Source of the DNA: Candidatus Eiseniibacteriota bacterium
GTDB taxonomy: Bacteria; Eisenbacteria; RBG-16-71-46; CAIMUX01
Assembly (NCBI GenBank): GCA_046327845.1
Contig: JAXLXQ010000018.1
Location: forward strand, 1,085-65,084
DNA: 64,000 bases
Direction of reading: 5' to 3'
Shown here: piece by piece, positions 1 through 64,000 of the stretch
Position numbering within the stretch: the stretch's first letter is position 1
Layout of the letters: each line of letters starts with the position of its first letter
Notes under the pieces: model-generated
Told to the model about the DNA's origin: nothing
The model's input: the letters and a program-made list of their open reading frames with translations, nothing else
Databases searched by the model: none
Translations under genes and position numbers: made by a program

Positions 1-2020
1 CCATGCGGAAGCCTGGGAGGATTTCGAACTCGAAGAAATTCTGGCCCGAGGTGTCGGGGAGATAGTAGGCGTCGGCTGGCGTGCAGGTGTAGTTCGCAGT
101 GATGAAGTACTGCAGCTGCGTCCCGGGCGTGTAGATCCCGTCCCGTAGCATCTCGTTGTTGTTGGTGAACTCGCCGACGTAGTCGTCGTCGTCTTCCCTG
201 AACTCGGAGATGAAGCGATCGCGATACGGAGTCGGGCTCACCTGCGCCGAGTCCATCCTCCCCATGGCGAACTGGCCGCTCGCGCCGACGATCGAAAGCC
301 CGTCGGACACCGCGGTCTTCCACGCGGCGTAACCGGAGGCCGAGGCCTGGCCCGGCCCCTCGCGCCGCACGCGGAACCAGAACTTGGCCTCGTACTTGGT
401 GGACGACGTCGGCGTCGGTCCTTTCACCAGCAGCGAATCACCCAGTCGCCCGATCGGCGGAGTGTTGTGCGCGAGGTCGTAGGTGATGTCGGCGTTCCCC
501 GGCAAGGTCGTCGACAGGAGAGGCGACTTGCTGAATCCGTCCTGGAAGTAGGTGCCGGGGTCAAACGCGATCACCGGCGCGCACGGGATCTTGGTGACTC
601 GGATCACCACGTTATCGATCAGCGGTGTGAAATTCGTAACGTTCGAGCACTGCTGCGGCGGAATCCCGAACGCGTCACACGACGAATACACTTCCCAGGC
701 AAACGACACGAGCTGCGCGTCCCCAGGGATCCCCCAATCGGTCGCGACGTTTCGGTTCTGGAAGCAGATCGGATCGATCCCGGTCGCGTTGAAGATCGAC
801 TGCCCCTTTCGGCCAGACCACATGGTGAGGCCACTGGTGGGACACACGTACGGGTAGTAGTTCCATCCGGGTCGATGGAATACGCCGTTGGCAATCGGCT
901 GGATCGAGTACTGATCCCACTCCGCCAGGATCGTGAAGCACCCGAGGCCGAGCCCGGACTTGTCGGCCGGCGGAGAGTAGGCAAGCACGTGCTGACCGTC
1001 CGGGTGGTCGCCAGCGTCGCCGCTTCCCGCGTGCAGTCCGAGCACGTTGCCCAGAAGCCCACAGCCACACGGATCGAGGATGGTGTACTCGGCGACGTCG
1101 TGGATCCCGAAGAAGGTCCCGACCCCGGAACAGATCGAATTCGTCCATCCCTGCGTGCCCGACTCGTAGTCATAGGTGACCGGGCTCGCCAGGCCCGGGC
1201 CCGTCAGAGCCACATTGTCGACGCCGAAGGGTCCGTAGTTCGTGGAATACTCCCCGTCCTCATCCGACCAGGCACCGTCGGACACGAACTCAAACACGAG
1301 AGAGAAGCTCGGCTGCCCCTGGAACGAGCTCTCTGAGCTCACGTAGGCCACGTGCTTGAAGTCATGCGTCGCCGGATCGCCGATCTTGTCGTCGAAGCCG
1401 GCGCCGTTGAGCGGGAGTCGGTCGCCGCTCGCAAGCTCGAGGCGCACGTGCGTGAAATCGAAGGTCGGCTCGGAGTCATTGAAGTAGTCGAACGCGACCG
1501 TGACGCTGCCGGTACCCACGTAGGAAAAGGCAGGGCTAACCCATCTCTGGCACCAGCGGTTTCCATAGCCGAGCCCTGCGGTCCAGCACAGCGCGTCGGC
1601 TTCGTCCTCGAATGCGCCGACCCAGGCACTCGCCGCGCCGGCGATGATCGGCGCGGCGACGCTGTTTCCGTGCCCCGTCCACGAGGCCGCATCGATGCGC
1701 CGGGCGAACTCACCTTCCCGCATCGACCGGTCCACCGCGTACCAACCTTCCAGACCTCCACCGCCGTGATCGAAGGTCCAGGCTTCGCCCGGCACCGCGT
1801 ACAGCTGCCCGCCGATCGTCTGCACGTAGCCGAAGTTCAGCGTGTCGGCTCGCTCGTGCGCCGCGGGAGCACGCGCGGGGAGATCGATGCCGCTGCATCC
1901 GCCGTCGATCGTCCAGAGCTCCCGACTCTCCGAACCGCGGGCCGCCGCGTCGGTCGACGCTCCGGCGATCCCGAGCAGTGCGAGCAGAAGCATCACGTTC
2001 GTTCGCTTGTCACGTTGCAT
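1..2020 (-). CDS. Large secreted protein, paralog 1 of the tandem family (N-terminal ~673 aa; gene continues past the window start)
   Basis: Absent from the ORF track because it is open at the window edge. Manual translation from ATG 2020 gives MQRDKRTNVMLLLALLGIAGAS (signal-like). The rest is collinear with the 2889 and 6445 products (YVQTIGGQLYAVPGEAWTFDHGGGG, FDYFNDSE, NFTPLIDNV, FISEFREDDDD). G-rich SD GGGGGGA lies 4 nt upstream. Confidence 0.8.
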   Translation of the reverse strand, partial: MQRDKRTNVMLLLALLGIAGASTDAAARGSESRELWTIDGGCSGIDLPARAPAAHERADTLNFGYVQTIGGQLYAVPGEAWTFDHGGGGLEGWYAVDRSMREGEFARRIDAASWTGHGNSVAAPIIAGAASAWVGAFEDEADALCWTAGLGYGNRWCQRWVSPAFSYVGTGSVTVAFDYFNDSEPTFDFTHVRLELASGDRLPLNGAGFDDKIGDPATHDFKHVAYVSSESSFQGQPSFSLVFEFVSDGAWSDEDGEYSTNYGPFGVDNVALTGPGLASPVTYDYESGTQGWTNSICSGVGTFFGIHDVAEYTILDPCGCGLLGNVLGLHAGSGDAGDHPDGQHVLAYSPPADKSGLGLGCFTILAEWDQYSIQPIANGVFHRPGWNYYPYVCPTSGLTMWSGRKGQSIFNATGIDPICFQNRNVATDWGIPGDAQLVSFAWEVYSSCDAFGIPPQQCSNVTNFTPLIDNVVIRVTKIPCAPVIAFDPGTYFQDGFSKSPLLSTTLPGNADITYDLAHNTPPIGRLGDSLLVKGPTPTSSTKYEAKFWFRVRREGPGQASASGYAAWKTAVSDGLSIVGASGQFAMGRMDSAQVSPTPYRDRFISEFREDDDDYVGEFTNNNEMLRDGIYTPGTQLQYFITANYTCTPADAYYLPDTSGQNFFEFEILPGFRM

Positions 2021-2069
2021 GGATCCCCCCTCGAGTGGTGTCACGCTCGCCGCGTCGTCGCGGCCAGGC

Positions 2070-2654
2070 TCACTTGATCAAGATCATCTTCCTCTGCGAT
2101 TCGTAGCCTCCGGCGCGGAGCTGCGACCAGTAGACGCCGGCGGGCAAGCGCGAGCCGGCATCGTCGGTGCCATCCCAGACCGCGGACTGCGGCCCCGCGG
2201 GCAGCACCGCGTCGACGAGGGTTCGCACCTTGCGGCCTCCGATGTCAAAGATCGAGAGTTCGGCCCTGCCCGAAGAACCCAACACGAAGCGCAGCGTGGT
2301 GCGCGGGTTGAAAGGGTTCGGCCGCACCGACTCGAGGCGAGTCGCCGGGCCGAGGTTCGCAGGTTCACCGTCGGGAGCATCGACCCCGCACTGAAAGCCG
2401 TTGTCCGTCGGGGGAATCGGCGACGTCCCGCGTTCGATCCACGCAAGGATCGCCTGCAGCTCGCTCGTAACTCCCGCCAGATTGTGCGCATCGGCGGCGG
2501 AGCACTCCGTGGCGACGTCGCGCGACGACAGGTCGGCGAAGGCGTAGCCGTTGACGATCGTGCGATAGTTGGGCGTGCCGCTCACCGAGCGCATCACTTG
2601 CGCGAAGGGGTGAGGGGCGGGCCCACGACCGTCAGTGCAATCGACGTGGTGCAT
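2070..2654 (-). pseudogene. Deletion remnant of the paralog family: conserved leader and first ~7 codons fused to the last ~185 codons (sorting-domain end only, no signal peptide)
   Basis: Begins MHHVDCT (compare MHQFDSS of the 2889 gene). It then jumps to FAQVMRSVSGTPNYRTIVNGYAFADLSSRD, which matches YAQITKSVTANGSDNYRTVLAGYALGHLSTRD near the C-terminus of the full-length copies. It ends with the same NPFNPRTTLRF...GVYWSQLRAGGYESQRKMILIK tail. The track ORF 2070..2759 is over-extended into the conserved non-coding cassette. Confidence 0.55.
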
Positions 2655-2888
2655 CTGTCCCCCTATCTCTAGTGCGGTAGAGATGTGCGTCGCGGCATCG
2701 CGAGTGCGGCGCCGCGGCGTGCTGCCTCGGGCGTGGGGGGACCCGATTTGCGATCGCACGGGGTGCTGGAGAACCCTGTGTTTTCGCCTGCAACTAGTCT
2801 ACGGACTCGCGCGCGCTGCGGACAGCGCCAAGTTCAGGGGCGACTCGGGGGGCGTGCGGCTCGTCATCGCCCCCCGAGCGGCCACAGC
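2655..2888 (-). repeat. Conserved structured intergenic cassette, copy A (four hairpins plus G-rich SD)
   Basis: Near-identical to 6210..6444. Hairpins: 2844-2878 (11-bp stem CTCGGGGGGCG/CGCCCCCCGAG), 2813-2828 (GCGCTG-CGGA-CAGCGC), 2757-2780 (CACGGGG-TGCTGGAGAA-CCCTGTG) and 2665-2684 (ATCTCTA-GTGCGG-TAGAGAT). The last one abuts the SD and start codon. Confidence 0.75.
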
Positions 2889-5800
2889 TCACTTGAGGAA
2901 GATCATCTTCTTCTGCGATTCATAGCCTCCGGCGCGGAGCTGGGACCAGTAGACGCCGGCAGCGAGCTTGCGTCCCGCGTCGTCGGTGCCGTCCCACACC
3001 GCCGTGTGCTCGCCCGCGACCAGCGCGGTGTCGACCAGCTTCCGCACCGTGCGTCCGTTCACGTCGTAGATCGCGAGCTCGACGTGCCCGGCCGCGGCGA
3101 CGGCGAAGCGCAGCGTGGTGCGCGGATTGAACGGGTTGGGTGTGTTGCCGAGGAGAGCAGTCACGCCGGCAGCGGCTGATGGCGCCTCCTCGTCCACGCC
3201 GGAGCAAGCGCACGAGCACGGATTCTCACACAACGAGGGCCGGGCCGCGTCGCTGCCGAAAATCCAACGCATCGCGGCCCGCAGCTCTTCCGCGACGGCG
3301 GGGACGATGTGCGCGGCGTCCCCGACGCATTCAGTCCCCGCATCCCGGGTCGAGAGGTGACCAAGGGCGTACCCCGCCAGCACCGTGCGGTAGTTGTCAC
3401 TTCCGTTCGCGGTGACCGACTTCGTGATCTGAGCGTAGTTCGTGTCCACCGGAGGGGTGCGGTCGTAATCCCGATAGACGCGGTTGCCCACGCCTCCTCC
3501 CACGTTGGTCAACACGTCGAAGGCGTAGTTCTGCGGGCACCAGTTGCCGTAGAGGTCGGAGTCGACGAGCGGGGCGTAGGCAGCGCCGGTCGCCGGCTCC
3601 AAACGAACGCATGAACTCTCATCGGCCGGAGCCGACGGTCCACACGTGGGCTCGTGATAGGCGTCACACGCGAGGCCCGCACCGCAGTAATTGGCGAGGA
3701 AGGCAGGCCCCTTCGCTTGCAAGATCGCGGCGAGATCATCACCCGCTCCCATGAAGCCCTGGCGCCCGCTCGTGCCGCTCACGTTCCCATTGCAGACAAG
3801 AGCAGTGAGCCAATCCTGGAACAGGGTGAAGTCGGCAACTTCCATCGATCCGGCCGGCGCCTGCCCGGTATAGAGCAGCACCTGTCGGTAACCCAACATC
3901 CCGTAGAGGGGAATCCCGTTGTTCCCGAGCACGCGGCGCGCGAGCGGCGCATTCCAGCTCGAGGACGCATCGTTGTAGTCGTATCGATCCCACAGAGTCG
4001 GACTTGGAACCGGATCTCCCGGGCCGGCGCCGTTCATCACCACGTTCAGCGCAGACTCGACGAGCGGCTGTTCTCCAGTGTTGAGGTCGACGGTGAGGAG
4101 GCAGGGGAACCTGCTGATACTATTCACCACGCGGAAGCTCGGGAGGATTTCGAACTCCAGGTAGTTTCCGCCGGTGGTGTCCGGCAGGTAGAAGTACTCC
4201 GAAGGCGTGCAGATGTAGTTGCTCGTCACGAAGTACTCGACCTGCGTTCCGGGCCCGAGAATGCCGTCCCGAATCATCTCGTTGCTGTTGGCACCTTCGC
4301 CGGTGAAGTCGTCGTCATCCTCGCGGAACTCGGAGATGAAGAGGGACCGGTAGGTCGACGTGCCGCTCTGGGCCGAATCCATCAGCCCGTAGGTGAACTG
4401 CCCGCCCGGTCCGACGATGTTCAAACCATCGCGCACTGCGTTCTTCCACGCAGCGTAGCCGGGGATTCCCGAGGCACCGGGCCCTTCTCGCCGAATCCGC
4501 CACCAGAGGCGAGCTTCCCACTTGGTGCTGGCACTGGGCTGCGGCCCCTTGACGACGAGTGAATCCCCGAGGAGGTCGGTTGCGTCGTTGTCCCGATGGA
4601 GGTCGTAGACGATGTCAGCGTTGCCAGCGTTGGTGGTGGCGATGAGCAACCCCTGCCCAAACCCATCCTGAAACTGCCCCCCCTCGGTGAAGGAGATCAC
4701 CGGCGCGTTCGGAATGCGCGTGACGCCGACCCGCACGTTGTCGATGAGCGGCGTGAAGTTCGTCGCGTGGGTGCACGCGGTGCTCGGGATTCCAAACGCG
4801 TCGCACGAGGAGTAGACCTCGTAGACGAAGCGCACCAGCTGAGCGTCGCTCGGCACGGCGCTTCCGCCGCTTGCGTTGAACTCGCCCGTGCACTCCGGCG
4901 CCTCGCCGTTGAAGAGGAAGGTGTCGTTGCCGACTCGCCTTGACCACTGCGTCTGCCCGGTATGGGGACAGATCTGCGGGAAGTACAACCACCCGGCGCG
5001 ATAGAAGACTCCGCTGGCCTGTGCCAGCGCGGCATACTGGTCCCACCGGGCTACGGTATCGAAGGTGCCGGCGCCGAGCGCGGACTTGTCGACGATCGGC
5101 GTGACCGCGAACTCGTGCTGACCGACGGGGTGGCTACCCTGGTCACCCGCCCCTGCGTGGAATTCCGCGACATTGCCGGTGAGCTCGCAGGCGCAGGGAT
5201 CGAGGATCGTGTAGTCGCTGAGCGGCGCGACTCCAAAGAAGCTGCCGACGCTCGCGCATGACGCCGCGGCCCAGCCCTGATCGCCCGACTCGAAGTCGTA
5301 GGTCAAGGTCGCGCCGACGCCGGGCCCGCTCAACTCGACGCCGTCGGCTCCGAAGGGTCCGTAGCTCGTCACGTAGTCGCCGTCTTCGTCGGAGTAGCCC
5401 CCGTCCGACACGACCTCGACGACAATGCGAAAGCTCCCCTGTCCTCCGAAGCTGGCTTCAGCCGCCGCGAACTGCGCGTGCGGGAAAACCTGGGTCGCTG
5501 GGTTGCCGATCTTGCCGGTGAAGCCGGCGCCGTTCAACGGCACCGCATCACCGTTCTCCAACTCGAGCCGAACTCGGGTGTAGTCGAAGTCCGCCTCGGT
5601 GTCGTTGAAGTAATCGAACGCGAGGCCCACATCGCCTGAGCCGGCGTAGGCGATCGATGGGCTCACCCAACGCTGGCACCAGTAGTTCCCGTACCCCAAT
5701 CCGGCGGCCCAGCAGAGCGCGTCGGCCTCGTCTTCCATCGCGCCGATCCAGGCGCTGCCGACACCGGCGATGATCGGGGCGGGCACCGCGTTGCCGTGAC

Positions 5801-6209
5801 CGGCCCACGCGGCCGCATCGATGCGGTGAGCGTAGAGCCCGGGCGTGACCGACAGGTCGACCGCATACCAACCCTCGGGGCCGCCCGCGCCGTGATCGAA
5901 AGTCCAAATGTCCCCGGGCACGGCGTACTGCACGCCCGCGATGGTCTGCACGTAGCCGTACCAGAGCGTGTCTGCGCGCTCGCCCCCGCGCGGTGCGCGC
6001 GCGGGCAAGTCGGCGAGTCCGCTCTGATCGCTCGCGACGGTGGAGAGCTCGGCCTTGCGTCCCTGCCCTGTCGCCGAGCCCCATTCGCGAGCACCGGCCG
6101 AACCAGTGGAGAACGCGAACGTCGCCATGAGCGCGGCAACGGTAACGAAATCAGGAGTCCGTTGATGAGGTTCGGACTCGGAGCGATGGCTGGAATCGAA
6201 CTGGTGCAT
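2889..6209 (-). CDS. Large secreted protein, paralog 2 (~1106 aa) with FlgD-Ig/T9SS-like C-terminal sorting domain; function unknown
   Basis: Track ORF 2889..6350 trimmed to the Met at 6209 (MHQFDSS...VAALMATFAFSTGSAGA signal-like), preceded by GGGGGGG SD. The upstream 141 nt belong to the conserved cassette. C-terminus: NPFNPRTTLRFAV...IYDVNGRTVRKLVD...WDGTDDAGRKLAAGVYWSQLRAGGYESQKKMIFLK. No HExxH or other catalytic motif recognised. Confidence 0.85.
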   Translation of the reverse strand: MHQFDSSHRSESEPHQRTPDFVTVAALMATFAFSTGSAGAREWGSATGQGRKAELSTVASDQSGLADLPARAPRGGERADTLWYGYVQTIAGVQYAVPGDIWTFDHGAGGPEGWYAVDLSVTPGLYAHRIDAAAWAGHGNAVPAPIIAGVGSAWIGAMEDEADALCWAAGLGYGNYWCQRWVSPSIAYAGSGDVGLAFDYFNDTEADFDYTRVRLELENGDAVPLNGAGFTGKIGNPATQVFPHAQFAAAEASFGGQGSFRIVVEVVSDGGYSDEDGDYVTSYGPFGADGVELSGPGVGATLTYDFESGDQGWAAASCASVGSFFGVAPLSDYTILDPCACELTGNVAEFHAGAGDQGSHPVGQHEFAVTPIVDKSALGAGTFDTVARWDQYAALAQASGVFYRAGWLYFPQICPHTGQTQWSRRVGNDTFLFNGEAPECTGEFNASGGSAVPSDAQLVRFVYEVYSSCDAFGIPSTACTHATNFTPLIDNVRVGVTRIPNAPVISFTEGGQFQDGFGQGLLIATTNAGNADIVYDLHRDNDATDLLGDSLVVKGPQPSASTKWEARLWWRIRREGPGASGIPGYAAWKNAVRDGLNIVGPGGQFTYGLMDSAQSGTSTYRSLFISEFREDDDDFTGEGANSNEMIRDGILGPGTQVEYFVTSNYICTPSEYFYLPDTTGGNYLEFEILPSFRVVNSISRFPCLLTVDLNTGEQPLVESALNVVMNGAGPGDPVPSPTLWDRYDYNDASSSWNAPLARRVLGNNGIPLYGMLGYRQVLLYTGQAPAGSMEVADFTLFQDWLTALVCNGNVSGTSGRQGFMGAGDDLAAILQAKGPAFLANYCGAGLACDAYHEPTCGPSAPADESSCVRLEPATGAAYAPLVDSDLYGNWCPQNYAFDVLTNVGGGVGNRVYRDYDRTPPVDTNYAQITKSVTANGSDNYRTVLAGYALGHLSTRDAGTECVGDAAHIVPAVAEELRAAMRWIFGSDAARPSLCENPCSCACSGVDEEAPSAAAGVTALLGNTPNPFNPRTTLRFAVAAAGHVELAIYDVNGRTVRKLVDTALVAGEHTAVWDGTDDAGRKLAAGVYWSQLRAGGYESQKKMIFLK

Positions 6210-6444
6210 CTGCCCCCCCAATCTCTCGTGCGGTAGAGATGTGCGTCGCGACCTCGCGGCTGCGGCGTCGCGGCGTGCTGCTTCGGGCGTCGGGGGGACC
6301 CGGTTCGCGATCGCGCGGGGTGCTGGAGAACCCTGTGCTTTCGCCTGCAATCAGTCTATGGACTCTCGCGCGCTGTCGACAGCGCCAAGTTACGGGCCAT
6401 CCGAGGGGCGCGCGGCTCGTCATCGCCCCCCGAGCGGCCGCGGC
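6210..6444 (-). repeat. Conserved structured intergenic cassette, copy B
   Basis: Same four elements as copy A: perfect 16-bp palindrome GCGCTGTCGACAGCGC at 6370-6385, GGGG-TGCTGGAGAA-CCC hairpin near 6313-6338, ATCTCT-CGTGCGGT-AGAGAT at 6221-6240, and an imperfect post-stop GC hairpin near 6403-6436. Confidence 0.75.
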
Positions 6445-9400
6445 TCACTTGAGCAGGATCATCTTCTTCTGCGATTCGTAGCCTCCGGCGCGAAGCTGCG
6501 ACCAGTAGACCCCGGCGCCGAGCTTGCGACCCAAGTCATTGGTCCCATCCCAGACCACCGTGTGCTCGCCCGCGACGAGCGCGGCATCGACCAGCTTCCG
6601 CACCGTGCGGCCGTTCACGTCGTAGATCGTGAGTTCTGCGTGTCCGGCCTCGGAGAGCGCGAAGCGCAGCGTGGTCCGCGGATTGAACGGGTTGGGCGAG
6701 TTGCCGAGGAGGGCGGACACACCCAAGTTCACGGGGGTCCCCTCCACCGCCGTCGGTCCATCCACGCACGGGTTCTGGCAGAACGACGGCCGGTTCGCGT
6801 CGCTGCCGAAGATCCAGCGCATCCCCGCGCGCAGCTCCTCCGCGGCGGCGGGGACAATGTGGGCATCGTCACCAGCGCATTCACTTCCGACATCCCGGAA
6901 GGAGAGGTGGCCGAGTGCGTACCCGGCCAGCACCGTGCGGTAGTTGTCCGTGCCGGACGCCGTGACCGACTTCGTGATCTGAGCGTAGTTCGTATCCAAG
7001 GGAGGGGTACGGTCATAGTCCCGATAGACGCGATTGCCCACTCCGCCGGAGAATTTGGTCAGCACGTCGAAGGCGTAGCTCTGCGGGCACCAGTTGCCGT
7101 AAAGGTCGGAATCGATCAGCGGTGGGTATGCAGCGCCGGTCGCCGGCTCCAGCCGAACACATGCACTCTCGTCGGCCGGACTCGACGGTCCGCATGTCGG
7201 CGCATGATAGGCATCGCACGCGAGGTCCGCGCCGCAGTAGTTGGCGAGGAAGTTCGGCCCCCTCTCCTGCAAGATCGCGCCGATGTCATCTCCCGCTCCC
7301 ATGAAACCCTGCCGCCCGCCGGATCCGCTGATGTTGCCATTGCAGAGGAGCGATGAAATCCAGTCCCCAAGGAAGTCAAAGTCCGCCGATTCCATCGATC
7401 CCGCCGGCGCGCGGCCGGTGTAGAGCAGAACTTGTCGGTATCCGAGCATCGTGATGAGCGAAAGGCCATTGTTTCCAAACGTGCTGCGCGCAAGCGGCGC
7501 ATTCCAGCTCGAGGACGCATCGTCGTAGTCATAGCGATCCCAGAGCGTCGGATTGGGGAGAGGATCCCCCGGGCCAGCGCCGTTCATCACGACGTTCAGC
7601 GCCGACTCAACCACCGGCTGTTCACCCGTGTTGAGGTCGATGGTCAGGAGGCAGGGAAACTTGCCGGTACCGCTCACCACACGCCAGCTCGGCAGGATCT
7701 CGAACTCCAGGTAGTTCCCGCCGGTGGTGTCCGGAAGGTAGAAGTACTCTGACGGCGTGCAGACGTAGTTGCTCGTCACGAAGTACTCGATCTGAGTCCC
7801 GGGAGGGAGAATGCCGTCTCGAATCATCTCGTTGCTGTTGGCGCCTTCTCCGGTGAAGTCGTCATCGTCTTCACGGAACTCCGAAATGAATCGAGAGCGG
7901 TAGATCGACGTTCCGCTCTGCGCCGAGTCCATCACTCCGTACGTGAACTGTCCGCTCGGCCCGACGATGTTCAGGCCATCGCGCACCGCGTTCTTCCACA
8001 CGCTGTAGCCGGCGACTCCCGTTCCTGGGCCTTCTCGCCGGATCCGCCACCAGAGGCGCGCTTCCCACTTGGTGCTGCTGCTCGGCTCCGGTCCCCTCAC
8101 GACCAGCGAGTCACCGAGGAGGTCAGGCGCGTCCGAGTCGAGGTGAAGGTCGAAGGTAATGTCGGCGTTGCCCGCGTTGGTGGTGGCGAGTAGCAATCCC
8201 TGCCCAAACCCATCCTGAAACTGCCCCCCCTCGGTGAAGGAGATCACCGGCGCGTTCGGAATGCGCGTGACGCCGACCCGCACGTTGTCGATCAGCGGCG
8301 TGAAGTTCGTGATGTTGGAGCAGACCGAGCTCGGGATCCCGAACGCGTCACACGACGCGAAGACCTCGAACACGAACGACGCCAGCGGAGTGTCGCCGGG
8401 GATTCCCCACTCGGTCGCTACATTGCGGTAGCGCGCGCACAGCGGCGCATCGCCCGTGAACTGATAGGTGCTCTGCCCCATGCGCCGTGACCACTGAGAG
8501 ACGCCGGTGATGGGGCAGATCCAGGGGTAGTAGCTCCACCCTGGTCGGTAGAAGACCCCGTTCGCCTGAGGCAGGATCGAGTATTGATCCCACTCCGCGA
8601 CGATCGCGGTGTTGGCCGGGCCCATGGCCGACTTGTCGATCGGCGGAGAGAAGAGCCGCTCGTGCTGGCCCACCGGGTGCGCGCCCGCGTCCCCCAGCCC
8701 CGCGTGCAAACCGACTACGTTTCCCGCGAGCCGACACTCGCACGGGTCGAGAATCGTGTACTTGGCGAGATCATGGATCGCGAAGAAGGTCCCCACCGCG
8801 GAACAGGGCGCCGCCGACCAACCCTGGGCATCGGCTTCGTAGTCGTAGTTGAGTGCCGAACCGACTCCGGACCCCGAGAGGACAATGTTGTCGACCGCGA
8901 ACGGCCCGTAGTCGGTGGGATAGGCGCCCTCCTCGTCCGACCAGCCGCCATCGCTAGTGAACTCGAACAGCAGGGTGAAGCTCGTTTGACCGACGAGCGA
9001 GCCTTCGGGCACGAGGTAGTTCGCGTGGGCAAAGCTCTGAGCCGCCGGGTTGCCGATCTTCCCGGTGAACCCCGCCCCGTTGAAGTCGATCTTGTCCCCG
9101 TTGGCCAGCGTGAGGCGTACGCCGGTGTAGTCGAACTGGTCTTCGCTGTCGTTGAAGTAGTCGAACGCGAGCGTCACGTCGCCGCTGCCTAAGTAGGCGA
9201 TTGGCGGACTGACCCAACGCTGGCACCAGTTGTTGCCGTACCCGAGCCCTCCCTCCCAGCAGAGCGCGTCGGCTTCGTCTTCCATCACACCGAACCAGGC
9301 GCTCCCGATGCCGCTGATGATCGGCGCCGGCACTTGATTTTCATGGCCCGCCCACGCGGCGACATCGATCCTTCGACAGTCTTGCGCGGTAGTGACCGAC

Positions 9401-9744
9401 AGGTCGACCGCGTACCAACCCTCCGCTCCGCCCGCACCGTGGTCGAAGGTCCAGGTCTCCCCAGGCACGGCGTACCGCACACCGGCGATGGTTTGCACGT
9501 AGCCGTACCAGACCGTGTCGGCGCGTGCGCCCCACCGCGGTGCGCGCGCGGGCAAGTCGGCAAGTCCGCTCTGATCGCCCGGGGCGGTGAAGAACTCGAG
9601 CGCGCGGCCACGCGCGGATGCGGTGTCGATCACGCGCGCATTCGTCCCGACGAACGAAAGGGTCGAGAGGAGTGGCAGGACGAAAGCGGTGAGCTGGGCC
9701 CCTAGCCGGACAGTGCGGCGAGAAGAACGATTCGTGCGGTCCAT
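6445..9744 (-). CDS. Large secreted protein, paralog 3 (~1099 aa) with FlgD-Ig/T9SS-like C-terminal sorting domain
   Basis: Track ORF 6445..9987 trimmed to the Met at 9744 (MDRTNRSSRRTVRLGAQLTAFVLPLLSTLSFVG). The longer form would overlap the gdh 3' end. GGGAGGAGAG SD. The C-terminal ~750 aa are nearly identical to paralog 2; the N-terminal third is more divergent. Confidence 0.85.
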   Translation of the reverse strand: MDRTNRSSRRTVRLGAQLTAFVLPLLSTLSFVGTNARVIDTASARGRALEFFTAPGDQSGLADLPARAPRWGARADTVWYGYVQTIAGVRYAVPGETWTFDHGAGGAEGWYAVDLSVTTAQDCRRIDVAAWAGHENQVPAPIISGIGSAWFGVMEDEADALCWEGGLGYGNNWCQRWVSPPIAYLGSGDVTLAFDYFNDSEDQFDYTGVRLTLANGDKIDFNGAGFTGKIGNPAAQSFAHANYLVPEGSLVGQTSFTLLFEFTSDGGWSDEEGAYPTDYGPFAVDNIVLSGSGVGSALNYDYEADAQGWSAAPCSAVGTFFAIHDLAKYTILDPCECRLAGNVVGLHAGLGDAGAHPVGQHERLFSPPIDKSAMGPANTAIVAEWDQYSILPQANGVFYRPGWSYYPWICPITGVSQWSRRMGQSTYQFTGDAPLCARYRNVATEWGIPGDTPLASFVFEVFASCDAFGIPSSVCSNITNFTPLIDNVRVGVTRIPNAPVISFTEGGQFQDGFGQGLLLATTNAGNADITFDLHLDSDAPDLLGDSLVVRGPEPSSSTKWEARLWWRIRREGPGTGVAGYSVWKNAVRDGLNIVGPSGQFTYGVMDSAQSGTSIYRSRFISEFREDDDDFTGEGANSNEMIRDGILPPGTQIEYFVTSNYVCTPSEYFYLPDTTGGNYLEFEILPSWRVVSGTGKFPCLLTIDLNTGEQPVVESALNVVMNGAGPGDPLPNPTLWDRYDYDDASSSWNAPLARSTFGNNGLSLITMLGYRQVLLYTGRAPAGSMESADFDFLGDWISSLLCNGNISGSGGRQGFMGAGDDIGAILQERGPNFLANYCGADLACDAYHAPTCGPSSPADESACVRLEPATGAAYPPLIDSDLYGNWCPQSYAFDVLTKFSGGVGNRVYRDYDRTPPLDTNYAQITKSVTASGTDNYRTVLAGYALGHLSFRDVGSECAGDDAHIVPAAAEELRAGMRWIFGSDANRPSFCQNPCVDGPTAVEGTPVNLGVSALLGNSPNPFNPRTTLRFALSEAGHAELTIYDVNGRTVRKLVDAALVAGEHTVVWDGTNDLGRKLGAGVYWSQLRAGGYESQKKMILLK

Positions 9745-9883
9745 CTCTCCTCCCCTCTCTAGTGCGGTAGAGATTGCAGCCAGGCGGAGCGTGCTCCGTG
9801 ATGGCGCCGGGTCGGTGGGGGGACCGGACTCGCGGTCGGCCCTGGGTGCTGGAGAGAACCCAGGGCCTCCGCGTGGGACTAGC
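9745..9883 (-). repeat. Conserved intergenic cassette, copy C (shortened; two of the four hairpins)
   Basis: TCTCTAGTGCGGTAGAGA at 9756-9774 next to the SD. Perfect 8-bp hairpin CCCTGGGT-GCTGGAGAGA-ACCCAGGG at 9840-9865 with the same loop sequence as copies A and B but a changed stem. It lies about 20 nt after the gdh stop. Confidence 0.7.
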
Positions 9884-11236
9884 TTACGGCCAGATGCCGC
9901 GCTCCTTGTACACCTTTTCGAGGCGACGCAGCGCGACGACGTAGGCGGCGGTCCGCCAGTCGACGTTGAACTCCTTGGCCGCGTCACGGACGCGGAGGTA
10001 GCCGCCCGGCTGTCCCTCTTCGCCGATGATCACGTCCTTGAGCTTGGTCACGACGTCGTTCAGCTTCCAGTACTCGCTGCGCTTGTTCTGCAGCCACTCG
10101 AAGTAGCTCACGATCACGCCGCCCGAGTTGCACAGGATGTCCGGGATGACGTCGATCTTCCGGCTCCACAGGATCTCGTCACCGTCCGGATCGGTCGGAC
10201 CATTCGCACCCTCGGCCACCAGCTTCACGTCGAGCTTCTTCGCGGTCTCGTTCGTGATCTGATTCTCGAGCGCCGCCGGGACGAAGATGTCGGCGCGGGT
10301 CGCGAGGAAGGTGGCCTTGTCGACCTCCTTGAGGCCGGGGAATCCCTTCACTCCGGCCGGACCCATGGCCCGCGCCTTCTCCTCCTGACGAGCCTTGCGC
10401 AGATCTTCGCGCTCCTTGTTCTGGCGATCGATGTGCTCGATCAAAGCGTCGGGATCGACGCCATCGGGCGCGACGAAGTGTCCGGTGACGTCGGCCACGG
10501 CGACGAGCTTCGCGCCGTGCGGCTTCATCAACTTCGCGGTCCACGAACCGACGTTGCCGAAGCCCTGAACGAAGTAGGTCGAACCTTTGAGATCGAACTT
10601 CTTGTCCTTGGCCCACTGCTCGATCGAATAGACCACGCCCTGACCGGTGGCGCGATCGCGCCCGAGGCTTCCACCCGACTCGATCGGCTTGCCGGTCACG
10701 ACGTGCATGCAGCGCGCGCGCTCGTGCGTGGGCTGCATCAGCAGGTAGGTGTCGAGGATCCAAGCCATGATCTGCGCGTTGGTGTTCACGTCCGGCGCGG
10801 GAATGTCGTATTCCGGGCCGATGACGTTGCCGAGCGCGTAGGTGAAGCGACGCGAGATGTGCTCCAACTCACGGAAGGACACTTCGCGCGGATCGAAGGT
10901 GATGCCACCCTTGGCGCCGCCGAAGGGGATCTCGTTGATCGCGGACTTCCAGGTCATCCACGAAGCGAGCGCCCGCACCTCGTTGATGTCGACTTCCGGA
11001 TGGAAGCGCAGCCCACCCTTGTACGGACCGAGCACGTTGTTGTGTTGTACACGGTACCCGGTGAACATCCGCACCTGACCGTTGTCCATCTCCACCGGGA
11101 AATTGACGATGGTCTCGGTGTTGGTCTTGTTCAGAATTACGCGGACGTCGGGGTCGAGCCCCATTTTCTCCGCGGCTTTGTTGAATTGGCGCTCGACTGA
11201 TTTGTAGACGTTGTATTCGTTCGGCGTGCTGGCCAT
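9884..11236 (-). CDS. gdhA: NAD(P)-specific glutamate dehydrogenase (Glu/Leu/Phe/Val dehydrogenase family)
   Basis: VQHNNVLGPYKGGLRFHPEVDINEVRALASWMTWKSAINEIPFGGAKGGI is the classic GDH active-site region. Rossmann motif GFGNVGSW. Start moved to MASTPNEY (11236), which has an AAGGAGG SD 9 nt upstream. Confidence 0.95.
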   Translation of the reverse strand: MASTPNEYNVYKSVERQFNKAAEKMGLDPDVRVILNKTNTETIVNFPVEMDNGQVRMFTGYRVQHNNVLGPYKGGLRFHPEVDINEVRALASWMTWKSAINEIPFGGAKGGITFDPREVSFRELEHISRRFTYALGNVIGPEYDIPAPDVNTNAQIMAWILDTYLLMQPTHERARCMHVVTGKPIESGGSLGRDRATGQGVVYSIEQWAKDKKFDLKGSTYFVQGFGNVGSWTAKLMKPHGAKLVAVADVTGHFVAPDGVDPDALIEHIDRQNKEREDLRKARQEEKARAMGPAGVKGFPGLKEVDKATFLATRADIFVPAALENQITNETAKKLDVKLVAEGANGPTDPDGDEILWSRKIDVIPDILCNSGGVIVSYFEWLQNKRSEYWKLNDVVTKLKDVIIGEEGQPGGYLRVRDAAKEFNVDWRTAAYVVALRRLEKVYKERGIWP

Positions 11237-11651
11237 GACGGCGCGCCTCCTTTCCATTCAACCCATCCCCTGCGCCTATCGCCATCGTGCCTGTCATGGC
11301 CAGCGAGCGATCGACTCTTCGAGGAAGAGCCTCCGCGCGCGGGCTCGTACCTTCGGCAGGCACCGCCTCGCTCGACACTGCACTCGGCGCTTCGGGAACT
11401 CCACCCGTTGTCGGGAAGCTCGGACCGAGCGCGGCCGAATGGGGCAGCGGGGCCAGATTCGTAGGCCGGATCGAAGCTAGACCCGGCCCCGAAAGGTGTC
11501 AACGACCGGGCGGTCGTTTCGGCGGCGCGATTGACATCGCGCAATCACGGGGGGCATCATCGCACCGCTTCACTAAGATTAGTGGCGTGGCCGAAGCAAG
11601 CGCTGGTCGGGACCTCTCGTTGGTGCGGACCTCGGGGGGCTGGGGGTAGGC

Positions 11652-12182
11652 ATGGCGGACGGGAACCTCGAGCAGTCGGGGAAGGGCAACGAACGACTGG
11701 CCGCCTGGACCACCGAACTCTTCCGATTCGGCGACCCCTTCCGCGGCTCGCGCGACGAGGCGGTCTCCCTCCTCCGGCAGCGGCACTTCCTGGAGCAGGA
11801 CCGCTGGGCCTGTCGGGACCTGCTCGCAGCAGTCGCACCGGGACGCAAGCTGGCCCGCGCGACCGGTCGGCAGATCGAGGACTGGGTCGCGCACGCCCTC
11901 ACCCGTGACCTCGTCCGGTTGGTCATCCCTCAACCCGTCGAGGTTCCGAGCCCCCAGCGCCGGAGGCGGCCGGACCCGGGGCCGACCGCCAGCGGCTCCG
12001 CTTCGGACAATTCCTATCGGCCGGCCGATAACGCCGAGCTCGACCTGTCGGCCGACGGTGGCGACGAGGTCGGGCTGACCGTCGGGGTGGAGGCAGAGGA
12101 ACCGCCGGCCGTCGGCGCCGACGTGAATCATGATCCTCCCCCGGGGGTCGCCGGCGAGGCGACCGTCGTGGCAAAACGCTGA
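11652..12182 (+). CDS. Hypothetical protein (176 aa)
   Basis: Strong third-position GC bias in this frame. GGGGGTAGG SD before the ATG. Sits 45 nt upstream of the metallopeptidase-like gene. No recognisable domain. Confidence 0.45.
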   Translation: MADGNLEQSGKGNERLAAWTTELFRFGDPFRGSRDEAVSLLRQRHFLEQDRWACRDLLAAVAPGRKLARATGRQIEDWVAHALTRDLVRLVIPQPVEVPSPQRRRRPDPGPTASGSASDNSYRPADNAELDLSADGGDEVGLTVGVEAEEPPAVGADVNHDPPPGVAGEATVVAKR

Positions 12183-12227
12183 ATTGAGTAACGCCCGACG
12201 TCGATCGGCTCGGGTGAGCAGGGAGCG

Positions 12228-14706
12228 ATGAGCGAGAACGTCTTCGAGGAATCGGTACTCAAGCTCAAGGTCGGAGTCACCGCGGGAAGTGTGGTGGATG
12301 GCAAGGGAGACTATGTCTTCCTGAAGAATGGATCCGAGATCGAGCGCAAGCCGGGCACCTTGACCAAGGCCCAGGAGTTCACGCTCGACTACCCCACCGC
12401 GAAGGTGGACGACGACAAGGACAACTACCTCCTTCAGTACTACGTCGACGCCGAGCTCAAGACCGCCCACGGCACGACTTTCAAGAAGAAGACCAAGGTC
12501 CTCGACACCGTGGTCTGGCCGCAGAAGATCAAACTCAAAGCATTGGAAGACGCTTCGGGCGCCAATGCCGCCGGCTTCAAATTCAAGATCAAGCAGGACG
12601 GCGCCAACGACCACGACGACAAGACCGCGGCCGACGGCACGGTCGAGGTGGATCTCCAGAAGCCGGCCGCCTACACCATCGAGGCGATCCCCCCGTGGGA
12701 GATCAAGTCGTGGACCAAGGACAAGGGGCGGAACCGCGAGGTCAAGGTCATCCGCCACTTCACCGCCAAGATCCTGAACCCTGTCGCCATCGCGCCGATC
12801 AAGCAGTGGGTCAACCTCGACACGACGCAGGATGGCCGTGACGCCAAGGGAAGCGTGGTCAAGATCGAGGTCGGGGTCAGCGAGGACGTCGGCAAGGCGG
12901 AGGACGATCGCATCGGCCGCGCCGACGACCCCATCTTCATCGAGGTCAACTTCAGCCGCGCGAGCAAACGCAACCTGCCGAAGCCGGAACTCAAGGATGC
13001 CGACGCGATCGCGGAGGCAGACGCGAGGAAGAAGTTCACCGGCCAGGTGAAGCTAGGCCCCAAGGAGCGCGTCCAAGACCTTCACCGTCGAGCTCGGTTT
13101 GGCGGGCGGCGACACCTGCACGGTCAAGGTCGGCAGCACGAACGCCTGCGCGGATCACTCCATCACCTTTGCGAACTGGCGGAAGCTCTACTACGAGCTG
13201 ATGTATCCGGACTTCATGACCGCCTCGCTGGAAGAGATCAACCTCCCCGACGGATCGAAGGTGTACGACATCCCGCAGGCGATCAAAGCGTCGATCGACG
13301 CCAAGCTCGCGCCGACTCATCTCGTGTATGAGCGGCTCCTTTCGCTCGTGTTTCCGGCGGCCAGCGCCCACGCGGCGACCCGCTATCCCGGGGCCTACCT
13401 CAAGCAGCCCGGCCGCGAGCGATTAGTGCTCGGTTCGGAGCTGGCCAAGGCGGCGCACGATCCGGTGGCCTTCACCGCGCCGCACGAGCCCCGCTGCGTG
13501 CACATCCGCATGTGCGATCGGATTTCGAAATTCGACGGCGACTTCGCGGCGAAGACGTCGCCGGACCTGACGGCGGTGGCCACCAACATCGCCCTCGGTA
13601 CGAAGGCCTACTACCTCACCTCTCCGGATGACGCGTCGGCGGGCGTGGACGTGACCGGCTGCGATTGGACCGCGAAGGTCGACCCGGCGGCCTGCATGAA
13701 GGACGTCGCACTGGTGATCGCCAATCCACTCGCTCCGGACACTGCAGGGGCCGCCGAGGGAACGGTCACGCTGACCGAGACGGTGCAGAACATCTCGACC
13801 GATCTCCTCTTCCCGAAGCCGCTCCTCTCGCACTTCGCGACCGACCTGGACGCGGGGTTGGAGACCCTGCTCGATCAGTTCGTGCAGAACATCTTGGCCG
13901 ACACCGCGGCCGTGCGTCGAAACGGCCTGCGGGTCAACGTTCGAATCAAGTCACTGACCGGGAACGACCGTCGCACCCGCCGCGTCGCCAACGTGGTCGC
14001 CGCGCTCAACGCGCGCTTCACACCCGGCGCACAGCAAATCGCCGATCACCCGGGCCTGGATGACGCCGGCACGCCACGTACCGGCGCGGTGGCCCTCGCC
14101 TGGCTGTCCTTCGCCGACGTCAACACGGTGCGCATCACCCTGCCGACTCGCGCGAATCCGGCCGACCCGATCGAACCCGGGGACTTCGTGGGTGCGCTCG
14201 GCGCCAACACCTGCCCCATCTCGGTCGAGTACCAGGTGCGCCCGCACAAGGGGGTCAACGGCTCTTCGTCCCGCGGGAAGGGACGGCACACGATGAACCT
14301 CCGGCCGGGTGCGGACGCCGGGGCGGTCGCGACCACCTTCTGCCACGAGCTTGGGCACAACCAGGGAATGACCAACATGGATGGCCGCTCGAAGATCCCG
14401 CCCGGCTGCGACCCGGCGCTCCACGTCGACAACGGAGGGGTCTACTACCTGAACGGCACACCGGTGGGCGGCGGGCTGCGCAACTGCCATCAAGGTCCGC
14501 ACTGCGCCACGGGCGTCGGCAACATCGCGGCTCCCGCGTACTCGGGCGCGAACGTCGGCACCTGCATCCTCTTCGGCTCGGGCGGCGACGTCGACACGCG
14601 ACCGAACTTCTGCCCGGTCTGCACCGGCTACATCCAGGCGCGCAAGCTGACCGACATCGTCAAGCTGTGGACCGACGCGGAACGACCGAATGCCGTGGAC
14701 TTCTAG
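12228..14706 (+). CDS. HExxH zinc-metallopeptidase-like protein (~825 aa if joined), no signal peptide; interrupted by one frameshift near 13055-13080
   Basis: Track ORFs 12228..13331 and 13099..14706 share coding character. The second frame is open back to a TAG at 13054-13056 and reads ...SKTFTVELGLAGGDTCTVKV. The first frame reads ...FTGQVKLGPKE. C-terminal FCHELGHNQGM motif is followed by a Cys-rich tail (CHQGPHC, CILFG, FCPVCTGY). The N-terminus is Lys-rich and beta-rich. Confidence 0.6.
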
Positions 14707-15853
14707 GCGCCGCGTCTCCTGGACGGCCTTGAATCGGGCGATCGTCATCGGGACGTTGCTGCTGGGCCTCGCGAGTTGCGCCGCGCACCGCGGGCAAGCC
14801 GATCTTGAAGCAAAGGAAGGATCGACCATGGATCAGCGCTTTGGCCTCGAAGACAGCCTCTTCTGGAGCAAGCCGCACCAGAACGACCTCGCGCTGATGC
14901 GAGCGACGCGAGACGCGCACTTCTCCGGTGTGCGGGTCGACGCGCCGACATTCATTCCGATCGATACGCGCACCACCTGTCCGCTTCTGGTGCAGCGCTG
15001 CGGCCCCGAGCGCGATCTCTGGGCGGTCGACTTCTCGCGGCACGGCCTGGTGGTGCTGAGCTCGACCGACACGCGGGTCGTGCGCGCCGAGTTCGCCCTC
15101 GACCAAGACTTCGCGGATCCGGAGGAGCCGGTCGATCCGGCCGATGCGCCCGACGGCTACGGGAGCCAGGCGCACCTGGTCGAGCTGCGCGAGCTGCTCA
15201 GCCTGCCGTGGAATCCCGCGCGCTACGCCACCTTCGTCGTCATGCGGGAGCACCGCTCGAACGCGGTCCTCCTCCACCTCGGTCGCTCCGGCTCGGCCTT
15301 CGACGACCCCGAGGTCGAGGCCTTCCTCGAGCGCGAACGGGCGAAGGCCTCGCCCGGATTGATCCACCCACCTCTTGGTCGGCCTGTGCCGACCTACAAG
15401 CGGCTCGACGTTTCGCCCCCGATCCCGGACGAGCCGGGGATCGCCTTGACCGTCGAGCGCGTCGTGGCACTCAAGCCGGGCGCCCAGTGCCTCGTGCGCG
15501 GGTCGTTCCGCCTGCCGGTGCTTCCCCAGGAGCGGGTGACAGGACGCTACGAAGGGCACTGCCCGGAGGGAGACCCGACCGCGCTGCTCTCGATTTCGCT
15601 CCTCGTCACCGGTGGGGATCGCGCCACGCCCACGGTGCTGCCGCTGGCCATCCCGACCTTCGATCCGCTCGATCGTCAGGCCGCGCGGCCGATCGCGACC
15701 GGCTACTTCTGCTTCGACCTCCTGAGCTTCGCGGCGATGTCGCACGACGTGCAGACCTACTTCGTCTATGCCATCGCCGGGGAGTTCGTGACGGGGCCGG
15801 CTCCTGCGGCGCTCGTGTCGCCCGACAGCCTGGAGACCCCGCGGCGGGGGTGA
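14690..15853 (+). CDS. Lipoprotein of unknown function (387 aa), overlaps the preceding gene by 17 nt
   Basis: Lipobox LLLGLASC after a positively charged N-terminus. No homolog recognised. Confidence 0.65.
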   Translation: MPWTSRRRVSWTALNRAIVIGTLLLGLASCAAHRGQADLEAKEGSTMDQRFGLEDSLFWSKPHQNDLALMRATRDAHFSGVRVDAPTFIPIDTRTTCPLLVQRCGPERDLWAVDFSRHGLVVLSSTDTRVVRAEFALDQDFADPEEPVDPADAPDGYGSQAHLVELRELLSLPWNPARYATFVVMREHRSNAVLLHLGRSGSAFDDPEVEAFLERERAKASPGLIHPPLGRPVPTYKRLDVSPPIPDEPGIALTVERVVALKPGAQCLVRGSFRLPVLPQERVTGRYEGHCPEGDPTALLSISLLVTGGDRATPTVLPLAIPTFDPLDRQAARPIATGYFCFDLLSFAAMSHDVQTYFVYAIAGEFVTGPAPAALVSPDSLETPRRG

Positions 15854-16058
15854 CGGGGAGCGCGAGGGGGGCAAACGAAGCCTCTGCACCGGGTTCCCCC
15901 ATCCTGCAGAGCCTGCGTTTCTCGGCGAGGCCGAGACCACTGGTGGACCGATTTATCTCGATCCTGCGCTAGCCTCAAATCTGTAGCGCCGGGGCGATGC
16001 TTCGCCCGCGGTTCGGAGGTGAGTACCGGCTCGGGATCGTCTTCTAACGGAGGCGCGC

Positions 16059-17453
16059 ATGTTTTTTTGCTCCGTCAATCCGACCACCGAGGAGGAAGAG
16101 GCCCGATTCCCCGCCGCCACTGACCCCGAGGTCGACGAGACCTTGGCCCGCGCCGATCGGGCTTGGCCCGTCTGGGCTGCCACCCCCCTGGCTGAACGGG
16201 CGGCGGCGCTCCGCCGCGTGGCCGGCCGACTGCGCGCGAAGAGCGAGGAGCTCTCCATCCTGGCGGCGCGAGAGATGGGCAAGCCGATTGGCGAGGGACG
16301 GGGCGAGGTCGAGAAGTGCGCCTGGACGCTGGAGGTGGTGGCTGAGAAGGGCGCCGAGTACTTCGCGCCGGTCGACGCTCCGACCGACGCCGCCCGGAGC
16401 TACGTCCGCTTCGATCCGCTCGGCCCGATCCTCGCGGTGATGCCCTGGAATTTCCCCTACTGGCAGGTCATCCGCTTCGGGGCGGCGGCCCTGCTGGCGG
16501 GGAACGGGATCGTGATCAAGCACGCGCCCAACGTGCCGCGCTGTGCTCTCGCCCTCGAGTCGGCGTTCCGCGAGGCCGAGCTGCCCGAGGGCCTAGTGCA
16601 GAACCTCTTCCTCGCCGTGGATCCGCCCGAGGCGTTCGCGCGCGTGATTGCCTCGCCGACCATCCGCGCCGTCACGTTGACCGGAAGCGAGCGGGCCGGG
16701 CGCGCGGTGGCGGCGCTCGCCGGTCAGCACCTCAAGCCGGCCGTGCTCGAACTCGGCGGGAGCGACCCCTTCGTCGTGCTCGACGACGCCGATGTGCCGG
16801 CCGTCGCCGCCGCCGCGGTGCGCGCCCGCGCGCAGAACAACGGGCAGAGCTGCATCGCGGCGAAGCGTTTCCTCGTGATGGAGTCGATCGCCGACCGCTT
16901 CGTCGAGGCCTTCGCCGCCGGACTTGCCGCATTGCGCGTGGGCGACCCGTTGGATGAGTCGACGCAGATCGGCCCCCTCGCGCGCGCGGACCTGCGCGAT
17001 GCGCTGGAAGCGCAGTGCCGGCGGGCCGTCGACGCGGGCGCGCGCTTGGTCGTCGGCGCCACGCGTGACGTCAACGGAGGCACGCGCACCGCGACGCGTG
17101 GCTGGTTCTTTCGCCCGACGCTGCTCGATCACTGCCGGCCCGGCATGGCGGCCATGGACGAGGAGACCTTCGGACCGCTCGGCGCCGTCGCCCGTGTCCG
17201 CGATGAAGAAGAGGCGATCTCCGTGGCCAACGCCTCGCGCTACGGGTTGGGCGCGAGCATTTGGACCGCCGACCCCGCGCGCGGCGAGAGGCTCGCGGCG
17301 CGGATTGAGGCGGGCTCCGTCTTCGTCAACGGAATGGTGAAGAGCGATCCGCGGCTGCCCTTCGGCGGGATCAAGTGCTCAGGCTATGGGCGCGAGCTGT
17401 CGGTCTTCGGCGCGAGGGAGTTGGTGAATCGGAAGACGGTGTGGGTGGGGTGA
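16059..17453 (+). CDS. sad: NAD(P)+-dependent succinate-semialdehyde dehydrogenase (aldehyde dehydrogenase superfamily, Sad/YneI-like)
   Basis: MPWNFPYWQVIRFGAAALLAGNGIVIKHAPNVPRCA, catalytic VLELGGSDPFVVLDDAD and NNGQSCIAAKRF. Collinear with E. coli YneI as I recall it. GGAGG SD. Confidence 0.9.
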   Translation: MFFCSVNPTTEEEEARFPAATDPEVDETLARADRAWPVWAATPLAERAAALRRVAGRLRAKSEELSILAAREMGKPIGEGRGEVEKCAWTLEVVAEKGAEYFAPVDAPTDAARSYVRFDPLGPILAVMPWNFPYWQVIRFGAAALLAGNGIVIKHAPNVPRCALALESAFREAELPEGLVQNLFLAVDPPEAFARVIASPTIRAVTLTGSERAGRAVAALAGQHLKPAVLELGGSDPFVVLDDADVPAVAAAAVRARAQNNGQSCIAAKRFLVMESIADRFVEAFAAGLAALRVGDPLDESTQIGPLARADLRDALEAQCRRAVDAGARLVVGATRDVNGGTRTATRGWFFRPTLLDHCRPGMAAMDEETFGPLGAVARVRDEEEAISVANASRYGLGASIWTADPARGERLAARIEAGSVFVNGMVKSDPRLPFGGIKCSGYGRELSVFGARELVNRKTVWVG

Positions 17454-17633
17454 TAGCGCGAAGGCTTTCACAGTCGAAGACTGCCCTGCGACGCACCACG
17501 ATGAAACCGACAGCGCAGGGCGAGCAGACGGCCGGCGAAGGGCTAGCGAGCGCCGAGCAGACCCCGCCCACCGCTCGCTCCCCGAATGTGTAGTCCGGAG
17601 CCGCTTCGATCCGGCGTTACCTGTACAGCGCCT

Positions 17634-18272
17634 TCACTCCTCCCCACGTGGAAGCTCGGGTGGCCGTCGGCGCCAGCTCGAACATCGCGCCGAGTGCCAA
17701 GTGCTTTCCTCCGGCCAGACCACATCGAGGCGCTGCCATCCCATGGGCCACTGCTGCGAAGGAGCGACCTTTGTCGCTGCCGTGACCTGGGCACCGTCCT
17801 CGTCCAACCCGATCCAGTACTCCGCCCAGGAGTCCACCCAGGGCGGCCAGAGTCCGATCCACCACGCGTTCCCGACCGTGACTGGCTCTTCGAACTCTCT
17901 AACGACTCGGGAGAACTCGGGCCAGCCATGCAGAGCCGGGATATGAATGTCGGTCCGTATTACGAGTACTTCTCCCGGCGCGCCCCCGTCGTCGGCCCAG
18001 ACCATCATCGTGCTGGGACCTTGCTCGGGAAAAATCAAGTCGGGATTCGTCAAATCGACTACGAGCGCTTCCACCAGGCCGCTCCCCTCGTAGCGCTCCG
18101 CGAACGACCCGAAATCCGGAGCCTGGACGCCACCGTACTGCCATATGACCGCCGTCTCGTACTCTGCGTCGGCGTTGAAGACCAGCTCGGCGCTCACGGC
18201 GCTGGTCGCGTTTGCTAGTAACGCGAGCAGCACCGCCATCGCGGCGCGACCTTGATGCCTCGTTGACCCCAT
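17634..18272 (-). CDS. Secreted hypothetical protein (~213 aa)
   Basis: Track ORF trimmed to MGSTRHQGRAAMAVLLALLANATSAVSA (signal peptide) with GGGAGG SD 5 nt upstream. Trp-rich. No known domain. Confidence 0.6.
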   Translation of the reverse strand: MGSTRHQGRAAMAVLLALLANATSAVSAELVFNADAEYETAVIWQYGGVQAPDFGSFAERYEGSGLVEALVVDLTNPDLIFPEQGPSTMMVWADDGGAPGEVLVIRTDIHIPALHGWPEFSRVVREFEEPVTVGNAWWIGLWPPWVDSWAEYWIGLDEDGAQVTAATKVAPSQQWPMGWQRLDVVWPEESTWHSARCSSWRRRPPELPRGEE

Positions 18273-18622
18273 GCGTGCCTCCCAGCTCACGACCACGATT
18301 CGATGGACTGCTGAACATGGCGCGATAGACCCACTGCCGAGGTGCTCCATGAAGAAGAAGGAACCGTGGCCACAGGAGCCTCCCGTTCGGTGACGCTGCC
18401 AGATCCCGGCGCTTGGACACACGTCCTTGGCGTTTTCGCCCCGCGGTTCGAACTTCCTTCGCGGGGCGCGAGCATGCCGGTCACCAGTGTAGACATCTCG
18501 AACTGCGGCATCGACGCGTCTTCGGCCCAACGTTGCGGATGCAGAGGCCCGCGCCGCGCTCTTCGAATGGCATCCCATGGACGGGACGGGGACAGCCCCG
18601 CTCTGAAGCCAACCACCCCCTG

Positions 18623-18689
18623 CTGAACCCTTCATCGTTGTGTTGTTGAAGTCCTGTACACAGATTCAACACTGCTGAATCGCTGAACA
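18623..18689 (+). promoter_or_regulatory. Candidate upstream activator sequence: cluster of G(C/T)TGAA half-sites including the dyad TGTTGAA-N14-TTCAACA
   Basis: Dyad at 18644-18671. Additional GCTGAA copies near 18623, 18674 and 18682. Lies 110-175 bp upstream of the sigma54-type promoter, the usual distance for bEBP sites. Confidence 0.35.
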
Positions 18690-18797
18690 CGCGCCGACGC
18701 GGACGCTCCTCGACTCCCTTCCGCGCGCGACCCGCCATCGCATTGACGCGCAGCCAGCTATCACTTCATTTCCTCCAGTGACCTCCGCGCGAACGAA

Positions 18798-18813
18798 CTG
18801 GCCCGACGCTTGC
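18798..18813 (+). promoter_or_regulatory. Sigma54 (-24/-12) promoter candidate
   Basis: TGGCCCGACGCTTGCC versus consensus TGGCACG-N4-TTGCW (10 of 12 defined positions, correct GG-N10-GC spacing). Located 52 nt upstream of the ATG at 18865. An NtrC-type activator is encoded in the same operon. Confidence 0.6.
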
Positions 18814-18864
18814 CCTACTGAACTCGGCAATGCAACACACGGCCGTTCGACCAAGAGGTGAACG

Positions 18865-19662
18865 ATGAAAAGCGAATCAGGAGGCCAGGCCTCGAGCGTC
18901 CCTCCCGCCAAGTGCGTCTGGATGGAGGCGGGAGTGGTCGACTATCGGCTCTGCGATCGCGACCTCGATTGCGAGGATTGTCCCTTCGATCGCGGCATGC
19001 GCCCGAGTGGGACGCGCGCCACGCCGATCGCGCCGGGTCACTCGAGCGAGGACTCGCTGCAGGTGCGCGGACTGCGCTTTCCGCGCGATCGATTCTATGA
19101 CCGCCATCACATGTGGGCGCGCGTCGAGGCGGGCGCACGGGTCCGGGTGGGACTCGACGCCTTGGCGGTGTCGCTCCTCGTGCAGAATCACGGCGTGCAT
19201 CCCCCGTCCGCGGAGCAGCGGGTCGGGCCGGGTCACGCGTCGTGGGAAGTGATCGGTCGCGCCGGGCTTCTGCGCCTCGGCTCGCCGGTGGTGGGTCGCG
19301 TGACCGAGGTGAACCGCAGCCTGCTCACCTCTCCGCGCCAACTGCTGCGCGACCCCTACGGCACGGGTTGGGTGTTCACCGTCACGCCGTCCCGCCTGCA
19401 GGCCGATCTTTCGAGCCTGCACCACGGCGACGAGTGCGCCCCTTGGATCGAAGAGGAGATCGACCAGGCGCTGCTCGCGTGGAGCGAGGCAGTGGCCGCG
19501 GACGATCCCTCGTTGACTCCGGTAATGGCCGACGGCGGTCGTTGGGACGGCGAAGGGCTGTTGCACCTGACCCGTCGTCAGCACCGCTCGCTTATACAAA
19601 GGACTCTCAGGCTCGGGCTCGGCGCGCCGCAGGACGGCTCGCACCCGGCGGAAAGGAGGTAA
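18865..19662 (+). CDS. GcvH-fold protein with N-terminal 4-Cys motif; lipoyl-lysine apparently absent
   Basis: YDRHHMWARVE...VGLDALA...SPVVGRVTEVN...DPYGTGWVF follows the glycine-cleavage H fold. When anchored on APVSGEIVAVN of E. coli GcvH, the lipoyl-Lys position aligns to Ala or Arg. N-terminus: CVWMEAGVVDYRLCDRDLDCEDCPFD. AGAGGTG SD. Confidence 0.7.
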   Translation: MKSESGGQASSVPPAKCVWMEAGVVDYRLCDRDLDCEDCPFDRGMRPSGTRATPIAPGHSSEDSLQVRGLRFPRDRFYDRHHMWARVEAGARVRVGLDALAVSLLVQNHGVHPPSAEQRVGPGHASWEVIGRAGLLRLGSPVVGRVTEVNRSLLTSPRQLLRDPYGTGWVFTVTPSRLQADLSSLHHGDECAPWIEEEIDQALLAWSEAVAADDPSLTPVMADGGRWDGEGLLHLTRRQHRSLIQRTLRLGLGAPQDGSHPAERR

Positions 19663-19666
19663 GACC

Positions 19667-20356
19667 ATGGTCGCCCTCCTCGTGGTGTGCACGATTCTCA
19701 TGCTTCTGGGTGTCGATCTGGTGGTGCAGGCGGTGGAGCGGAAGCGTCATCCAGTGGCGGCCGCAGCTCGAACCTTGCCGGCATTGACCCGCGGCCTTTG
19801 GCAGCGCGTGGTGCCGCAGGGAATGTTCCTCGATAGCGGTCACGCCACCGCCACGCTCGAATCCTCGGGTCGCGTGCGGGTGAGCGTCGATCAACTGGTG
19901 CTGGCGGCGATCGGCAAGATCGACCGCATCGAGACCTTGGCGCTCGGCGCGAAGGTGAAGCGCGGGCAGCCGATCTTGCGGCTCCACCGCGGCGACGAGG
20001 CGCTTCAAATCAACGCCCCGGCCAGCGGCACCATCCGCGACTGGAACACCTCGGTGATGAAGGATCCGGCGCTCGTCTACCAGCGCCTCTACACGCCCGA
20101 CGGCTGGATGCTCGAACTCGAGACCGAGCGCCTCGAGGAAGAGCTGCCTCTTTGGAAGATCGCGAAGGACACCGGCCGGTGGATGGCCGACGAGATCAAT
20201 CGCCTTCGCCTCTTCGCGGCCGAAGGGATCTTCTCCGGAACGCCCGAGGCGGTGCTCGCCGACGGCGGCAACCCGGTCGAAGGCTTCCTCGCCGAGACCG
20301 ACAAGACCGGGTGGGACCGGTTCAATCAAGAGTTTCTGCGCTCAGCCAGGAGGTGA
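19667..20356 (+). CDS. Membrane-anchored GcvH-fold protein; lipoyl-lysine absent
   Basis: N-terminal TM helix MVALLVVCTILMLLGVDLVV. GcvH-like core: GQPILRLHRGDEALQINAPASGTIRDWN...YTPDGWMLELE. Asp occupies the Lys position. Confidence 0.65.
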   Translation: MVALLVVCTILMLLGVDLVVQAVERKRHPVAAAARTLPALTRGLWQRVVPQGMFLDSGHATATLESSGRVRVSVDQLVLAAIGKIDRIETLALGAKVKRGQPILRLHRGDEALQINAPASGTIRDWNTSVMKDPALVYQRLYTPDGWMLELETERLEEELPLWKIAKDTGRWMADEINRLRLFAAEGIFSGTPEAVLADGGNPVEGFLAETDKTGWDRFNQEFLRSARR

Positions 20357-20362
20357 GCCGCT

Positions 20363-21184
20363 ATGCCGTACGCGATGCTGATCGACGTCACGCGCTGTGT
20401 GGGTTGTGGTCAATGCCGTGACGCCTGCCAAGCGGAGAACAAGCAGCCGACGAGCGACGCCGAGACCTTGAACTTCGAGCGCTTCAGCGTGGTGCAGACG
20501 CGCAGTTTCGACGGCGCTGAAGTCGAAGGGCGCAAGATCGAGGGCGGCGAGCGCTACGTTCGCCGGATGTGCATGCACTGCAAGGAGCCGGCCTGCGCCA
20601 GCGTTTGCCCGGTTGGGGCGCTGCACAAGACGTCGGACGGCCCGGTGCTCTACGACCCCGACAAGTGCATGGGCTGCCGCTATTGCATGGTGGCTTGCCC
20701 CTTCGGGGTCCCGACCTACGAGTGGAGCAGTCGCACGCCGCGCATCCGCAAGTGCTTCTTCTGTACTTCTCGCATCGCCAAGGGTCAGAAGACCGCGTGT
20801 GCCGAGGCCTGTCCGGTCGAAGCGACCAGCTTTGGCACGCGGGAAGAAATGCTGGCCGAAGCGCATCGTCGGATCGAGGAGTCGCCCGACACCTACGTGC
20901 ACACCGTCTACGGCGAGCACGAGGCGGGCGGCACGTCGGTCCTTTATCTCTCCGACATTCCATTCGAGAAGCTCGGGCTGCCGGTCGGGGTCCCGGAGGA
21001 ACCGCTGCCTGGCCTGACCTTCCGTGTGCTCGAGAAGATCCCGTCGGTGAGCACGCTTTGGGGAACGATGCTCGCCGGCACCTGGTGGGTCGTCCATCGT
21101 CGGATGACCTTGGCCGAGAACGCGGCGGACGCACACGGCTCGGCGCGGTCGACTGAACGGGAGGAAGGGAGGACGGGACGATGA
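20363..21184 (+). CDS. 4x[4Fe-4S] ferredoxin-type subunit (HybA/NrfC/DmsB family) with C-terminal TM anchor and no Tat signal
   Basis: CVGCGQCRDAC, CMHCKEPACASVCP, CMGCRYCMVACP and CFFC...CAEACP. Starts directly MPYAMLIDVTRC without an RR leader. C-terminal helix TLWGTMLAGTWWVV. Confidence 0.85.
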   Translation: MPYAMLIDVTRCVGCGQCRDACQAENKQPTSDAETLNFERFSVVQTRSFDGAEVEGRKIEGGERYVRRMCMHCKEPACASVCPVGALHKTSDGPVLYDPDKCMGCRYCMVACPFGVPTYEWSSRTPRIRKCFFCTSRIAKGQKTACAEACPVEATSFGTREEMLAEAHRRIEESPDTYVHTVYGEHEAGGTSVLYLSDIPFEKLGLPVGVPEEPLPGLTFRVLEKIPSVSTLWGTMLAGTWWVVHRRMTLAENAADAHGSARSTEREEGRTGR

Positions 21185-22422
21185 AACCGCGCGTGACCTT
21201 CTGGCGAGTCGTGCTCCTCTTGGTACTGACGGCAGGACTGGTGGCGACCGTCGCCCGCTTCGTGCGGGGCTTAGGCGGATCGACCCACCTGTCCGACGCG
21301 TTCCCTTGGGGCCTCTGGATCGGCTTCGACATCCTGTGCGGAGTGGGCCTCGCGGCCGGCGGCTTCACGCTGACCGCCGCGGTGCACATCTTCAACATCA
21401 AGAAGTTCAAGCCGGTCGTGCGGCCCGCGATCTTGACCGCGTTTCTCGGCTACCTGCTCGTGGTCTTCGCGCTGATCTTCGACTTGGGCAAGCCGTGGAA
21501 TATCTGGCACCCGCTCGTGATGTGGAATCCGCACTCGGTGATGTTCGAGGTCGCCTGGTGCGTGACGCTCTACACCATGGTGCTGGGGCTCGAGTTCAGC
21601 CCGATGCTGTGGGAGAAGCTCGGCTGGACAAAGGTGAAGAAGGTAGTGAGCAGCGTGACGCCGGTGCTCGTGATCTTCGGCGTGATGCTCTCGACCCTCC
21701 ACCAGTCCTCGCTCGGCAGCCTGTTTCTGATCGCGCCGGGCAAGCTCCACCCGCTCTGGTACAGCCCGTGGCTGCCGGTCTTCTTCTTCCTCTCGTCGAT
21801 CGCGGTCGGCTGCGCGATGGTGATCTTCGAGTCGTTCCTCAGTCGCCGCGCCTTTGGGCACTCGGTCGAGTTCCCCCTGCTGGTCGACCTCGGACGCGTG
21901 GCGTTGATCGTGTTGATCCTCTACTCGGAGCTGCGCTTCTTGGACCTCAAGGCGCGCGGCGCGCTCTCCTACGTCAACTTCCGCACGGAGGAGGGGAGCC
22001 TCTTCCTCGCGGAGATCTTCCTGGGCGTGGCGGTGCCGGTGTTCCTGCTCGCGATCCCGAAGATCCGGCAGCGGCAGGGCGGGCTCTTCGCCGCGGCCAC
22101 ATTCATCGTACTTGGATTCGTTCTCAACCGACTGAACGTGGGCCTCACCGGTCTTCAAGCGTCGTCGGGTGTCCGATATATACCTTCGTGGATGGAGATC
22201 GCGGTGACCACGTCGCTGGTCGGCGCAGGATTCGCGATCTTCGCGCTTGCCGTTCGGCACTTGCCGGTGTTTGCTGAAGAAGTCCACAGCGCCCGTCCTC
22301 CCCGGCCAATGAAGGCGGACGCTTCATCCGGAGTCGTGCCATGCGATCGCGCGCGCTGGGTTTGGCCGGGAAGCTCGCCGGAGGCCTCAGCCTCGGCCTC
22401 CTTCTCTCGTTCGGCGGACTAG
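21181..22422 (+). CDS. Integral membrane quinone-interacting subunit (NrfD/HybB/PsrC family)
   Basis: ATGA overlap with the preceding gene. FPWGLWIGFDILCGVGLAAGG and about 10 predicted TM helices, typical of HybB/NrfD. Confidence 0.8.
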   Translation: MKPRVTFWRVVLLLVLTAGLVATVARFVRGLGGSTHLSDAFPWGLWIGFDILCGVGLAAGGFTLTAAVHIFNIKKFKPVVRPAILTAFLGYLLVVFALIFDLGKPWNIWHPLVMWNPHSVMFEVAWCVTLYTMVLGLEFSPMLWEKLGWTKVKKVVSSVTPVLVIFGVMLSTLHQSSLGSLFLIAPGKLHPLWYSPWLPVFFFLSSIAVGCAMVIFESFLSRRAFGHSVEFPLLVDLGRVALIVLILYSELRFLDLKARGALSYVNFRTEEGSLFLAEIFLGVAVPVFLLAIPKIRQRQGGLFAAATFIVLGFVLNRLNVGLTGLQASSGVRYIPSWMEIAVTTSLVGAGFAIFALAVRHLPVFAEEVHSARPPRPMKADASSGVVPCDRARWVWPGSSPEASASASFSRSAD

Positions 22423-24013
22423 GCTTAGTCCACCTTCGCATTCAACGATCGCACCTCGAAGCAAGCATCCTTCAAAACGCGGCGCGGATCAGCGACATCA
22501 TTCGCCGATCCGCGCACGACTTGATGCTGCGGAACGATGTTGAAGGCTTATACAGGATGATTCGGACGATCGGGACCGAACCCGGTCTGTCCAAGATCCG
22601 AGTCTTCAATGCCGCCGGCCGGGTCTCCTACTCGACCGACTCGCTCGAAGTCGGCGTGGTGGTCGATCGGAAGGCTGAGGCCTGCATCGGTTGCCACGAG
22701 AACGACGGGCCGAGCAGCACGCTGCCGGAGACGGCACGCTCGCGATACCTTCGCGCGGCGGACGGCAGCCGAGTTCTCGCCCTCACCCAACCGATCCGAA
22801 ACGAGCCGGCCTGCTCCGAGGCTGACTGCCACGCCCACCCGCGCGAACGCCAGATCCTGGGCGTGCTCGACACCCAGCTTTCCCTCGCCGACCTCGATCG
22901 CCAGGCCCGCGCCATGACCCGCGCGCTCGCGGTGTGGCTGTCGATCTCGCTTGCGCTGGTCATCGTGCTGTCGATCGCGTTCCTCGAGGGGTTGGTGCTC
23001 CGGCCAATCGGCAAGCTGCGCGCCATGACCAACCGCATCGCCCGCGGAGATCTCGATCACGAAATCAAGGTCGAAACGCAGGATGAGCTGGGCGAGCTGG
23101 CCGGCGCGTTCAATCGCATGACCGGCGAACTCAAGGAGGCGCGTCACGAGTTGACCGAGTGGGGTCGTCGACTGGAGCTGCGCGTCGAGGAAAAGACGAA
23201 GGAGCTGGAGCGCGCGCACGAGCACGTCATTCGAGTCGAACGGATGGCGTCGATCGGCAAGCTGGCGGCGATCGTCGCGCACGAGATCAACAATCCGCTC
23301 GCGGGCATTCGGACCTACGCGCTCCTGCTGCAGCGTCGCGCCCAGCGAGAGGCCGCCGCGCGCGCTGCCGAGGAGACTGCAGGCGCCGGCGCCACCGCCG
23401 CGCCCGCAAACGGCGGCGATGCTCCCGACATCCTCGGCACCATCGCGAGCGAGGCCGGGCGTCTCGGCGACATCGTCCGGAATCTCCTGCAGTTCTCTCG
23501 GCCCTCGCCGCTCAAGGTGGCGCCGCAGACCGCCGCCGAGATCGCGCAACGCGCCGTGCGCTTGGTCCAGCACCAGATTGACCTGCAGAACGTGGAGCTG
23601 GTCCTGGATGTCGATCCCACCGTCGGCGAAATCCAGTGCGACGGCGCGCAGATCCAACAGGCCTTGATCGCGCTCCTCATGAATGCGCTGGAGGCGATGC
23701 GAGAAGGCGGTCGACTCGAACTCACCGTCCGATCGGCCGGCGACCAGGTCGAGATCCGAGTCGGCGACAACGGCATCGGCATGGATCCGGGCACGCTGGC
23801 CCACGTCTACGAACCGTTCTTCACCACCAAGGAGTCAACCTCGGCCAATGGACTCGGATTGGCCGTGGTCTACGGCATCGTCACGCGCCATCACGGAACG
23901 ATCGCGATCGATTCGGCGCCGATGCGAGGCACCACCGTCACCATGCTGCTGCCTCGCAGCGTGCAAGAGGCGAAGGACGCGCCGAGCGCGAGCCCTGAGA
24001 AGGAGGAACCGAA

Positions 24014-24038
<25 letters not shown>
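22341..24038 (+). CDS. Sensor histidine kinase with periplasmic c-type heme sensor domain, HAMP, HisKA and HATPase
   Basis: Between TM1 and TM2: CIGCH (CxxCH) and CSEADCH (Cx4CH). HAMP: DELGELAGAFNRM. H-box: AHEINNPLAGI. G-boxes: DNGIGM and GLGLAVVYG. The 5' end overlaps the previous ORF by 82 nt, so the start is uncertain. Confidence 0.8.
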
Positions 24039-25500
<1,462 letters not shown>

Positions 25501-25507
25501 GGGCGCC

Positions 25508-26068
25508 GTGCCCGGACGTATTTGGATCGCGCCCTTCTCTGGGGTCGACGCTGCCTGGCTCGACTACCTACGCGTCGCGCTCGAGGAGGAGCTCGGCGTC
25601 GTGCCGCGGATGCTGCCCGAACTGGATGCGTCGAGTGCCTATGATCTGGGACGCGGGCAGACCAACGCCGGCGTCCTCCTGCGCTTGCTCTTGGAGAATC
25701 TGCCGCCGGTCGACGGCGAATCGTGGCGGCGCGTGATCGGCATCGCGAGCGAGGATCTCTTTGCGCCGGTCTTGAGCTTCGTCTTCGGACAGGCGCAGCT
25801 CGGCGGCGAGGCCGCGATCGTCAGCGCGCACCGACTCGACGAGGCTCGCTACGGACTGCCGCCCGATCCGGAGCTGCTACTCGTGCGACTGGAGAAGGAG
25901 GTGTGGCACGAGCTGGGGCACACCTTCGGGCTCCGGCACTGCCACCGAAATGGGTGCGTGATGCGCTTCTCGAGCGAGGTCGAGGAGGTGGATCAGAAGC
26001 AGGCGCGGTATTGCGAGGAGTGTGCGGCCGCGATTCGGCGGTTTGGGGTGGAGTTGGTGAACGTGTAG
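25508..26068 (+). CDS. amzA: Archaemetzincin-family zinc peptidase (M54)
   Basis: HELGHTFGLRHC followed by CVM and CEEC zinc-ribbon cysteines. Size about 186 aa. GTG start. Confidence 0.85.
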   Translation: MPGRIWIAPFSGVDAAWLDYLRVALEEELGVVPRMLPELDASSAYDLGRGQTNAGVLLRLLLENLPPVDGESWRRVIGIASEDLFAPVLSFVFGQAQLGGEAAIVSAHRLDEARYGLPPDPELLLVRLEKEVWHELGHTFGLRHCHRNGCVMRFSSEVEEVDQKQARYCEECAAAIRRFGVELVNV

Positions 26069-26084
26069 GTCGCCGGCCGATTCG

Positions 26085-27515
26085 TCACCGACGCCGCGTC
26101 ATCACCAGGAGAAAGCCAAAGTCTCGATCGACCGCGAACTCACTCCGGATGCGCTGCCTCACTGAAGCGGGCAAGAGTCGAAAGTGGTCATCGACAATCA
26201 CCGCACGAACGCGAGGGTCATCTAGCACCCCGAGTAGTTCGCTCTCGAGTTTCCCTGGTGGCAGGAGTCGGATCACATCGGAGTTGAGGAAGAAGTAGCG
26301 ATAAGCCGGCAGGCGCGTGAGGTACAGGCCGGACCAGAGGTCGAGCACGCGGTCCTCGGGGCGCGTCGCGCGGAGCACCGTGCGCAGCACCTCGACTTCG
26401 ACTCCCTGGCGCTGCACCGGAAGCAGCGCGACGCAGGGCGGCACGAGCAGCGCCAGGGGGAGCGCGACCCGGAAGGCGACGCCGCGGAACGACGCCCCGA
26501 TCGCAAGCACGACGCGGTGGCTGGCCCATGCAGCGGTGATGGCGAGCGCCGGCAGCACGAAGAGGAAGTATTGCCGCAGCGGCGCGTTCATCAGGAAGAA
26601 GCCGGCCAGCGCCGCGAGCAAGCTGCACGGGATCATCGTTCGCGGCGGACACTCGGGGAGCACTTCGCGTGAGCGCAGCAGTTGCCCGACGCCGATCGCG
26701 CCCAGCACCCAGGTCACAGGGTTGGCCTTCAGGATCGCCCCGCCCAAGAGCCCCCACCGCGTGCCCCACGGATCGTCGATCGTCATGTGGGCCGACGTTC
26801 CGATGCAGTCGTGCCAGAAGCCGCGAAGCGCCCCGGTCGAGGCGAGGACCGCGAGGATCATGGACGAGACGATGGCCCCGCCCAGGAGAGTCCACACGAT
26901 CGGCGCGGCCGCAGCGAAGCTCTTGGAGTCGCGCGCTCGATCGGAGAGAAGTCTGCCGAAGAGCGCACCGACAGCGGCGAAGAGCGCCTTGGGCGTGAAG
27001 AAGAGTGCGAGTCCGAAGGCAACGCCGGCTGCGCTCCACGCCACGCGCCCGCGTCGCGCAAGCAACCAGATCCCGAGCAGCAGGAAGAAGGCTCCGGGCA
27101 CGTCGGGCCGCACCTCCACTCCCTTCTCGAAGAAGTAGGCGGAGGTGAGGAGGAGGAGAGGCGCCAACAGCGCGCCGGTCACTCCGGCCAATCGCCTGGT
27201 CACGAGCGCGGTGATGAGGAGGATGCCCAGGCACGGCGCGAGCATCGCCCAGCGCGCCGCGCGGATGAGCGGCTCGGCGCCGAGCCCGCTTCGCGCGAGC
27301 GGCTGGAGCGACCAGTAGAGGAGCGGCGGGTGATTCTCGAAGAGCGAACCGTAGAGCGACTCGCCGTGCGCGACGGCGTAGGCCGCATTCAGGTGCTCCA
27401 ACTCATCGACATCGAGGAAGCGAGTCGGCGTGACCGAGATCCGAAAGGCGAGCGCGACCAGCAGAAAGGCTCCAAGAACCCACAACCAAGCGCGCTCGAG
27501 GCGGGTCACGTTCAT
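26085..27515 (-). CDS. GT-C fold glycosyltransferase (ArnT/PMT-like, polyprenyl-phosphate-sugar dependent), ~476 aa, polytopic
   Basis: Trimmed to MNVTRLERAWLWVLGAFLLV, which gives an ATGA overlap with the GT2 stop. DVDELEH acidic motif in the first periplasmic loop. About 11 TM helices followed by a soluble C-terminal domain. Confidence 0.7.
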   Translation of the reverse strand: MNVTRLERAWLWVLGAFLLVALAFRISVTPTRFLDVDELEHLNAAYAVAHGESLYGSLFENHPPLLYWSLQPLARSGLGAEPLIRAARWAMLAPCLGILLITALVTRRLAGVTGALLAPLLLLTSAYFFEKGVEVRPDVPGAFFLLLGIWLLARRGRVAWSAAGVAFGLALFFTPKALFAAVGALFGRLLSDRARDSKSFAAAAPIVWTLLGGAIVSSMILAVLASTGALRGFWHDCIGTSAHMTIDDPWGTRWGLLGGAILKANPVTWVLGAIGVGQLLRSREVLPECPPRTMIPCSLLAALAGFFLMNAPLRQYFLFVLPALAITAAWASHRVVLAIGASFRGVAFRVALPLALLVPPCVALLPVQRQGVEVEVLRTVLRATRPEDRVLDLWSGLYLTRLPAYRYFFLNSDVIRLLPPGKLESELLGVLDDPRVRAVIVDDHFRLLPASVRQRIRSEFAVDRDFGFLLVMTRRR

Positions 27516-28315
27516 CCTTGCGGCATATCCGACCGCCGCGCCGGGTCGCGCTCCACCACCTCGAGCCTTCGTCCGTCGGCGCGCAGAAAACGTGGCGTGT
27601 AGATGCCGAGGCGATCGAGGAAACCGCCCCACGATGCGCCGAGCACGCCCAATCCATAGCGCACGCTCCGCGCGAAGTTGATGCTCGAGGCTTCCGGGAA
27701 GTAGCGCGTCGGACAGGTGATCTCGCCGATGGTGTAGCCGCGGCGAATGATCTGCACCAGCATCTGGTTGTCGAAGACGAAGTCATCGGAGTTCTCGAGC
27801 AGCGGCAGGCTCTCGAGCACGCGCCGATGAAAGGCGCGAAAGCCGGTGTGGTACTCCGACAGCTTGTACTTCACGAGGAGGTTCTCGATCAGGGTGAGCG
27901 CGCGGTTCGAAACGTACTTGTACAACGGCATGCCGCCGGACAGCGCGCCCACGCCCAGGATCCTCGAACCGAGCACGACGTCGAACTGCCCTGTCGCGAT
28001 GAGCGACGCCATCGCGGTGACCAATCGCGGTGAGTATTGATAGTCCGGGTGGACCATCACCACGATCTCTTCGCCGCCGCGGAGCGCCTCGGCGTAGCAG
28101 GTCTTCTGGTTGCCGCCATAGCCGCGATTCACGGGGTGCAGAAAGGTGTCGATTCCCAACCGCCGCGCCACCTCGACGGTGGCATCGGCGCTCTGATCGT
28201 CGACCAGGATGACGCGATCGACGACGTCGTGCGGCAGCTCGCGATAGGTCTGCTCGAGCGTCTTCGCCGCGTTGTACGCCGGCATGACGACGCATACTCG
28301 GCAACCGTCGATCAC
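27512..28315 (-). CDS. GT2 family glycosyltransferase (polyprenyl-phosphate sugar synthase, DPM1/ArnC/GtrB-like)
   Basis: VVMPAYNAAKTL, ILVDDQSAD, NRGYGGNQK, HPDYQY. GTG start at 28315 chosen because GGGGGA lies 3 nt upstream and a 12-bp hairpin occupies 28401-28429. The track ORF extends to 28432. Confidence 0.8.
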   Translation of the reverse strand: MIDGCRVCVVMPAYNAAKTLEQTYRELPHDVVDRVILVDDQSADATVEVARRLGIDTFLHPVNRGYGGNQKTCYAEALRGGEEIVVMVHPDYQYSPRLVTAMASLIATGQFDVVLGSRILGVGALSGGMPLYKYVSNRALTLIENLLVKYKLSEYHTGFRAFHRRVLESLPLLENSDDFVFDNQMLVQIIRRGYTIGEITCPTRYFPEASSINFARSVRYGLGVLGASWGGFLDRLGIYTPRFLRADGRRLEVVERDPARRSDMPQG

Positions 28316-28400
28316 ACTTCCCCCTTGCGTAGGCGCCCGCGGTCGCCGCCCGCTCCTCCGCGGTGGCCCCGGTCGCGCGGAGGACATCGTAACAGGCGAA

Positions 28401-28429
28401 GCCCCGCCCGGGGTCATCCCGGGCGGGGC
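28401..28429 (-). terminator. Strong GC hairpin (12-bp stem, 5-nt loop) between the 42-heme cytochrome gene and the glycosyltransferase genes
   Basis: GCCCCGCCCGGG-GTCAT-CCCGGGCGGGGC. Starts about 40 nt after the cytochrome stop. No clear U-tract, so it may be a terminator, an attenuator or an mRNA-stabilising end. Confidence 0.45.
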
Positions 28430-28469
28430 CACTCTTCGGGCGCCCGCGTGCCTCCGACCTAGCGTGCCG

Positions 28470-31400
28470 CTAGTGGGCCGCCGTGTGGCACTGGATGCAC
28501 AGATCGCGACGTCGATCGGCTTGCAGCTGGAAGTCGAACTGCGAGGCGTGCGGGTTGTGGCACGACAGGCAGGTCAACGGGCCGTCGTTCCGAGGATCCT
28601 TGTACTGCGCGCCCAGGGGGTGCGTGTGCTTGGTTCCGTCGGCGTGGCAGGTCTGGCACAGCTCGTCGACGTTCGCCTTCAAGAGCTTCCCTTGATCGGC
28701 GCCGTGCGGCTGATGGCAGGAGCTACAGTCCGGCGTCTTGTTCAGGTGGCTCGACTTCCCCTGGAACATCGCCGGGTCATGGCAATTGCCGCAGACCGCG
28801 AGCTGTGAGCTGCTCTTCATCAGCGCCTTGCCGCTGCCGGCGTGCGGCGAGTGGCAGTTGAGGCACGCCTCGTCCTCGGTCATGGCCGGGTGCGTCACCG
28901 ACTTCGCCATCTCCTCCTTGATCTTGGGATGGCAGGTGGTGCACGCCTCCGGCCCCGTCGCCTTTCGCCCGCCGTTCGGGGTGTGGCAGGCCGCGCAGTT
29001 CCCCTGCGCGAAGGGCGGGTGAGTCGAGGCCTGCATGAGGTTGAGCTGCTTCGACGCGTGCGGGTCATGGCAGCTCAGACACGCGTCGGCCTCAAGCGCG
29101 TAGTTCTTGTGCTTCGCCTTGAGCGCGGGCGTGATCTGATGGCACGACTGGCAAAGCTCGCCCATCGGCTTCAAGAGTAGCGACTGCTCGCCGGAGCCGT
29201 GCGGGTTGTGGCAAGCCTGGCACTTGTCCTTCGCCACCGGGTCGTGCAGCTTCGCGCCCTCGAACGAGGCGACCAGATCCTTGTGACACTCACCGCAGAG
29301 CGCCTTCCCCTCCGCCTTCAGCAGCTTGGGATGGGTCGAGCGATGCGGATCGTGGCAGTCGCCGCACTTCCCTTCGGCCACCGGCGGATGGTGGACGCTC
29401 GCCCCCTCGGCGATGTCGGAGTGGCACTCCTTGCACAGATCCGGCTGCGCCTTCTGCAGCAGCTTGTCACGCTCGGAGGCGTGCGGGTTGTGGCAGATCA
29501 CGCACTCGCCGTCGGCAACCGGCGGATGCACCGACTCGCCGGCCGCGGCCGGCGCGGTGATGTCGGGATGGCAGGTGGCGCACTTCTCCGTCATCGAGCC
29601 GGTGAGCGGGCCCGGAGTGCCTTCGCCGTGACAGACCGCGCACTCGCCCGAATCGAATGGCGGGTGCCGCTTGGATGCGAGCAAGCCCTTCGACTCGGAC
29701 CCGTGCGGCTGATGGCAGCCGACGCAGTTGAGCTTCGCCAGCTCGGCTCCCTTGTGCTTCGCCTGGAGCGCAGGGTCGCTGGTGTCGTGACACTGCGCGC
29801 AGAGTTCGGTGGCAGCCGCGATCAGCATGCCGGGCGAGTCGCTGCCGTGGGCAACGTGGCAGGCAGTGCAGGCGCCGTCCCGTGCCGGCGGGTGCGCGGT
29901 GGGCAGGTTGATCGCCTTGGCGATGTCGGCGTGGCAGCTCAAGCAGGTCGCGCGCTCCGACGCGATCAGGAGGTGCGGCTCCTTGGATCCATGTCCACGG
30001 TGGCAGGAGTCGCAGCGCCCTTCCTTTACCGGCTCGTGCGGATTGGTCTTGGCCGCCGCCTGCTCCAGCACGTCGCCGTGGCACTCGCCGCACACTTCCT
30101 TCGCCTCGGCGCGCAGCCCGTTTTCCTTCTTACCAGAGTGCGGCGCGTGGCAGATCAGGCAGTCCTGATCGACGAAGCCTTGGTGCACGACCGGCAGGTT
30201 GCCCTGCGCGACCACGCCAGAGTGGCAACCCTTGCACAGGTCGGGGCTCTGCGCCTTCAGGAGGTGCGCCTGATCTCCGCCGTGCACCGTGTGGCAGGAG
30301 CCGCAATCGCCGCCGGCGAAGGGCGGGTGCGCGTACTCGTCGCCGCGAGCCGGTTCGGCATTCTCGTGACACTGCCCGCAGAGCTTTGCCTCGGGCGCGG
30401 CCAGCAGGTGGGGTTCATTGGAGAGGTGCGGGGCGTGGCAGTCGGTGCAGGCCATCGACTCGAGCGCGGGGTGCTTGACCGTGGCGTTGGTCGCGAGTGA
30501 GTCGATGTCGGCGTGGCACTGCTTGCAGGTTTCGCCGTTCTCCGCGCGAAGGAGACCACCGTGATCCGAGCCGTGGGGGTCGTGGCACTTCCCGCATTGA
30601 TCATCGTTGAACGGCGCGTGCACGGAGGCCACCGGGCTGGTCGGAATGAGCCCGTCGTGGCATTCGTTGCAAAGCTCCTTCACTTCCTTCTTGAGCACCG
30701 CCTCGGTCGTGCCCTTGTGCGGGTCGTGACAGGTGAGGCACTCCCCTTCGGCAGCAGGGGGATGCGGATGGGCGCGATCGCCGAGCTTCTCCAACTCGCC
30801 GTGACAGGTGGTGCAGAGTTCCGGCACCTGCGCCACGAGCGCTCCGCCGGTCGGGGTGGTGTGACAGGCCTCGCAGTTGCCCGTCCTGTACGGTTCGTGA
30901 CCGCCGGTCACGAGAAGCTGCTTCTCCCTGCTGCCGTGCGGCTCGTGGCAGGCGCCGCAGGGCGCTTGCTTCCACCCGTCGCCCGGGTGTTTGGCGGCGA
31001 GGGCGTCGCGTGACTTGCCGTGGCAGCTCAGGCAGAGCGCTTCCTCGTCCTGGTTGAGCAGCTTGGCCGTGGTGTTGCCGTGCACGGTGTGGCATGTGCC
31101 GCACTTCTCGCTCGAGGCCGGCGGATGCCCGCCCGCCGCGATCTTCTCTTTCACGTCCTCATGACAGGCAAGGCAGGAGAGATCGGCGTCGTAGCGACGG
31201 AGCAAGCCGTCGTCGGTCGAATTGTGAGGCGAGTGACAGACGAGGCAGTCGCCCCGCTCGGGCACGGGGTGGCCGGACTTCATCGCGCCGGTCGCGCTCT
31301 GCTCCGCGTGACAGCCGATGCAGAGGTCGGGCGGATTGGCCAGGAGAACGAGCTTTTGATCGAAGCCGTGACGCTTGTGACAGGCCTCGCACTTTCCGTC

Positions 31401-31574
31401 CGCCACCGGCTTGTGCTCGGTACCGGCCTTGTAGCGCTCGACCGCGTCAGCGTGGCAGTCGACGCACTCGCGCCCGCCCTTCGACTTCGACGCGGAAAGG
31501 CTGGACGCCGCCGGCCAGAGCGCGGCGATCGAGACGAGAGCCGCGATCGAGAACAGCTTCGCGGCGCGTTTCAT
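28470..31574 (-). CDS. Giant multiheme c-type cytochrome, 42 CxxCH motifs, built from ~21 tandem diheme (paired-CxxCH) repeats; Sec signal peptide
   Basis: I counted 42 CxxCH motifs in 1034 aa (one per ~25 aa). Recurring unit: HPP-x-G-x-C-xx-CH-x-PH-x(5-8)-LL-x(6-10)-LC-xx-CH. N-terminus: MKRAAKLFSIAALVSIAALWPAASS. Confidence 0.95.
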   Translation of the reverse strand: MKRAAKLFSIAALVSIAALWPAASSLSASKSKGGRECVDCHADAVERYKAGTEHKPVADGKCEACHKRHGFDQKLVLLANPPDLCIGCHAEQSATGAMKSGHPVPERGDCLVCHSPHNSTDDGLLRRYDADLSCLACHEDVKEKIAAGGHPPASSEKCGTCHTVHGNTTAKLLNQDEEALCLSCHGKSRDALAAKHPGDGWKQAPCGACHEPHGSREKQLLVTGGHEPYRTGNCEACHTTPTGGALVAQVPELCTTCHGELEKLGDRAHPHPPAAEGECLTCHDPHKGTTEAVLKKEVKELCNECHDGLIPTSPVASVHAPFNDDQCGKCHDPHGSDHGGLLRAENGETCKQCHADIDSLATNATVKHPALESMACTDCHAPHLSNEPHLLAAPEAKLCGQCHENAEPARGDEYAHPPFAGGDCGSCHTVHGGDQAHLLKAQSPDLCKGCHSGVVAQGNLPVVHQGFVDQDCLICHAPHSGKKENGLRAEAKEVCGECHGDVLEQAAAKTNPHEPVKEGRCDSCHRGHGSKEPHLLIASERATCLSCHADIAKAINLPTAHPPARDGACTACHVAHGSDSPGMLIAAATELCAQCHDTSDPALQAKHKGAELAKLNCVGCHQPHGSESKGLLASKRHPPFDSGECAVCHGEGTPGPLTGSMTEKCATCHPDITAPAAAGESVHPPVADGECVICHNPHASERDKLLQKAQPDLCKECHSDIAEGASVHHPPVAEGKCGDCHDPHRSTHPKLLKAEGKALCGECHKDLVASFEGAKLHDPVAKDKCQACHNPHGSGEQSLLLKPMGELCQSCHQITPALKAKHKNYALEADACLSCHDPHASKQLNLMQASTHPPFAQGNCAACHTPNGGRKATGPEACTTCHPKIKEEMAKSVTHPAMTEDEACLNCHSPHAGSGKALMKSSSQLAVCGNCHDPAMFQGKSSHLNKTPDCSSCHQPHGADQGKLLKANVDELCQTCHADGTKHTHPLGAQYKDPRNDGPLTCLSCHNPHASQFDFQLQADRRRDLCIQCHTAAH

Positions 31575-32065
31575 GGGGTGGTCCTCCCTATCCCTGGAGT
31601 CGCTGTCGTCGGGGCCTTGCCCGGCGCCCAGATCAGCGAGTCGACTTGAAACGAGAGCTCGGACTTGGGCGCGAAGTGCGGCACGTCGGTGAAGAAGGCC
31701 CAGCTGGCCTCGACGCGTTTGCTCCCCTCGTACACTTCCACCTTGAGCGCCGGATTGCGCATCTCCTTCGACCGCGAGATGACCTTCTTCGTGCGGTCGT
31801 CGATCGCGAAGTCAGGGACGAAGTCGACGATCTTGCCGTAGAAGTCGGTGTCGCCGATCTGAAACTTCTCACCGGGCACTGCGCGCTCGATCTCCACGAA
31901 GTCGGGGTGCATGCGGTGCGTGACCCGGAGCTGCACCGCCTGGAGCGAGGAATCGCACGAGGAAATGACGAAACCTAGGAGGGCCGCGGCGAGCAAGCGC
32001 ACGCGCGGGTTCCACCGCTCGAGTCTGGCGTCGAGTCGATGGCGGAAGCCGGGGAACTTCATCAT
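31571..32065 (-). CDS. Small lipoprotein (164 aa), unknown function
   Basis: Lipobox LLGFVISSC. ATGA overlaps with both flanking genes. Confidence 0.7.
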   Translation of the reverse strand: MMKFPGFRHRLDARLERWNPRVRLLAAALLGFVISSCDSSLQAVQLRVTHRMHPDFVEIERAVPGEKFQIGDTDFYGKIVDFVPDFAIDDRTKKVISRSKEMRNPALKVEVYEGSKRVEASWAFFTDVPHFAPKSELSFQVDSLIWAPGKAPTTATPGIGRTTP

Positions 32066-32721
32066 CGATCGTTCTCCAACGAGGCTCGGCGCGCGGGGTC
32101 CAGGGGAGGACCGACGCGACAGACGTTGCGCATCGACTGCGCCAGCTGGTGCGAGATGACCGCTGCCAGTCGGTCCGCGGTGCGGATGCGTCCGATGCCG
32201 AAGAAGGTCTCGCCGTCGTCTCCCTCGCGCGAGGCCGATCCAGCCCAGATCACGAGGCCGTTCGAAGCGTCGATCAGGCGCAGGGTGATCGCCACCACCG
32301 GCAGACCACGCGGCCGGTCCTTACCCTCCGCGTAGTCGATGCCACGCCCACCAGGGAGGTAGTCGGCGCCGGCATGGGAGGCGAGCGATTCCATCTGCTC
32401 GGCCGACATCCGGTCGGGGTCGAGGATGCGAAGCTGACGGAGGGCGCCGGACACCAGGCCCGGATCCTGGATGCGGAAGTGATCCAGCGCGCCCAATTCG
32501 ACCAGGAGCTTCTGCACGAAAACATTCCCCGCCGCCTCGGACGAGGTCAGATTGCCGAGCGGCAAGAACGCGACGGTGGCGCCCGGTCGAACCCCTGATT
32601 CGGCGACCGTGAACTGCTGCAAGCCCGGGGCGCATCCGACGAGGGTCACGAGCAGGAGCAGCGACAGGGCGGTCGCGGCCACCGACATCCGTCGTGAGTG
32701 CGAAGGGATCACGCGCTGCAT
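32062..32721 (-). CDS. Lipoprotein with LpoB/PelC/TolB-N-like signature
   Basis: Trimmed to MQRVIPSHSRRMSVAATALSLLLLVTLVGC (lipobox) with GAGAGG SD. ATVAFLPLGNLTSSEAAGNVFVQKLLVELG matches the (V/I)A(V/I)LPF-x-N pattern of this lipoprotein fold class. Confidence 0.65.
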   Translation of the reverse strand: MQRVIPSHSRRMSVAATALSLLLLVTLVGCAPGLQQFTVAESGVRPGATVAFLPLGNLTSSEAAGNVFVQKLLVELGALDHFRIQDPGLVSGALRQLRILDPDRMSAEQMESLASHAGADYLPGGRGIDYAEGKDRPRGLPVVAITLRLIDASNGLVIWAGSASREGDDGETFFGIGRIRTADRLAAVISHQLAQSMRNVCRVGPPLDPARRASLENDR

Positions 32722-32731
32722 CTTGCGCCTC

Positions 32732-33349
32732 TCAGTCCGGCAGGCGCCCGACCAGCTCATCCGCCACCGACTCGGTCAGCTCGGAGAGGGTCCGCGCGCC
32801 GCCCAGGTTCAAGATCGGTATCGCGGCGCCACCGCGTCGCGTCACGCTGGTCGACCAGACGATCGTGCCCGTCTTGACGTCGACCAATCGAACCTCGACC
32901 GACACCAGCGGCCGTCCGGTGGCCGATCCCTCGAGGAAGTCGCGCACCGTCCCCTCGAAGATGCCCTGCACGCCGGTCGAATCGCCGAGGGCCGAGAGGT
33001 TGGTGATCGGCAGCCCGATCGGCGGCGCGGTGTTGGCGCCGACCGAGATCGAGTAGGCCGAGAGGAACTGCCCCGGTTCAGCCACGGCAAACTTGCGCGA
33101 GAAGATGAGGTGCGAGGTGAAGGCGGAGGACATCTTGTCCCCGGCCAATCGATCGTTGGTCAGCGATGCGAACGGAAGGACGCCGACGCGCTCGTAATAG
33201 CCCCAGTCGGCCTCCTCGTGGAGGAAGCTGTTGCTGCCGCCACACCCCATGGCCAGCAGCAGGAGGATCGCACCGATCAGCAATCGCACTCGCACGACTT
33301 CCCCTCCCCTCGTTCCTCCTGCCCAACTACCCGGTCGCGATTGGCTCAC
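32732..33349 (-). CDS. Lipoprotein, distant paralog of the previous one (LpoB/PelC/TolB-N-like)
   Basis: Lipobox LLLLAMGC. RVGVLPFASLTNDRLAGDKMSSAFTSHL. Starts 4 nt after the barrel gene stop. Confidence 0.65.
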   Translation of the reverse strand: MSQSRPGSWAGGTRGGEVVRVRLLIGAILLLLAMGCGGSNSFLHEEADWGYYERVGVLPFASLTNDRLAGDKMSSAFTSHLIFSRKFAVAEPGQFLSAYSISVGANTAPPIGLPITNLSALGDSTGVQGIFEGTVRDFLEGSATGRPLVSVEVRLVDVKTGTIVWSTSVTRRGGAAIPILNLGGARTLSELTESVADELVGRLPD

Positions 33350-33353
33350 GAAG

Positions 33354-34994
33354 TCAGAAGCGCTGGAGCAGCGACGCGCTCCACAGGCTCGACCCCGAAC
33401 CGACCGCGGGCAGCGCTCGCGTGTGCGACGCCGTCATCTCCCACAGCCGGGAGACGCGAACACGAAGACTCCCGCCGCTGGTGATGCCGAAGGTCCGGCC
33501 CCTTCGCGCATCCTGATCGGAGGCGCGGACGGCGCTCCAGCTCCACGCGGCATCTCCCCAGCGCCACGGCGCCGACACGCTGCCCGAGACGCCGTACTTC
33601 GATCCGGCCGCCTGCTCGCGCAGTTGGTGTCCGTCGTAGCGCATCGTGATCGAACCACCGCGGGCCAAACTCAGAATCGTCTCCACCGTGTAGTAGACGC
33701 GATCCATGTGGCGCAGCGAGATCTTCTGACCTAAGCGATCGGCTTGGGTGCTGGCCTGAACTTGTACACCGTCCACCGGCCGGAGGCGAAGCTCGATGTT
33801 TTGGGCCACCCGGTAGCGCTGCGCGGCGGGTACGCCCTCCAACGCCTGACCGGTCCAGTCGATGGCAAAGATCGCGCCGGGGCGGAGCGGACCATCGAAG
33901 CGCAGGCCCAACTGATCTGAAGGAGTGCTGGCGCCGGTCTGCGCCAGGACCCAGTTGCGGGCCGCGGTCGCGGTCGCGGTCATCTCCGGCAGGACGTGGT
34001 GGCGGGTGACCAGCTGCGCGCGCATGTAGTCGTTGATCGACTCCGCGCCGGAGACGAGCTGCCGTTGATAGGTGCGAATCACCGCCACGTTCGAACCCTG
34101 CCAAGGCTCGATCGAGGTGTTGACGCTGCCGTCCAGATTGCGGTCGTTGCGATCGCGCCTGGCGCGTTCCCGGTAGCGCAGCGTCTCCCAGTTCAGGTCG
34201 CCGCCCAGGCTCCAGACGCGGGTCGGGCGGAGGGTGACGCGCGACTCCAAGTCATCTCGGGTGTTTCGCCGGGTGGAGCCGTCCCCGATTCGATCACGCC
34301 CCTGCACGTGCCGCGCGCCGAAGCCGCTCGTCATCCAGCTGCCGGTGGTGTGCTGCGCCTCCGCGCCGAATTGGGTCTCGCGCGTGCGACGACGCACCGC
34401 GGCCGCGCCCGGAATGGGGATCCCACCGATCGTGCGCTGACTGTTCGAGTCCTGCCAACGGTCGGAATAGTCGAAGTCGATTCCGCGGAGCCTCTGCGCC
34501 ACGGCGAGCCGTTGCTCGTCGACCTGCGTGTTGTTGGGATTGCCGATGCTGTTCGAACCGCCGTAGCGGCGTTCCCTCGAGGTCGACTCGAAGCGCAGGT
34601 TGGGCAGGCCTTCCTTGTGGAGCTGCCCGCCCCACGAGGTCTCATTGAGCTTCCACGTGGGCGGTTGATTGATCGAGACGCGCTGATCCGGGCGGTTGCG
34701 GAAGTAGAGGTCGAGCGGCGTGCTTCGAAACTGCAGGTCGCCGCGTCCGCGGAAGGTGTGGACACGCTGCTCGAAATCTTCTTCACGCTGCAACTGCCCG
34801 AGGAAAACGAGGGACCGGTCTAGGCCAAGGTGAAAGAGGGTGCGGCACTCTAGCACTTGATCGGACGTGCGGAATCTCCCGTTTGCTAGGCGGGAGGAGA
34901 GGTAGGTCGAATGCAGGCGATAGTCGACCTCGGCCTGGGCCGGTCCAACGAAACTCAAGACGGCAATGGCCACGAGACCGCTCCGGGCGCGCAT
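33354..34994 (-). CDS. Outer-membrane beta-barrel protein (546 aa)
   Basis: Signal peptide MRARSGLVAIAVLSFVGPAQA. Alternating amphipathic strand pattern rich in R, D, Y, G and T. C-terminal SLWSASLLQRF with terminal Phe (OMP signature). Its start overlaps the stop of the upstream cytochrome gene (TAATG). Confidence 0.8.
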   Translation of the reverse strand: MRARSGLVAIAVLSFVGPAQAEVDYRLHSTYLSSRLANGRFRTSDQVLECRTLFHLGLDRSLVFLGQLQREEDFEQRVHTFRGRGDLQFRSTPLDLYFRNRPDQRVSINQPPTWKLNETSWGGQLHKEGLPNLRFESTSRERRYGGSNSIGNPNNTQVDEQRLAVAQRLRGIDFDYSDRWQDSNSQRTIGGIPIPGAAAVRRRTRETQFGAEAQHTTGSWMTSGFGARHVQGRDRIGDGSTRRNTRDDLESRVTLRPTRVWSLGGDLNWETLRYRERARRDRNDRNLDGSVNTSIEPWQGSNVAVIRTYQRQLVSGAESINDYMRAQLVTRHHVLPEMTATATAARNWVLAQTGASTPSDQLGLRFDGPLRPGAIFAIDWTGQALEGVPAAQRYRVAQNIELRLRPVDGVQVQASTQADRLGQKISLRHMDRVYYTVETILSLARGGSITMRYDGHQLREQAAGSKYGVSGSVSAPWRWGDAAWSWSAVRASDQDARRGRTFGITSGGSLRVRVSRLWEMTASHTRALPAVGSGSSLWSASLLQRF

Positions 34995-36103
34995 TAGTCC
35001 TCCCCCTCACCTGGGTGGTGGACGTTCTCGCTGGTCGCGGAGCTGTAGTCGGAACCGTGGCAACCGAAGCATCCCCGGACGTCGGTGGCCGCGTGGCCGC
35101 CCTCGTCCGGGAGCGTGTTCATCACGATGCCGTCGACCGTGATGGAGCCCGGCACGCCGTTCGCCGGGATGTGGCAGCCAAGGCAGAACGCCCGGTTGGC
35201 CGCCGGATTGGTTTGGGTATCGACGAGCCCACGCCAGCCGGGTCGCTCGTCGCTGATCAAGAAGGCGTTCGGCGAAACGCCGTCGTTCCCGCGCGAACCG
35301 TGCGGGTTGTGGCACTCGTAGCAGGGGAGCGGATCGCCCGCCCGCATGTAGCTGGGCCAGGAGATCGCGATCTCGGGATTGCGGCGGATCTGGTGGCCGG
35401 CGCGCTGGTCATTGTTGATCGCGGGGTCGTAGTAGTCGGCGATGAGGCGATTCGGCGCATCCATGCCGACGGGACCCGAGGGACCGTGGCAGTCGAGGCA
35501 GGCCGCCATCCGAACCGCCGCGCGACCGGGCCAGCTTCCGCCCCAGGGTTGGTAGACGGCCTTCAAAAGATCGTGCGGGCCCGCCCCTTCGTGGGGATCG
35601 TGGCAGTTGCGGCAAAGGCCGCTGCCGTCGCCGTCTTCGATCGGCATGTCGGGGTCGTTGCGGTGCGGCGAGTAGTAGTGGCCGTTCGCGGCGACCCGCG
35701 TGTCTTCGAAGACCAGCATCCCCGGCCAGCGTCGTCTGAGCAGCACGCCCGGGGTGCGTTGGCCGCCGCTGTTGGCTTCGAAGTAACCAGGAGCGTCGGC
35801 GGTCTCGGGGAGGCGATCACTCTCGATCGCGGGATAACCCGGCGGGCGCTGATCATGGCAGCCACCGATTCCGCCGGCCCCGTAGCAAAGTTGATTGTCG
35901 TTCGGAGCGAAGAGGATCTTCGGCTCGGGCGTCATCCCCTCGTTGTCGTGAAGCGGATGGCACTGCGAGCACTCGCCGATGGTGGGTGGATCGGTCGGGA
36001 TGCGGTTGACGCCGTAGATCGGGTCATAGTGCGGATTGGCGCTCGGTGTCTGCGCCAGGCTGAGCAAGGTCATGAGAACGATCGGTCCGCCGGGTACGAA
36101 CAT
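34994..36103 (-). CDS. Multiheme c-type cytochrome: 6 CxxCH plus one possible Cx8CH site
   Basis: CSQCH, CRNCH, CLDCH, CYECH, CLGCH, CFGCH and CYGAGGIGGCH. Trimmed to MFVPGGPIVLMTLLSLAQTPSA (signal) with GGTGAGGAGA SD. The longer track ORF would run through a hairpin. Confidence 0.85.
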   Translation of the reverse strand: MFVPGGPIVLMTLLSLAQTPSANPHYDPIYGVNRIPTDPPTIGECSQCHPLHDNEGMTPEPKILFAPNDNQLCYGAGGIGGCHDQRPPGYPAIESDRLPETADAPGYFEANSGGQRTPGVLLRRRWPGMLVFEDTRVAANGHYYSPHRNDPDMPIEDGDGSGLCRNCHDPHEGAGPHDLLKAVYQPWGGSWPGRAAVRMAACLDCHGPSGPVGMDAPNRLIADYYDPAINNDQRAGHQIRRNPEIAISWPSYMRAGDPLPCYECHNPHGSRGNDGVSPNAFLISDERPGWRGLVDTQTNPAANRAFCLGCHIPANGVPGSITVDGIVMNTLPDEGGHAATDVRGCFGCHGSDYSSATSENVHHPGEGED

Positions 36104-36135
36104 CGTCCTTGTCTCCTCACCGCCCCTAGTGACTT

Positions 36136-36167
36136 GGGGCACGGCTGCGCGATGCGCCCCGTGCCCC
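36136..36167 (-). other. GC-rich hairpin in the OmcS-like / heptaheme intergenic region
   Basis: GGGGCACGG...CCGTGCCCC with an inner GCGC-GAT-GCGC extension. Lies about 35 nt upstream of the next start codon. Confidence 0.4.
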
Positions 36168-36240
36168 TCGTCTCTTCGTCCTCAGCCCTGCCGCCTTCCC
36201 CAGGGTCGCCGGGCGCTGGCGGCCGGAGCGAGTCGGAACG

Positions 36241-36266
36241 GCTCGCGCCGCCTACGCGGCGCGAGC
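36241..36266 (-). terminator. Perfect 10-bp hairpin immediately after the OmcS-like gene
   Basis: GCTCGCGCCG-CCTACG-CGGCGCGAGC, 10 nt after the TAG at 36277-36279. No U-tract. Confidence 0.5.
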
Positions 36267-36276
36267 GTCTATCCTA

Positions 36277-37281
36277 CTAGCCCTGAATGTGGCACTGCTT
36301 GCAGAGATCCTTCACCGCCACGCCATCGTCACCTTCCTCGGACACGGTGCCCGTGCCCTTCATGAAGATGAGGCCGAAGGCGTGCTTGTTGCCGTGCGCC
36401 TTGTGGCAGCTCATGCAGGACGGGGTCACGCCGGACGGCGGGGGATCCCACACGCCGGTCGGGCTCATCACGTGCACGCGGTTGGTGCGGCTGGTGAAGG
36501 TGGTGAGGCTGGAGTGCCCACCGGTCAGGCCGCCGATGTTGGCGTCAGCGTTCGGGTGGCGGAGCCACTCGGCGCCAGTCGCGTCACCGCCGACTTCCGG
36601 GCCGCCCTTGGCGCCGTGGAAGTTGGTGTGGCAGCCCTTGCAGAACATCGCGTACTTCGACGCGGTCTGATCCGGCTCGTTCCAGTCGACGTTGTTGTAG
36701 GCGTAGTGCGAGGTCATCGGGGTGGTGGCGCGCTCGAAGATGTCCTTGGTCAGGTCGTTCGTGCCGATCGCGTAGGTCACCGTCGAGTTCGACGGGGCCG
36801 TACCGGTCTTCACCCGAAGGTTACGATAGGCGCCGCCGGCACCGTGCTGATGGTGGCAGTCGGTGCAGCTCAGGCCGTTCGTGTTCGACCAGGTGCCGCC
36901 AGGAGCCACGTCGGTCGCGTCCAGGGTGTGGCCGGTCGCGTGGTAGTAGGGCGCCGAGCCGTTGCGGTTCAGACCACCAGCCTCGCGAACGTAGCTGTTG
37001 GAGTTCGCGCCGAGGACGTCCGGTGCGAACGAGGTGTTGTTGTGGCAGGTCAGGCACAGGTCGTTGACGTCATTACGCAGCAACGCCTCGTACGGACCAC
37101 TGGCGCCGAGCGGCGCGTAGATCCCGGTGCCGTCCTCGTTGTAGCCGTGGGTCTGGCTATAGTGCATGACGTGGCAGTCGGCGCAAACTAGCGTCGTCCC
37201 GGTGTGAAAGTCCCCGGCCATGGCAAGGGGGACTCCGATCAGAAGCGCGAATGCTCCGAGAAGAAGTCCGAGCCGTTTCAT
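36277..37281 (-). CDS. OmcS-like hexaheme c-type cytochrome (candidate filament-forming subunit)
   Basis: Six CxxCH: CADCH, CLTCH, CTDCH, CKGCH, CMSCH, CKQCH. Signal MKRLGLLLGAFALLIGVPLAMA. The mature end GDFHTGTTLVCADCHVMH resembles Geobacter OmcS FHSGGVAECEGCHTMH (from memory). FCKGCHTNFHG...WLRHP resembles WCANCHT...LRHP. The final LCKQCH resembles LCNKCH. Confidence 0.75.
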   Translation of the reverse strand: MKRLGLLLGAFALLIGVPLAMAGDFHTGTTLVCADCHVMHYSQTHGYNEDGTGIYAPLGASGPYEALLRNDVNDLCLTCHNNTSFAPDVLGANSNSYVREAGGLNRNGSAPYYHATGHTLDATDVAPGGTWSNTNGLSCTDCHHQHGAGGAYRNLRVKTGTAPSNSTVTYAIGTNDLTKDIFERATTPMTSHYAYNNVDWNEPDQTASKYAMFCKGCHTNFHGAKGGPEVGGDATGAEWLRHPNADANIGGLTGGHSSLTTFTSRTNRVHVMSPTGVWDPPPSGVTPSCMSCHKAHGNKHAFGLIFMKGTGTVSEEGDDGVAVKDLCKQCHIQG

Positions 37282-37325
37282 GTCAATCCTCACTTTCGGT
37301 ACGTCTTGGGGCGCCGAAACTACCG

Positions 37326-38441
37326 CTACCGCGAAGCCCCCGGCGCCAGGATGTCAGTCCGTCCACCCAACCCATCCACCCCAACTCCCACCGAGTCCCG
37401 ACCCGTGGGGGTCGTAGCCTCGGCTGAGATCTCAGGCGCGCTCATCTGGAAAGCAGAGAGGCGCGCGCCCAACCTCTCCAGCACGAACAGGCGATCCTTT
37501 CCGTCCGTGGCCATCGCCGCGGGATAGAGAAGATCGCCCAGCTCCCTGCCTGCCGCCCCAACCATTCCGACGTAGGTCCCGTCCAGAGCGAAGACCTTAA
37601 TCGTCTGGCGGATCGCATCCGCCACCCACATCCGCCCGGAGGCGGCCACCACTGCGGTAGGAAGAGAGAAGTTCTCGTTGCCAACATCGTGCGTTCCCAG
37701 CGCGAGCAGAAGCTCGTGCTCGGAATCGTAGACACGGACCGGCGGCTCGGCCGTCGCGTCCGTGATGTACAAGCGACCCGCGGGGTCCATGTACAAACTG
37801 GTGATCGCGCCGAAGGGCTTCGCCCCGGCGTCGCGGCCATCCACCGTCCAGAGGATCGTGTCGTCGCTCGCCACGCAGACGATCACGGCGTCATGCGAGC
37901 CGACCGCGACGATGAGGTGATCTTCGGGATCGAGCGCTAATGACACCGGTCGGAAGTCGCCGGGAATCGCGCTGGAGGAGTTCGGGTCGGGCGCAGCCCA
38001 TCCCTTGAACTGCGCCGGGTCGATCTGGCGGACGGGCTGGCCGAGGAGGTCCATCACCTCGACCCGGTCCGAGAGGGCGTCGATCAAGTAGAGGAGACCA
38101 TCCCGCGTCACCGCGAGATTCTTCGGCTCGCCCGGAATCGGACCGCGCGGGCTATCCGCGAAGACTTGGTAGCTACGAATCTGCATCCCCGACCCGTCGA
38201 GGGCGCGGATGCGGTGGTTGCCGGTGTCGGCGACCCAAAGAAGGTCCCCCTGAGCGTCGTAAGCCAGGCCGAGAGGGCGGTTGAAGTCGACCGCGGCGGA
38301 AGTCCTGTCGACCATCCAAAGAGGGGTCGCCTGCACAGCCCCCTCGGCTTGGCTTGGCGACGCCCAGAGGGATGCGGCCAGGACACCCGAGATCCAGCCC
38401 GTCACGATCCACCCACCGGACCGCTGCGGAAGGCGCCCCAT
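37326..38441 (-). CDS. NHL-repeat six-bladed beta-propeller protein, secreted
   Basis: Repeats such as LLWVADTGNHRIRALD, LLYLIDALSDRVEVMD, RLYITDATAEPPVRVYD, RMWVADAIRQTIKVFA and RLFVLERLGARLSAFQ. Start at MGRLPQRSGGWIVTGWISGVLAASLWASPSQA (GGAGG SD). The track ORF extends to 38525. Confidence 0.8.
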   Translation of the reverse strand: MGRLPQRSGGWIVTGWISGVLAASLWASPSQAEGAVQATPLWMVDRTSAAVDFNRPLGLAYDAQGDLLWVADTGNHRIRALDGSGMQIRSYQVFADSPRGPIPGEPKNLAVTRDGLLYLIDALSDRVEVMDLLGQPVRQIDPAQFKGWAAPDPNSSSAIPGDFRPVSLALDPEDHLIVAVGSHDAVIVCVASDDTILWTVDGRDAGAKPFGAITSLYMDPAGRLYITDATAEPPVRVYDSEHELLLALGTHDVGNENFSLPTAVVAASGRMWVADAIRQTIKVFALDGTYVGMVGAAGRELGDLLYPAAMATDGKDRLFVLERLGARLSAFQMSAPEISAEATTPTGRDSVGVGVDGLGGRTDILAPGASR

Positions 38442-38642
38442 GGTGGCCTCCGTCGCGATCCCCGTTTCGTGAATGGACTGGTTCATCTTGGTGTCCCTGG
38501 TTATGTGCCAGTTTTCACTAGTCACCTCGCGTGCCGAATTGGTCCAGAATTGGCCCTCAAACCAGCTGGGAGCTAATTGCCTGCGCAGAGGAAAGTTACG
38601 GAGAGAAAATCAGCAGCCCGGTCAAGTCGTAGCGTGGATGAG

Positions 38643-38667
38643 GATCCGCCGGGGGGCCCGGCGGATC
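38643..38667 (-). terminator. 11-bp perfect GC hairpin downstream of the methyltransferase gene
   Basis: GATCCGCCGGG-GGG-CCCGGCGGATC, about 85 nt after the stop at 38750. No U-tract. It could alternatively be a 5'-leader structure of the cytochrome locus. Confidence 0.35.
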
Positions 38668-38681
38668 GACTTCCCTGGAAT

Positions 38682-38697
38682 CGCGAACTCCCTGCCT
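38682..38697 (-). promoter_or_regulatory. Weak sigma54-type promoter candidate facing the cytochrome locus
   Basis: The minus strand reads AGGCAGGGAGTTCGCG. GG-N10-GC spacing is correct and 9 of 12 consensus positions match. About 240 nt upstream of the NHL gene start. Confidence 0.25.
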
Positions 38698-38749
38698 CTA
38701 GGTCTCAAGAGTTGTTGGTCGAGAAATCAAAGAGGGGGGCTTGGCGAAA

Positions 38750-39445
38750 TCAGGCGAGCCGATAGAGACCGTTGATCGTGACACGGCGAGTCCCGTCGGC
38801 TTCCCGCACCACGGTCTCGGTCGGGACTTCGGGGACGAGGCCGTGGCGGCCGAAACGCAGGTCGAGTTCACCAGCGTCCAGGAGGCAAACTCGACCCAGT
38901 CGGGGATGCATGAAGAGGTGTGCGCTTCCTCCGACTGGCTCGAGCGGGCTGTCGATCGGACCGAACCCGGGACCGAAGTTCGCGACCAGGGCGTGCCCTC
39001 CCGAGCGGAGCACCCGACGCGTCTCGGCAATGGCCGCCTCGAATTCCCCCTCGTCCTTCGCCAGGAAGTACACCCCGAGGGCAATCACCCAGTCGAAGCT
39101 CCCGCTGGCGAAGCGATCCAACCGATCCATACGAGCCGCCTGAGCTCTCGCGGTCGCCTGCTCAAGACCGAGGATGGGAACGAGCCGCTCGCGCGTGTGC
39201 TCGACCATCGCACTCGACGCGTCGACCGCCTCGAGATCGAATCCCATCGTGGCTAGGAAGACGGCGTTCCGACCCCCGGCGCAGCCCAGGTCGAGAACCC
39301 TTGTCGCGGACGGGCTGGGGACACTCCCGAGGATCGCTGACACGCGATGGTCCACCTCGCGCGCCGCGAACTCCCGCACCTGCTCGGGCTCCTCCCAGAA
39401 TGGATCGCCGAAGTTCATGTGAACGATTTCTCCATCTTCTTGCAC
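38750..39445 (-). CDS. Class I SAM-dependent methyltransferase
   Basis: Motif I VLDLGCAGGRNAVFLATMG followed by AVDASSAMVEH. About 230 aa. Confidence 0.8.
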   Translation of the reverse strand: MQEDGEIVHMNFGDPFWEEPEQVREFAAREVDHRVSAILGSVPSPSATRVLDLGCAGGRNAVFLATMGFDLEAVDASSAMVEHTRERLVPILGLEQATARAQAARMDRLDRFASGSFDWVIALGVYFLAKDEGEFEAAIAETRRVLRSGGHALVANFGPGFGPIDSPLEPVGGSAHLFMHPRLGRVCLLDAGELDLRFGRHGLVPEVPTETVVREADGTRRVTINGLYRLA

Positions 39446-39638
39446 CCCGGAGCGGCGCCGTCTTGCTCACGCGAGGGACGATCTCTAGACTCCCCGCACG
39501 CAACTGAAGGCGGCTTCGCGCAAACGCAGGCGTTGCGAGCGCCGTAGCCACCCTCCGCTGCTCCCCGGCAAGCCAGTGTACGTGATCTCACTTGTCCGCA
39601 TGGAAGTTGAACGTTCGAACAAGGAGGACAGTGTAGCA

Positions 39639-41969
39639 ATGAGGTCCCCAGCCATCCGCGTCAGTGGCTTTCTTGCCATCGCCGCCATCGCCACCACGTC
39701 TTCGGCAATGGCACCCCCCCCAGGCACGACCTCGGTCGCGCAAGATCCGTGGGTGCACGGCGAGATCCTTGTACAACTTTCGACCGCGGCGATGCGGTCG
39801 GCGGACTTTCACAGCAACCTGATGTCGTCGGGCCGGACCGGAATCGCGTTGGTCGACCAGAGCCTCCGCGCCATCGGGTCATTCGAGGTCTCGAGTGTCT
39901 TCGAGCGGGGCAACGATCCGGGCGCCCGCTCCGCCGCCGGACTGGACCGCATCTTCCGCGTGCGCTACGCCGATTTGATGACTCCTGATCAGGCGGCCCG
40001 GATGTTCGCCGCGAACGGCGACGTCGTGTTCGCCGAACCGAATTTCATCGCGCACGCGCTGGTCACGCCGAACGATCCGACCTACCCACTGCAGTGGGCG
40101 CACAACAACACCGGTCAGGCGATCAGCTACACCGGCGGCAACGTCGGTACGGCCGACTGCGACACCGACACTGATCAAGCGTGGGATCTGCAGACCGGCA
40201 GCGCGACCTTCATCCTCTCGGTGATCGACACGGGCGTCGACACCGGGCATCCGGAGTTCGCGGGACGAATCGTCGCCGGCTTCGACTACGTGAACAACGA
40301 CTCGAACCCGACCGACGACAATGGCCACGGCACCTGCTGCGCCGGAATCGCGGCCGGGGCCGGCAACAACGCGGCGGGCACCGCCGGCGTGGCCTGGAAC
40401 GTGAAGATCATGCCGGTCAAGGTGCTCGACTCCGCCGGCAGCGGCTCCTACACCTGGGTCGCGAATGGAATGACCTTCGCCGCCGACAATGGCGCCAAGA
40501 TCCTCTCCATGAGCCTCGGCGGTCCGGCATCCTCGACGCTCCAGACCGCGGTGAACTACGCGGTGAATACGAAGGGGTGCGCCCTCTTCGCTGCCACTGG
40601 CAACTCGAACGCCTCGGCGCTCGATTATCCGGCGGCATACAGCAACGTGATCTCGGTCGGCGCGCTGTCGCCGTGCAATGAGCGGAAGAGCCCGTCGAGC
40701 TGCGACGGCGAGAACTGGTGGGGCTCGAACTACGGCACCGGGATCGACTTCATGGCGCCCGGCGTGCGCATCCATTGCCCGGACATCCGCGGTGCCGGCG
40801 GTTTCGGTTCCGGTGACTACATCTCGGACTTCAACGGCACCTCATCGGCCACTCCGCATGCCGCGGGGATCGGTGCGCTCGTCTGGTCACAGAATCCGGC
40901 GTTGACCAACACCGGACTCCTCACCGTTCTGCAAAACAACTGCGATGACATCGGCACCGCCGGCTATGACACGCAGACCGGCTACGGTCGCTTGAACGCC
41001 TTCCGCGCCGTGCAGAACGCCGCGGGTGGTGGTGGCGGCGGCGGCACTCCCATCACCGTCTTCTCGGAGGACTTCGAGACCAACGTGGTGCCCGGCACGG
41101 TCTGGGGCGCCAACGACGCGAACGGCACGAGCGGTGCCGACTACTGGGGCGACCAGTCGAGCGGCTCGGGTGCGCGGGTACACGGTGGAAGCTGGAGCGC
41201 CTACTGCGCGGACAATTCCAGCGTCGCCGGGCAGCGCTACGACAACAACATGACCGCGTACATGACCAAGACCGCATCGGTCAGCCTGAGTGGCGTGACC
41301 AACGTCACCTTCTCCTTCTGGTTCTGGAACGCGACCTTCAACGCCAGCGACTACCTGGCCTTCCAGTACTGGAACGGCACAGCTTGGGTCGAGCAGCAGC
41401 GCTGGTCCGGCGCGAGCACCGGCTGGACGCAGGCGAGCTACACGCTCACCGGCTTCACCACGTTCCAGTGGCGCTGGCTCTTCTTCTCGAACTCCAGCAG
41501 CACTGCCGAAGGGGCGTACATCGACGACATCGTGATCTCCGGCGTGACCGCGATCGCCCCGCCGCAGCCGATGGCGGTAACCCTTCTTAGCGAACGCACC
41601 GAGCCCGACATGACCGCCTCGCTTCGGGGCGATCTCTCGAGCGTGAAGGGAAACCCGGTCGAGATTGAAGCGCCCGAGCTGGCGTCGATCGAGCCGGGGC
41701 ACCTGGCCGCGTCTCCCAACCCGGTGATGAGCAGCGCGACGCTCCGCTTCGCCCTCGCCATCCCTGGTTCGGTGAGTCTTGAGGTGTACAGCGCGGATGG
41801 ACGGCGCGTGGCTCGAGTCTTCGAGGGCGCTCTCGCCGCCGGTCCGCACAGTCTCGACTGGAACGGCGCGGGCGGCGACGGGCGCGCGCTTCCCGCCGGG
41901 GTCTACTATGCGCGGCTCAGCATCGACGGCGCGCTGAGCGCCGTCTCGAGGATGGTCCTCGTGAGGTAG
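39639..41969 (+). CDS. Subtilisin-like serine protease (S8) with FlgD-Ig/T9SS-like C-terminal sorting domain
   Basis: Catalytic triad contexts VIDTGVDTGHPEF, GHGTCCAGIAAG and GTSSATPHAAG. Start at MRSPAIRVSGFLAIAAIATTSSAMA with AAGGAGGA SD. C-terminus: SPNPVMSSATLRFAL...VYSADGRRVARV...GVYYARL...RMVLVR. Confidence 0.9.
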   Translation: MRSPAIRVSGFLAIAAIATTSSAMAPPPGTTSVAQDPWVHGEILVQLSTAAMRSADFHSNLMSSGRTGIALVDQSLRAIGSFEVSSVFERGNDPGARSAAGLDRIFRVRYADLMTPDQAARMFAANGDVVFAEPNFIAHALVTPNDPTYPLQWAHNNTGQAISYTGGNVGTADCDTDTDQAWDLQTGSATFILSVIDTGVDTGHPEFAGRIVAGFDYVNNDSNPTDDNGHGTCCAGIAAGAGNNAAGTAGVAWNVKIMPVKVLDSAGSGSYTWVANGMTFAADNGAKILSMSLGGPASSTLQTAVNYAVNTKGCALFAATGNSNASALDYPAAYSNVISVGALSPCNERKSPSSCDGENWWGSNYGTGIDFMAPGVRIHCPDIRGAGGFGSGDYISDFNGTSSATPHAAGIGALVWSQNPALTNTGLLTVLQNNCDDIGTAGYDTQTGYGRLNAFRAVQNAAGGGGGGGTPITVFSEDFETNVVPGTVWGANDANGTSGADYWGDQSSGSGARVHGGSWSAYCADNSSVAGQRYDNNMTAYMTKTASVSLSGVTNVTFSFWFWNATFNASDYLAFQYWNGTAWVEQQRWSGASTGWTQASYTLTGFTTFQWRWLFFSNSSSTAEGAYIDDIVISGVTAIAPPQPMAVTLLSERTEPDMTASLRGDLSSVKGNPVEIEAPELASIEPGHLAASPNPVMSSATLRFALAIPGSVSLEVYSADGRRVARVFEGALAAGPHSLDWNGAGGDGRALPAGVYYARLSIDGALSAVSRMVLVR

Positions 41970-42055
41970 GCCCGCACACAAGGTTGCTCGCATTCTCCTT
42001 TCGAGGAGACGAGCAAGGGGCGCTCCGAGGAAACTCGTGAGCGTGGTGAGCACCG

Positions 42056-42086
42056 GCGGCCCCCGGTTATTCTGATCGGGGGCCGC
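42056..42086 (+). terminator. Intrinsic-terminator-like hairpin after the S8 protease gene
   Basis: GCGGCCCCCG-N11-CGGGGGCCGC followed by ACCTATTTGG. Confidence 0.5.
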
Positions 42087-42103
42087 ACCTATTTGGAGGA
42101 TTC

Positions 42104-42949
42104 ATGCGCTGGCAGGGAGAGCGACGGAGCAGCAACGTTGAAGATCGCCGCGGACGAATTCCCGGCGGCGGAATCGCGCTGGGGGGAGGCGGCCTGCTGC
42201 TCGTGCTCTTGGCGGTCCTGTTCGGCGCCGATCCGCGTCAGGTCTTGGAGCAGCTGGGCGGAGGGAATTCGACGGAGAGCGTCGAGGCACCGCGGGACCC
42301 GGCCGAGGACGCGATGGCGGAGTTCGTCTCCGTCGTGCTGGCAGAGACCGAGGATGTGTGGAACGCCGAATTCCAGAAGCGCGGGAAGGCCTATCGCGAG
42401 CCCACCCTCGTCCTCTTCACCGAGCGGGTGGAGTCAGCCTGCGGCCTGGCGAGCCAAGCGATGGGACCCTTCTACTGCCCGGGCGACGAGAAGGTGTACA
42501 TCGACCTCGCCTTCTATCAAATGCTCAGGGACCGCTTCCAGGCGCCCGGAGACTTTGCTCAGGCCTACGTCATCGCCCATGAGGTCGGTCACCACGTACA
42601 GAATCTCCTTGGGATCAGCGACCAGGTGGCCGCGATGCGGGAACGCTTGAGCCAGGAGGAGTACAACCAACTCTCGGTCCGGCTTGAATTGCAGGCCGAC
42701 TTCCTGGCTGGCGTGTGGGCGCACCACACCGAGCAGCTGAAGCAGAACCTCGAGCCCGGCGACATCGAGGAGGCGCTCAACGCCGCAACCGCGATCGGCG
42801 ACGACCGGCTGCAGATGGAATCGCAGGGCTACGTGGTCCCGGATGCATTCACCCACGGTACGTCGGAGCAGCGGCTTCGGTGGTTCCGAAGGGGGTACGA
42901 GAGCGGCGACCTGGAAGACGGCGATACCTTCGCCGCCGACGAACTCTGA
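42104..42949 (+). CDS. ypfJ: YpfJ-family neutral zinc metallopeptidase
   Basis: MRWQGERRSSNVEDRRG N-terminus, TM helix, GPFYCPGDEKVYIDL and AHEVGHHVQN are hallmarks of the family. Confidence 0.9.
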   Translation: MRWQGERRSSNVEDRRGRIPGGGIALGGGGLLLVLLAVLFGADPRQVLEQLGGGNSTESVEAPRDPAEDAMAEFVSVVLAETEDVWNAEFQKRGKAYREPTLVLFTERVESACGLASQAMGPFYCPGDEKVYIDLAFYQMLRDRFQAPGDFAQAYVIAHEVGHHVQNLLGISDQVAAMRERLSQEEYNQLSVRLELQADFLAGVWAHHTEQLKQNLEPGDIEEALNAATAIGDDRLQMESQGYVVPDAFTHGTSEQRLRWFRRGYESGDLEDGDTFAADEL

Positions 42950-43030
42950 TTCCCTTTGCTCGAGTCGGAATCGAGAGTCCGGCGCGAGAGGCGCGGTGTG
43001 ACCCGCGCCCCTCGCCGGCCTGTTCAGTGG

Positions 43031-44008
43031 TCAATCGCGCGAGACGTAGAACGCGACCCAGCGCGTTTCACCGAGGGATAGCTCGACCTCCCGAGCCGGA
43101 TTGGACTGCCGATCCATCAGGTGATAGCCCACGGGCACGTCGATCTCCGCATCGTATGTGCCGGCGGGCAGGCTCCAAGTCACGAGGCCGCGTTCCCCCG
43201 TTTCGCCGCTCGCCACGAGTTCGCCCGTACCGGAGAGCTTGATCCGCACTGGAACCTGCTCCAACCCAAGACTGTCGGCTGCGGTACCCGAACCGACTAC
43301 CTGGATGAACAGGTCGCCCGTGGTCGGAGGTGGCGTCGCGAAGAGGTCGATCTGCACCTCCGCGGTGGACTCCTCCGACACGATGAGGTCCTCCGGCTGA
43401 ACGCGGAGGAACCCGTAGCCATTCGGCGGCTCGACCCGCAGCGCGCAGTGACCGACTGGCGCCCACATCTCGCCGTTTCCATTCGCATCCGTGACGCCGC
43501 GAGCTTGCGCGCCACCATCCTCGCCGAAGGAGTAGAGCAGGACGTCCGGCACCGGCGCGCCATCCGCCCGCGCGTGGAATCGAATCAGGCCGACCTCGCC
43601 CGGAGGGATCCAAGTCGTGTCCGAGGTGGCGAGAAGGAAGTTCACCTTGATGACATCGCCTTGAGTCACGGAAACACTGCGCGCAACTTCACCCTCCGCG
43701 GCGGCGAAGCCTGCTGGCGGAAGATAGCTGACCTCGTAGTCGCCCGGCGCCAGGCCGGAGAAGTCGAATCGACCGAGCGCATCGGTGTGCACGACGCTCG
43801 AGGGGGTGAGCGTCGACCCGAGCGAGATCAAGGTCGCGGGGAGGGATGATCGACCCGGCGCCACGAGTCGCCCCTCGACCCGGCCCGTGAGCGAATCCCC
43901 CGAGTCAACGCGGAGCGTCCCATCCCTGCCGCCGCACCCCGTGAGCAACGCGAGAAGAATCCACGCTGCGCCCGCGACGCCGCCGCTTTGGAATCGTGAT
44001 TGGTTCAT
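43031..44008 (-). CDS. Lipoprotein with carboxypeptidase-regulatory-like (prealbumin-fold) repeats
   Basis: Trimmed to MNQSRFQSGGVAGAAWILLALLTGC (lipobox) with GGAAGGAGAG SD. Repeats of the type TDALGRFDFSGLAPGDYEV and TDANGNGEMWAPVG. Confidence 0.7.
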   Translation of the reverse strand: MNQSRFQSGGVAGAAWILLALLTGCGGRDGTLRVDSGDSLTGRVEGRLVAPGRSSLPATLISLGSTLTPSSVVHTDALGRFDFSGLAPGDYEVSYLPPAGFAAAEGEVARSVSVTQGDVIKVNFLLATSDTTWIPPGEVGLIRFHARADGAPVPDVLLYSFGEDGGAQARGVTDANGNGEMWAPVGHCALRVEPPNGYGFLRVQPEDLIVSEESTAEVQIDLFATPPPTTGDLFIQVVGSGTAADSLGLEQVPVRIKLSGTGELVASGETGERGLVTWSLPAGTYDAEIDVPVGYHLMDRQSNPAREVELSLGETRWVAFYVSRD

Positions 44009-44143
44009 GTCCGGCTCTCCTTCCGACCCCGTCGCGACCGCTGGCGCGCGGGGATCCGAGCAACCCCTGCCACACGGGAAACCCAACGACGACGCGCCCG
44101 GTCACATGAATTCGTCGCCGGTGCGCGCGAGGCACCGCCGAGT

Positions 44144-44173
44144 GGGAAACTTGCCGTGGCCCGAGAAATCTGT
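44144..44173 (+). promoter_or_regulatory. ECF (sigmaE-type) promoter candidate upstream of the ECF sigma gene
   Basis: GGGAAACTT-N16-TCTGT versus E. coli sigmaE-type GGAACTT-N16-TCTGA. If it is used, the sigma gene probably starts at 44208 rather than 44181. Confidence 0.4.
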
Positions 44174-44180
44174 GACGCGA

Positions 44181-44744
44181 ATGCAGCCGGCGGGGTTCTC
44201 TCCAGTGATGACCGACGAGGAGGCGATCCGGCAGGTGCAGAGGGGGAACGACGACGCCTTCTCTACGCTGGTCGATCGGTATCACGGTTCCTGCCGGCGA
44301 TTCGCGTTGCGCATGCTGGACGACCCGACGGATGCCGACGAGGTGGTGCAAGACACCTTTCTGCGCGCGTTCCGCGCTCTCGGACGCTACGACCACCGGG
44401 ATCGATTCGCGGCGTGGCTCATGCGGATCCTCATCAATCGGTGCCGTACCGCGGCCCGACGCGCGCGGAAGCACAACGCTCCGCTGGTCCCCCTCGAGGC
44501 GGCGAGCAGGGTGGAGGACCAGGCGACGACGCCAGGACGATCGACCGAGGGCGCCGAGATCGAAGCGGCGATCACCGAACTCCGGCCGGAGCAACGCGAG
44601 CTCTTCCTGCTTCGCTTCGTCGAGCGCCTGAGCTACGAAGAGATCGCGACGGTGACCGGAGTCGGCGTCTCGGCGCTCAAGATGCGGGTTCTTAGGACCC
44701 GCGACGAACTGAGGCGAAAACTCCGAGGTGAGGTACGCGAATGA
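44181..44744 (+). CDS. ECF-family RNA polymerase sigma factor (sigma70 regions 2 and 4)
   Basis: Region 2: DADEVVQDTFLRAFRALGRYDHRDRFAAWLMRILINRC. Region 4: LRPEQRELFLLRFVERLSYEEIATVTGVGVSALKMRVLRTR. The track ORF 43785.. is over-extended. Confidence 0.9.
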   Translation: MQPAGFSPVMTDEEAIRQVQRGNDDAFSTLVDRYHGSCRRFALRMLDDPTDADEVVQDTFLRAFRALGRYDHRDRFAAWLMRILINRCRTAARRARKHNAPLVPLEAASRVEDQATTPGRSTEGAEIEAAITELRPEQRELFLLRFVERLSYEEIATVTGVGVSALKMRVLRTRDELRRKLRGEVRE

Positions 44745-45361
44745 CCCCCGATGCACGCGGACCGCGACCCGACGACGCGGAGGAGCTACGGGAAGCAGAG
44801 GCCTGGCTGCTGAGGCAGGCAAGCCTGCTCCCTCCGGTCCCCGCGAGCGAGGACGTGCGACGCAAGCGCGAGATCCTGTCCGCGATCCACCAGAGGGGAG
44901 CGCGACGCTCATCTTTGGCTGCACTGATTGCGTGGCTCCGTGAACCGCGCGAAGTCCGACTCTCGCCTCTGGGCGTGGGCGGGCTGGCCCTCGCGGTGGC
45001 AACGATCGGGTTGGTGCTGGGGTTCACGTGGAGTCGTCGGGTGGAGGTGGGCGCGAATTTCGAGGTTCGGGAATCACCCATCGGCGGTGCTCGCGAGTCC
45101 GTGCGTTTTACCTTGGAGGCGCCCAACGCGCGCCAGGTCGTGTTGGTCGGAGACTTCAATGACTGGGATCCGACGGCCACGCCTCTCTCCCGCTCCGGCC
45201 GTGAGGCTTGGATCGTCGACCTGCCGCTCGAGCCGGGGCTTTATCACTATTCGTTCGTGGTGGACGGCAGACTGCGAAGCGGCTCCGGTGGGCCGCTCGA
45301 GTCATCCGATGGACTTGGAGGAAGAAACTCGGTGGTGATCGTTCAGGGAGTGGCCCTGTGA
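44741..45361 (+). CDS. Anti-sigma factor candidate: single TM helix plus extracytoplasmic CBM48/AMPK-beta-like E-set domain
   Basis: ATGA overlap with the sigma gene. TM helix LGVGGLALAVATIGLVLGF. VVLVGDFNDWDP...WIVDLPLEPGLYHYSFVVDG. Confidence 0.7.
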   Translation: MTPDARGPRPDDAEELREAEAWLLRQASLLPPVPASEDVRRKREILSAIHQRGARRSSLAALIAWLREPREVRLSPLGVGGLALAVATIGLVLGFTWSRRVEVGANFEVRESPIGGARESVRFTLEAPNARQVVLVGDFNDWDPTATPLSRSGREAWIVDLPLEPGLYHYSFVVDGRLRSGSGGPLESSDGLGGRNSVVIVQGVAL

Positions 45362-45987
45362 TTCCACGCCGGACGTTGGGCATTGCTGCCCTCTCCCTGC
45401 TCCTGGTCTTGAGTGGAGCGGAGGCTTGGGGTTCAGCGGCCGATCTCGATGCAAGATTGGCTAAGCGACTCGATCCACCACTGCTGACCGAAGTCCGCGC
45501 GATCGTGGCAAGCGCGCAGGCCGAGTCGCTCCCGGAAGAACCTCTCGTCTTGCGATCGCTCGAAGGGGCGGCGAAGGGAGCCTCACCGCCGCAGATTCTG
45601 GAAGCCTTGCGGGTCCTGCTCGGACACCTGCGCGTGGCTCGCGCCGCGCTCGGACAAGACGCCGCGGTCGATGCGCTCCGTGCGGGCGCCGATGCCTTGG
45701 CCGCGGGGGTCGATTCCACCACCGTTGCGGGCTTCGCGCCAGGCGCGGCGTCACGAGCCACGGTGGTCGGTTTGGTCGTCCTCTCCGACCTCGTCACGCG
45801 AGGCGTACCGGCGCCGCTCGCCGCACATGGACTCCGAGCGATGATCGCGGCGGGCACCGCCGAACTGGAGTTCCTCGACCTGCGCTCGGCGGTCGAGCGC
45901 GACATCGCCAAGGGCACGGCACCAAGCAGAGCGATGGAGAAGCGAATCGAGTCGATGATGCGCGATCTGCCGCTTGAGCGCCGGTAG
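45358..45987 (+). CDS. Secreted hypothetical protein (209 aa), third gene of the ECF module
   Basis: GTG start overlapping the anti-sigma stop (GTGA). Signal LGIAALSLLLVLSGAEAWGS. Ala- and Leu-rich helical protein. Confidence 0.55.
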   Translation: MIPRRTLGIAALSLLLVLSGAEAWGSAADLDARLAKRLDPPLLTEVRAIVASAQAESLPEEPLVLRSLEGAAKGASPPQILEALRVLLGHLRVARAALGQDAAVDALRAGADALAAGVDSTTVAGFAPGAASRATVVGLVVLSDLVTRGVPAPLAAHGLRAMIAAGTAELEFLDLRSAVERDIAKGTAPSRAMEKRIESMMRDLPLERR

Positions 45988-47172
45988 GAGGAGAAGGAGC
46001 ATGACGGAAGCGCGAGCAGTCCATCGCGGAAATGGGCAGGCGGGGTCCGTGCTCTTCCTCGGTCTTCTGGCGCATGCGCGGCTCCCGCCCGCGCGGCCGG
46101 TGCGGCTGGAGACCGCGCGGCCGGTGCGGGCACGTCAGGCTACCTGGAGTTGCCGACCCAAGCATCGGCGGCCTGCGCGGCGCCTTCGAGCTGACGATGG
46201 CGCGGGAACTCCAAGGCGACTCGGCACTCGAGCTGCCTCGTCGCGGGTTGCCGTGGCCTGCTCAGCGGAGCGATTCGGTCCGTTCTCCGCGAACGGCGCG
46301 GAGATCGAGCCCTTCGTCGAGCGACGCGGGGAGCGGGCGAGCTCCGCTCTCCGCAGGAGTGACCTGCGCGCTGGCGCTCGGGACTTGGAGAAGCACCGAG
46401 AGCGTCGCGGTGTGCGGCGCACTCCGGCTCAGAACCCTCCGGTTGGAGTTGTCCTGCCGGCCGCACCACGTTCGTGCCCCCGCGCAGTTGGCAGGAAGCC
46501 GGCACGACGGAAGATCCCGACTCGGTCCGACGCGGCTCACTCCCCTCGTCACGCGCACCTGTCCCGGCGCGGCCTCGACCGACGGAACGCTTGAGGTGCG
46601 GGTGGCAAGGCGAATTGCGGACGGTCGGAGCGCAGGGTGGAGTGCGCTTCGGCTTGGTGGATCGCGCCTCCCGCTTCGCCGGGCGCGTGCTGGCCGAGCG
46701 CTGGGTGGCGTCACACCTTCCGGTCATCGCCCACGCCGGTTGGAGCCCGGCATCGTTGAGCTCGGCTCGCCGGCGCGACGCACCGGCGGAGTCGCGTTAA
46801 AGGTCAAGGGAACGGAGCCGCGCCTACCGCGTGCGCTCGCTTGCCCCGTGCGTCGTCCGCTGGAGAGTTTCTCCGTGCGCACGGTCGATCATGACGTGCG
46901 TGTCCTCCGACTTCCTTGCCTTCGGCTAGCGTGGTCGAGATGTCCGCCGACTTCACCGAGTGGCGGCGGTCGCCCTCACCCGGCGGGAGACGCGGGAAGC
47001 GCGGCTTCCCATCAAGGCCGGAGTTCATCGTCTGAGCGTGCGCGTCGATCACGGCCGTGGACGGCGCCCCCGGCTTAGTCCCTCTCTCCGATGGATTTGG
47101 CGGCTCGGTCGGGACCCTCTGCTTGCCCTGAGAGTCCCCGCCCCCCTCGATAATTGGGGATGCCTCCCGGGG

Positions 47173-47204
47173 CGCCGGAGCGGTTACAATCCGGCGTCTT
47201 TTTG
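47173..47204 (+). terminator. Rho-independent terminator candidate upstream of hppA
   Basis: CGCCGGA-N10-TCCGGCG followed by TCTTTTTG. This implies a plus-strand transcript ending here from the otherwise unannotatable 46.0-47.2 kb region. Confidence 0.45.
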
Positions 47205-47265
47205 TCTCGAAACCGGAAGGCCCAAGCCTCCGCGCAACCCCAACCCACGGAGACTGGCGAAGGAC

Positions 47266-49697
<2,432 letters not shown>

Positions 49698-49815
49698 TTC
49701 GAGCGCGGGATCTGAAGTGAGCGGCGGTGGCCCCGCTCGCACACAAGGAGAAGCCGAGTGGGTTCGATCCCACTCGGCTTCGTCGTTTCGAGGCGATGCT
49801 GCTCCGAACCGCGCG

Positions 49816-51197
49816 CTACTTCAGGAGCAGGACCTTCCGCGCGTCGGACGCCGGCGCTTGGTCGAGCGAGTAGAAGTAGACACCCGACGCCATCCGCGCT
49901 CCGCCCTCGTCGCGCCTCGTCCCAGACGATCGAGAAGCGGCCGGCCGTCTCGTGCTCGCGGTTGAAGTCTTCGAACGAGCCGCCCGCTCGCATCGACCAG
50001 GTTGATGCCCACCTGCCTGGCGACTCGACCCGGTAGCGAATTCCGTCGACTCGAGCACCGGGTTGGCAGGTTCTGCTCGAGGAAGGCGCGCGCCGTGGTC
50101 GCGCGAGGCGCGCTCACCGCGGAGGCGGGATTGACGCGGTACTCGATGAGCTGCGAGGCGATGGCGTAGATCGGCTCGGTGTGCCCGTTGTTGTCGTACT
50201 GGCAGTTGGTGCAGGTGCTGCCGGAAATGCAGTTCGGATTGTAGGCAGCAAAGTTGGTGTACGGCTGCACGCTGTAGTCGAAGGTCGCGCTCGAGCCGGC
50301 GACGATCTGCCCGGTGACGTCGACCTCCCACGGATCGACCTTGTCCCCTGGGCACCAGCCGGCCCGCGGCAGCGTCCAGGTGCCGCCCTGCGACCTGAGG
50401 CTGTTCTCCAGGCAAAGTGCGTTCGAACGCCAGAGGGTGTGGGTGAAGTCGGACCCGTTGGCGTTGACCGTGTGCTGCTTGCTGCAGAACTCCGCGCAGT
50501 TGCCACTATTCCCCTGGCCGTGGCCGGTGGTGGTGACCCGGACCTTCGCACCCACCGCCTCGGGGTCGATCATCACGCCGATCGGCGCGAGCAAATCTTC
50601 GATCGGACGACTCGGATCGCCGTAGACCGCGTAGTAGTTGTTCCACAGGTTGGTCACTCGGTAAGGAATGAGGGCCGGCTCGCCCTCGACGAAGGCGAAG
50701 TCGATCGAGACGAGCCAGCCCCGCGTGCCGCCGATCCACGACTCGATGTAGTTGCTCAGCATCACCTGGTCATGCAGTAGGGACGCGTAGTCGCTGACGT
50801 CGAGCAGCCAGGTACAGGTTCCGGGGCGGCTCCCGCCGGTGATGTCGTACGGCGTGATCACCCGCGCGATCTCGACCGGTTCGATCGCGAGCGAGGCGCC
50901 GCGGTCCACCTCGCGGAGCACGCGGAGATAACCGATCCGATCCCACGGGTCGCAGTCGTCCGGTGTCGGCGGGCATCCGATGCGGTAGCGAAGGAGGATC
51001 TTCCGCCAGTTGCGCGCCGCCGGGAAGCCGAAGCTCTGTTCGTGGGGCGTGGCCCAGTTATAGAAGTCGTTGTGGAAGGTGTTGACCCAGGTGGTGTCGC
51101 CTGGCGTCGCCGCCGCCCGGTGCGGCATCGTGACGAGCAGAGCGAACAGGGCCGCTCCGCTCACGATCCATCCAACCCAGCTTGCTCTTCGACTCAT
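49816..51197 (-). CDS. PNGase F-like peptide-N-glycosidase domain protein with FlgD-Ig/T9SS-like sorting domain; 3' ~260 nt frameshifted
   Basis: [13 protein letters not shown]...[25 protein letters not shown] and [23 protein letters not shown] parallel Elizabethkingia PNGase F (CDEWDRYANVYV...FITPY, CAEWCFRTHTI, RAGWCPGMAV; from memory). Start at [22 protein letters not shown] with GAGGAGAG SD. The tail [22 protein letters not shown] is in another frame. Confidence 0.8.
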
Positions 51198-51428
51198 GAC
51201 GCTCTCCTCTTCGAGACTCGATCCGACGCCACGCGGCACGGCCACGCGAAAAGATGGCGCGTCGATGGTACGCCAAGTGCCTCGATCCCGTCTCCCGCGG
51301 TCACCGCGAGATTCGATCGCAGAAGTCGCGCCACGCACGAGACAAAGTGAGCCGACCAACGCGATGCGTGTTCCGTATCGCCTGCTCCATTTCTTACGAT
51401 GCGTGTTCGGAAGAGGAGGACCTATCCG

Positions 51429-52692
51429 TGCTCGCAACGACACCGATCCACGAGCCGCACAAGATCAAGACCGTCCGCCTGATCAACTTCCCCACCCTAG
51501 AAGAGCGGAAGCGCAATCTGCAGCGGGCGCACTTCAACACGTTCAACCTCACCCCCGCAGAGATCGCCTTCGACATGGTCTCCTACGGCACGAGCGCGAT
51601 GAGCCAGGAGCAGATCTCGGGTCAGCTGATCGGCGACGAGGCGTATGCGGGCGCGCGGAACTTCGAGACGTTGACGGCGACCGTCACGCGCGTGCTCGGT
51701 CACACCTACGTCTGCCCAACCCACAACAGCCTGGGCGCGGTGAAGCTGATCGTGGCCACGCTCACCCCGAAAGACTCGGTCATCGCGAGCAACGCGCGCG
51801 GGCGGATCGAACTCCACGCTCCGCGCGGTATCGAAACGGTGAACGTTCGAGACACCCAGGAGAAGCTCTGGACCGGCAACGTTGATCTCGCGGCCTTCGA
51901 GGCGACGATCAAGGAGCGGAAGCTCGCGATTCTCGGCATGCAGTGCTACGCCGACGGGCAGCATCCCTTCAGCCTGGCCAATCTCCGCGCCGTCCGGACC
52001 ATCGCCGATCAGCATGGGCTGCGCCTGGTGCTCGACATCTCCCGCGTGATCGAGAACGCCTGGTTCATCCAGCGTCACGAACCGGGGCAGGCCGATCGCA
52101 GCATCGCTGATTTGGTGAAGGCGATCGCCAAGACCGCGCATGTCGTCCTGCTGGACGGAGCACAGGACGCGAAGAGCAACACCGGCGGCCTGCTCGCCAC
52201 CGACAATCCGGCCGACCACGAGCACTTCATGAACGAGGTGGTCGTCTACGAGGGGCTCCACACCTACGGCGGCATGGCCGGCCGCACGATGGAAGTGCTG
52301 GCGCGCGGACTTGCCGAGATGTGCGACGAGCATGAGGTGCAGTGGGTGATGCACCAGACGACCCGCTTCACGGAGCGGTTGCGGGCGGCCGGGCTGCCGC
52401 TCCTGGCCGGATGCGACGGCGTCTACCTGCAGGCGAAGGCATTTCTCCCGCAGGTGAGTGCGCACCCCTCGCACGCGTTGGCGGCGGCCCTCTATCAAAC
52501 CTCCGGCGCGCGCGCGATCGTCCCCAGGCACACCGGCCGCGATGATCTCTTGCCCATCCAGATCCCGCGGCTCGCGATGACCAACTGGCAGTTGGATCAG
52601 GTGGCCGACGCGCTGATCAGTCTCCACCGGCAGCGAGAGAAGGTGGCGCCGCTCGACGTCGAGGTCGAAGGCCCTTTGGAACCTGCGCTTCC
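51429..52692 (+). CDS. Tryptophanase/tyrosine phenol-lyase-like domain 1 (PLP-lysine and phosphate-binding motif substituted)
   Basis: EPHKIKTVRLINFPTLEERKRNL, GDEAYAGARNF. PTHNSLGAV replaces PTHQGRGAE. DGAQDAKSNTGGLL replaces SAKKD...GGLL. Ends EPALRFRSVLADL after a frameshift and then runs without a stop into the next lyase copy. Confidence 0.65.
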
Positions 52693-56897
<4,205 letters not shown>

Positions 56898-56990
56898 GCG
56901 ACGGCTCACATCTTCGTGCGATGGCGTCGGCGCGGCGAGCGCCGCAATCTAAGCGTCGCCGACACGTTCACGCACACATAGGAGGAGTCG

Positions 56991-57287
56991 ATGATCGTCA
57001 TTCGCGATGAACTCAGGATCGCGCCCGAAGGAATGAAGACGGCGAGGGAAGCGGTTGCGGCGATGTTGAAGATCGAGTCGGGACGCGAGCTGGGCCGCGT
57101 CCGCGTACTAACCGACCTGGTCGGGGAGTACTACACGCTGGTGATCGAGACCGAGACCGAGAGCCTCAGCACCTACGAGCTCTGGATGCAGAAGCTCATG
57201 CCGAGCGATGCCTGGCAGAAGGCCTACGCGGGGTTGCGGCCACTCGTACGCGGGGGGAAGCGATCGGTCTATACGCTTCTGTCCTAG
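56991..57287 (+). CDS. Small hypothetical protein (98 aa), possibly alpha+beta-barrel fold
   Basis: TAGGAGGAG SD. Good coding bias. No motif recognised. Confidence 0.5.
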   Translation: MIVIRDELRIAPEGMKTAREAVAAMLKIESGRELGRVRVLTDLVGEYYTLVIETETESLSTYELWMQKLMPSDAWQKAYAGLRPLVRGGKRSVYTLLS

Positions 57288-57356
57288 CGCGGGACCAAGT
57301 GTGGCGCGGAGAGGTCGGTCGGCGGTGGGTCCACGCCGACCGACCCTCCCGTCCAA

Positions 57357-60300
57357 CTAACGCTTGATCGTGTCCGATCCGCCCTTCGCCTTGTTCGGGA
57401 AGGGTGGCGGCTCCGGCCGCGGTACCGGCCGCTCCGCGATCTTCTGCTTCAGATAGGCAATGGCGTGATCGAGCTGCGGGTCGCGGCCTTGCATCAGCGC
57501 GGTCGGGTCATCCTCGACCACCACGTCGGGATCGACGCCGCGGCCTTCGATGATCCAACCATCCCCGGGGTCCAGGCGGCGTAGTTCGGGATGAAGAGCG
57601 CGCCGCCATCGACCAGCGCGTAGCCGCCTCCGCTCCCAACCTCACCACCCCAGCTGCGCGTGCCGATCACTGGCCCGAGCTCGAGGCGCTGGAAGGCGTC
57701 GCAGAATTCTTCGGCGTTCGATCCGCTGCCGTCATTGACCAGCGCGGCACTGTATCCCGGGAACGACCAATCTTGTCGTGACCACGACTTGCCGTGCCGA
57801 GGTTTGAAGTACGAGTACGGCTTGCTCGACATCTGGAGGAGAAGCATCGCGTTGATGTAGCCGCCGCCGTTAAAGCGCACGTCGTAGACGATGCCGTCCT
57901 TGCCCAGGTTGGAGTAGTAGTGCTTGGCGAACTCACGGAAGCCCCCGCTGGACATGTCGGGGATGTGGACGTAGCCGAGGTTCTCTCCTCCGTGCTCACG
58001 CACGTAGGCGACGCGGCTCGCCACCCAGTCGTAGTAGCGGGCGCCCCGCTCGGAGTTCATCGGCTTGACCAGCACTTCGCGGGCGCCGTCGAGGGAAGGC
58101 TTGCTGTTCACGGTGAGCGCGATGGTGAACCCGGCGGTGCCGGCGAGAAGCGCCTGAATGTCCTGATACGCGCGGATCGGCTGGCCCGCAACCGCCAAGA
58201 TGTACTCCCCCACTTTCACGGACGAACCGGGCGTGAGCAGCGGAGAACGCGCCTCGAGGTCGAAGCCGTCACCAGGAAAGATCTTCACCACCTTGTATGC
58301 GGCGTTCGCGCCGTTCACCGGCTCGAGATCGGCCCCGAGAAAGCCCATCGGTTGATGTGGCGCTCCGGGCTGGTCTCCGCCAAAGACGTAGGCGTGGCCG
58401 CAGTTCAACTCCGCGATCATCTCGCCGAGGAGGAAGTTCAGATCGCTGCGATCCGCGACCGCCGGAAGTAGCGCCTCCAGCTTCGCGCGCACCGCGGGCC
58501 AATCGACGCCGTGCAGGCTCGGGTCGTAGAAGAAGTCGCGACCGATGCGCCAGGCTTCGTGGAAGATCTGCCGCCACTCGGAAACCGGATCGATCGTCAG
58601 ATTCCAACCGGCGGTATCGACCTTGCCCTTGTCGCTCGGCATCTCGTCGGCGGTCGCGTCCATCACCGTGAAATTTTGATCGTCACGAATGAGCAGCTTC
58701 TTCGAGTCGCCGGAGAGCTGATAGCCACCCATCTTCTCGACGACCACCTTGAGCTTCTTGTCTTCGAGGACGTAGGCGCGGAGGCGATTGGTGCCTGGTT
58801 CGTCACCGACGGCCGGCTCCCAACTGGCGAGGAGCAGTCGCCCCTCCACGCCCTCGATGCTCCAGTAATGATCCGCCGCGACCGGAACGTCCATCACCCG
58901 CGAGGTCAGCCCCTCGAGATCAACCTTGGTCGCCGGAAGCTCTGCCGCGGAGTCGTCCTTCTTCTCCCCCTTCTTGTCCGACTTCTTTTCGTCCTTCTTG
59001 TCGTCCTTGTTCGCGTCGTCCGCGTCCTTCGGCTCGCCCTCCACGTCGTTCTCGTCCAAGAACGGCGACTTCGAGTCGGCCGCCAGGGCCAGCGCGACCG
59101 GCTTGGTGTAGCGGTCGAAGGCGAAGTAGTGGCTCGCGCCCACGTAGCGTGGGTCGAAGTCGCGGTCGGCGAGGTAGTAGAGGAACTTCCCCGCCGCGTC
59201 GAAGGCGGGCGAGTAGCAGCTCATCTCCGGGTCGGTGACGAGCACGTCCTTCTTGGTCGCAATCTCGTAGAGGTGCACCGCCCAGTTCAGGCTGTCCTCG
59301 ATGCGCGCATAGGTGAGCCACTTGCCGTCCGGGCTGAACCGATACGATTCGTTGGTGAGGTTGTAGGAGGAGCCCTGAGGGCACTCGTCCACCAGCACCA
59401 TGGCGCCGCTCTTGGCGTCGATCAGGAGGATGCTGAACTCCCGGTCGTTGGTCGCGATCCACTTGCCGTCCGGAGACCACAGCAGTTGTCCCAGCGGCCC
59501 GACGTGATCGCGGGTGAGCTGCTTCGCCTCGCCGCCGGCGGCCGGGGCGAGCCACACCTGCTCTTCGCCGCTCTTGTCGGAGACGAAGGCCATCTGCTTT
59601 CCGTCGGGCGACCAGCAGGGGTACTGACAGCGGCTCCCGTCTTGGGCCATCACCACACGCACGTCGCCATGCTCCACCGGCGCGCTCAGGATCTGTCCCC
59701 GCGCCGACACGAGCAGACGCTTGCCGGTCGGGCCGAAGGTCACGCTGAAGAGATTCTGCATCGCGGACACGATGCGCGGGCGCGTGTGCAGGCGATCGGA
59801 GTGGAGATCGAGTTCGAGATCCTCTGCCTTATTCGTCGCGGGATCGAAGAGCGCGAGCCCGTTGCCATGCTCGAAGATCAGCTTCTTCCCATCGGTGCCG
59901 GGATAGCGCACGTCATAGTCGGTGAATCGCGTGGCGGCCTGCACCGCGCCGCTTTGCGGGTCCAGCCGATAGAGGTTGGCCAGCCCATCGCGCTCCGACA
60001 CGAAGTAGATCGAGTTGCCGACCCACTGCGGCTCGGTGTCGACGCCGGCGTCGTCGGTCAATCTCCGGAACGCGCCGCTCTTGAGGTCGGCGAGCCAGAT
60101 GTCATCCGCCTCACCGCCACGGTAGCGCTTCCAATGCTGCCACTCCGCGCTGATCGGGACGTAGGCGACTCGCGAACCGGCATCGTCCATCGCGGCGAAT
60201 TCGATGTACGGGATCGGCAGCACTCGAGGACTGCCTCCCGCGGCCGACACCGCCCAAAGTTCGCTTCGACGGCCGGGATTACGGCGCGACGAGCGGAAGA

Positions 60301-60715
60301 GAACCTCTTTACCGTCGCTGGTCCACCCCAACGCGAGCGCGCCAAACGGATCCCAAGTCAGCCGCCGCGGCGCGCCGCCGGTCACATCCATCACATAGAC
60401 ATCGTAGCCGCCGTCGTACTGCGCGCTGAACGCGATGGTCTTGCCATCCGGGGAGAAGCTGGCGGCGCTCTCCGAGCCGTCGGCGGAGGTAATGCGCGTG
60501 GCCGAGTGACCCGAGATCGAGCCGAGCCAGAGGTCCCCCTCGCTGGTGAACACGATCGCATCGCCGTGGATGTCGGGGCGACGAAGGAACTGGGGTTGTG
60601 CTTCAGCGCGCGCGGTGGCCGCAATGAGCGGCATCACCAGCGCGGCAAGTACGAGGGTCGAGAGCGCGTGATCAACGACGCGTTGCGCGATTGGCGCACG
60701 CGATCTTCCATGCAT
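57357..60715 (-). CDS. Tricorn protease homolog (S41 family; beta-propellers, PDZ, C-terminal peptidase); one frameshift near 57565
   Basis: FLRRPDIHGDAIVFTSEGDLWL, FSPDGKTIAFSAQYDGGYDVYVM and repeated SPDGK propeller blades. Start at MHGRSRAPIAQ with signal. After the shift the frame reads WIIEGRGVDPDVVVEDDP...DPQLDHAIAYLKQK and ends at the TAG at 57357. Confidence 0.9.
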
Positions 60716-60873
60716 GGCGAATCCCCCTGTGCGCGGACCGGGTCCTGGTTGGCGCGGCGCGGCAGGAAGGTAGCATGGCGCCGCAATCCGGAAGGGTCGA
60801 ATTGTCCTGATCGCGACGGCATGGGCCGCAATCCTGTTGACCCTCCTCCCGACGCTCGGACTAGGCTGTGTGC

Positions 60874-61959
60874 ATGCGCAATCAGGTCGTGCCTTCAGGA
60901 CTCGCTGCACTCGGAACCATTCTGCATTGGCGCCGCCTGGTGATCAGCATGGCCTTCGCGACTCTCGGCGGGCTGATGCTCTCTCCCGGATGGACGCCCG
61001 GTCCGGCCTCCGTCATCTTCCGAGTCTGGGAGGTTGGGTTCGTTGCGCTGCTGGTTTTCGGCGTGCTGGAGCGATGGCCGCGGCGACTTCCATCCTGGCT
61101 AGCGCGATGGGTCGCGCAAGTCGTCGGGGTCGGCCTGTCCGTTCCGCTGACCACCCTCGTCATCTACCTTTGGAACACCCCGCCGGGCGGGCCGGCCTTT
61201 TGGGAAGTGCCCGCCCGACGCGAGGGATTCCAAAACATCTGCGTGCTCGGCGCCCTCCTCGGGCCCTGGGTTGCCCTGGGGGCGCTGGTCCGACAGAAGG
61301 AGGCGCTGGCGCAGCATCAGGCGCTTGGCTTCGCACTCGAGCGCAGCGAGCTGGAGCGCGAGGTGCTCGATGCGCGCATGCGACTGCTGCAGGCGCAGGT
61401 CGCGCCGCACTTCCTCTTCAACACGCTGGCCAACGTGCAGGCGTTGGTGGAGACCCAGGCACCGCAGGCGCCGCAGGTGTTGCGGAATTTGATCGGGTAC
61501 TTGCGCGCGTCGGTGCCGCGGCTCGACGACGCGGAGACGACGCTGGGAGATGAACTGGGACAGGTGCGCGCCTACCTCGAACTCATGCAGCTCCGCATGG
61601 CCGATCGCCTGGAGTTCCGCCTCGATGCCGACCCGGAGTCCCTAGCTCTCGTCTGTCCGCCGGTCACTCTGCTCACCTTGGTGGAGAACGCGATCCGTCA
61701 CGGGATCGATCCCAGTGAAGAGGGAGGTCGAATCTCGGTCGAGATTCGACGAGGGCCGGAGCAGTGCACCGTTCGCGTGGTCGACACCGGCGTCGGCATG
61801 GCCGCCCACGGCGGCAAGGAAGGTACCGGCCTCTCCGGACTGCGCGAGCGAATCGCCCTCTTCTATGGACCCGCTGCGAGCCTCTGCACCTTCGCCAATC
61901 CGCCGCACGGCGTCGTGGCCGAGCTGGTTCTCCCGATTCGACCGGAAGGACGAGCATGA
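60874..61959 (+). CDS. LytS/YehU-family sensor histidine kinase (His_kinase plus HATPase)
   Basis: N-terminal TM segments. QVAPHFLFNTLANVQALVE signature. LVENAIRHG and VDTGVGM ATPase motifs. Confidence 0.85.
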   Translation: MRNQVVPSGLAALGTILHWRRLVISMAFATLGGLMLSPGWTPGPASVIFRVWEVGFVALLVFGVLERWPRRLPSWLARWVAQVVGVGLSVPLTTLVIYLWNTPPGGPAFWEVPARREGFQNICVLGALLGPWVALGALVRQKEALAQHQALGFALERSELEREVLDARMRLLQAQVAPHFLFNTLANVQALVETQAPQAPQVLRNLIGYLRASVPRLDDAETTLGDELGQVRAYLELMQLRMADRLEFRLDADPESLALVCPPVTLLTLVENAIRHGIDPSEEGGRISVEIRRGPEQCTVRVVDTGVGMAAHGGKEGTGLSGLRERIALFYGPAASLCTFANPPHGVVAELVLPIRPEGRA

Positions 61960-62738
61960 TCATTCGACCCACCGCGCTGATCGCGGACGACGAGCCGCTA
62001 CTCCGAGAGTCGCTCGCGCGCTTGCTCGCGGCCGCCTGGCCGGACCTCGAGGTGATCGCGATGGCACGCAACGGTCGGGAAGCGCTCCGGCTCTTCGAGG
62101 AGCGGCGACCTGACGTCTGCTTCCTCGACGTGCACATGCCCGGAACGAACGGAGTCGAGGTGGCACAACGAATCGCGCGCCGGGCGGAGATCGTGTTCGT
62201 CACCGCGTACGACCAGTATGCCCTCAAGGCCTTCGACACCGGCGCGCTCGACTACTTGCTCAAGCCGGTGGATCCGATCCGCCTGGCCGACACCGTCGCG
62301 CGCGTCCGAGAACGCCTGCGTGACGCGCGCCCCGCTCCGGCCGCGGAGTCGATCCTCGATCAGCTCGTGAACAGACTCCGGCGAGCGGACGACGGCGCTT
62401 CGCTGCGCTGGATCCAGGCGCAGTCGGGGCGCGAGCTGCGGATGATCGCGGTGGATCAGGTCGACTACTTCCGCTCCGACACCAAGCACACGGTGGTCGC
62501 CTGGCGCGACGAAGGCGGGCGACCGAGCGAAGCGTTGATCCGCACCTCGCTCAAGACCCTCGTCGAACAGCTCGATCCGGAGCAGTTCGCGCAGGTGCAC
62601 CGCGCGGTCGTCGTGAATCTCCGCTCGATCCGCCTGGTCAGACGCGATGACGCCGAGACGGCGGACATCCACCTCATCGGTCGAACCGAGGTGTTGCCGG
62701 TCAGTCGGAAGTTCCTGCATCTCTTCCGTCAGATGTAG
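61956..62738 (+). CDS. LytTR-family response regulator (REC plus LytTR DNA-binding domain)
   Basis: ATGA overlap with the kinase gene. ALIADDEPLLRE...CFLDVHMPGTNG...VFVTAYDQYALKAF. LytTR: IAVDQVDYFRSDTKHTVV...FAQVHRAVVVNL. Confidence 0.9.
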   Translation: MIIRPTALIADDEPLLRESLARLLAAAWPDLEVIAMARNGREALRLFEERRPDVCFLDVHMPGTNGVEVAQRIARRAEIVFVTAYDQYALKAFDTGALDYLLKPVDPIRLADTVARVRERLRDARPAPAAESILDQLVNRLRRADDGASLRWIQAQSGRELRMIAVDQVDYFRSDTKHTVVAWRDEGGRPSEALIRTSLKTLVEQLDPEQFAQVHRAVVVNLRSIRLVRRDDAETADIHLIGRTEVLPVSRKFLHLFRQM

Positions 62739-62939
62739 CCCCACGCCGCTCGCGCACCGGATCGAACCCATCGCCGGAAGTCATCCGCCCCCGTCGTGCG
62801 CCGTCGCACCAGGTCGTCGTTCGTCGCATCGTGGTGGCCCCTCCCGCTCGCGAGTGTGACCGTCTTCTCGCGGGGTCGCGCGCATCGCGGCCACGGCCGG
62901 ACACGCCGGCCCACTCCGCCCAACGCACGGAGCCTTGTC

Positions 62940-63371
62940 ATGTCAGAGGTCTCGCTCGTCCGACTCTATGTACTCCGCGCCACCTACCTGCTCATCGTGG
63001 TGGGGCTAGGAATCGACGTGCTACCCGAACTCTTCCACCACCCCGCGACCTGGAGCCTGATGCGCGGCGTGGTCTGCTGCCTCCTGTCGACCGTCGCCCT
63101 CCTCGCGCTCCTCGGGCTTCGGCATCCCCTCGCGCTGCTCCCGCTCCTCCTGTTCGAAGTGGTTTGGAAGGCCCTCTGGTTGGGCGTGTTTGGGATTCCC
63201 CTCGCGCGCGCCGGGCAGCTCGACGCGGCAACGCGTGAGACAGTGAAAGCCTGCGCCATGGGATTGGTGATCTTTCCGCTCGCGATCCCTTGGGGGTACG
63301 CCTACCGGCGGTACCTGCGGGCGCCGGCCGATCGATGGCGGCCACGTGCCACCGAAACGCGGGAGGCGTAG
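62940..63371 (+). CDS. Small integral membrane protein (143 aa, ~4 TM)
   Basis: Trimmed to MSEVSLVRLYVLRATYLLIVVGLGI. Hydrophobic segments throughout. Confidence 0.55.
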   Translation: MSEVSLVRLYVLRATYLLIVVGLGIDVLPELFHHPATWSLMRGVVCCLLSTVALLALLGLRHPLALLPLLLFEVVWKALWLGVFGIPLARAGQLDAATRETVKACAMGLVIFPLAIPWGYAYRRYLRAPADRWRPRATETREA

Positions 63372-63374
63372 CGA

Positions 63375-64000
63375 ATGGAATCCGCAGCTCCCGCCGTGCA
63401 GGTTCGACGCTTCACCCGAATCGGAGGCGCGCTCTACCTCCTGATCATCCTCGCGGGTCTGTGGTGCGAGGTCTTCGCGCGACCGCGCGTGATCGTGGGA
63501 GGGGACGCGGTCGAGACCGCTCATCGATTGCAGGCACTCGAATCCCTGTGGCGCTCGAGCGCCGCGGTCGAACTGGCCGCCGCTGCCATGACCGTCGGGC
63601 TGGCCTGGTGCTTGTACACGCTGCTTCGCGTGGTCGACGAGGGACTCTCCGCCCTGATGCTGTACATCGATCTGGTCGCAATCACTCTTCAGACTGGATT
63701 CGCCCTCTACCTCTTGACCGCGTTGGCGCCGTTGACCCCGGCGACCTATCTTGAAGTGTTCACGCCCGAACAACGAGCCGCTCTTTCGTACCTCGCGATT
63801 CGCGCGCGCAACCTCGGCTTCGGCATCAGCCTTCTCTTCTTCGGTCTGGTCTTTCCGATTCGGGGGTACCTGATCCTGCGGTCCGCCTTCCTGCCGAGGC
63901 TCCTCGGCATACTCGTCGCGATCGCGGGCGTCGGGTACGTCGTGAACGGATTCGCGTTGGTGCTCGCCCCGCGCATCGCCGGCCAGGTGTTCAACTTCGT
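63375..64000 (+). CDS. DUF4386-like integral membrane protein (partial; runs off the window end)
   Basis: Not in the track because it is open-ended. ATG at 63375 after GGGAGG. MESAAPAVQVRRFTRIGGALYLLIILAGLWCEVFARPRVIVGGDAVETAHRLQALESLWR resembles the DUF4386 N-terminal pattern. Confidence 0.55.
   Translation, partial: MESAAPAVQVRRFTRIGGALYLLIILAGLWCEVFARPRVIVGGDAVETAHRLQALESLWRSSAAVELAAAAMTVGLAWCLYTLLRVVDEGLSALMLYIDLVAITLQTGFALYLLTALAPLTPATYLEVFTPEQRAALSYLAIRARNLGFGISLLFFGLVFPIRGYLILRSAFLPRLLGILVAIAGVGYVVNGFALVLAPRIAGQVFNF

Follow-up and report, generated by a model that had tools for sequence, protein, structure and literature searches.

A widely conserved sigma54-dependent operon encodes an NrfCD-type pair and GcvH-fold proteins together with a sensor histidine kinase

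The closest described relatives of the iron-sulfur and membrane subunits considered here are HmcB and HmcC of the Desulfovibrio Hmc complex. Like their counterparts in Nhc and Qrc, these are a four-cluster ferredoxin with a C-terminal anchor and a 10-helix NrfD-type subunit, and they are partnered by cytochromes, not by a catalytic molybdo- or Ni-enzyme. A similar pair, HybA and HybB, belongs to E. coli hydrogenase-2, where HybA carries a Tat leader of ~40 residues. The beta subunit of E. coli formate dehydrogenase-N, FdnH, has four clusters and a C-terminal TM helix but no signal peptide of its own, and becomes periplasmic through Tat export with FdnG (hitchhiking). In the tetrathionate reductase system (TtrSR with ttrBCA), the genes of an NrfD-type respiratory module adjoin those of a dedicated two-component system. 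A two-component system beside an NrfD-type enzyme may signify no more than transcriptional control, which counts against reading such a neighborhood as a sensor complex. The only NrfD-family complex for which signal-less peripheral subunits on the cytoplasmic side have been proposed is the sulfite dehydrogenase SoeABC (PMC8076601).

The locus analyzed here lies in a 64,000-nucleotide stretch of Candidatus Eiseniibacteriota DNA (the window). An initial annotation had described four consecutive genes encoding two GcvH-fold proteins, a HybA-like Fe-S protein, and a HybB/NrfD-type membrane subunit (here A to D), a composition that the ORF list and domain scans bear out for all four ORFs. These genes are the front (5' part) of one sigma54-dependent operon of seven genes, in the order A-B-C-D-histidine kinase (HK)-response regulator (RR)-archaemetzincin (M54):

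18799..18813, forward strand: sigma54-type promoter element, -24 TGGC / -12 TTGC, 52 nt before the start of A
18865..19662, forward strand: A, soluble three-part protein of 265 aa; Cys4 module, GcvH-fold core, long helix and 'ADGG' tail
19667..20356, forward strand: B, membrane-anchored paralogue of the A core, 229 aa; TM helix, GcvH-fold, 'ADGG' tail
20363..21184, forward strand: C, HybA/HmcB-like ferredoxin with four [4Fe-4S] clusters, 273 aa; leaderless, C-terminal TM anchor then HRR
21181..22422, forward strand: D, 10-helix NrfD-family subunit of HybB/HmcC type, 413 aa; predicted N-in
22341..24038, forward strand: sensor histidine kinase; TM1, periplasmic Cache-type sensor (CIGCH, CSEADCH), TM2, HAMP, HisKA, HATPase
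24014..25500, forward strand: NtrC-type sigma54-dependent response regulator; REC, AAA+, HTH_8, frame-broken in the window
25508..26068, forward strand: archaemetzincin (peptidase M54); HELGHTFGLRH motif and Cys4 site intact, last gene of the conserved cluster

The start of D overlaps the stop of C (ATGA) and the kinase gene overlaps the 3' end of D; across related loci, the D and kinase genes abut or overlap. The promoter element, TGGCCCGACGCTTGC, is the sole conserved upstream block common to the two closest orthologous loci, and the same element was found ~115-160 nt upstream of the A Cys motif in 63 of 79 loci. The cluster occurs in Ca. Eisenbacteria, Acidobacteriota, Gemmatimonadota, Ignavibacteriales, Kryptoniota, Bacteroidota, Planctomycetota, and others, and because it recurs in so many independent genomes the arrangement is more than chance. 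It takes three forms. In the first, a leaderless C is encoded within B-C-D-HK-RR-M54, and A may be present or absent. In type II, the gene set is identical but C has a Tat leader, again with the sigma54 element preceding the first gene. The third, in ~60 loci of Desulfobacterota, consists of HK-RR-M54-A and lacks B, C, and D. An archaemetzincin is encoded in nearly all related loci, and that of the window scores 147.3 bits against NF033823 (cut-off 145). As the initial annotation had supposed, no named complex has this composition: neither literature searches nor NCBIfam and Pfam scans yielded a paper or curated family naming the cluster, and the operon is widely conserved yet undescribed. In the window, at least three frame changes (about 24770-24985) disrupt the regulator gene, and the system may therefore not function in this particular genome.

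Proteins A and B match Pfam GCV_H at 42.8 bits (cut-off 22.2) and 40.4 bits, respectively. An AF2 model of A is confident at residues 64-250, and Foldseek searches with it matched GcvH structures only (TM-score ~0.9, target-normalised). The barrel-sandwich fold is shared with GcvH, with LbpA of sulfur-oxidizing Hdr-like systems, and with GcvH-L, from all of which A and B differ in lacking the lipoyl-lysine, in having an extra long helix and the ADGG tail (the same in both proteins), and in the added Cys4 module (A) or TM anchor (B). Loss of the lipoyl-lysine had been proposed from the outset and is upheld: in HMMER alignments with solved GcvH structures, the Lys of ESVKTAS falls on Ala in A (EVIGRAGLL) and on Asp in B (LHRGDEALQ). 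Among 107 members of the A family this column holds R, G, H, A, or D, mostly Arg and never K, and no conserved Lys was found in the B family alignment. Judged from these alignments, A and B cannot carry lipoate; no gcvT/gcvP, lipoate ligase, or Hdr genes were found nearby. The four Cys of A (C17-x12-C30-x5-C36-x2-C39 in the translation) and D223-G224-G225 show little or no variation across the 107 homologues. The N-terminal hydrophobic helix of B, MVALLVVCTILMLLGVDLVV, begins at residue 2, contains a conserved acidic residue, and is followed by ERKRH; a basic cluster follows the helix in all orthologues, and the helix is predicted to be N-out/C-in. Since neither protein has a signal peptide and basic clusters follow the B helix, both A and B are predicted to lie on the cytoplasmic side. 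Among related loci, B was found only together with C and D.

The best NCBIfam matches of C and D are to HmcB (1.6e-78) and HmcC (2e-108), with D also matching HybB (1.4e-88) and Pfam NrfD (92 bits). These scores fall below the equivalog cut-offs for Hmc (264 vs 420 for C; 363 vs 550 for D) as well as for HybA and HybB (219.5 vs 263; 297.9 vs 450). Unlike Hmc, the operon lacks HmcA/D/E/F genes and its C lacks an export leader; C and D are accompanied instead by GcvH-fold proteins, a sensor kinase, a sigma54 regulator, and an archaemetzincin. Unlike hydrogenase-2, it has no hybO or hybC, and the HybA Tat leader is missing from C. Otherwise C shares with HybA its four clusters and the 'TM helix then RR' tail, and D aligns with HybB over the full length of HybB (122 identical columns) and agrees with it in the pattern of loop charges.

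The absence of a Tat leader from C in the window, as first described, is confirmed. Protein C opens with MPYAMLIDVTRCVGCGQC, 6 nt past the B stop and preceded by an AGGAGG ribosome-binding site; an upstream start is impossible, as the ORF is already the longest possible. The NCBIfam HmcB and HybA models align to C from model positions 37 and 40, and C has no counterpart to their leader part, while all four Cys clusters and the C-terminal hydrophobic helix are retained. No export signal was found among the 120 closest homologue clusters, and no Tat-signal partner for C is encoded in the operon or the 64-kb window. The initial annotation took the missing leader to imply an Fe-S module that faces the cytoplasm. 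On that reading, the Fe-S domain would stay inside, anchored by the C-terminal helix, and on a quinone-interacting D it would trade electrons with B, with the Cys4 module of A, or with both. The cytoplasmic location predicted for A and B, the four invariant Cys of A, and the precedent of SoeABC (PMC8076601) agree with this arrangement. Nevertheless, we consider it unlikely. SoeC is an 8-helix protein that is expected to be inverted in the membrane, whereas D has 10 helices and the HybB orientation, and no molybdopterin subunit is encoded here. In D, 8 K/R residues lie in periplasmic loops vs 19 in cytoplasmic loops and termini, as compared with 5 vs 14 in E. coli HybB; this bias holds across 19 orthologues and is shared with the Tat-leader sister clusters. 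The best-conserved parts of D among the 19 orthologues are its periplasmic loops, and residues corresponding to HybB R89, Y99, E148, and H184, for which a functional role in HybB has been tested (PMC8076601), are invariant. Both the conserved surface and these residues belong to a periplasmic-side architecture. Moreover, the C anchor leads into HRR/KRR, as it does in HybA, 112 of 120 homologues having a dibasic motif there, and into charged tails of 13-45 aa; this would put the tail on the cytoplasmic side and leave the Fe-S domain outside. Orthologous type II clusters have a classic Tat leader on C and yet keep the same GcvH-like partners, so these need not share a compartment with C. D, as known for its family, is cofactor-less, and electrons cannot pass across it (PMC8076601).

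A missing signal does not in itself point to the cytoplasm, since signal-less, tail-anchored relatives such as FdnH are periplasmic. The best PDB match of C is FdnH (1KQF chain B, 6.8e-31), although FdnH has an adjacent Tat-signal partner gene, whereas C has none, and the docking partner of FdnH is the cytochrome b FdnI instead of an NrfD-type subunit. Taken together, the Fe-S domain of C probably faces the periplasm, and D would sit in the membrane in the HybB orientation with C most likely docked on its periplasmic face, as in all close relatives.

The histidine kinase offers a further connection to the C/D pair. Haem-binding Cache sensors are an established kind, and those of the sCache_haem type (GSU0582, GSU0935, Tll0287) have, like the kinase, a periplasmic Cache/PAS-like sensor with a conserved CxxCH ahead of HAMP modules (bioRxiv 10.64898/2026.02.01.703092). 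The kinase differs from them in its second invariant motif, Cx4CH, and in being always co-encoded with an NrfCD pair, which is unreported for sCache_haem. Both motifs are conserved without exception in the 20 sensors compared, 11 of which match the Pfam haem-c sensor family Mcp40H-20_sensor, the window sensor scoring 23.4 bits against a cut-off of 27; haem binding by the kinase is suggested by its motifs only. Sensor type co-varies with the presence of C/D. Kinases adjoining C/D always have the periplasmic CxxCH and Cx4CH in a Cache-type sensor, and among the 18 loci listed for kinases with CxxCH, ~43 aa, and Cx4CH, all are of the cluster type with C/D bar one incomplete contig and one hybrid kinase; one motif-bearing kinase (L057) has no C/D within 8 kb. 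In the ~60 Desulfobacterota kinases without C/D, the motifs are absent and the kinases themselves are cytoplasmic, of a PAS-PAS-GAF type.

These observations bear on whether the operon encodes a respiratory enzyme under ordinary control. C and D with accessory A and B could form a Qrc/Nhc/Hmc-like quinone oxidoreductase that trades electrons with soluble or separately encoded periplasmic cytochromes, with HK and RR switching transcription only and the kinase haem sensing the same carriers. This is a credible but less probable account. It draws on the family matches of C and D to HmcB/HmcC and HybA/HybB, on the retained HybB functional residues of D, and on a Gemmatimonadaceae locus where the gene immediately after a Tat-leader C-D fusion encodes a multihaem cytochrome. 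The sigma54 promoter ahead of the structural genes marks them as the regulated output, and in Desulfobacterota A, as the sole gene behind the promoter, behaves as output too. Large multihaem cytochrome genes are present at 28-37 kb of the window, but the tie to a cytochrome locus that had been suggested for the four genes is not conserved: the nearest multihaem gene is 6 kb off, past two glycosyltransferase genes, and in the majority of related loci the surroundings contain no cytochrome gene. Against this account, most clusters lack a cytochrome or catalytic subunit; the HK, RR, and protease genes are in one transcription unit with the structural genes and overlap them; and the kinase sensor shifts with C/D. 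Nor would this account give A and B a role or explain why A persists with HK-RR-M54 where C/D are absent. In the Ttr system, by comparison, a catalytic molybdoenzyme subunit is present, the transcription units are separate, the regulator is not sigma54-dependent, and GcvH-like and M54 genes are lacking.

The persistence of A beside HK-RR-M54, as the sole gene behind the sigma54 promoter in ~60 Desulfobacterota loci, could also point to a feedback circuit, for which PspA acting on PspF is a precedent of a negative regulator of a sigma54 activator. A, under sigma54 control, would then act negatively on its own activator or kinase, B and C/D would be membrane sensors that titrate A, and M54 would remove A. 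That B is a membrane-tethered paralogue of the A core with the same tail, and that the protease is strictly co-conserved, accords with such a circuit. Its support is nonetheless architectural, A has no similarity to PspA, and the receiver domain of the regulator means that a phosphorylation input is already present; we regard this as improbable.

We tentatively favor, at somewhat under even odds, a multi-subunit redox sensor: a periplasmic NrfCD redox module coupled to the kinase, with non-lipoylated GcvH-fold proteins as accessories on the cytoplasmic side. The C/D pair has no catalytic subunit and always accompanies a HAMP histidine kinase bearing the CxxCH and Cx4CH sensor, and A is tied to the signaling genes, staying with HK-RR-M54 when B, C, and D are gone. 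Of the functions first suggested, a role as redox-sensing accessory agrees with how strictly the genes are linked to those for a histidine kinase and a sigma54 regulator. In such a module, whose proteins would form one complex, C and D would constitute an Hmc/Hyb-type NrfCD pair, with D interacting with quinone and C serving as a wire of four [4Fe-4S] clusters. If C stays cytoplasmic, the proposed wire to the periplasmic haem fails. With C in the periplasm, electrons would equilibrate between the quinone pool at D, the Fe-S wire of C, and the kinase haem(s) or periplasmic cytochromes touching them, and the output of the kinase would track the redox state of the quinone pool or of the periplasm. 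A and B may serve as adaptors or regulatory subunits, with the kinase, the regulator, or the protease as their target. The phosphorylated NtrC-type regulator would activate the sigma54 promoter before A, resulting in autoregulation and possibly in control of other targets.

The four genes between 18865 and 22422 were confirmed in full to have the composition described in the initial annotation, namely two GcvH-fold proteins (A, soluble and with an N-terminal Cys4 motif, and B, with an N-terminal TM helix) followed by a HybA/HmcB-like Fe-S protein (C) and a HybB/HmcC-like membrane subunit (D). Genes for a sensor histidine kinase, a response regulator, and an archaemetzincin directly follow D, and the seven genes form a unit with the layout listed here.

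Features of the seven-gene unit and its upstream region, in window coordinates
18799-18813, plus strand: sigma54-type element TGGCCCGACGCTTGC, 52 nt upstream of A
18865-19662, plus strand: A, 265 aa; first of four co-directional, tightly packed ORFs (18865-22422)
19667-20356, plus strand: B, 229 aa; hydrophobic helix followed by ERKRH, and an ADGG tail as in A
20363-21184, plus strand: C, 273 aa; starts MPYAMLIDVTRCVGCGQC behind an AGGAGG site, 6 nt past the stop codon of B
21181-22422, plus strand: D, 413 aa; NrfD family
22341-24038, plus strand: HAMP histidine kinase, overlapping the end of D
24014-25500, plus strand: NtrC-type sigma54-dependent response regulator; REC, sigma54 AAA+, and HTH_8 domains all present
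25508-26068, plus strand: archaemetzincin (peptidase M54); HExxHxxGxxH zinc site and a Cys4 site, HELGHTFGLRHC...C...C..C

A profile of the A family recovered 489 representatives at E <= 1e-30 (50% identity clusters). An alignment search with the A family, using one genome per species, yielded 124 loci, and the seven window proteins were mapped onto the best 80 of these 124; a wider survey searched with C and then considered the context of the matches. Three gene-order forms were distinguished. Type I has the order B-C-D-kinase-regulator-M54 with a leaderless C, and A is optional, either in front, as in the window, or after D. Its hosts, according to genome labels, include Ca. Eisenbacteria, Acidobacteriota, Ignavibacteriales, Kryptoniota, Bacteroidota, Planctomycetota, Krumholzibacteria, Zixibacteria, and others, and the loci closest to that of the window belong to Ca. 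Eisenbacteria (62-82% identity). Type II has the order B'-C-D-B''-A'-kinase-regulator-M54, and its C carries a classic Tat leader. Type III, found in approximately 60 loci of Desulfobacterales and Desulfatiglandales, consists of kinase-regulator-M54, a sigma54 promoter, and then an A protein with two Cys motifs; the kinase is a cytoplasmic PAS-PAS-GAF protein, and no B, C, or D is found nearby. A remains with kinase-regulator-M54 when C and D are absent, and B occurs only alongside C and D. At a locus from a Gemmatimonadaceae MAG (L084, 8932-12406), C and D form one ORF that keeps the Tat leader and the anchor helix and is directly followed by a multihaem cytochrome c gene; this locus has no B gene, and its kinase and regulator are divergent.

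Apart from the sigma54-type element upstream of A, no conserved upstream block is common to the window and its two nearest orthologous loci. In 63 of 79 related loci, A is preceded at the same distance by an equivalent element, and such an element also stands ahead of the first gene in type II clusters. It should be noted that the pattern is not enriched in the window as a whole (3 matches versus 1.6 expected) and that the evidence for a promoter is its conserved position across loci.

Both A and B exceed the cut-off of the Pfam GCV_H model (42.8 and 40.4 bits, respectively, versus 22.2). In A, the domain is preceded by the motif C17-x12-C30-x5-C36-x2-C39. An AF2 model of A built from 107 homologues (mean pLDDT of 82, with values above 90 across most of residues 64-250) comprises a GcvH core, a long helix (residues 188-213), a loop with a conserved ADGG motif, and two short helices. 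A Foldseek search with this model returned GcvH structures only (target-normalised TM-scores of 0.88-0.91), and the N- and C-terminal extensions had no Foldseek match besides GcvH. The earlier claim that both proteins have lost the lipoyl-lysine was upheld by a HMMER alignment to solved GcvH proteins, in which the lipoyl-lysine column is occupied by Ala in A and by Asp in B. Across 107 members of the A family, this column contains Arg (84), Gly (10), His (8), Ala (4), or Asp (1) and never Lys, and no conserved Lys is present in the hairpin of the B family. Both proteins score below the cut-offs of the GcvH equivalogs TIGR00527 (115.85 bits; A 39.8, B 30.3) and NF002270 (117 bits; A 53.1, B 33.6), and neither gcvT/gcvP nor lipoate-attachment genes adjoin A or B in the inspected loci. 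The NCBIfam family 'GcvH_rel_desulf' was considered for A and B and rejected, as both window proteins and an A protein from Desulfatiglandales score far under its cut-off. Members of the A family have a conserved Arg at, or adjoining, the former lipoyl position, and two further Cys residues are common in the core (90 and 53 of 107 members); A of the window has Ser at both (positions 126 and 140).

No signal peptide was detected in A. The helix of B begins at residue 2 and a basic cluster stands behind it in every orthologue, so an N-out/C-in topology with a cytoplasmic GcvH-like domain is predicted. This helix (19667-19730, residues 1-22) is unusually conserved across phyla (MVALFVV.T..VF....D..V), and every orthologue carries an acidic residue, Asp or rarely Glu, close to the cytoplasmic end of the helix, a pattern of conservation that suggests a specific intramembrane contact or a proton-sensitive site.

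C contains four Cys cluster motifs (beginning at C12, C70, C102, and C131), matches Pfam Fer4_11 (5.5e-21), and ends in a hydrophobic helix followed by HRR; its NCBIfam matches are HmcB (1.6e-78) and HybA (5.7e-65). D has ten hydrophobic segments, is predicted to have its N-terminus inside, and scores 92 bits against Pfam NrfD (PF03916, cut-off 25.8), with HmcC (2e-108) and HybB (1.4e-88) as its best NCBIfam matches, and its sequence matched no solved structure. The equivalog scores of C (264 versus a cut-off of 420 for HmcB; 219.5 versus 263 for HybA) and of D (363 versus 550 for HmcC; 297.9 versus 450 for HybB) are below the cut-offs, indicating that both are relatives rather than orthologues of the named subunits. 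Neither a hydrogenase gene (hybO/hybC) nor an HmcA gene is present in the operon. The C-terminal tail of D reaches past the end of E. coli HybB.

The HmcB and HybA models align to C only from model positions 37 and 40, respectively, which indicates that the leader is absent. A better start with a twin-arginine leader was sought; the ORF is already the longest frame and the stop codon of B lies just upstream, leaving no alternative start, and the description of C as signal-less stands. A twin-arginine motif is absent from all of the best 120 C homologues (90% identity clusters); the first cluster lies no more than 20 residues from the N-terminus in 116 of them, and in 112 a dibasic motif follows the anchor helix. 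A Tat leader on C is found only in the type II sister clusters (e.g., MKRRDLLKLFGAAAG). A 646-aa homologue (P0385) that appeared to be a leaderless C-D fusion was rejected as an assembly frameshift, its anchor region being replaced by out-of-frame sequence.

From the missing leader, the initial annotation had concluded that C is part of a cytoplasm-facing Fe-S module. This reading is also favored by the lack of a co-encoded export partner, as no protein with a Tat signal is encoded in the operon and a search of the 64-kb window for ORFs with an N-terminal twin-arginine motif gave no convincing candidate. A missing leader is by itself not decisive, since FdnH, the best solved-structure match of C, likewise has no leader, carries a C-terminal anchor, and is exported via Tat together with its partner. 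Moreover, five lines of evidence argue against a cytoplasmic C. The Lys plus Arg bias of D is HybB-like and is the same with or without a Tat leader on C: in 16 orthologues, the N-terminus, even loops, and C-terminus contain 13-19 such residues and the odd loops 4-9, clusters with a leaderless C and those with a Tat-leader C are alike in this respect, and E. coli HybB aligned to D has 14 (inside) versus 5 (outside). Conservation within D is highest in the periplasmic loops 1, 3, and 5 (0.75-0.82, versus 0.47-0.58 for the cytoplasmic loops). Replacement of R89, Y99, E148, or H184 in HybB impairs hydrogen oxidation (PMC8076601), and all 19 D-family sequences retain these four residues. The anchor of C is followed by HRR or KRR and a charged tail, exactly as in HybA (LVRRNTKND), an arrangement that assigns the tail to the cytoplasm and the Fe-S domain to the periplasm; at the Gemmatimonadaceae locus, C and D are fused in the same order and with a Tat leader. 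Finally, type II clusters retain GcvH-like proteins of both kinds, with a predicted cytoplasmic location, even though their C is exported via Tat. The sole NrfD-family complex thought to face the cytoplasm is SoeABC, the membrane subunit of which is expected to be inverted (PMC8076601); in contrast, the orientation of D is not inverted and the operon encodes no molybdopterin subunit. On balance, a periplasmic location of C is moderately favored.

An alignment of orthologues supports the start codon of the kinase (22341), which makes the kinase gene overlap the last 82 nt of D (22341-22422). Every kinase that adjoins C and D has, between its two TM helices, a CxxCH motif followed some 43 residues later by a Cx4CH motif, the exceptions being a kinase on a truncated contig and a hybrid kinase (L057); neither motif varies among 20 aligned sensors. 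Desulfobacterota kinases without C and D have neither motif. The Mcp40H-20_sensor model (PF21563) matches 11 of the 20 sensors (best 4.7e-7), and the window sensor scores 23.4 bits versus a cut-off of 27. This model describes the haem-c sensor of Geobacter chemoreceptors, and Cache sensors with covalent haem c are established (bioRxiv 10.64898/2026.02.01.703092). The hybrid kinase, from a Syntrophobacteria MAG (L057, 939-3968; 1010 aa), combines a periplasmic CxxCH/Cx4CH sensor and HAMP with a PAS-PAS-GAF portion of the Desulfobacterota type; it adjoins regulator-M54-A, and B, C, and D are absent within 8 kb.

Relative to a 76%-identical orthologue in a related locus (L002), the AAA+ region of the regulator (approximately 24770-24985) contains at least three frame changes; the other six operon genes are intact. 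The regulator may be either a decayed gene (pseudogene) or one affected by local indel errors in the assembly, and the system may thus be inactive in this genome or this stretch of the assembly may be poor. The archaemetzincin passes the cut-off of NF033823 (147.3 versus 145) and scores 98.5 bits in Pfam. In one type I locus (L086, 12129-13985, GCA_003427375.1), a 618-aa Fer4 plus CCG protein (HdrD/HmcF-like) follows the regulator and replaces the archaemetzincin.

A functional link between the operon and the neighboring cytochrome locus, which had been suggested as a possibility, was rejected because their adjacency is not conserved in other genomes. A 1034-aa ORF with 42 CxxCH motifs (28470-31574, minus strand), a very large multihaem cytochrome, lies 2.4 kb past the end of the operon, beyond two glycosyltransferase genes (26085-28432). 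Further on (34994-38525, minus strand) are two six-CxxCH proteins with Paired_CXXCH_1 and MtrC/MtrF-like domain matches and then an NHL-repeat protein, an arrangement that looks like an extracellular electron-transfer locus. Two proteins of approximately 1150-1180 aa and a subtilase (2889-9987, minus strand, and 39576-41969, plus strand) each end in a FlgD Ig-like domain, and this shared C-terminus may be a sorting or surface-attachment tag.

The operon is proposed to encode a kinase-coupled redox module, in which C and D would link the quinone pool to the periplasmic side and the redox state would be read by the haem-type sensor of the kinase, or by cytochromes touching both, with the output of the regulator directed to the sigma54 promoter. 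A and B would be non-lipoylated GcvH-fold adaptors on the cytoplasmic side, and A may conceivably act in feedback in a Psp-like manner. The assembly of one complex, the route of the electrons, the presence of haem in the sensor, and the functions of A, B, and the archaemetzincin are all putative. According to the main rival explanation, C and D make up a conventional quinone oxidoreductase of the Qrc/Nhc-like kind, and the two-component system does no more than regulate it. In favor of this rival are the location of the structural genes downstream of a regulated promoter and the one locus (L084) with a cytochrome gene right behind C-D. However, most loci encode neither a cytochrome nor a catalytic subunit, the signalling genes invariably share a unit with C and D, and the sensor type of the kinase co-varies with C and D. 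A more far-reaching version of the kinase-coupled module, which is put forward tentatively and is rather unlikely at present, is a new class of multi-subunit redox sensor in which the periplasmic haem(s) of the kinase would be electrically wired to the quinone pool via a dedicated Fe-S/NrfD pair, the sensor domain replacing the cytochrome subunit of Hmc, Nhc, and Qrc, and in which the lipoate-less GcvH-fold proteins and the archaemetzincin would form the cytoplasmic signalling side. Such wiring would require the leaderless C to reach the periplasm without its own signal peptide and without a co-encoded Tat partner.

The C/D pair itself belongs to the known NrfCD pairs of the Hmc/Hyb branch. 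In a review of the NrfD family, modules are listed with a catalytic or cytochrome partner throughout, and neither the partner set of this operon nor a leaderless C is described (PMC8076601). Full-text literature searches returned no description of the cluster, a survey of sigma54 regulons does not mention its genes, and no NCBIfam or Pfam model claims A, B, or the cluster; the initial view that no named complex has this composition thus agrees with the literature searched and with these databases. Existing annotations are restricted to 'glycine cleavage system H', 'formate dehydrogenase iron-sulfur subunit', and '4Fe-4S dicluster protein'.

Few quinone-interacting units of anaerobic respiration are as widespread as NrfD-type modules. 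The cluster described here, which is widespread and uncharacterised, provides such a module with a new set of partners, comprising a sensor kinase, a sigma54 activator, a protease, and GcvH-fold proteins unable to carry lipoate, in an operon that is common in many environmental phyla yet unnamed. It also contains an internal paradox, in that C has no leader yet every topology signal points to the outside, and this could reflect Tat hitchhiking with an unlinked partner, a new targeting route, or an NrfD-type subunit whose opposite face accepts the Fe-S protein. The usual explanation for quinone sensing by kinases is direct quinone binding or thiol chemistry; if the operon does encode a sensor, a hard-wired electron path would let cells read the redox state of the periplasm or of the quinone pool.

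Follow-up and report, generated by a model that had tools for sequence, protein, structure and literature searches.

A compact, divergent variant of the omcS-companion (osc) nanowire cluster in an Eisenbacteria-like lineage

We find that a locus in a 64-kb stretch of DNA from an Eisenbacteria-like lineage (the window, meaning the whole stretch analysed) is a compact, divergent variant of the omcS-companion (osc) nanowire cluster, and that it is real and conserved but not an undescribed kind of system. Shen et al. (2025, Cell Chem Biol 32:239; as given in PMC13194489) described osc as the cluster that surrounds omcS, and in the passages of PMC13194489 that concern it the cluster builds and exports conductive OmcS filaments in Geobacter, with roles for OscEFG in secretion, for OscH in folding and for OscD in morphology. 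An earlier note on this DNA had read the locus as a candidate undescribed cytochrome-filament or extracellular electron-transfer system. Homology to OmcS and to osc products upholds the functional part of that reading, but "undescribed" has to be given up, as lipoproteins placed after a barrel, a giant multiheme protein and an embedded filament cytochrome are hallmarks of osc in those same passages (PMC13194489). For five of the eight core products (NHL protein to 42-heme cytochrome) phmmer found homologues in 78 canonical omcS loci, and profile comparison added the barrel and the 382-aa cytochrome, so that seven of the eight are shown, at the level of sequence, to be homologous to canonical omcS-cluster parts. 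The canonical names OscD to OscI are used here according to gene order and to the relevant passages of two secondary descriptions.

Conservation of the gene order in relatives, on which the earlier note had let its reading depend, was checked and found: the order of the core is the same in five other loci (L002, L081, L085, L086 and L087). The core recurs in Eisenbacteria, Krumholzibacteria, Latescibacterota and two unassigned contigs, in Latescibacterota without an adjacent NHL gene. In an Acidobacteriota locus (L084) a short OmcS occurs together with canonical genes of OscD, E, F, G and H type, and the barrel encoded there matches both barrel HMMs.

The ORF listing returned all ten genes head to tail on the minus strand, where the earlier note had placed them. 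Pfam and NCBIfam matches in the cluster comprise NHL repeats, multiheme domains, GT2 and PMT_2 (GT-C); the 546-aa and 164-aa proteins have no match in either collection. Five of six junctions claimed to be coupled were confirmed, namely a TAATG at 34994, ATGA overlaps at 32062, 31571 and 27512 and a 10-nt gap before ATG 32721, whereas the sixth, a 4-nt gap at 33350, is a product of the longest-ORF call, the first lipoprotein more likely starting at GTG 33295 or 33289, behind GGGGAGGGGAAG. Strong hairpins after the OmcS-like and the 42-heme genes were also found as claimed. Upstream of the cluster there is no site resembling a -24/-12 promoter.

The first gene (37326..38441; longest ORF to 38525, likely start ATG 38441) encodes an NHL propeller with a signal peptide (Pfam NHL, 1.9e-16). 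It matches the ORF directly upstream of omcS in many canonical loci (phmmer) and aligns with the canonical upstream NHL protein (hhalign, 98.0%, E=1.9e-13), whose counterpart it is by these comparisons. The hexaheme protein that follows (36277..37281; 334-338 aa, six CXXCH, signal peptide ...LAMAG/DFHTG) had been called OmcS-like, and this is borne out. The profile of its family matches OmcS (6ef8, E=7e-9) collinearly across all heme motifs, including the mature N-terminus FHSGG..CxxCHxMH, and hhalign aligns it along its full length, 303 columns, with the canonical OmcS family (99.6%, E=5.7e-25). Among 33 sequences of the family, which has 1136 homologues in several phyla, H40, the equivalent of OmcS His16, is invariant, as is the heme-5 motif C289xxC292H293, which falls on CLSCH, residues 328-332, of OmcS. 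The AF2 model, with a pLDDT of 45, is too poor to use. By profile homology the 338-aa hexaheme is a genuine, though short, homologue of OmcS, and we predict that it is a filament subunit; we know of no filament of this subfamily seen so far. The hairpin behind its gene (36241..36266; perfect 11-bp G+C stem, -31.4 kcal/mol, z = -3.58, a stability reached by 0 of 200 shuffles) has no U tract. It probably stabilises the mRNA or partially terminates transcription, which would raise subunit expression over that of the downstream genes.

The 382-aa cytochrome (34994..36103; 369 aa from 36103) has six CXXCH and one CX9CH at residue 86. A seventh heme is uncertain, since one of six orthologues lacks the first Cys of this CX9CH. 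It has no significant relative in the PDB. Its family aligns with the short-OmcS family over residues 161-325, on OmcS hemes 1-4 (hhalign, 97.4%, E=9e-12), and the gene keeps its position in six loci (L001, L002, L081, L085, L086 and L087). The alignment identifies it as an OmcS paralogue that has diverged and that carries heme on an N-terminal extension, and it is a candidate for a minor, adaptor or base subunit.

The 546-aa protein (33354..34994) carries a signal peptide and ends in ...LLQRF. Its AF2 model (mean pLDDT 89.2) has 28 strands, short loops and no plug, a high-confidence fold prediction of the outer-membrane beta-barrel that the earlier note had proposed. Foldseek returned large barrels only, the best TM-score being that with MtrB (6r2q_B, TMq 0.47) against 0.28-0.38 for the others. 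The family is rare, with 18 representatives among 1.84 billion. With the canonical ~760-aa barrel it aligns over the N-terminal 208 columns only (hhalign, 96.6%, E=6.6e-10; score 90, against 40 for reversed decoys). It is a remote homologue of that barrel, which by our reading of the gene order stands in the place of OscE.

The two lipoproteins that follow (32732..33295, lipobox LAMG/C; 32062..32721, LVG/C) have 94 and 103 phmmer matches in the 78 canonical omcS loci (best 8e-21 and 7e-26), which fall on genes 5-8 kb downstream of omcS, and both align with their canonical counterparts (hhalign, 99.4%, E=4e-21, and 99.5%, E=3.4e-23), the second with the C-terminal domain of a ~400-aa lipoprotein of OscG type. 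The family profile of the first matches PelC (9h80_C, E=9e-15) and the second has a weak Pfam LpoB match. We take them, on this homology, to be PelC-like and paralogous to each other, the first of OscF and the second of OscG type. PelC forms a ring beneath the PelB export barrel, and the entry 9h80 contains 12 PelC chains. The suggestion that the lipoproteins are PelC/LpoB/DUF799-like stands for these two. The third, a small exported protein of 164 aa (31571..32065, ISS/C-D), has no Pfam, NCBIfam or PDB relative and no counterpart in canonical osc clusters. Its orthologues in seven loci (L001, L002, L081, L082, L085, L086 and L087) share the motifs HRxHPDF, GDTD, PDFAI, NPAxK and WAF..PHF, and the lipobox Cys is retained in the Eisenbacteria and Zixibacteria copies only. 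Its gene always lies directly upstream of the 42-heme gene, and we propose that it may be a partner or anchor of that cytochrome.

The giant cytochrome (28470..31574) has 42 CXXCH in 1034 aa, one per ~24 residues; it carries a signal peptide but no lipobox. It matches Paired_CXXCH_1 (8e-207, 22 stretches), the NCBIfam DmsE-family (DmsE/MtrA decaheme) model (461.8 bits, 9 stretches) and, by phmmer, the 26-heme proteins downstream of canonical omcS; it is the counterpart of the ~26-heme OscI. Exactly 42 motifs were counted in the giant cytochromes of L082, L085, L086, L087 and L088. We propose that it could be a periplasm-spanning heme wire that charges the filament. The 12-bp G+C hairpin behind its gene (28401..28429) is likely the end of the core transcription unit.

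These features also bear on a different arrangement, a giant porin-cytochrome conduit in which the 42-heme protein would be an MtrA-like rod threaded in the 28-strand barrel as MtrA is in MtrB, the OmcS-like proteins would be surface-bound terminal reductases receiving electrons (or a filament exported otherwise), and the PelC-like ring would merely stabilise the complex. We consider this unlikely, though the best structural match of the barrel is MtrB and the 42-heme protein has MtrA/DmsE-like modules. A plug-less barrel with short loops must furthermore be filled by something, and the constancy of 42 hemes across phyla suggests a length constraint. On the other hand, the barrel matches neither the MtrB/PioB family nor any Pfam model, in agreement with the earlier statement that the locus is not a classical Mtr/Pcc/Ext conduit, and it is remotely homologous to the barrel at the OscE position. 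It is coupled translationally to the OmcS paralogue gene, with the 42-heme gene three genes away, and a Zixibacteria-type variant has the 42-heme gene and small partner without an adjacent barrel of the 546-aa family. Unlike MtrC or OmcB, none of the locus cytochromes has a lipobox.

At the end of the cluster lie a GT2 polyprenyl-phosphate sugar synthase-like enzyme (27512..28315; Pfam Glycos_transf_2, 2.3e-18; best NCBIfam matches PpgS and AglJ) and a GT-C membrane glycosyltransferase (26085..27515; PMT_2, 1.1e-7), joined by the last ATGA overlap. The GT2 is 66% identical to the one upstream of the Geomonas omcS cluster, and since the alignment with that enzyme begins there, GTG 28315 is its most likely start; this leaves a 154-nt spacer with a hairpin, so the pair may be a separate transcription unit. 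Geomonas has a GT2 plus a PMT_2 enzyme beside omcS, and between our GT-C and the Geomonas PMT_2/TPR protein no similarity was detected beyond the common Pfam family. The pair, which the earlier note had called embedded, sits 3' of the strong hairpin and is not next to the core in any of the five other complete core loci sampled; it is loosely associated and outside the conserved core. Periplasmic glycosylation of the filament or envelope by the GT-C is possible.

The position of this pair directly downstream on the same strand, together with the homology of the lipoproteins to PelC, could suggest that barrel and lipoproteins export a GT2/GT-C polymer in the manner of Pel exopolysaccharide or glycoconjugate, the cytochromes being mere neighbours. 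We find this hardly credible: each sampled core locus keeps the barrel and lipoproteins in synteny with OmcS-like and multiheme genes, while the pair is missing from the other five, the closest relatives of the lipoproteins are omcS-linked OscF/G-type genes, and the window has no PelA, PelB-TPR, PelD-G or other polymerase or synthase genes.

An NrfC/NrfD pair lies ~4 kb from the cluster, a similar pair adjoins it in L085, and the three cytochromes have ordinary signal peptides without a lipid anchor. One could picture a module confined to the periplasm, where the cytochromes would serve as an electron store or shuttle, such as a capacitor or a link to the NrfCD-type quinol module, beside an unrelated porin. 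This is very improbable: the genes for cytochrome, barrel and lipoproteins are tightly coupled in translation and conserved together across phyla, and the OmcS homology includes the inter-subunit His. Nothing beyond adjacency was found for the heme-sensing two-component, sigma54 operon that the earlier note had linked to the locus; the coding sequence of its activator breaks into two frames near 24892-24955, and its kinase has a single CXXCH. A C-terminal FlgD_ig domain occurs in four window proteins and in none of the cluster products, which, if it is a secretion tag in this host, would fit a dedicated export route for the latter.

We favor, as the probable reading, a compact system of osc type whose products make and export an extracellular short-OmcS filament and supply it with electrons. 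All products would be exported by Sec and the cytochromes loaded with heme in the periplasm. The 28-strand plug-less barrel, its periplasmic face capped by a ring of the two PelC-like lipoproteins, would be the outer-membrane channel through which the heme-loaded OmcS-like subunits exit, a role proposed for OscEFG in Geobacter in the passages cited (PMC13194489). Outside the cell the subunits would polymerise head to tail, the invariant His of the N-terminal CxxCHxMH (OmcS His16) ligating heme 5 of the neighbouring subunit. The 42-heme cytochrome and its 164-aa partner could take electrons across the periplasm to the filament base, with the 382-aa cytochrome and NHL propeller as adaptor and scaffold, and the GT2/GT-C pair, an optional neighbour, may glycosylate filament or envelope. 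Besides the conduit-like features given above, these observations count against this reading: the homology of the barrel is restricted to its N-terminal third (546 vs ~760 aa), the short OmcS is without ~100 residues of OmcS, and the window has no OscD-type (YncE-like propeller lipoprotein) and no OscH-type (PPIC/SurA-like prolyl isomerase) gene. OscD and OscH are reported, in the passages on Geobacter, to be necessary for normal OmcS nanowires (PMC13194489).

The locus resembles MtrCAB and other porin-cytochrome conduits (MtrAB, 6r2q; OmaB-OmbB-OmcB; ExtABCD) in its large plug-less barrel, close to MtrB in size (28 vs 26 strands) and encoded beside multiheme cytochromes, and in the MtrA/DmsE-like di-heme units of its giant cytochrome, but it has no barrel of MtrB/PioB sequence and no lipoprotein cytochrome, and its barrel is coupled to a paralogue of OmcS rather than to an MtrA-type decaheme. 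We know of no described conduit that includes PelC-like lipoproteins. With PelB-PelC of Pseudomonas aeruginosa (5t11, 9h80) it shares PelC homologues encoded next to an outer-membrane barrel; here, however, the lipoproteins are a pair of paralogues where Pel has a single one, the barrel is 28-stranded and lacks a TPR domain (that of PelB is smaller), the cargo is predicted to be a heme protein rather than a polysaccharide, and Pel synthase genes are absent. In the omcE clusters of Desulfuromonadia a filament cytochrome is likewise encoded with multihemes, beta-propellers and a large barrel as proposed pore or anchor, and GT2, GT4 and GT39 form an optional, lineage-specific appendage, but the subunit is the tetraheme OmcE, unrelated to OmcS in sequence, and PelC-like lipoproteins are unmentioned in the description (10.1101/2025.10.22.684050). 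From osc of Geobacter sulfurreducens (GSU2505-GSU2493) our locus differs in its shorter OmcS (334 vs ~430 aa), its smaller barrel, alignable in the N-terminal third alone, its one-domain second lipoprotein (vs ~400 aa), the extra conserved 164-aa protein, the 42 instead of ~26 hemes of the giant cytochrome, and a host outside Desulfuromonadia. The two nevertheless share a common order, from NHL protein, OmcS-family hexaheme and further OmcS-like cytochrome to large outer-membrane barrel, PelC/GNA1162-like lipoproteins and giant multiheme cytochrome, and the GT2 plus PMT_2 pair has its parallel beside omcS in Geomonas.

All ten reading frames of the minus-strand cluster at 26085-38525 are found where the earlier note had placed them. 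A motif count agrees with it in giving 6, 6 and 42 CXXCH in the three cytochromes, and the sequence bears out coupled junctions that it listed: a TAATG at 34994, three ATGA overlaps (32062, 31571 and 27512) and, ahead of 32721, a gap of 10 nt. Its two hairpins, one 3′ of the hexaheme gene and one 3′ of the 42-heme gene, are present too, both with perfect G+C stems. Pfam and NCBIfam recognize the NHL repeats, the three multiheme cytochromes, a GT2 and a PMT_2-type GT-C glycosyltransferase, and match neither the 546-aa barrel nor the 164-aa product. Three products of the cluster carry a lipobox, and the NHL protein, the barrel and all cytochromes have ordinary signal peptides. The first of the two larger lipoproteins probably starts at 33295 or 33289, with a good ribosome-binding site ahead, and the GT2 probably at 28315, the point at which the alignment with the Geomonas enzyme also begins; with this start, the GT pair is preceded by a 154-nt spacer that contains the hairpin. 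A search for sigma54 promoters gave no -24/-12 site upstream of the cluster and fewer sites than chance, and a scan for consensus terminators and promoters stayed at background level.

Judged from sequence, the hexaheme cytochrome (334 aa, 36277-37281, minus strand) is a genuine but short OmcS. As a single sequence it has no match in the PDB, and OmcS is reached only by the profile of its family, which is large (1136 matches), highly conserved, about 335-355 aa in length and annotated in Eisenbacteria, Krumholzibacteria, Latescibacterota, Zixibacteria and Acidobacteriota. A profile of 33 members matches OmcS (structure 6ef8) at E=7e-9 with all six CXXCH heme motifs collinear, the alignment beginning at the mature N-terminus with OmcS FHSGGVAECEGCHTMH opposite DFHTGTTLVCADCHVMH, and hhalign of the family against the canonical OmcS family from 78 omcS loci gives 99.6%, E=5.7e-25, over 303 columns. 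In the OmcS structures, His16 is a ligand of heme 5 in the next filament subunit. Both its equivalent, the last His of the N-terminal CxxCHxxH, and the heme-5 motif are invariant in the hexaheme family, and it is these residues together with the profile and hhalign matches that lead us to the assignment. An AF2 model built without hemes reached a pLDDT of 45, a poor score being expected when the hemes are absent; the model was not used, and hence no fold search was made with it. That the locus is a purely periplasmic redox module, with no filament outside the cell, appears unlikely to us.

The 78 canonical loci come from a scan of genome contigs with a 213-residue fragment of Geobacter sulfurreducens OmcS as query (best match 70% identical); they belong to Geomonas, Citrifermentans, Geobacteraceae, Anaeromyxobacter and Nitrospirota, the locus of G. 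sulfurreducens itself not being among them. All their ORFs were translated and searched with the proteins of the window. In Geomonas limicola (L043) the order is a GT2, a PMT_2/TPR protein, a 1005-aa membrane protein with a spermine-synthase-like domain, a 631-aa TPR protein, an NHL-type propeller, OmcS, an OmcS-like cytochrome, a YncE-like propeller lipoprotein, a barrel of ~760 aa, a GNA1162/LpoB-like lipoprotein of ~200 aa, a lipoprotein of ~400 aa, a PPIC/SurA-like isomerase and a multiheme cytochrome. The layout is that of osc, the omcS-companion cluster reported by Shen et al. (2025), so the type of system was described in 2025 and the claim of the earlier note that the locus is an undescribed system does not stand. 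In a secondary account of that study (PMC13194489, on Shen et al., 2025), OscH is assigned to folding, OscE/F/G to secretion and OscD to morphology, oscC is OmcS-like and oscI encodes a periplasmic multiheme protein; we placed the Osc letters on the canonical positions by gene order and such secondary descriptions. The GT2 of the window is 66% identical to the enzyme encoded 5′ of omcS in Geomonas.

On either side of the short OmcS gene the correspondence continues. In many canonical loci the phmmer matches of the NHL protein are the ORF immediately 5′ of omcS, and hhalign against the canonical upstream NHL protein gives 98.0%, E=1.9e-13. The 382-aa cytochrome (34994-36103, minus strand; 369 aa with this start) is, by profile comparison, a divergent OmcS paralogue with a novel heme-bearing N-terminal extension: its family of six members aligns with the short-OmcS family over OmcS hemes 1-4 only (97.4%, E=9e-12), and on the DmsE/MtrA model it scores 19 bits against a cutoff of 192. 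At residue 86 it has a CX9CH (CYGAGGIGGCH), kept in five of six orthologues and with the first Cys replaced by Ala in the sixth, which could be a seventh, unusual site for heme or could hold a heme by a single thioether.

The barrel (33354-34994, minus strand) belongs to a rare family, with 18 representatives, all of 515-570 aa, among 1.84 billion proteins; a second word-index search for relatives, made with a profile of 20 sequences, yielded only the same four proteins again. The AF2 model from the 18-sequence alignment (pLDDT 89.2) has 28 strands connected by short turns; it lacks a plug domain and ends in Phe. Foldseek finds only generic large barrels for it, the best TM being 0.47 for MtrB, at 8% identity, and 0.28-0.38 for TonB-dependent receptors, ushers and LptD. 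Single-sequence phmmer against the ORFs of the 78 canonical loci gave no match, and a first hhalign of a five-sequence profile against the canonical barrel only 6% probability. With the 18-sequence profile, hhalign against the canonical ~760-aa barrel reaches 96.6%, E=6.6e-10, confined to the N-terminal 208 columns from the signal-peptide cleavage site. As the match is significant with this profile only, a control with reversed sequences was added, in which the decoys scored ~40 vs 90 for the real pair. The barrel of the Acidobacteriota locus (L084) matches both barrel HMMs. We take the window's barrel to be remotely homologous to the canonical OscE-position barrel, at least in what aligns, the N-terminal third.

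The two larger lipoproteins (32732-33295 and 32062-32721, minus strand) have 94 and 103 phmmer matches in the 78 canonical loci (best 8e-21 and 7e-26), which are lipoprotein genes 5-8 kb 3′ of omcS; by hhalign the first matches the OscF-type family (99.4%) and the second the C-terminal domain of the OscG-type family (99.5%). A 12-sequence profile of these lipoproteins finds PelC in the PDB (9h80, as 9h80_C, E=9e-15; 5t11, E=9e-14), then GNA1162 (E=4e-7) and LpoB (E=1e-4), which bears out an earlier suggestion that they are of PelC/LpoB type; a curli channel of CsgG type was rejected, CsgG giving E=0.2 only. PelC forms a ring beneath the PelB export barrel. We infer a comparable PelC-like ring under the window's barrel, which would fit the description of OscEFG as channel-like, and tying the OscF/G-type lipoproteins to PelC thus yields a concrete channel model, a lipoprotein ring beneath a barrel. 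The same match to the PelC family also speaks for export of a Pel-like polysaccharide, which we nevertheless consider unlikely: the barrel has no TPR, and Pfam scans of some 40 of the 44 genes called in the window show no Pel-type domains.

The 42-heme cytochrome (28470-31574, minus strand) matches multiheme ORFs of the canonical omcS loci by phmmer with E down to 2e-134, a value inflated by its repeats; the canonical cytochromes lie at the distal end of their loci, and the complete one (L027) has 26 hemes. It contains DmsE-like modules (461.8 bits). Exactly 42 CXXCH occur in six loci from different lineages (the window, L082, L085, L086, L087 and L088), in proteins of 1034-1057 aa, which raises the testable question of whether the constant number serves as a molecular ruler in spanning the periplasm. 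The copy in a second Eisenbacteria contig (L002) is split over three reading frames, and in the Latescibacterota contig (L081) the called copy has only 21 hemes; in so repetitive a gene, both look like faults of the assembly. Immediately 5′ of the giant cytochrome gene there is always the gene of the 164-aa protein (31571-32065, minus strand), which has no relative in Pfam, NCBIfam, the PDB or the canonical osc families and whose lipobox Cys is kept in some lineages only.

Genomic contexts were taken from close relatives of the barrel and from sampled relatives of the hexaheme protein. In a core order of eight genes, NHL, short OmcS and a 370-400-aa OmcS paralogue are followed by a ~540-aa barrel, lipoproteins of ~195 and ~210 aa, a 140-165-aa protein and the giant cytochrome. 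The synteny search that had been proposed finds this order in five other complete loci, from Eisenbacteria (L002), Krumholzibacteria (L086), Latescibacterota (L081, where the adjacent NHL gene is absent), an unclassified bacterium (L085) and a metagenome contig (L087); a partial contig (L001) is consistent with it. The GT2/GT-C pair is beside the core in none of these five. In the Acidobacteriota locus (L084, JBFMGF010000091.1), a short OmcS stands with canonical OscD-, E-, F-, G- and H-type genes; there the OscE-, OscG- and OscH-type genes lie 5′ of the short-type omcS and the OscD- and OscF-type genes 3′, a bridging architecture. Two Zixibacteria-type loci (L082 and L088) have a duplicated short OmcS and, of the remainder of the core, only the small protein and the 42-heme cytochrome; adjacent PelC-like genes were not detected in them. 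Their two short-OmcS copies have a PAS/GAF LuxR-type regulator between them, and the 148-aa small protein and 42-heme pair, a 194-aa protein and three more cytochromes follow.

The main rival reading is a giant porin-cytochrome conduit, in which an MtrA-like 42-heme rod would sit inside an MtrB-sized barrel. It is made less likely by the homology of the barrel to the canonical OscE-position barrel, by the gene coupling, in which the 42-heme gene is separated from the barrel by three genes, and by the Zixibacteria variant, where no barrel of the family is adjacent. A compact osc-type nanowire system is the best-supported reading of the cluster, homology and gene order being observed and the barrel fold predicted. 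In such a system, the barrel and a PelC-like ring would export short-OmcS subunits, which would polymerize extracellularly by cross-ligation of His to heme; the 42-heme cytochrome and its small partner would bridge the periplasm in the presumed electron path, and the OmcS paralogue and the NHL propeller could serve as adaptor and scaffold. It seems to us rather improbable that this is a distinct apparatus and more than a reduced osc cluster, one in which a 42-heme wire of fixed length, brought by its dedicated 164-aa partner, would thread the 28-strand barrel via the PelC-like ring as the base for a short-OmcS polymer; if true, it would provide a single continuous heme path from the inner membrane to the filament tip without OscD or OscH.

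The remainder of the window is ordinary chromosome, with glutamate and aldehyde dehydrogenases, an H+-pyrophosphatase and a tricorn-like protease. Five plus-strand genes at 19667-24038 are oriented toward the 3′ end of the cluster, beginning with a GCV_H-like membrane protein and continuing with an NrfC-like 4Fe-4S protein (20363-21184), NrfD (21181-22422) and a HAMP histidine kinase that has a single periplasmic CXXCH; the sigma54 activator is the last. The NrfCD-type module is a candidate inner-membrane electron entry point; a similar one, with cytochromes, adjoins the homologous cluster in L085. The NtrC-type activator (24014-25500, plus strand) is split into overlapping ORFs in different frames, with receiver and AAA+ at 24014-24955 and AAA lid and Fis-type HTH at 24892-25500, by a frameshift, a sequencing error or decay to a pseudogene. 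Four proteins (2070-2759, 2889-6350, 6445-9987 and 39576-41969), two of them >1100 aa without other Pfam match and one an S8 peptidase, end in FlgD_ig, which in this lineage is probably a tag at the C-terminus for secretion or sorting; the idea that the cluster products are cargo of this route was rejected, as FlgD_ig is absent from every one of them. Four consecutive plus-strand genes at 11652-15853 encode proteins of 176, 367, 535 and 387 aa without Pfam match, the last with a lipoprotein-like N-terminus (LGLASC).

OmcS genes in Krumholzibacteria and other such lineages have so far been scored as a marker gene only (PMC7914226). With the present loci, OmcS-type nanowire machinery extends to uncultured FCB-group lineages, namely Eisenbacteria, Krumholzibacteria and Latescibacterota. 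These phyla are common in soils and sediments. The compact form is a minimal conserved set of eight genes without isomerase and propeller lipoprotein, and as such can help to establish which parts the export of a cytochrome filament cannot do without, and can serve heterologous production.

Compared with the Mtr/Pcc/Ext conduits, which have an MtrB/PioB or OmbB/ExtB barrel, an 8-12-heme MtrA/OmaB-type cytochrome beside it and an MtrC/OmcA/OmcB surface lipoprotein cytochrome, the window has a barrel without Pfam or NCBIfam match at E<=0.01, an OmcS paralogue as its neighbour and three cytochromes without lipobox, and the OmcA/MtrC model scores of the cluster cytochromes are far below cutoff. 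Of a Pel system, PelB (TPR plus barrel), PelA and PelD-G have no match in the window's scanned genes. From the osc cluster, an HMM of 40 canonical OscD-position proteins (YncE-like propeller lipoproteins) has no match in the window's 44 genes, an HMM of OscH (PPIC/SurA-like prolyl isomerase) finds none in the window, where no Pfam scan gives a Rotamase domain, and OscH could be encoded elsewhere in the genome. The osc features that the window does have are an OmcS-family hexaheme, an upstream NHL protein, an extra OmcS-like cytochrome (the 382-aa protein, parallel to OmcT/OscC), an OscE-position barrel, OscF/OscG-type lipoproteins after it and a giant paired-CXXCH cytochrome (OscI). Within this type, on present sequences, the short OmcS, small 28-strand barrel, single-domain PelC-like lipoproteins, 164-aa protein and fixed 42-heme wire, together with the absence of OscD and OscH, appear to define a distinct variant spread in FCB-group candidate phyla.

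Follow-up and report, generated by a model that had tools for sequence, protein, structure and literature searches.

A 42-heme cytochrome c at the end of an osc-like gene cluster in a Candidatus Eiseniibacteriota bacterium, with the signature of an OscI-OscJ gene fusion

The 42-heme gene and its cluster

The DNA examined here, called the window below, was a 64,000-nt stretch of contig JAXLXQ010000018.1 from a Candidatus Eiseniibacteriota bacterium. A reverse-strand open reading frame was found to encode a 1034-aa product with exactly 42 CxxCH motifs. Variant motifs (CxxxCH, CxxxxCH, and CxxCK) were absent from this product, all 84 of its cysteines fell inside CxxCH motifs, and its histidines numbered 92. 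The gene, its parts, and the hairpin that follows it were located as listed.

28470..31574, reverse strand: 42-heme cytochrome c gene (fusion of OscI-like and OscJ-like genes), called from the 42 CxxCH motifs, Pfam PF09699, homologues, and dN/dS
31491..31574, reverse strand: Sec (SPI-type) signal peptide, approximately aa 1-28, MKRAAKLFSIAALVSIAALWPAASSLSA, modelled by AlphaFold as a helix at residues 2-28
29625..31490, reverse strand: OscI-like module, hemes 1-26, aa ~29-650, called from single-stretch matches to OscI and to free-standing 26-heme proteins
29583..29624, reverse strand: fusion linker, aa 651-664, GEGTPGPLTGSMTEK, where the gene boundary of split loci falls
28470..29582, reverse strand: OscJ-like module, hemes 27-42, aa 665-1034, called from matches to 16-heme proteins of ~400 aa and to OscJ
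28401..28429, reverse strand: terminator-like hairpin, 41 nt past the stop codon, called from its folding energy compared with shuffles

The spacing between CxxCH motifs ranged from 18 to 29 aa and was mainly an alternation of 25 and 23 aa, giving a diheme unit of 48 aa. Nineteen regular diheme units were counted together with 4 extra hemes, of which hemes 9, 26, and 35 formed irregular "triheme" junctions and heme 42 was the terminal heme. A first-pass annotation had described a 1034-aa product with 42 CxxCH motifs in a unit of about 48 aa, which the motif count and spacing bore out; the approximately 21 tandem diheme repeats that it proposed were close to this layout. Its placement of the protein among the highest heme counts was overstated, as the same genome also encodes an ORF with 59 motifs, Desulfuromonadia cytochromes have up to 75 (PMC11492766), and database relatives have 129 to 131.

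The mature protein would carry one heme per 24 aa, with a computed holo mass of ~132 kDa. Inspection of the sequence detected neither a lipobox cysteine ahead of heme 1 nor a C-terminal sorting domain, and cytochrome c maturation genes were found in the same genome. Two further features in the first-pass annotation were also present, namely, a start/stop overlap (ATGA) with the lipoprotein gene upstream, here a 164-aa ORF with the lipobox VISSC, and a downstream 12-bp hairpin. The hairpin has a G+C stem of 12 to 13 bp, a 5-nt loop, and a folding energy of -33.8 kcal/mol (z = -4.34), which was equalled by 0 of 200 shuffles, and it is without a clear U-tract.

Comparison of gene order placed the 42-heme gene at the end of a conserved cluster of eight genes, itself a variant form of the osc (OmcS-companion) operon of Geobacter. 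The synteny was detected at 8 loci from several phyla. The other genes of the cluster were as follows.

31571..32065, reverse strand: 164-aa small secreted protein or lipoprotein, ATGA-coupled to the 42-heme gene, with no known domain
32062..32760, reverse strand: LpoB-like lipoprotein, OscG counterpart (lipobox VTLVGC; weak Pfam LpoB match; tblastn to OscG, E 3e-17)
32732..33349, reverse strand: LpoB/CsgG-like lipoprotein, OscF counterpart (lipobox LLAMGC; tblastn to OscF, E 4e-17)
33354..34994, reverse strand: predicted 546-aa outer-membrane beta-barrel, positional OscE counterpart (signal peptide, terminal Phe, AlphaFold)
34994..36142, reverse strand: 382-aa secreted hexaheme cytochrome, 47-54% identical across phyla
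36277..37293, reverse strand: 338-aa OmcS-like hexaheme cytochrome (OscC/OmcS family), called from an orthologue profile against OmcS
37326..38525, reverse strand: 399-aa NHL-repeat beta-propeller, first gene of the cluster, OscK-like (Pfam NHL, E 2e-16)

In L003, L004, and L006-L010, the gene for the 164-aa protein immediately precedes the fused gene, and no counterpart was found in the Geobacter osc region. The +2 Asp of this lipoprotein raised the possibility of retention in the inner membrane, an idea that was abandoned since conservation of the lipobox does not extend beyond Eisenbacteria. Geobacter OscF itself matched both the GNA1162-like and LpoB families. The AlphaFold model of the barrel (pLDDT 83.4) has ~28 strands and reached its best TM-score (0.52) with MtrB (6r2q_B), with ushers and LptD about equally alike; the barrel had no match in Pfam, MtrB_PioB included, or in NCBIfam. 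A solved relative of the 382-aa hexaheme was not found, even by profile search. The 338-aa hexaheme alone had no match in a phmmer search of the PDB; only a profile of its 8 orthologues reached OmcS (6EF8), with an E value of 2e-10 and an alignment that begins at the mature OmcS N-terminus. Loci L003 and L005-L009 retain the NHL propeller gene, and Geobacter OscK is likewise an NHL protein.

Cytochrome class and repeat number

The Pfam family Paired_CXXCH_1 (PF09699), which the first-pass annotation had put forward for a scan, matched 22 stretches of the 42-heme protein (E 8e-207; score, 669 bits; cut-off, 20.6). TIGR01905 matched with 606 bits, above its curated cut-off, and the DmsE/MtrA-family profile TIGR03508 matched 9 stretches. 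MtrA (6R2Q chain A) was the sole PDB match by sequence (phmmer, E 6e-17) and, in a Foldseek search of the PDB, the only significant match to the AlphaFold model of the protein (E 2e-6, TM [target] 0.42, 28% identity); this model had a pLDDT of 84 and a pTM of only 0.57. MtrA, the only solved relative, is built of paired-CXXCH units, as is the 42-heme protein. These results indicated that the protein is a member of the paired-CXXCH (MtrA/DmsE/NrfB-like) class of multiheme cytochromes c. The first-pass description of a very heme-dense cytochrome c made from repeated diheme units was genuine, while the likeness it drew to the Geobacter c7-repeat "nanowire" cytochromes was wrong, since the units are dihemes of the MtrA/DmsE type.

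The c7-type triheme-repeat cytochromes of Geobacter (GSU1996 type) are long, peptide-minimized, repeated multiheme proteins that have been proposed as protein "wires", and the window protein resembles them in being such a chain. Pfam Cytochrome_C7 matched 10 of its stretches (E 1e-48), as would be seen if it were a polymer of c7-type triheme domains like GSU1996 or GSU0592. This reading is very improbable: the period of the window protein is a 48-aa diheme, whereas a triheme c7 domain spans ~73 aa (70 to 80 aa expected), the Paired_CXXCH_1 match is far stronger, and the genome encodes, at another locus, a cytochrome with a true 73-aa triheme period that shares just 22-24% identity with the 42-heme protein.

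Conservation was examined in 61 full-length homologues from several phyla, with a median identity of ~36%. Of these, 59 had exactly 42 motifs, which lined up by column, and all 42 motifs of the window protein were kept across the alignment. Forty non-motif histidines were conserved at ≥90% and 3 more at 66-79%, compared with the 42 distal ligands that an all-bis-His protein would have, although pairing of ligand to heme needs a heme-loaded structure. The termini and the three junctions were somewhat more conserved than the middle of the protein, the termini modestly so (0.50-0.53 versus 0.42), and a C-terminal HPxGxxxxDPR...CxSCH motif was conserved in the OscJ-like module. The fused form occurs in many uncultured lineages, namely, Eisenbacteria, Latescibacterota, Zixibacteria/GN15, Krumholzibacteria, Gemmatimonadaceae, and one Geopsychrobacteraceae MAG. 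Literature searches on a count of 42 hemes returned no cytochrome paper.

Repetitive genes can in principle be misassembled, but that the repeat number reflects an assembly artefact or a recent, unstable tandem expansion is scarcely credible, and no evidence for it was found, because the repeat units are divergent (pairwise identities of just 19-48% in amino acids and 36-64% in nucleotides), a Logan assembly built independently from a different run yielded the same ungapped 1034-aa product (98.5% amino acid and 94% nucleotide identity), and 59 homologues carry 42 motifs in register. The longest exact internal repeat was 20 nt, and Tandem Repeats Finder showed the gene to be free of tandem repeats at the DNA level. 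The first-pass annotation had itself named an artefactual repeat number as an outcome that would refute it and had put forward the comparison of repeat-to-repeat identity. A dN/dS of 0.028 between the two assemblies indicated that the gene is under purifying selection. Overall, these analyses indicated that the 42-heme layout is ancient and fixed and does not stem from recent repeat expansion.

Relation to OscI and OscJ

Residues 2-652 of the query matched OscI of the G. sulfurreducens type (660 aa, 26 CxxCH motifs) in tblastn with 32% identity (E 2e-89), and the heme-spacing patterns of OscI and the N-terminal module were nearly identical. Residues 682-1030 matched Geobacter OscJ with 37-40% identity (tblastn, E 2e-54), collinearly and in register. 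The Geobacter comparison genome was recognized by a perfect (100%) match to the OmcS (6EF8) N-terminus; no match to this N-terminus was detected in the Geopsychrobacteraceae genome that carries locus L001. Free-standing 26-heme proteins matched query residues 1-652 in one stretch, 16-heme proteins of ~400 aa matched residues 655-1031, and a global alignment to a concatenation of the two placed 42 of 42 motifs in register. When the 26- and 42-heme classes were aligned jointly with MAFFT, the repeats caused a misalignment, and the fusion was assigned from the single-stretch phmmer and BLAST matches and the concatenation alignment.

Three split loci (L011, L012, and L013) were detected in which a 26-heme gene is followed immediately by a 16-heme gene. 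The two genes are adjacent, overlapping, and translationally coupled, with a boundary that falls at the linker (aa 651-664), such that the linker occupies the position of the stop codon and of the signal peptide of the next gene in the split systems. These results indicated that the 42-heme protein is a fusion of a 26-heme (OscI/GSU2495) and a 16-heme (OscJ/GSU2494) cytochrome, and its recognition as a gene fusion of OscI-like and OscJ-like cytochromes is, on this homology, new here. As Rosetta-stone evidence, the natural fusion of OscI with OscJ suggests that in the split systems, too, the two proteins act as a single 42-heme wire, joined end to end.

A single origin of the fusion was considered and rejected. 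The tree needed 5 changes between fused and split states, and more than one fusion or fission event was assigned because well-supported branches force at least 2 changes. Neither the fusion nor membership in a cluster of the OmcS-companion type had appeared in the first-pass annotation.

The window cluster shares with the Geobacter osc operon an OmcS-like hexaheme, a large barrel, LpoB-like lipoproteins, and an NHL protein. OscI and OscJ are separate polypeptides of 26 and 16 hemes in Geobacter, whereas the window has one 42-heme ORF, and OscH (a SurA-like PPIase) and OscD (a YncE-like propeller) have no equivalents in the window cluster. Conversely, the extra conserved 382-aa hexaheme and the coupled 164-aa protein go beyond the Geobacter osc genes; the barrel is 546 aa in the window compared with 729 aa in Geobacter, and the gene orders differ. 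The window cluster was classed as an osc variant rather than a canonical member because of the single ORF and the lack of a PPIase and a YncE-like propeller. For the osc genes, roles in the folding, secretion, and morphology of OmcS have been proposed (PMC13194489); that text lists OscI and OscJ as periplasmic, and no role is stated for the pair in the texts consulted.

In gene content, the window cluster also resembles DFE_0448-0451 and DFE_0461-0465 of Desulfovibrio ferrophilus, which likewise combine large multiheme cytochromes with NHL beta-propellers. The outer membrane is the presumed site of action of these clusters (PMC5815863, PMC8322314), and deletions of genes in them left Fe(III) oxide reduction unimpaired (PMC9769857). 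An MtrAB-type porin-cytochrome conduit consists of a decaheme MtrA and an MtrB_PioB barrel and differs from the window system, which has 42 hemes and a barrel lacking an MtrB_PioB match.

Proposed function of the 42-heme chain

The architecture, homology, and synteny described above suggested that the 42-heme protein, fused from OscI and OscJ, is probably a periplasmic, hard-wired heme chain that feeds an OmcS-type outer cytochrome, a reading we hold with some confidence. The protein would be exported by Sec as a ~132-kDa cytochrome c with 42 covalent, mostly bis-His hemes arranged in an MtrA-like chain and would remain in the periplasm, where the heme chain would extend ~35 nm if straight. 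Electrons from quinol oxidation at the inner membrane would enter this chain and would be passed to the complex of barrel and lipoproteins and to the OmcS-type outer cytochrome. In MtrA, which has 10 hemes compared with 42 in the window protein, ligation is bis-His, secondary structure is scarce, and the hemes form a linear chain that spans 80 A (PMC7198977); the window protein would share this ligation, paucity of secondary structure, and linearity. Scaling from MtrA therefore gives ~36 nm for 42 hemes, which makes plausible the first-pass suggestion of a single-molecule wire of tens of nanometres. The chain might bend at the three triheme junctions.

A more specific form of this proposal is put forward only tentatively. 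A 42-heme cable of fixed length, either one protein or OscI plus OscJ, might span the periplasm and hard-wire a quinol oxidase in the inner membrane to the outer-membrane barrel, where an OmcS-type filament would have its base, and the strict count of 42 might reflect the width of the envelope. If so, crossing of the envelope would be independent of diffusing carriers such as PpcA-E. The route of electrons across the 20- to 30-nm periplasm to cytochrome nanowires is still debated. In the Geobacter model, the periplasm is crossed by small diffusing triheme carriers, and charging of OmcS filaments is assigned to the small diffusible PpcA-E (PMC10954620). The 42-heme fusion offers a testable alternative to such carriers in the form of a hard-wired path of ~35 nm. 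As a protein wire encoded by a single gene, it is a candidate part for bioelectronics, and the gene may be used to flag OmcS-type electron-transfer machinery in metagenomic data.

Capacitor behavior is known for periplasmic and outer cytochromes in Geobacter, and the 42-heme protein might similarly be a periplasmic electron store that buffers the cell when an external acceptor is lacking, rather than a fixed bridge between membranes. The very high heme density and the predicted periplasmic location would suit such a store, and no inner-membrane partner gene was conserved nearby among the cluster loci compared. Storage would leave unexplained both the exact count of 42, whether in a single protein or a 26 + 16 pair, and the tie to a cluster with a barrel, lipoproteins, and an OmcS-like cytochrome, and this explanation was judged unlikely. 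Roles as a capacitor and as a wire are not mutually exclusive.

It also seems doubtful that the 546-aa barrel is an exit for the 42-heme protein, which would then work extracellularly, either as a monomeric wire or as a loosely attached mediator. The barrel model resembles secretion ushers and LptD as well as MtrB, the barrel may be a secretion pore instead of a sheath for the 42-heme cytochrome, and OscE, OscF, and OscG have been proposed as a secretion apparatus (PMC13194489). Furthermore, the most heme-rich Desulfuromonadia cytochromes are mostly predicted to be extracellular (PMC11492766), and DFE_0465, a large D. ferrophilus cytochrome from a possibly related NHL cluster, was enriched in the extracellular proteome (PMC8322314). 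Against export, the 42-heme protein has neither a lipobox nor a C-terminal sorting domain, whereas a neighboring S8 protease has a C-terminal domain of the FlgD_ig type, and the periplasmic listing of OscI and OscJ noted above favors retention. The MtrA-like fold points in the same direction, MtrA being the periplasm-facing component of its complex (PMC7198977).

The 42-heme gene and its repeats

The ORF at 28470..31574 on the minus strand of the window encodes a 1,034-aa protein in which CxxCH occurs exactly 42 times and variant motifs are absent; the motifs account for all 84 cysteines, and the protein contains 92 histidines. Spacing between motifs alternated between ~25 and ~23 residues, giving a 48-aa unit (H-P-P-x5-CxxCH-x-PH ... 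LL ... L-CxxCH), and motif count and spacing bore out the length, heme number, and unit size of the first-pass annotation. The diheme unit described there was also recovered, and its number of ~21 tandem repeats was nearly right: at three places an additional heme interrupts the regular spacing (hemes 9, 26, and 35, with spacings of 28 and then 18 to 20), so that the chain comprises 19 regular diheme units and four further hemes. In the mature protein there is one heme per 24 residues, and the holo mass is predicted to be ~132 kDa. As first described, the gene is coupled to an upstream lipoprotein gene, its start codon overlapping the stop codon of a 164-aa ORF (ATGA) that has a lipobox, and is followed by a 12-bp hairpin, located 41 nt past the stop codon (28401-28429; stem of 12 to 13 bp, -33.8 kcal/mol, z = -4.3). 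The longest ORF of a GT2 glycosyltransferase (window 27512-28432, minus strand) extends through this terminator hairpin; the actual start probably lies downstream of the annotated one, around MPAYNAAK.

An assembly artefact or a recent repeat expansion could in principle have generated the repeat number. No DNA-level tandem repeat was detected within the gene by Tandem Repeats Finder (the longest exact internal DNA repeat was 20 nt), and the 19 regular units shared only 19 to 48% protein and 36 to 64% DNA identity. Furthermore, independent assembly of another sequencing run yielded a contig (L010) with the same cluster and an ungapped 1,034-aa orthologue exhibiting 98.5% protein and 94.2% DNA identity to the query (161 synonymous and 18 nonsynonymous differences; dN/dS of 0.028). 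The repeat number is thus neither an artefact nor a recent expansion. A collinear orthologue of ~71% identity with two frameshifts was present in a Ca. Eisenbacteria MAG (L009; GCA_016712505.1, 13708-16651). It is spread over three frames and annotated as three genes (160, 398, and 440 aa), a breakage likely due to long-read indel errors or a pseudogene.

A word-indexed search recovered 61 full-length relatives (986 to 1,090 aa), with only 33 to 39% identity to the query, from GN15/Zixibacteria, the FCB group, Krumholzibacteria, Latescibacterota, Gemmatimonadaceae, and a Geopsychrobacteraceae MAG. Exactly 42 CxxCH motifs were present in 59 of them, and each of the 42 motifs was column-matched in at least 98% of sequences in a joint alignment. 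This alignment contained 40 nonmotif histidines with at least 90% conservation; bis-His ligation of all hemes would need 42 distal ligands. Among nonheme residues, the ends and junctions of the protein were somewhat more conserved than the middle. Matches were found in 25 of 61 sampled genomes of the window's phylum, ~19 of these being full length (37 to 41% identity); with 19 of 40 genera represented, the distribution is patchy.

Fusion of a 26-heme and a 16-heme cytochrome

An exhaustive search against 50%-identity representatives detected two further protein classes, each matching the query in a single stretch: proteins of ~650 aa with 26 CxxCH motifs (residues 1-650) and proteins of ~400 aa with 16 (residues 655-1031). 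Their motif spacing is that of query hemes 1-26 and 27-42, irregular junctions included. At three independent loci (L011, L012, and L013), the 26-heme gene is directly followed by a 16-heme gene with its own signal peptide, whose start overlaps the 26-heme gene stop at L012 and L013. In BLAST comparisons, 26-heme proteins aligned best with query residues 1-652 (301 to 343 bits versus 217 to 249 bits out of register), and the best placement of 16-heme proteins was residues 652-1032. Global alignment of the query with the joined L012 proteins (26-heme plus mature 16-heme) brought all 42 motifs into register, with an identity of 36%, the same as between the query and fused orthologues. These comparisons indicated that the 42-heme protein is a gene fusion of 26-heme and 16-heme cytochromes, with the linker GEGTPGPLTGSMTEK (aa 651-664) at the fusion point.

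In a tree of the 16-heme module, fused and split states were strongly clustered but did not each form a single clade. Five changes of state were needed, compared to 23 with shuffled labels, and well-supported branches forced at least two; fusion or fission therefore occurred more than once. The loci fall into two cluster types: those with split genes (26+16; L011, L013, and the Geobacter locus L014) have a SurA-like PPIase and a ~700-aa barrel, whereas those with the fused gene (42; L003-L010) have an extra hexaheme, a small coupled protein, and a ~545-aa barrel.

Relationship to the Geobacter osc operon

OscI (GSU2495), a 26-heme, ~70-kDa periplasmic cytochrome, and OscJ (GSU2494) are encoded in a block of eight genes (GSU2500-2493) that follows omcS, omcT, and the OmcS-like GSU2501 (oscC); this block has been linked to maturation and secretion of OmcS nanowires (PMC2996986, PMC12977616, PMC13194489). 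OscI matched query residues 2-652 (32% identity; E, 2e-89) and OscJ residues 682-1030 (37 to 40% identity; E, 2e-54). The 42-heme protein is a natural OscI-OscJ fusion, encoded within an osc-type cluster outside Geobacter. The osc region was taken from a G. sulfurreducens-type 3.81-Mb genome with a product 100% identical to OmcS (PDB 6EF8) over the first 54 residues.

Gene order of the Geobacter osc region
1st, OscC, 437-aa hexaheme
2nd, OscD, YncE-like propeller
3rd, OscE, 729-aa protein with terminal Phe
4th, OscF, LpoB/GNA1162-like lipoprotein
5th, OscG, 392-aa lipoprotein
6th, OscH, SurA-like PPIase
7th, OscI, 660-aa, 26-heme cytochrome
8th, OscJ, cytochrome with 10 + 5 motifs separated by a frame break
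9th, OscK, NHL protein

The oscJ (GSU2494) frame of this locus (L014; G096:C1:2742189-2743529) appears broken after ~codon 290, the motifs being divided 10 and 5 between two frames; an oscJ frameshift at position 868 is listed for evolved strains (PMC13194489).

Window cluster genes upstream of the 42-heme gene
37326-38525, minus strand, NHL propeller
Minus strand, 338-aa hexaheme
34994-36142, minus strand, 382-aa hexaheme
Minus strand, 546-aa protein with signal peptide and terminal Phe
Minus strand, two lipoproteins with weak LpoB/CsgG matches
31571-32065, minus strand, 164-aa protein coupled to the 42-heme gene

This order was also found in loci from Latescibacterota, Gemmatimonadaceae, Krumholzibacteria, Eisenbacteria, and others. 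The profile of the 338-aa hexaheme family matched OmcS from its mature N terminus (E, 2e-10), and the two lipoproteins matched OscF (E, 4e-17) and OscG (E, 3e-17). The 546-aa protein was modelled as a ~28-strand barrel (pLDDT, 83) with a top TM-score of 0.52, to MtrB; ushers and LptD were also similar. These similarities indicated that the cluster is a variant of the osc operon, one that lacks the PPIase and YncE-like propeller and adds the 382-aa hexaheme and the 164-aa protein. Identity across phyla was 47 to 54% for the 382-aa hexaheme, compared to ~36% for the 42-heme protein and ~18% for the barrel; neither a solved relative of this hexaheme nor a counterpart in the Geobacter operon was found. 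The small coupled protein represents a conserved family (~150 to 190 aa; motifs HR-MHP, NPA-K-V, WAF, and PHF) encoded directly upstream of the fused gene in seven of eight other loci. Only the Eisenbacteria members have a lipobox; the family matched no known domain and has no counterpart in the Geobacter osc region. Adjoining the cluster (window 22341-25500, plus strand) are genes for a sensor histidine kinase whose periplasmic domain contains CxxCH and for a response regulator of the sigma-54 type; in a Desulfobacterales locus (L002), a distant multiheme gene is likewise flanked by homologues of both.

Predicted structure, proposed role, and heme counts

An AlphaFold2 model from a 60-sequence alignment (mean pLDDT, 84; pTM, 0.57) was largely limited to short helices. 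Significant PDB matches, by both sequence and fold, were confined to MtrA of MtrCAB, in which ten bis-His hemes form an 80-Å chain with the C terminus outward (PMC7198977). Scaling from MtrA would give a 42-heme chain of about 36 nm, in which the three irregular junctions may be bends. The long heme wire originally proposed is plausible. The suggested likeness to Geobacter c7-repeat "nanowire" cytochromes was not upheld, the relatives being OscI/OscJ and MtrA.

The 42-heme protein is most likely a hard-wired heme chain in the periplasm, which would take electrons from inner-membrane quinol oxidation and pass them on to the barrel/lipoprotein complex and an OmcS-type outer cytochrome. This role is suggested by the presence of a signal peptide but no lipobox or sorting domain, by the similarity of the fold to that of MtrA, by a heme number strictly conserved at 42 in both fused and split forms, and by the tight linkage to the cluster. 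Counting against it, no conserved inner-membrane partner was found near the gene, and in the published Geobacter model OmcS is charged by PpcA-E (PMC10954620). The protein may possibly store electrons, or be exported and act extracellularly. If the hard-wired chain is correct, OscI and OscJ together would constitute one 42-heme wire, as the fusion would show.

No mention of a cytochrome with 42 hemes was found in searchable papers. The first-pass annotation had placed the protein among the highest heme counts; it belongs to their long tail and is not a record, since Desulfuromonadia cytochromes have up to 75 motifs (PMC11492766) and distant database relatives have 131 (P0151; 3,592 aa), 129 (P0243; 3,274 aa), and 52 (P0126; 1,629 aa). 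The window's own genome (4.05 Mb, 57% complete) contains cytochrome c maturation genes and 24 ORFs with at least three motifs. One of these (C16:68403-73481, minus strand; 1,692 aa) has 59 motifs, arranged as trihemes that recur very regularly every 73 aa (spacings of 32, 16, and 25), and is of the true c7-polymer type. It could be assembly-affected because of this regularity. It has no obvious signal peptide at the longest start. A 15-motif ORF lies just upstream (C16:73957-75363, minus strand), so a single gene interrupted by a frame break may underlie both ORFs.

Follow-up and report, generated by a model that had tools for sequence, protein, structure and literature searches.

A probable compact OscE/OscF/OscG-type outer-membrane module beside an OmcS-family cytochrome gene in Candidatus Eiseniibacteriota

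Here we describe an eight-gene cytochrome cluster in a 64-kb stretch of DNA from Candidatus Eiseniibacteriota (the window, meaning the whole stretch analysed), in which positions 32062-34994 probably encode a compact OscE/OscF/OscG outer-membrane module that serves the neighbouring OmcS-family subunit. We infer this function in the window organism solely from homology. How heme-loaded subunits cross the outer membrane and form filaments is called unanswered in current papers (bioRxiv 2025.10.22.684050).

Gene order in the cluster

The cluster is tightly packed and is followed on the same strand by two glycosyltransferase genes:

37326..38525, minus strand: NHL-repeat β-propeller protein, the first gene of the cluster (Pfam NHL, E 2e-16)
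36277..37293, minus strand: predicted OmcS-family hexaheme cytochrome, 338 aa, 6 CxxCH; putative nanowire subunit
34994..36142, minus strand: second hexaheme cytochrome, 382 aa, 6 CxxCH; distant OmcS relative
33354..34994, minus strand: candidate shortened OscE homolog and putative outer-membrane β-barrel, 546 aa, with signal peptide and C-terminal Phe
32732..33349, minus strand: lipoprotein A, PelC-like, predicted single-domain OscF homolog; lipobox LLAMG↓C
32062..32760 (likely start 32721), minus strand: lipoprotein B, PelC-like, predicted homolog of one OscG domain; lipobox TLVG↓C
31571..32065, minus strand: lipoprotein C, unrelated to A and B, going with the 42-heme cytochrome; lipobox VISS↓C
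28470..31574, minus strand: 42-heme c-type cytochrome, 1034 aa, 42 CxxCH, in the OscI position
27512-28432, minus strand, downstream of the cluster: GT2 glycosyltransferase
26085-27632, minus strand, downstream of the cluster: PMT_2 glycosyltransferase

The preliminary description had placed four ORFs at 31571-34994, wedged between cytochrome genes. All four are present there on the minus strand, with the two hexaheme genes on one side and the 42-CxxCH cytochrome gene on the other. Starts and stops overlap between the second hexaheme and the barrel, between B and C, and between C and the 42-heme gene. By Pfam, the scanned ORFs of the cluster and its immediate flanks are cytochromes, the propeller, GT2, PMT_2 and peptidases.

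Lipoproteins A and B are closest to PelC

Lipoproteins A and B share a motif (VGVLPFASLT and VAFLPLGNLT) and are 24% identical over 147 residues (BLASTP E 1e-10), which bears out the earlier view that they are paralogs with a common VAxLPF-type signature. The lipobox Cys is invariant among their relatives. The true start of B is likely the ATG at 32721, as in its homolog P0005, and in the window copy of B a +1 and a -1 frameshift pair up near 32325-32350.

Searched against structures, the profile of A and its relatives found PelC first (5T11, 5T10 and 9H80_C; E 6e-9 to 2e-8), followed by GNA1162 and LpoB. For B, we used an AF2 model of P0005, which is 97% identical to it (pLDDT 77.6). Foldseek ranked the PelC dodecamer best for this model (5T10, 5T11 and 9H80; E 2e-11, TM 0.72-0.80), with GNA1162, FlgT, LpoB, TolB and CsgG below it. 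By both sequence profile and fold, the closest solved structure to A and B is PelC, the ring lipoprotein of the PelB barrel, and the two proteins do fall in the LpoB/PelC/TolB-N fold class to which they had been assigned.

GNA1162-like (PF05643), LpoB (PF13036) and CsgG (PF03783) proteins belong to the same broad fold class, and the GNA1162-like and LpoB models match 14 of the 18 members of the A/OscF alignment. Some A and B homologs score above the LpoB threshold. The window proteins fall below the Pfam gathering thresholds: B reaches 16.6 bits and A 12.6 bits against an LpoB cut-off of 22.3, and A reaches 17.4 bits against a CsgG cut-off of 20.8, over residues 145-171 only. CsgG forms its own membrane pore, whereas the window encodes a separate barrel.

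PelC (structures 5T10, 5T11, 5T0Z and 9H80) assembles as a 12-mer lipoprotein ring on the PelB barrel (PMC12141448). Like PelC, A and B are lipidated and encoded beside an outer-membrane barrel, and their context would likewise be one of polymer delivery to the cell surface. Identity to PelC is 17-25%, and the systems differ in several respects. The cargo of PelC is a cationic polysaccharide, whereas that of the window proteins would be a heme protein. PelC is a single homo-dodecamer, whereas the window has two paralogs and the Geobacter types have three domains. PelB also has a TPR region that the window barrel lacks.

Relationship to OscE, OscF and OscG

OscE-, OscF- and OscG-like families were defined from loci fetched solely by OmcS similarity, in which the module has the same order and lies downstream of omcS; the best of these is 70% identical to OmcS, and G. 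sulfurreducens is not among them. Locus L008 reads OmcS, OmcS-like, YncE-type propeller, 767-aa OMP, 198-aa LpoB-GNA1162 lipoprotein, 431-aa protein and PPIase. This order agrees with that across GSU2504 to GSU2496 of G. sulfurreducens: GSU2497 carries the annotation "lipoprotein", and GSU2499 and GSU2501 flank a YVTN propeller. GSU2499, GSU2498 and GSU2497 are OscE, OscF and OscG, respectively.

Lipoprotein A aligned with the OscF-like family over its full length (hhalign 99.6%, E 1.4e-24) and is the reciprocal best match of the OscF HMM in the window (1e-22). Lipoprotein B aligned with the C-terminal domain of OscG-like proteins at 99.5% (E 3e-22) and with the N-terminal domain at 98.3%, and is the reciprocal best match of the OscG HMM in the window (3e-26). 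By these profile comparisons, A is a full-length OscF homolog and B is a homolog of one OscG domain. Of the 32 OscG-like proteins scanned, 30 match the B model a second time in their N-terminal part, mostly over a whole domain. The Geobacter-type OscG has two tandem PelC-like domains, an architecture that the single-domain B does not share despite its homology.

The 546-aa protein has the signal peptide (MRARSGLVAIAVLSFVGPAQA↓EV) and terminal Phe (...SLLQRF) previously noted for it. No Pfam or NCBIfam model matched it, TPR included, and a PDB comparison found neither MtrB nor any other solved barrel to be similar. An AF2 model from a 5-sequence alignment gave all-β hairpin secondary structure, but at pLDDT 34 it carries no weight. 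We consider a β-barrel fold probable. The family is rare, with 18 representatives at E<=1e-3 among the 1.84 billion searched, and within OmcS loci its HMM matches 14 ORFs that occupy the place of OscE (E 2e-8 to 4e-3). In local hhalign against the OscE-like profile, the N-terminal part scored 96.9% (E 1.6e-10) and the C-terminal part 82%, collinearly, and global mode gave 98.9%. The link to OscE is nonetheless weak: in the reverse direction, the OscE HMM gave no direct match to the barrel in the window, and β-barrels are repetitive. The position directly upstream of the OscF-like gene is conserved. Taken with this weak link, the protein may be a shortened OscE homolog. It is ~200 aa shorter than OscE and lacks a ~180-aa central insert; in canonical OscE, this insert bears a weak resemblance to F5/8 type C / CBM32 domains.

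Hexaheme cytochromes and propeller

The profile of the 338-aa hexaheme family had OmcS (6EF8) as its sole PDB match (E 4e-7, collinear) and aligned with the canonical OmcS family at 99.7% (hhalign, E 5e-26). All 22 aligned sequences keep the CxxCHxMH histidine that falls opposite OmcS His16. These alignments place the 338-aa protein in the OmcS family; the osc subunit is longer, at ~430 aa. The 382-aa hexaheme scored 97.4% against the 338-aa family and 95.4% against canonical OmcS (hhalign). Its gene stands directly before the barrel gene in every compact locus, its stop overlapping the barrel start. Immediately before the OmcS-like gene, the compact loci and many Geobacter-type loci have a conserved NHL ORF (HMM E 1e-12 to 1e-19). 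The window propeller (37326-38525) corresponds to this ORF and not to the YncE-type propeller before OscE.

Conservation of the module

The co-occurrence with multiheme cytochromes extends beyond the window. Among the OmcS-fetched loci, the A and B HMMs match adjacent ORFs (E 1e-20 to 1e-32) that come after a ~750-aa ORF, itself matched by the barrel HMM. The order barrel, lipoprotein, lipoprotein occurs <10 kb from OmcS homologs in 33 of the 37 loci with full flanks, and barrel-A-B is found in every compact-type locus with enough sequence. All eight genes are found again in this arrangement among Eisenbacteria, Krumholzibacteria and Latescibacterota, and linkage with OmcS-family genes is kept across at least six phylum-level groups. 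This conserved neighbourhood supports barrel, A and B as a module tied to the OmcS-like cytochrome rather than as chance neighbours. The preliminary description had proposed a device for either the 42-heme protein or the OmcS-like subunit; the tie to the subunit stands, and that to the 42-heme protein does not. Acidobacteriota locus L087 bridges the compact and Geobacter-type layouts: it combines a compact OmcS-like subunit with canonical-type OscE, OscG, OscH, OscD and OscF and a 26-heme cytochrome, and its barrel is matched by both the compact and the OscE HMM.

Lipoprotein C, earlier described as unrelated to the other two, indeed matched neither A nor B, nor any Pfam or NCBIfam family or the OscE/F/G profiles. 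Its gene always comes immediately before that of the giant cytochrome (10 loci); in two of these, L085 and L089, the pair stands apart from the barrel. Conversely, L090 has barrel-A-B with C absent beside them. Rather than one four-gene block, as had been supposed, the barrel and PelC-like genes are separable from C, which together with the 42-heme cytochrome is a separate conserved two-gene unit outside the barrel module. The 1034-aa cytochrome contains exactly 42 CxxCH motifs, the same number as in 5 orthologs. Canonical loci have a related cytochrome of ~650 aa downstream of OscG/OscH, and GSU2495 is a 26-heme protein of ~70 kDa in its published description.

Comparison with the Geobacter osc cluster

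Both osc and the window cluster have a barrel, then a ~200-aa lipoprotein, then a second PelC-like lipoprotein, with homology detectable for all three proteins. In both, an OmcS-family hexaheme gene adjoins the module and a giant multiheme cytochrome follows it. Unlike osc, the window has an NHL propeller before the subunit gene and no YncE-type OscD before the barrel, which is instead coupled to the second hexaheme. It also has the extra lipoprotein C and a 42-heme cytochrome, where osc has a 26-heme cytochrome. An OscH HMM was made from 30 ORFs that come right after OscG in the OmcS loci, two of which were checked by Pfam and are PPIases. It matched no ORF of at least 80 aa in the 64-kb window. 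An OscH-like gene may lie elsewhere in the genome. Judged by sequence, the window cluster is a compact variant of the known osc system, with a single-domain OscG, an insert-free barrel and no PPIase.

Shen et al. 2025 (Cell Chem Biol 32:239) reportedly assigned OscEFG to OmcS nanowire secretion. Two later papers that cite this work give OmcS secretion as the proposed role of OscE, OscF and OscG (PMC13194489; bioRxiv 2025.10.22.684050), and the second of them names a porin-like pathway as the current hypothesis. The difference from the Geobacter route drawn in the preliminary description does not hold, since homologous OscE/F/G are encoded in Geobacter-type omcS clusters and proposed for this role. 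Its underlying idea of an outer-membrane module for OmcS export is sound, and has already been published for Geobacter.

Model and alternatives

By analogy with PelBC, the lipid anchors of A and B would insert into the outer membrane's inner leaflet, and the two proteins may form a mixed ring on the barrel's periplasmic rim. The task of the module would be to pass, mount or anchor the OmcS-family hexaheme subunit; outside the cell, this subunit may polymerise to give a conductive filament. The 42-heme cytochrome, in its own unit with C, is a likely periplasmic electron feeder. For a barrel of ~525 residues, however, a folded ~33-kDa subunit carrying its hemes is bulky cargo.

A less likely reading, though one to be taken seriously, is a porin-cytochrome conduit as in MtrAB and Geobacter Pcc. 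Here the barrel would sheathe an electron-carrying cytochrome, with the translationally coupled second hexaheme as the best candidate, the PelC-like lipoproteins would stabilise it, and no protein would be exported. A barrel gene adjoining multiheme cytochrome genes is the usual signature of such conduits, the coupling to the second hexaheme gene holds in all compact loci, and the same operon encodes a 42-heme cytochrome able to feed it. However, the barrel is unlike MtrB, the neighbouring cytochrome is of the filament-type OmcS family, unlike those of porin-cytochrome complexes, and the homologous barrel in Geobacter-type clusters is directly preceded by a propeller gene rather than a cytochrome gene. 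We know of no porin-cytochrome complex with PelC-like lipoproteins or a ring of them. The assignment of OscEFG to secretion (PMC13194489) also argues against a pure conduit. Conduit and export roles could both hold.

It is very improbable that the barrel and PelC-like lipoproteins form a Pel-like exporter for a GT2/PMT_2 product, with the cytochromes as mere neighbours. PelC is the closest structure, the two glycosyltransferase genes come next on the same strand, and canonical OscE-like barrels carry the weak carbohydrate-binding-type insert. Yet that insert is missing from the window barrel, as is a PelB-like TPR, and no Pel-family model matched among the scanned cluster and immediate-flank ORFs. 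In other compact loci it is the OmcS-like gene, the second hexaheme and the giant cytochrome that are kept beside the module, and not the glycosyltransferases. That A and B are housekeeping envelope lipoproteins (LpoB-like peptidoglycan-synthase regulators or TolB/CsgG-like proteins) in the operon by chance is hardly credible, as their matches to LpoB, CsgG and GNA1162-like models are weak, with LpoB and CsgG sub-threshold and far behind PelC by profile and fold, and their OmcS-family linkage is conserved across phyla.

Building on the OscEFG-type module, one can picture the compact cluster in these uncultured FCB-group phyla as a self-contained, chaperone-free trans-envelope "cable" kit, a speculative extension that we think rather doubtful. 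The 42-heme protein would be a periplasmic wire, tethered to the membrane by lipoprotein C, its dedicated partner, and would pass electrons to the second hexaheme. This second hexaheme would form the filament base, inside or beneath the OscE-like barrel. A mixed A/B ring would dock on the barrel as PelC does on PelB, where twelve protomers could be 6 x (A+B); the Geobacter ring could be 4 x (OscF + two OscG domains). OmcS-like subunits would polymerise atop this assembly. If this is true, PelBC would supply a structural template for how cells mount their cytochrome nanowires, a question called open in the field.

The gain here is a wider scope and a minimal version rather than a new principle. 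The OscEFG-type module reaches Eisenbacteria, Krumholzibacteria and Latescibacterota in stripped-down form, and the retention of just the barrel and two single-domain PelC-like lipoproteins points to a conserved core, with the small lipoprotein and 42-heme cytochrome set apart as a second conserved unit. The PelC match turns this core into a concrete model, a lipoprotein ring on the barrel rim. Judging by gene content, these little-studied phyla of soil and sediment may be able to build OmcS-type nanowires.

Gene organization of the OmcS-like cluster

The putative outer-membrane proteins lie in a cluster of eight closely packed genes on the minus strand of the window (28470-38525):

37326-38525, minus: NHL-repeat propeller
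36277-37293, minus: 338-aa hexaheme cytochrome
34994-36142, minus: 382-aa hexaheme cytochrome (hexaheme-2)
33354-34994, minus: secreted 546-aa protein with a terminal Phe (the "barrel")
32732-33349, minus: lipoprotein A
32062-32760, minus: lipoprotein B
31571-32065, minus: lipoprotein C
28470-31574, minus: 1034-aa cytochrome with exactly 42 CxxCH motifs

Stop/start overlaps link hexaheme-2 to the barrel, B to C, and C to the 42-heme gene. A promoter and terminator scan gave a chance-level result, and the window contains no OscH-like PPIase.

The 338-aa cytochrome has more than 1100 relatives, the named groups being Eisenbacteria, Krumholzibacteria, Latescibacterota, Zixibacteria, and Acidobacteriota. 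OmcS was the single significant PDB entry for its family profile (E 4e-7), and the two align collinearly starting at the N-terminal FHSGG...CxxCHxMH motif; alignment of this family to canonical OmcS homologs gave an equally clear relationship (hhalign 99.7%, E 5e-26). The histidine aligned with OmcS His16, which Wang et al. reportedly identified in 2019 as an inter-subunit heme ligand, is invariant in the 338-aa family. An inter-subunit His-heme bond of that kind is confirmed in the literature.

Flanking the cluster, window positions 38750-41969 encode a co-directional SAM methyltransferase and, in divergent orientation, an S8 subtilase whose C-terminal domain is FlgD_ig; both also flank the clusters of two related loci (L001, an Eisenbacteria MAG, 1-1389, and L003, a metagenome contig, 1-2952). 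In Geobacter, the OmcZ nanowire precursor is processed by a subtilisin-type protease, and a processing role for the cluster-flanking subtilase is pure speculation. On the other side, 38 nt downstream of the 42-heme gene and on the same strand, positions 26085-28432 (minus) encode a GT2 glycosyltransferase and a PMT_2 protein (GT-C, protein-mannosyltransferase-like), which are not conserved in the other loci with this compact, window-type layout. These enzymes might glycosylate surface cytochromes; omcE clusters have glycosylation clusters alongside (bioRxiv 2025.10.22.684050).

Lipoproteins A and B resemble PelC

Lipoproteins A, B, and C each have a lipobox with a Cys that is conserved in homologs. 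A and B are paralogs (BLASTP E 1e-10) with a common VxxLPxxxLT motif. Pfam searches of the window lipoproteins returned LpoB, CsgG, and GNA1162-like families, all sub-threshold. A profile of A and its relatives matched PelC first (5T11, 5T10, 9H80_C; E 6e-9 to 2e-8), with GNA1162 (3.5e-5) and LpoB (5e-3) below it. For B, we used an AlphaFold2 model of P0005, a natural homolog that is 97% identical (pLDDT 77.6). Its nearest Foldseek neighbors are the PelC dodecamer and PelC in the PelBC complex (E ~2e-11, TM 0.72-0.80), followed at lower ranks by GNA1162, FlgT, LpoB, TolB, and CsgG. Both the A profile and the B model are closest to PelC within the LpoB/PelC-like class first suggested for these proteins. 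In PelBC, a ring of twelve PelC lipoproteins is seated on the PelB barrel at its periplasmic face (PMC12141448).

Membership of the window lipoproteins in LpoB or in CsgG was rejected, as Pfam scores fall below the cut-off and PelC ranks above both. Membership in the Pel system was also rejected, with no PelB-type partner among the cluster and flank ORFs scanned. Scanning metagenomes with four closely related A sequences identified one 3-kb contig.

At window positions 32325-32350, lipoprotein B reads YLPGGRGIDY, compared to YLL(V/A)GV(V/I)T(D/E)(Y/F) in P0005 and all other homologs, and the conserved residues return in a different frame. This pattern indicates a +1 insertion and, approximately 20 nt on, a -1 deletion; the cause could be an error in the assembly or a genuine lesion affecting a core strand. 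Elsewhere, a sigma-54-dependent response regulator (24014-25500, plus) is split into two overlapping ORFs, one with the receiver and AAA domains and the other with the AAA lid and HTH_8, probably by a frameshift near 24892-24955. This would be a further sign of indel errors or pseudogenes in the contig. Immediately upstream is a histidine kinase gene (22341-24038).

Relation to the Geobacter osc cluster

According to a paper citing Shen et al. 2025, omcS sits in the osc (omcS-companion) operon. Fetching loci by an OmcS sequence fragment alone, with one genome per species, yielded 78, among them loci of Geobacterales, Nitrospirota, and Anaeromyxobacter. G. sulfurreducens, whose own OmcS supplied the query, is not represented (the best match is 70% identical to OmcS) and could be missing from the collection or masked there. 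HMMs of the A and B families detected a pair of adjacent ORFs a few kb away from OmcS (E 1e-20 to 1e-32), preceded by an ORF of ~750 aa. Of 37 loci whose 10-kb flanks were complete, 33 have these ORFs. For example, the order in Geobacter-type locus L008 is OmcS, a small cytochrome, an OmcS-like protein, a YncE-type propeller lipoprotein, a 767-aa outer-membrane protein, a 198-aa LpoB/GNA1162-positive lipoprotein, a 431-aa protein, and a PPIase, matching G. sulfurreducens from GSU2504 down to GSU2496. There, GSU2497 is annotated as a lipoprotein and GSU2499 as hypothetical, with a YVTN propeller between GSU2499 and GSU2501. PMC13194489 names GSU2501 oscC, GSU2495 oscI, and GSU2494 oscJ; interpolating from these names, OscE, OscF, and OscG, the outer-membrane module of the cluster, would be GSU2499, GSU2498, and GSU2497, respectively.

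A aligns with OscF end to end (hhalign 99.6%, E 1.4e-24), and B aligns with the C-terminal half of OscG (99.5%, E 3e-22) as well as with its N-terminal half (98.3%). Since both halves align with B, canonical OscG is a tandem of two PelC-like domains, while B is a single one. The relationships are reciprocal in the window, where A is the better match to the OscF HMM and B to the OscG HMM. The preliminary description had set this module apart from Geobacter. That contrast is wrong because the same module has already been described beside omcS there.

The link between the barrel and OscE is weaker. The barrel HMM matches 14 ORFs, all at the OscE position (E 2e-8 to 4e-3), and hhalign pairs residues 16-246 with OscE 17-268 (96.9%) and 254-556 with OscE 451-749 (82%), rising to 98.9% in global mode; the OscE HMM gave no direct match to the barrel in the window. 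The ~180 residues of canonical OscE that are absent from the barrel coincide with a weakly F5/8 type C/CBM32-like region. In Geobacter-type OscE-like ORFs (L008:14969-17272, L063:14115-16373, and others), this central segment has weak F5/8 type C and NedA-like galactose-binding matches in Pfam (four of 14 members; lowest E 9.5e-5) as well as a PDB CBM32 match at E 0.018.

The barrel itself carries a signal peptide, ends in Phe, and contains just one Cys among its 546 residues. Profile searches with it and the OscE-like proteins against Pfam, NCBIfam, and the PDB found nothing solid; OMP_b-brl (E 0.016-0.1) and TIGR03016 (E 0.003) were weak matches, each in a single member. AlphaFold2 predicted an all-beta protein from a five-sequence alignment, a prediction that carries no weight because pLDDT was 34, and counting amphipathic strands in the barrel alignment gave too noisy a result for use. 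A beta-barrel fold is probable. Otherwise the initial gene-level account is accurate.

Lipoprotein C and the 42-heme cytochrome

Lipoprotein C has no library family or PDB match, does not match OscE, OscF, or OscG, and is unrelated to A and B. That C is a split-off first domain of OscG was rejected on the lack of a match to OscG. Two loci of the Zixibacteria type (L085 and L089) have C together with the 42-heme gene, several genes from the hexaheme-2/barrel pair, which in L089 is at the contig end. Because these loci keep the two pairs apart, C belongs with the 42-heme cytochrome rather than with the barrel module, and the four-gene grouping originally proposed is revised; in locus L090 the module occurs in a different order and without C. 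The 42 CxxCH motifs are present in all six full-length orthologs counted, L085 included. In both Zixibacteria-type loci, the C/42-heme pair (L085 12649-16230, L089 6950-10528) is followed by a conserved 194-aa membrane protein.

Conservation of the compact layout

The shared order is NHL, OmcS-like, hexaheme-2, ~540-aa barrel, A, B, C, and 42-heme. It is complete in Eisenbacteria MAG L001, metagenome contigs L002, L003, and L088, Krumholzibacteria L084, and unclassified MAG L086. Latescibacterota L083 keeps the compact order but lacks the NHL gene and carries a 21-heme instead of a 42-heme cytochrome. Acidobacteriota L087 (MAG GCA_040752675.1, 603-14619) is a hybrid that bridges the compact and canonical architectures: it combines a compact 345-aa OmcS-like subunit with a 693-aa barrel matching both barrel HMMs, a tandem OscG, an OscH-type PPIase, an OscD-type propeller, OscF, and a 26-heme cytochrome.

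Proposed function of the module

From the homologies, fold, and gene linkage, we infer that A and B would be held by lipid anchors in the outer membrane's inner leaflet, forming a mixed PelC-like ring at the periplasmic rim of the OscE-like barrel. This complex would pass or anchor the OmcS-like subunit, which would polymerize outside the cell. The 42-heme protein and lipoprotein C could supply electrons across the periplasm, and hexaheme-2 may be a base or adaptor. The main rival reading, a less probable one, treats the barrel and hexaheme-2 as a porin-cytochrome complex, given that their genes are always coupled in compact loci. A Pel-like glycan exporter is unlikely because it is the cytochromes that are conserved with the module, and not the GT2 and PMT_2 genes downstream. 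The export or anchoring device originally envisaged for the cytochromes is a reasonable idea. What seems to be new is the compact layout in phyla that are little studied, the placing of lipoprotein C with the 42-heme cytochrome, and an explicit PelC template for the module.
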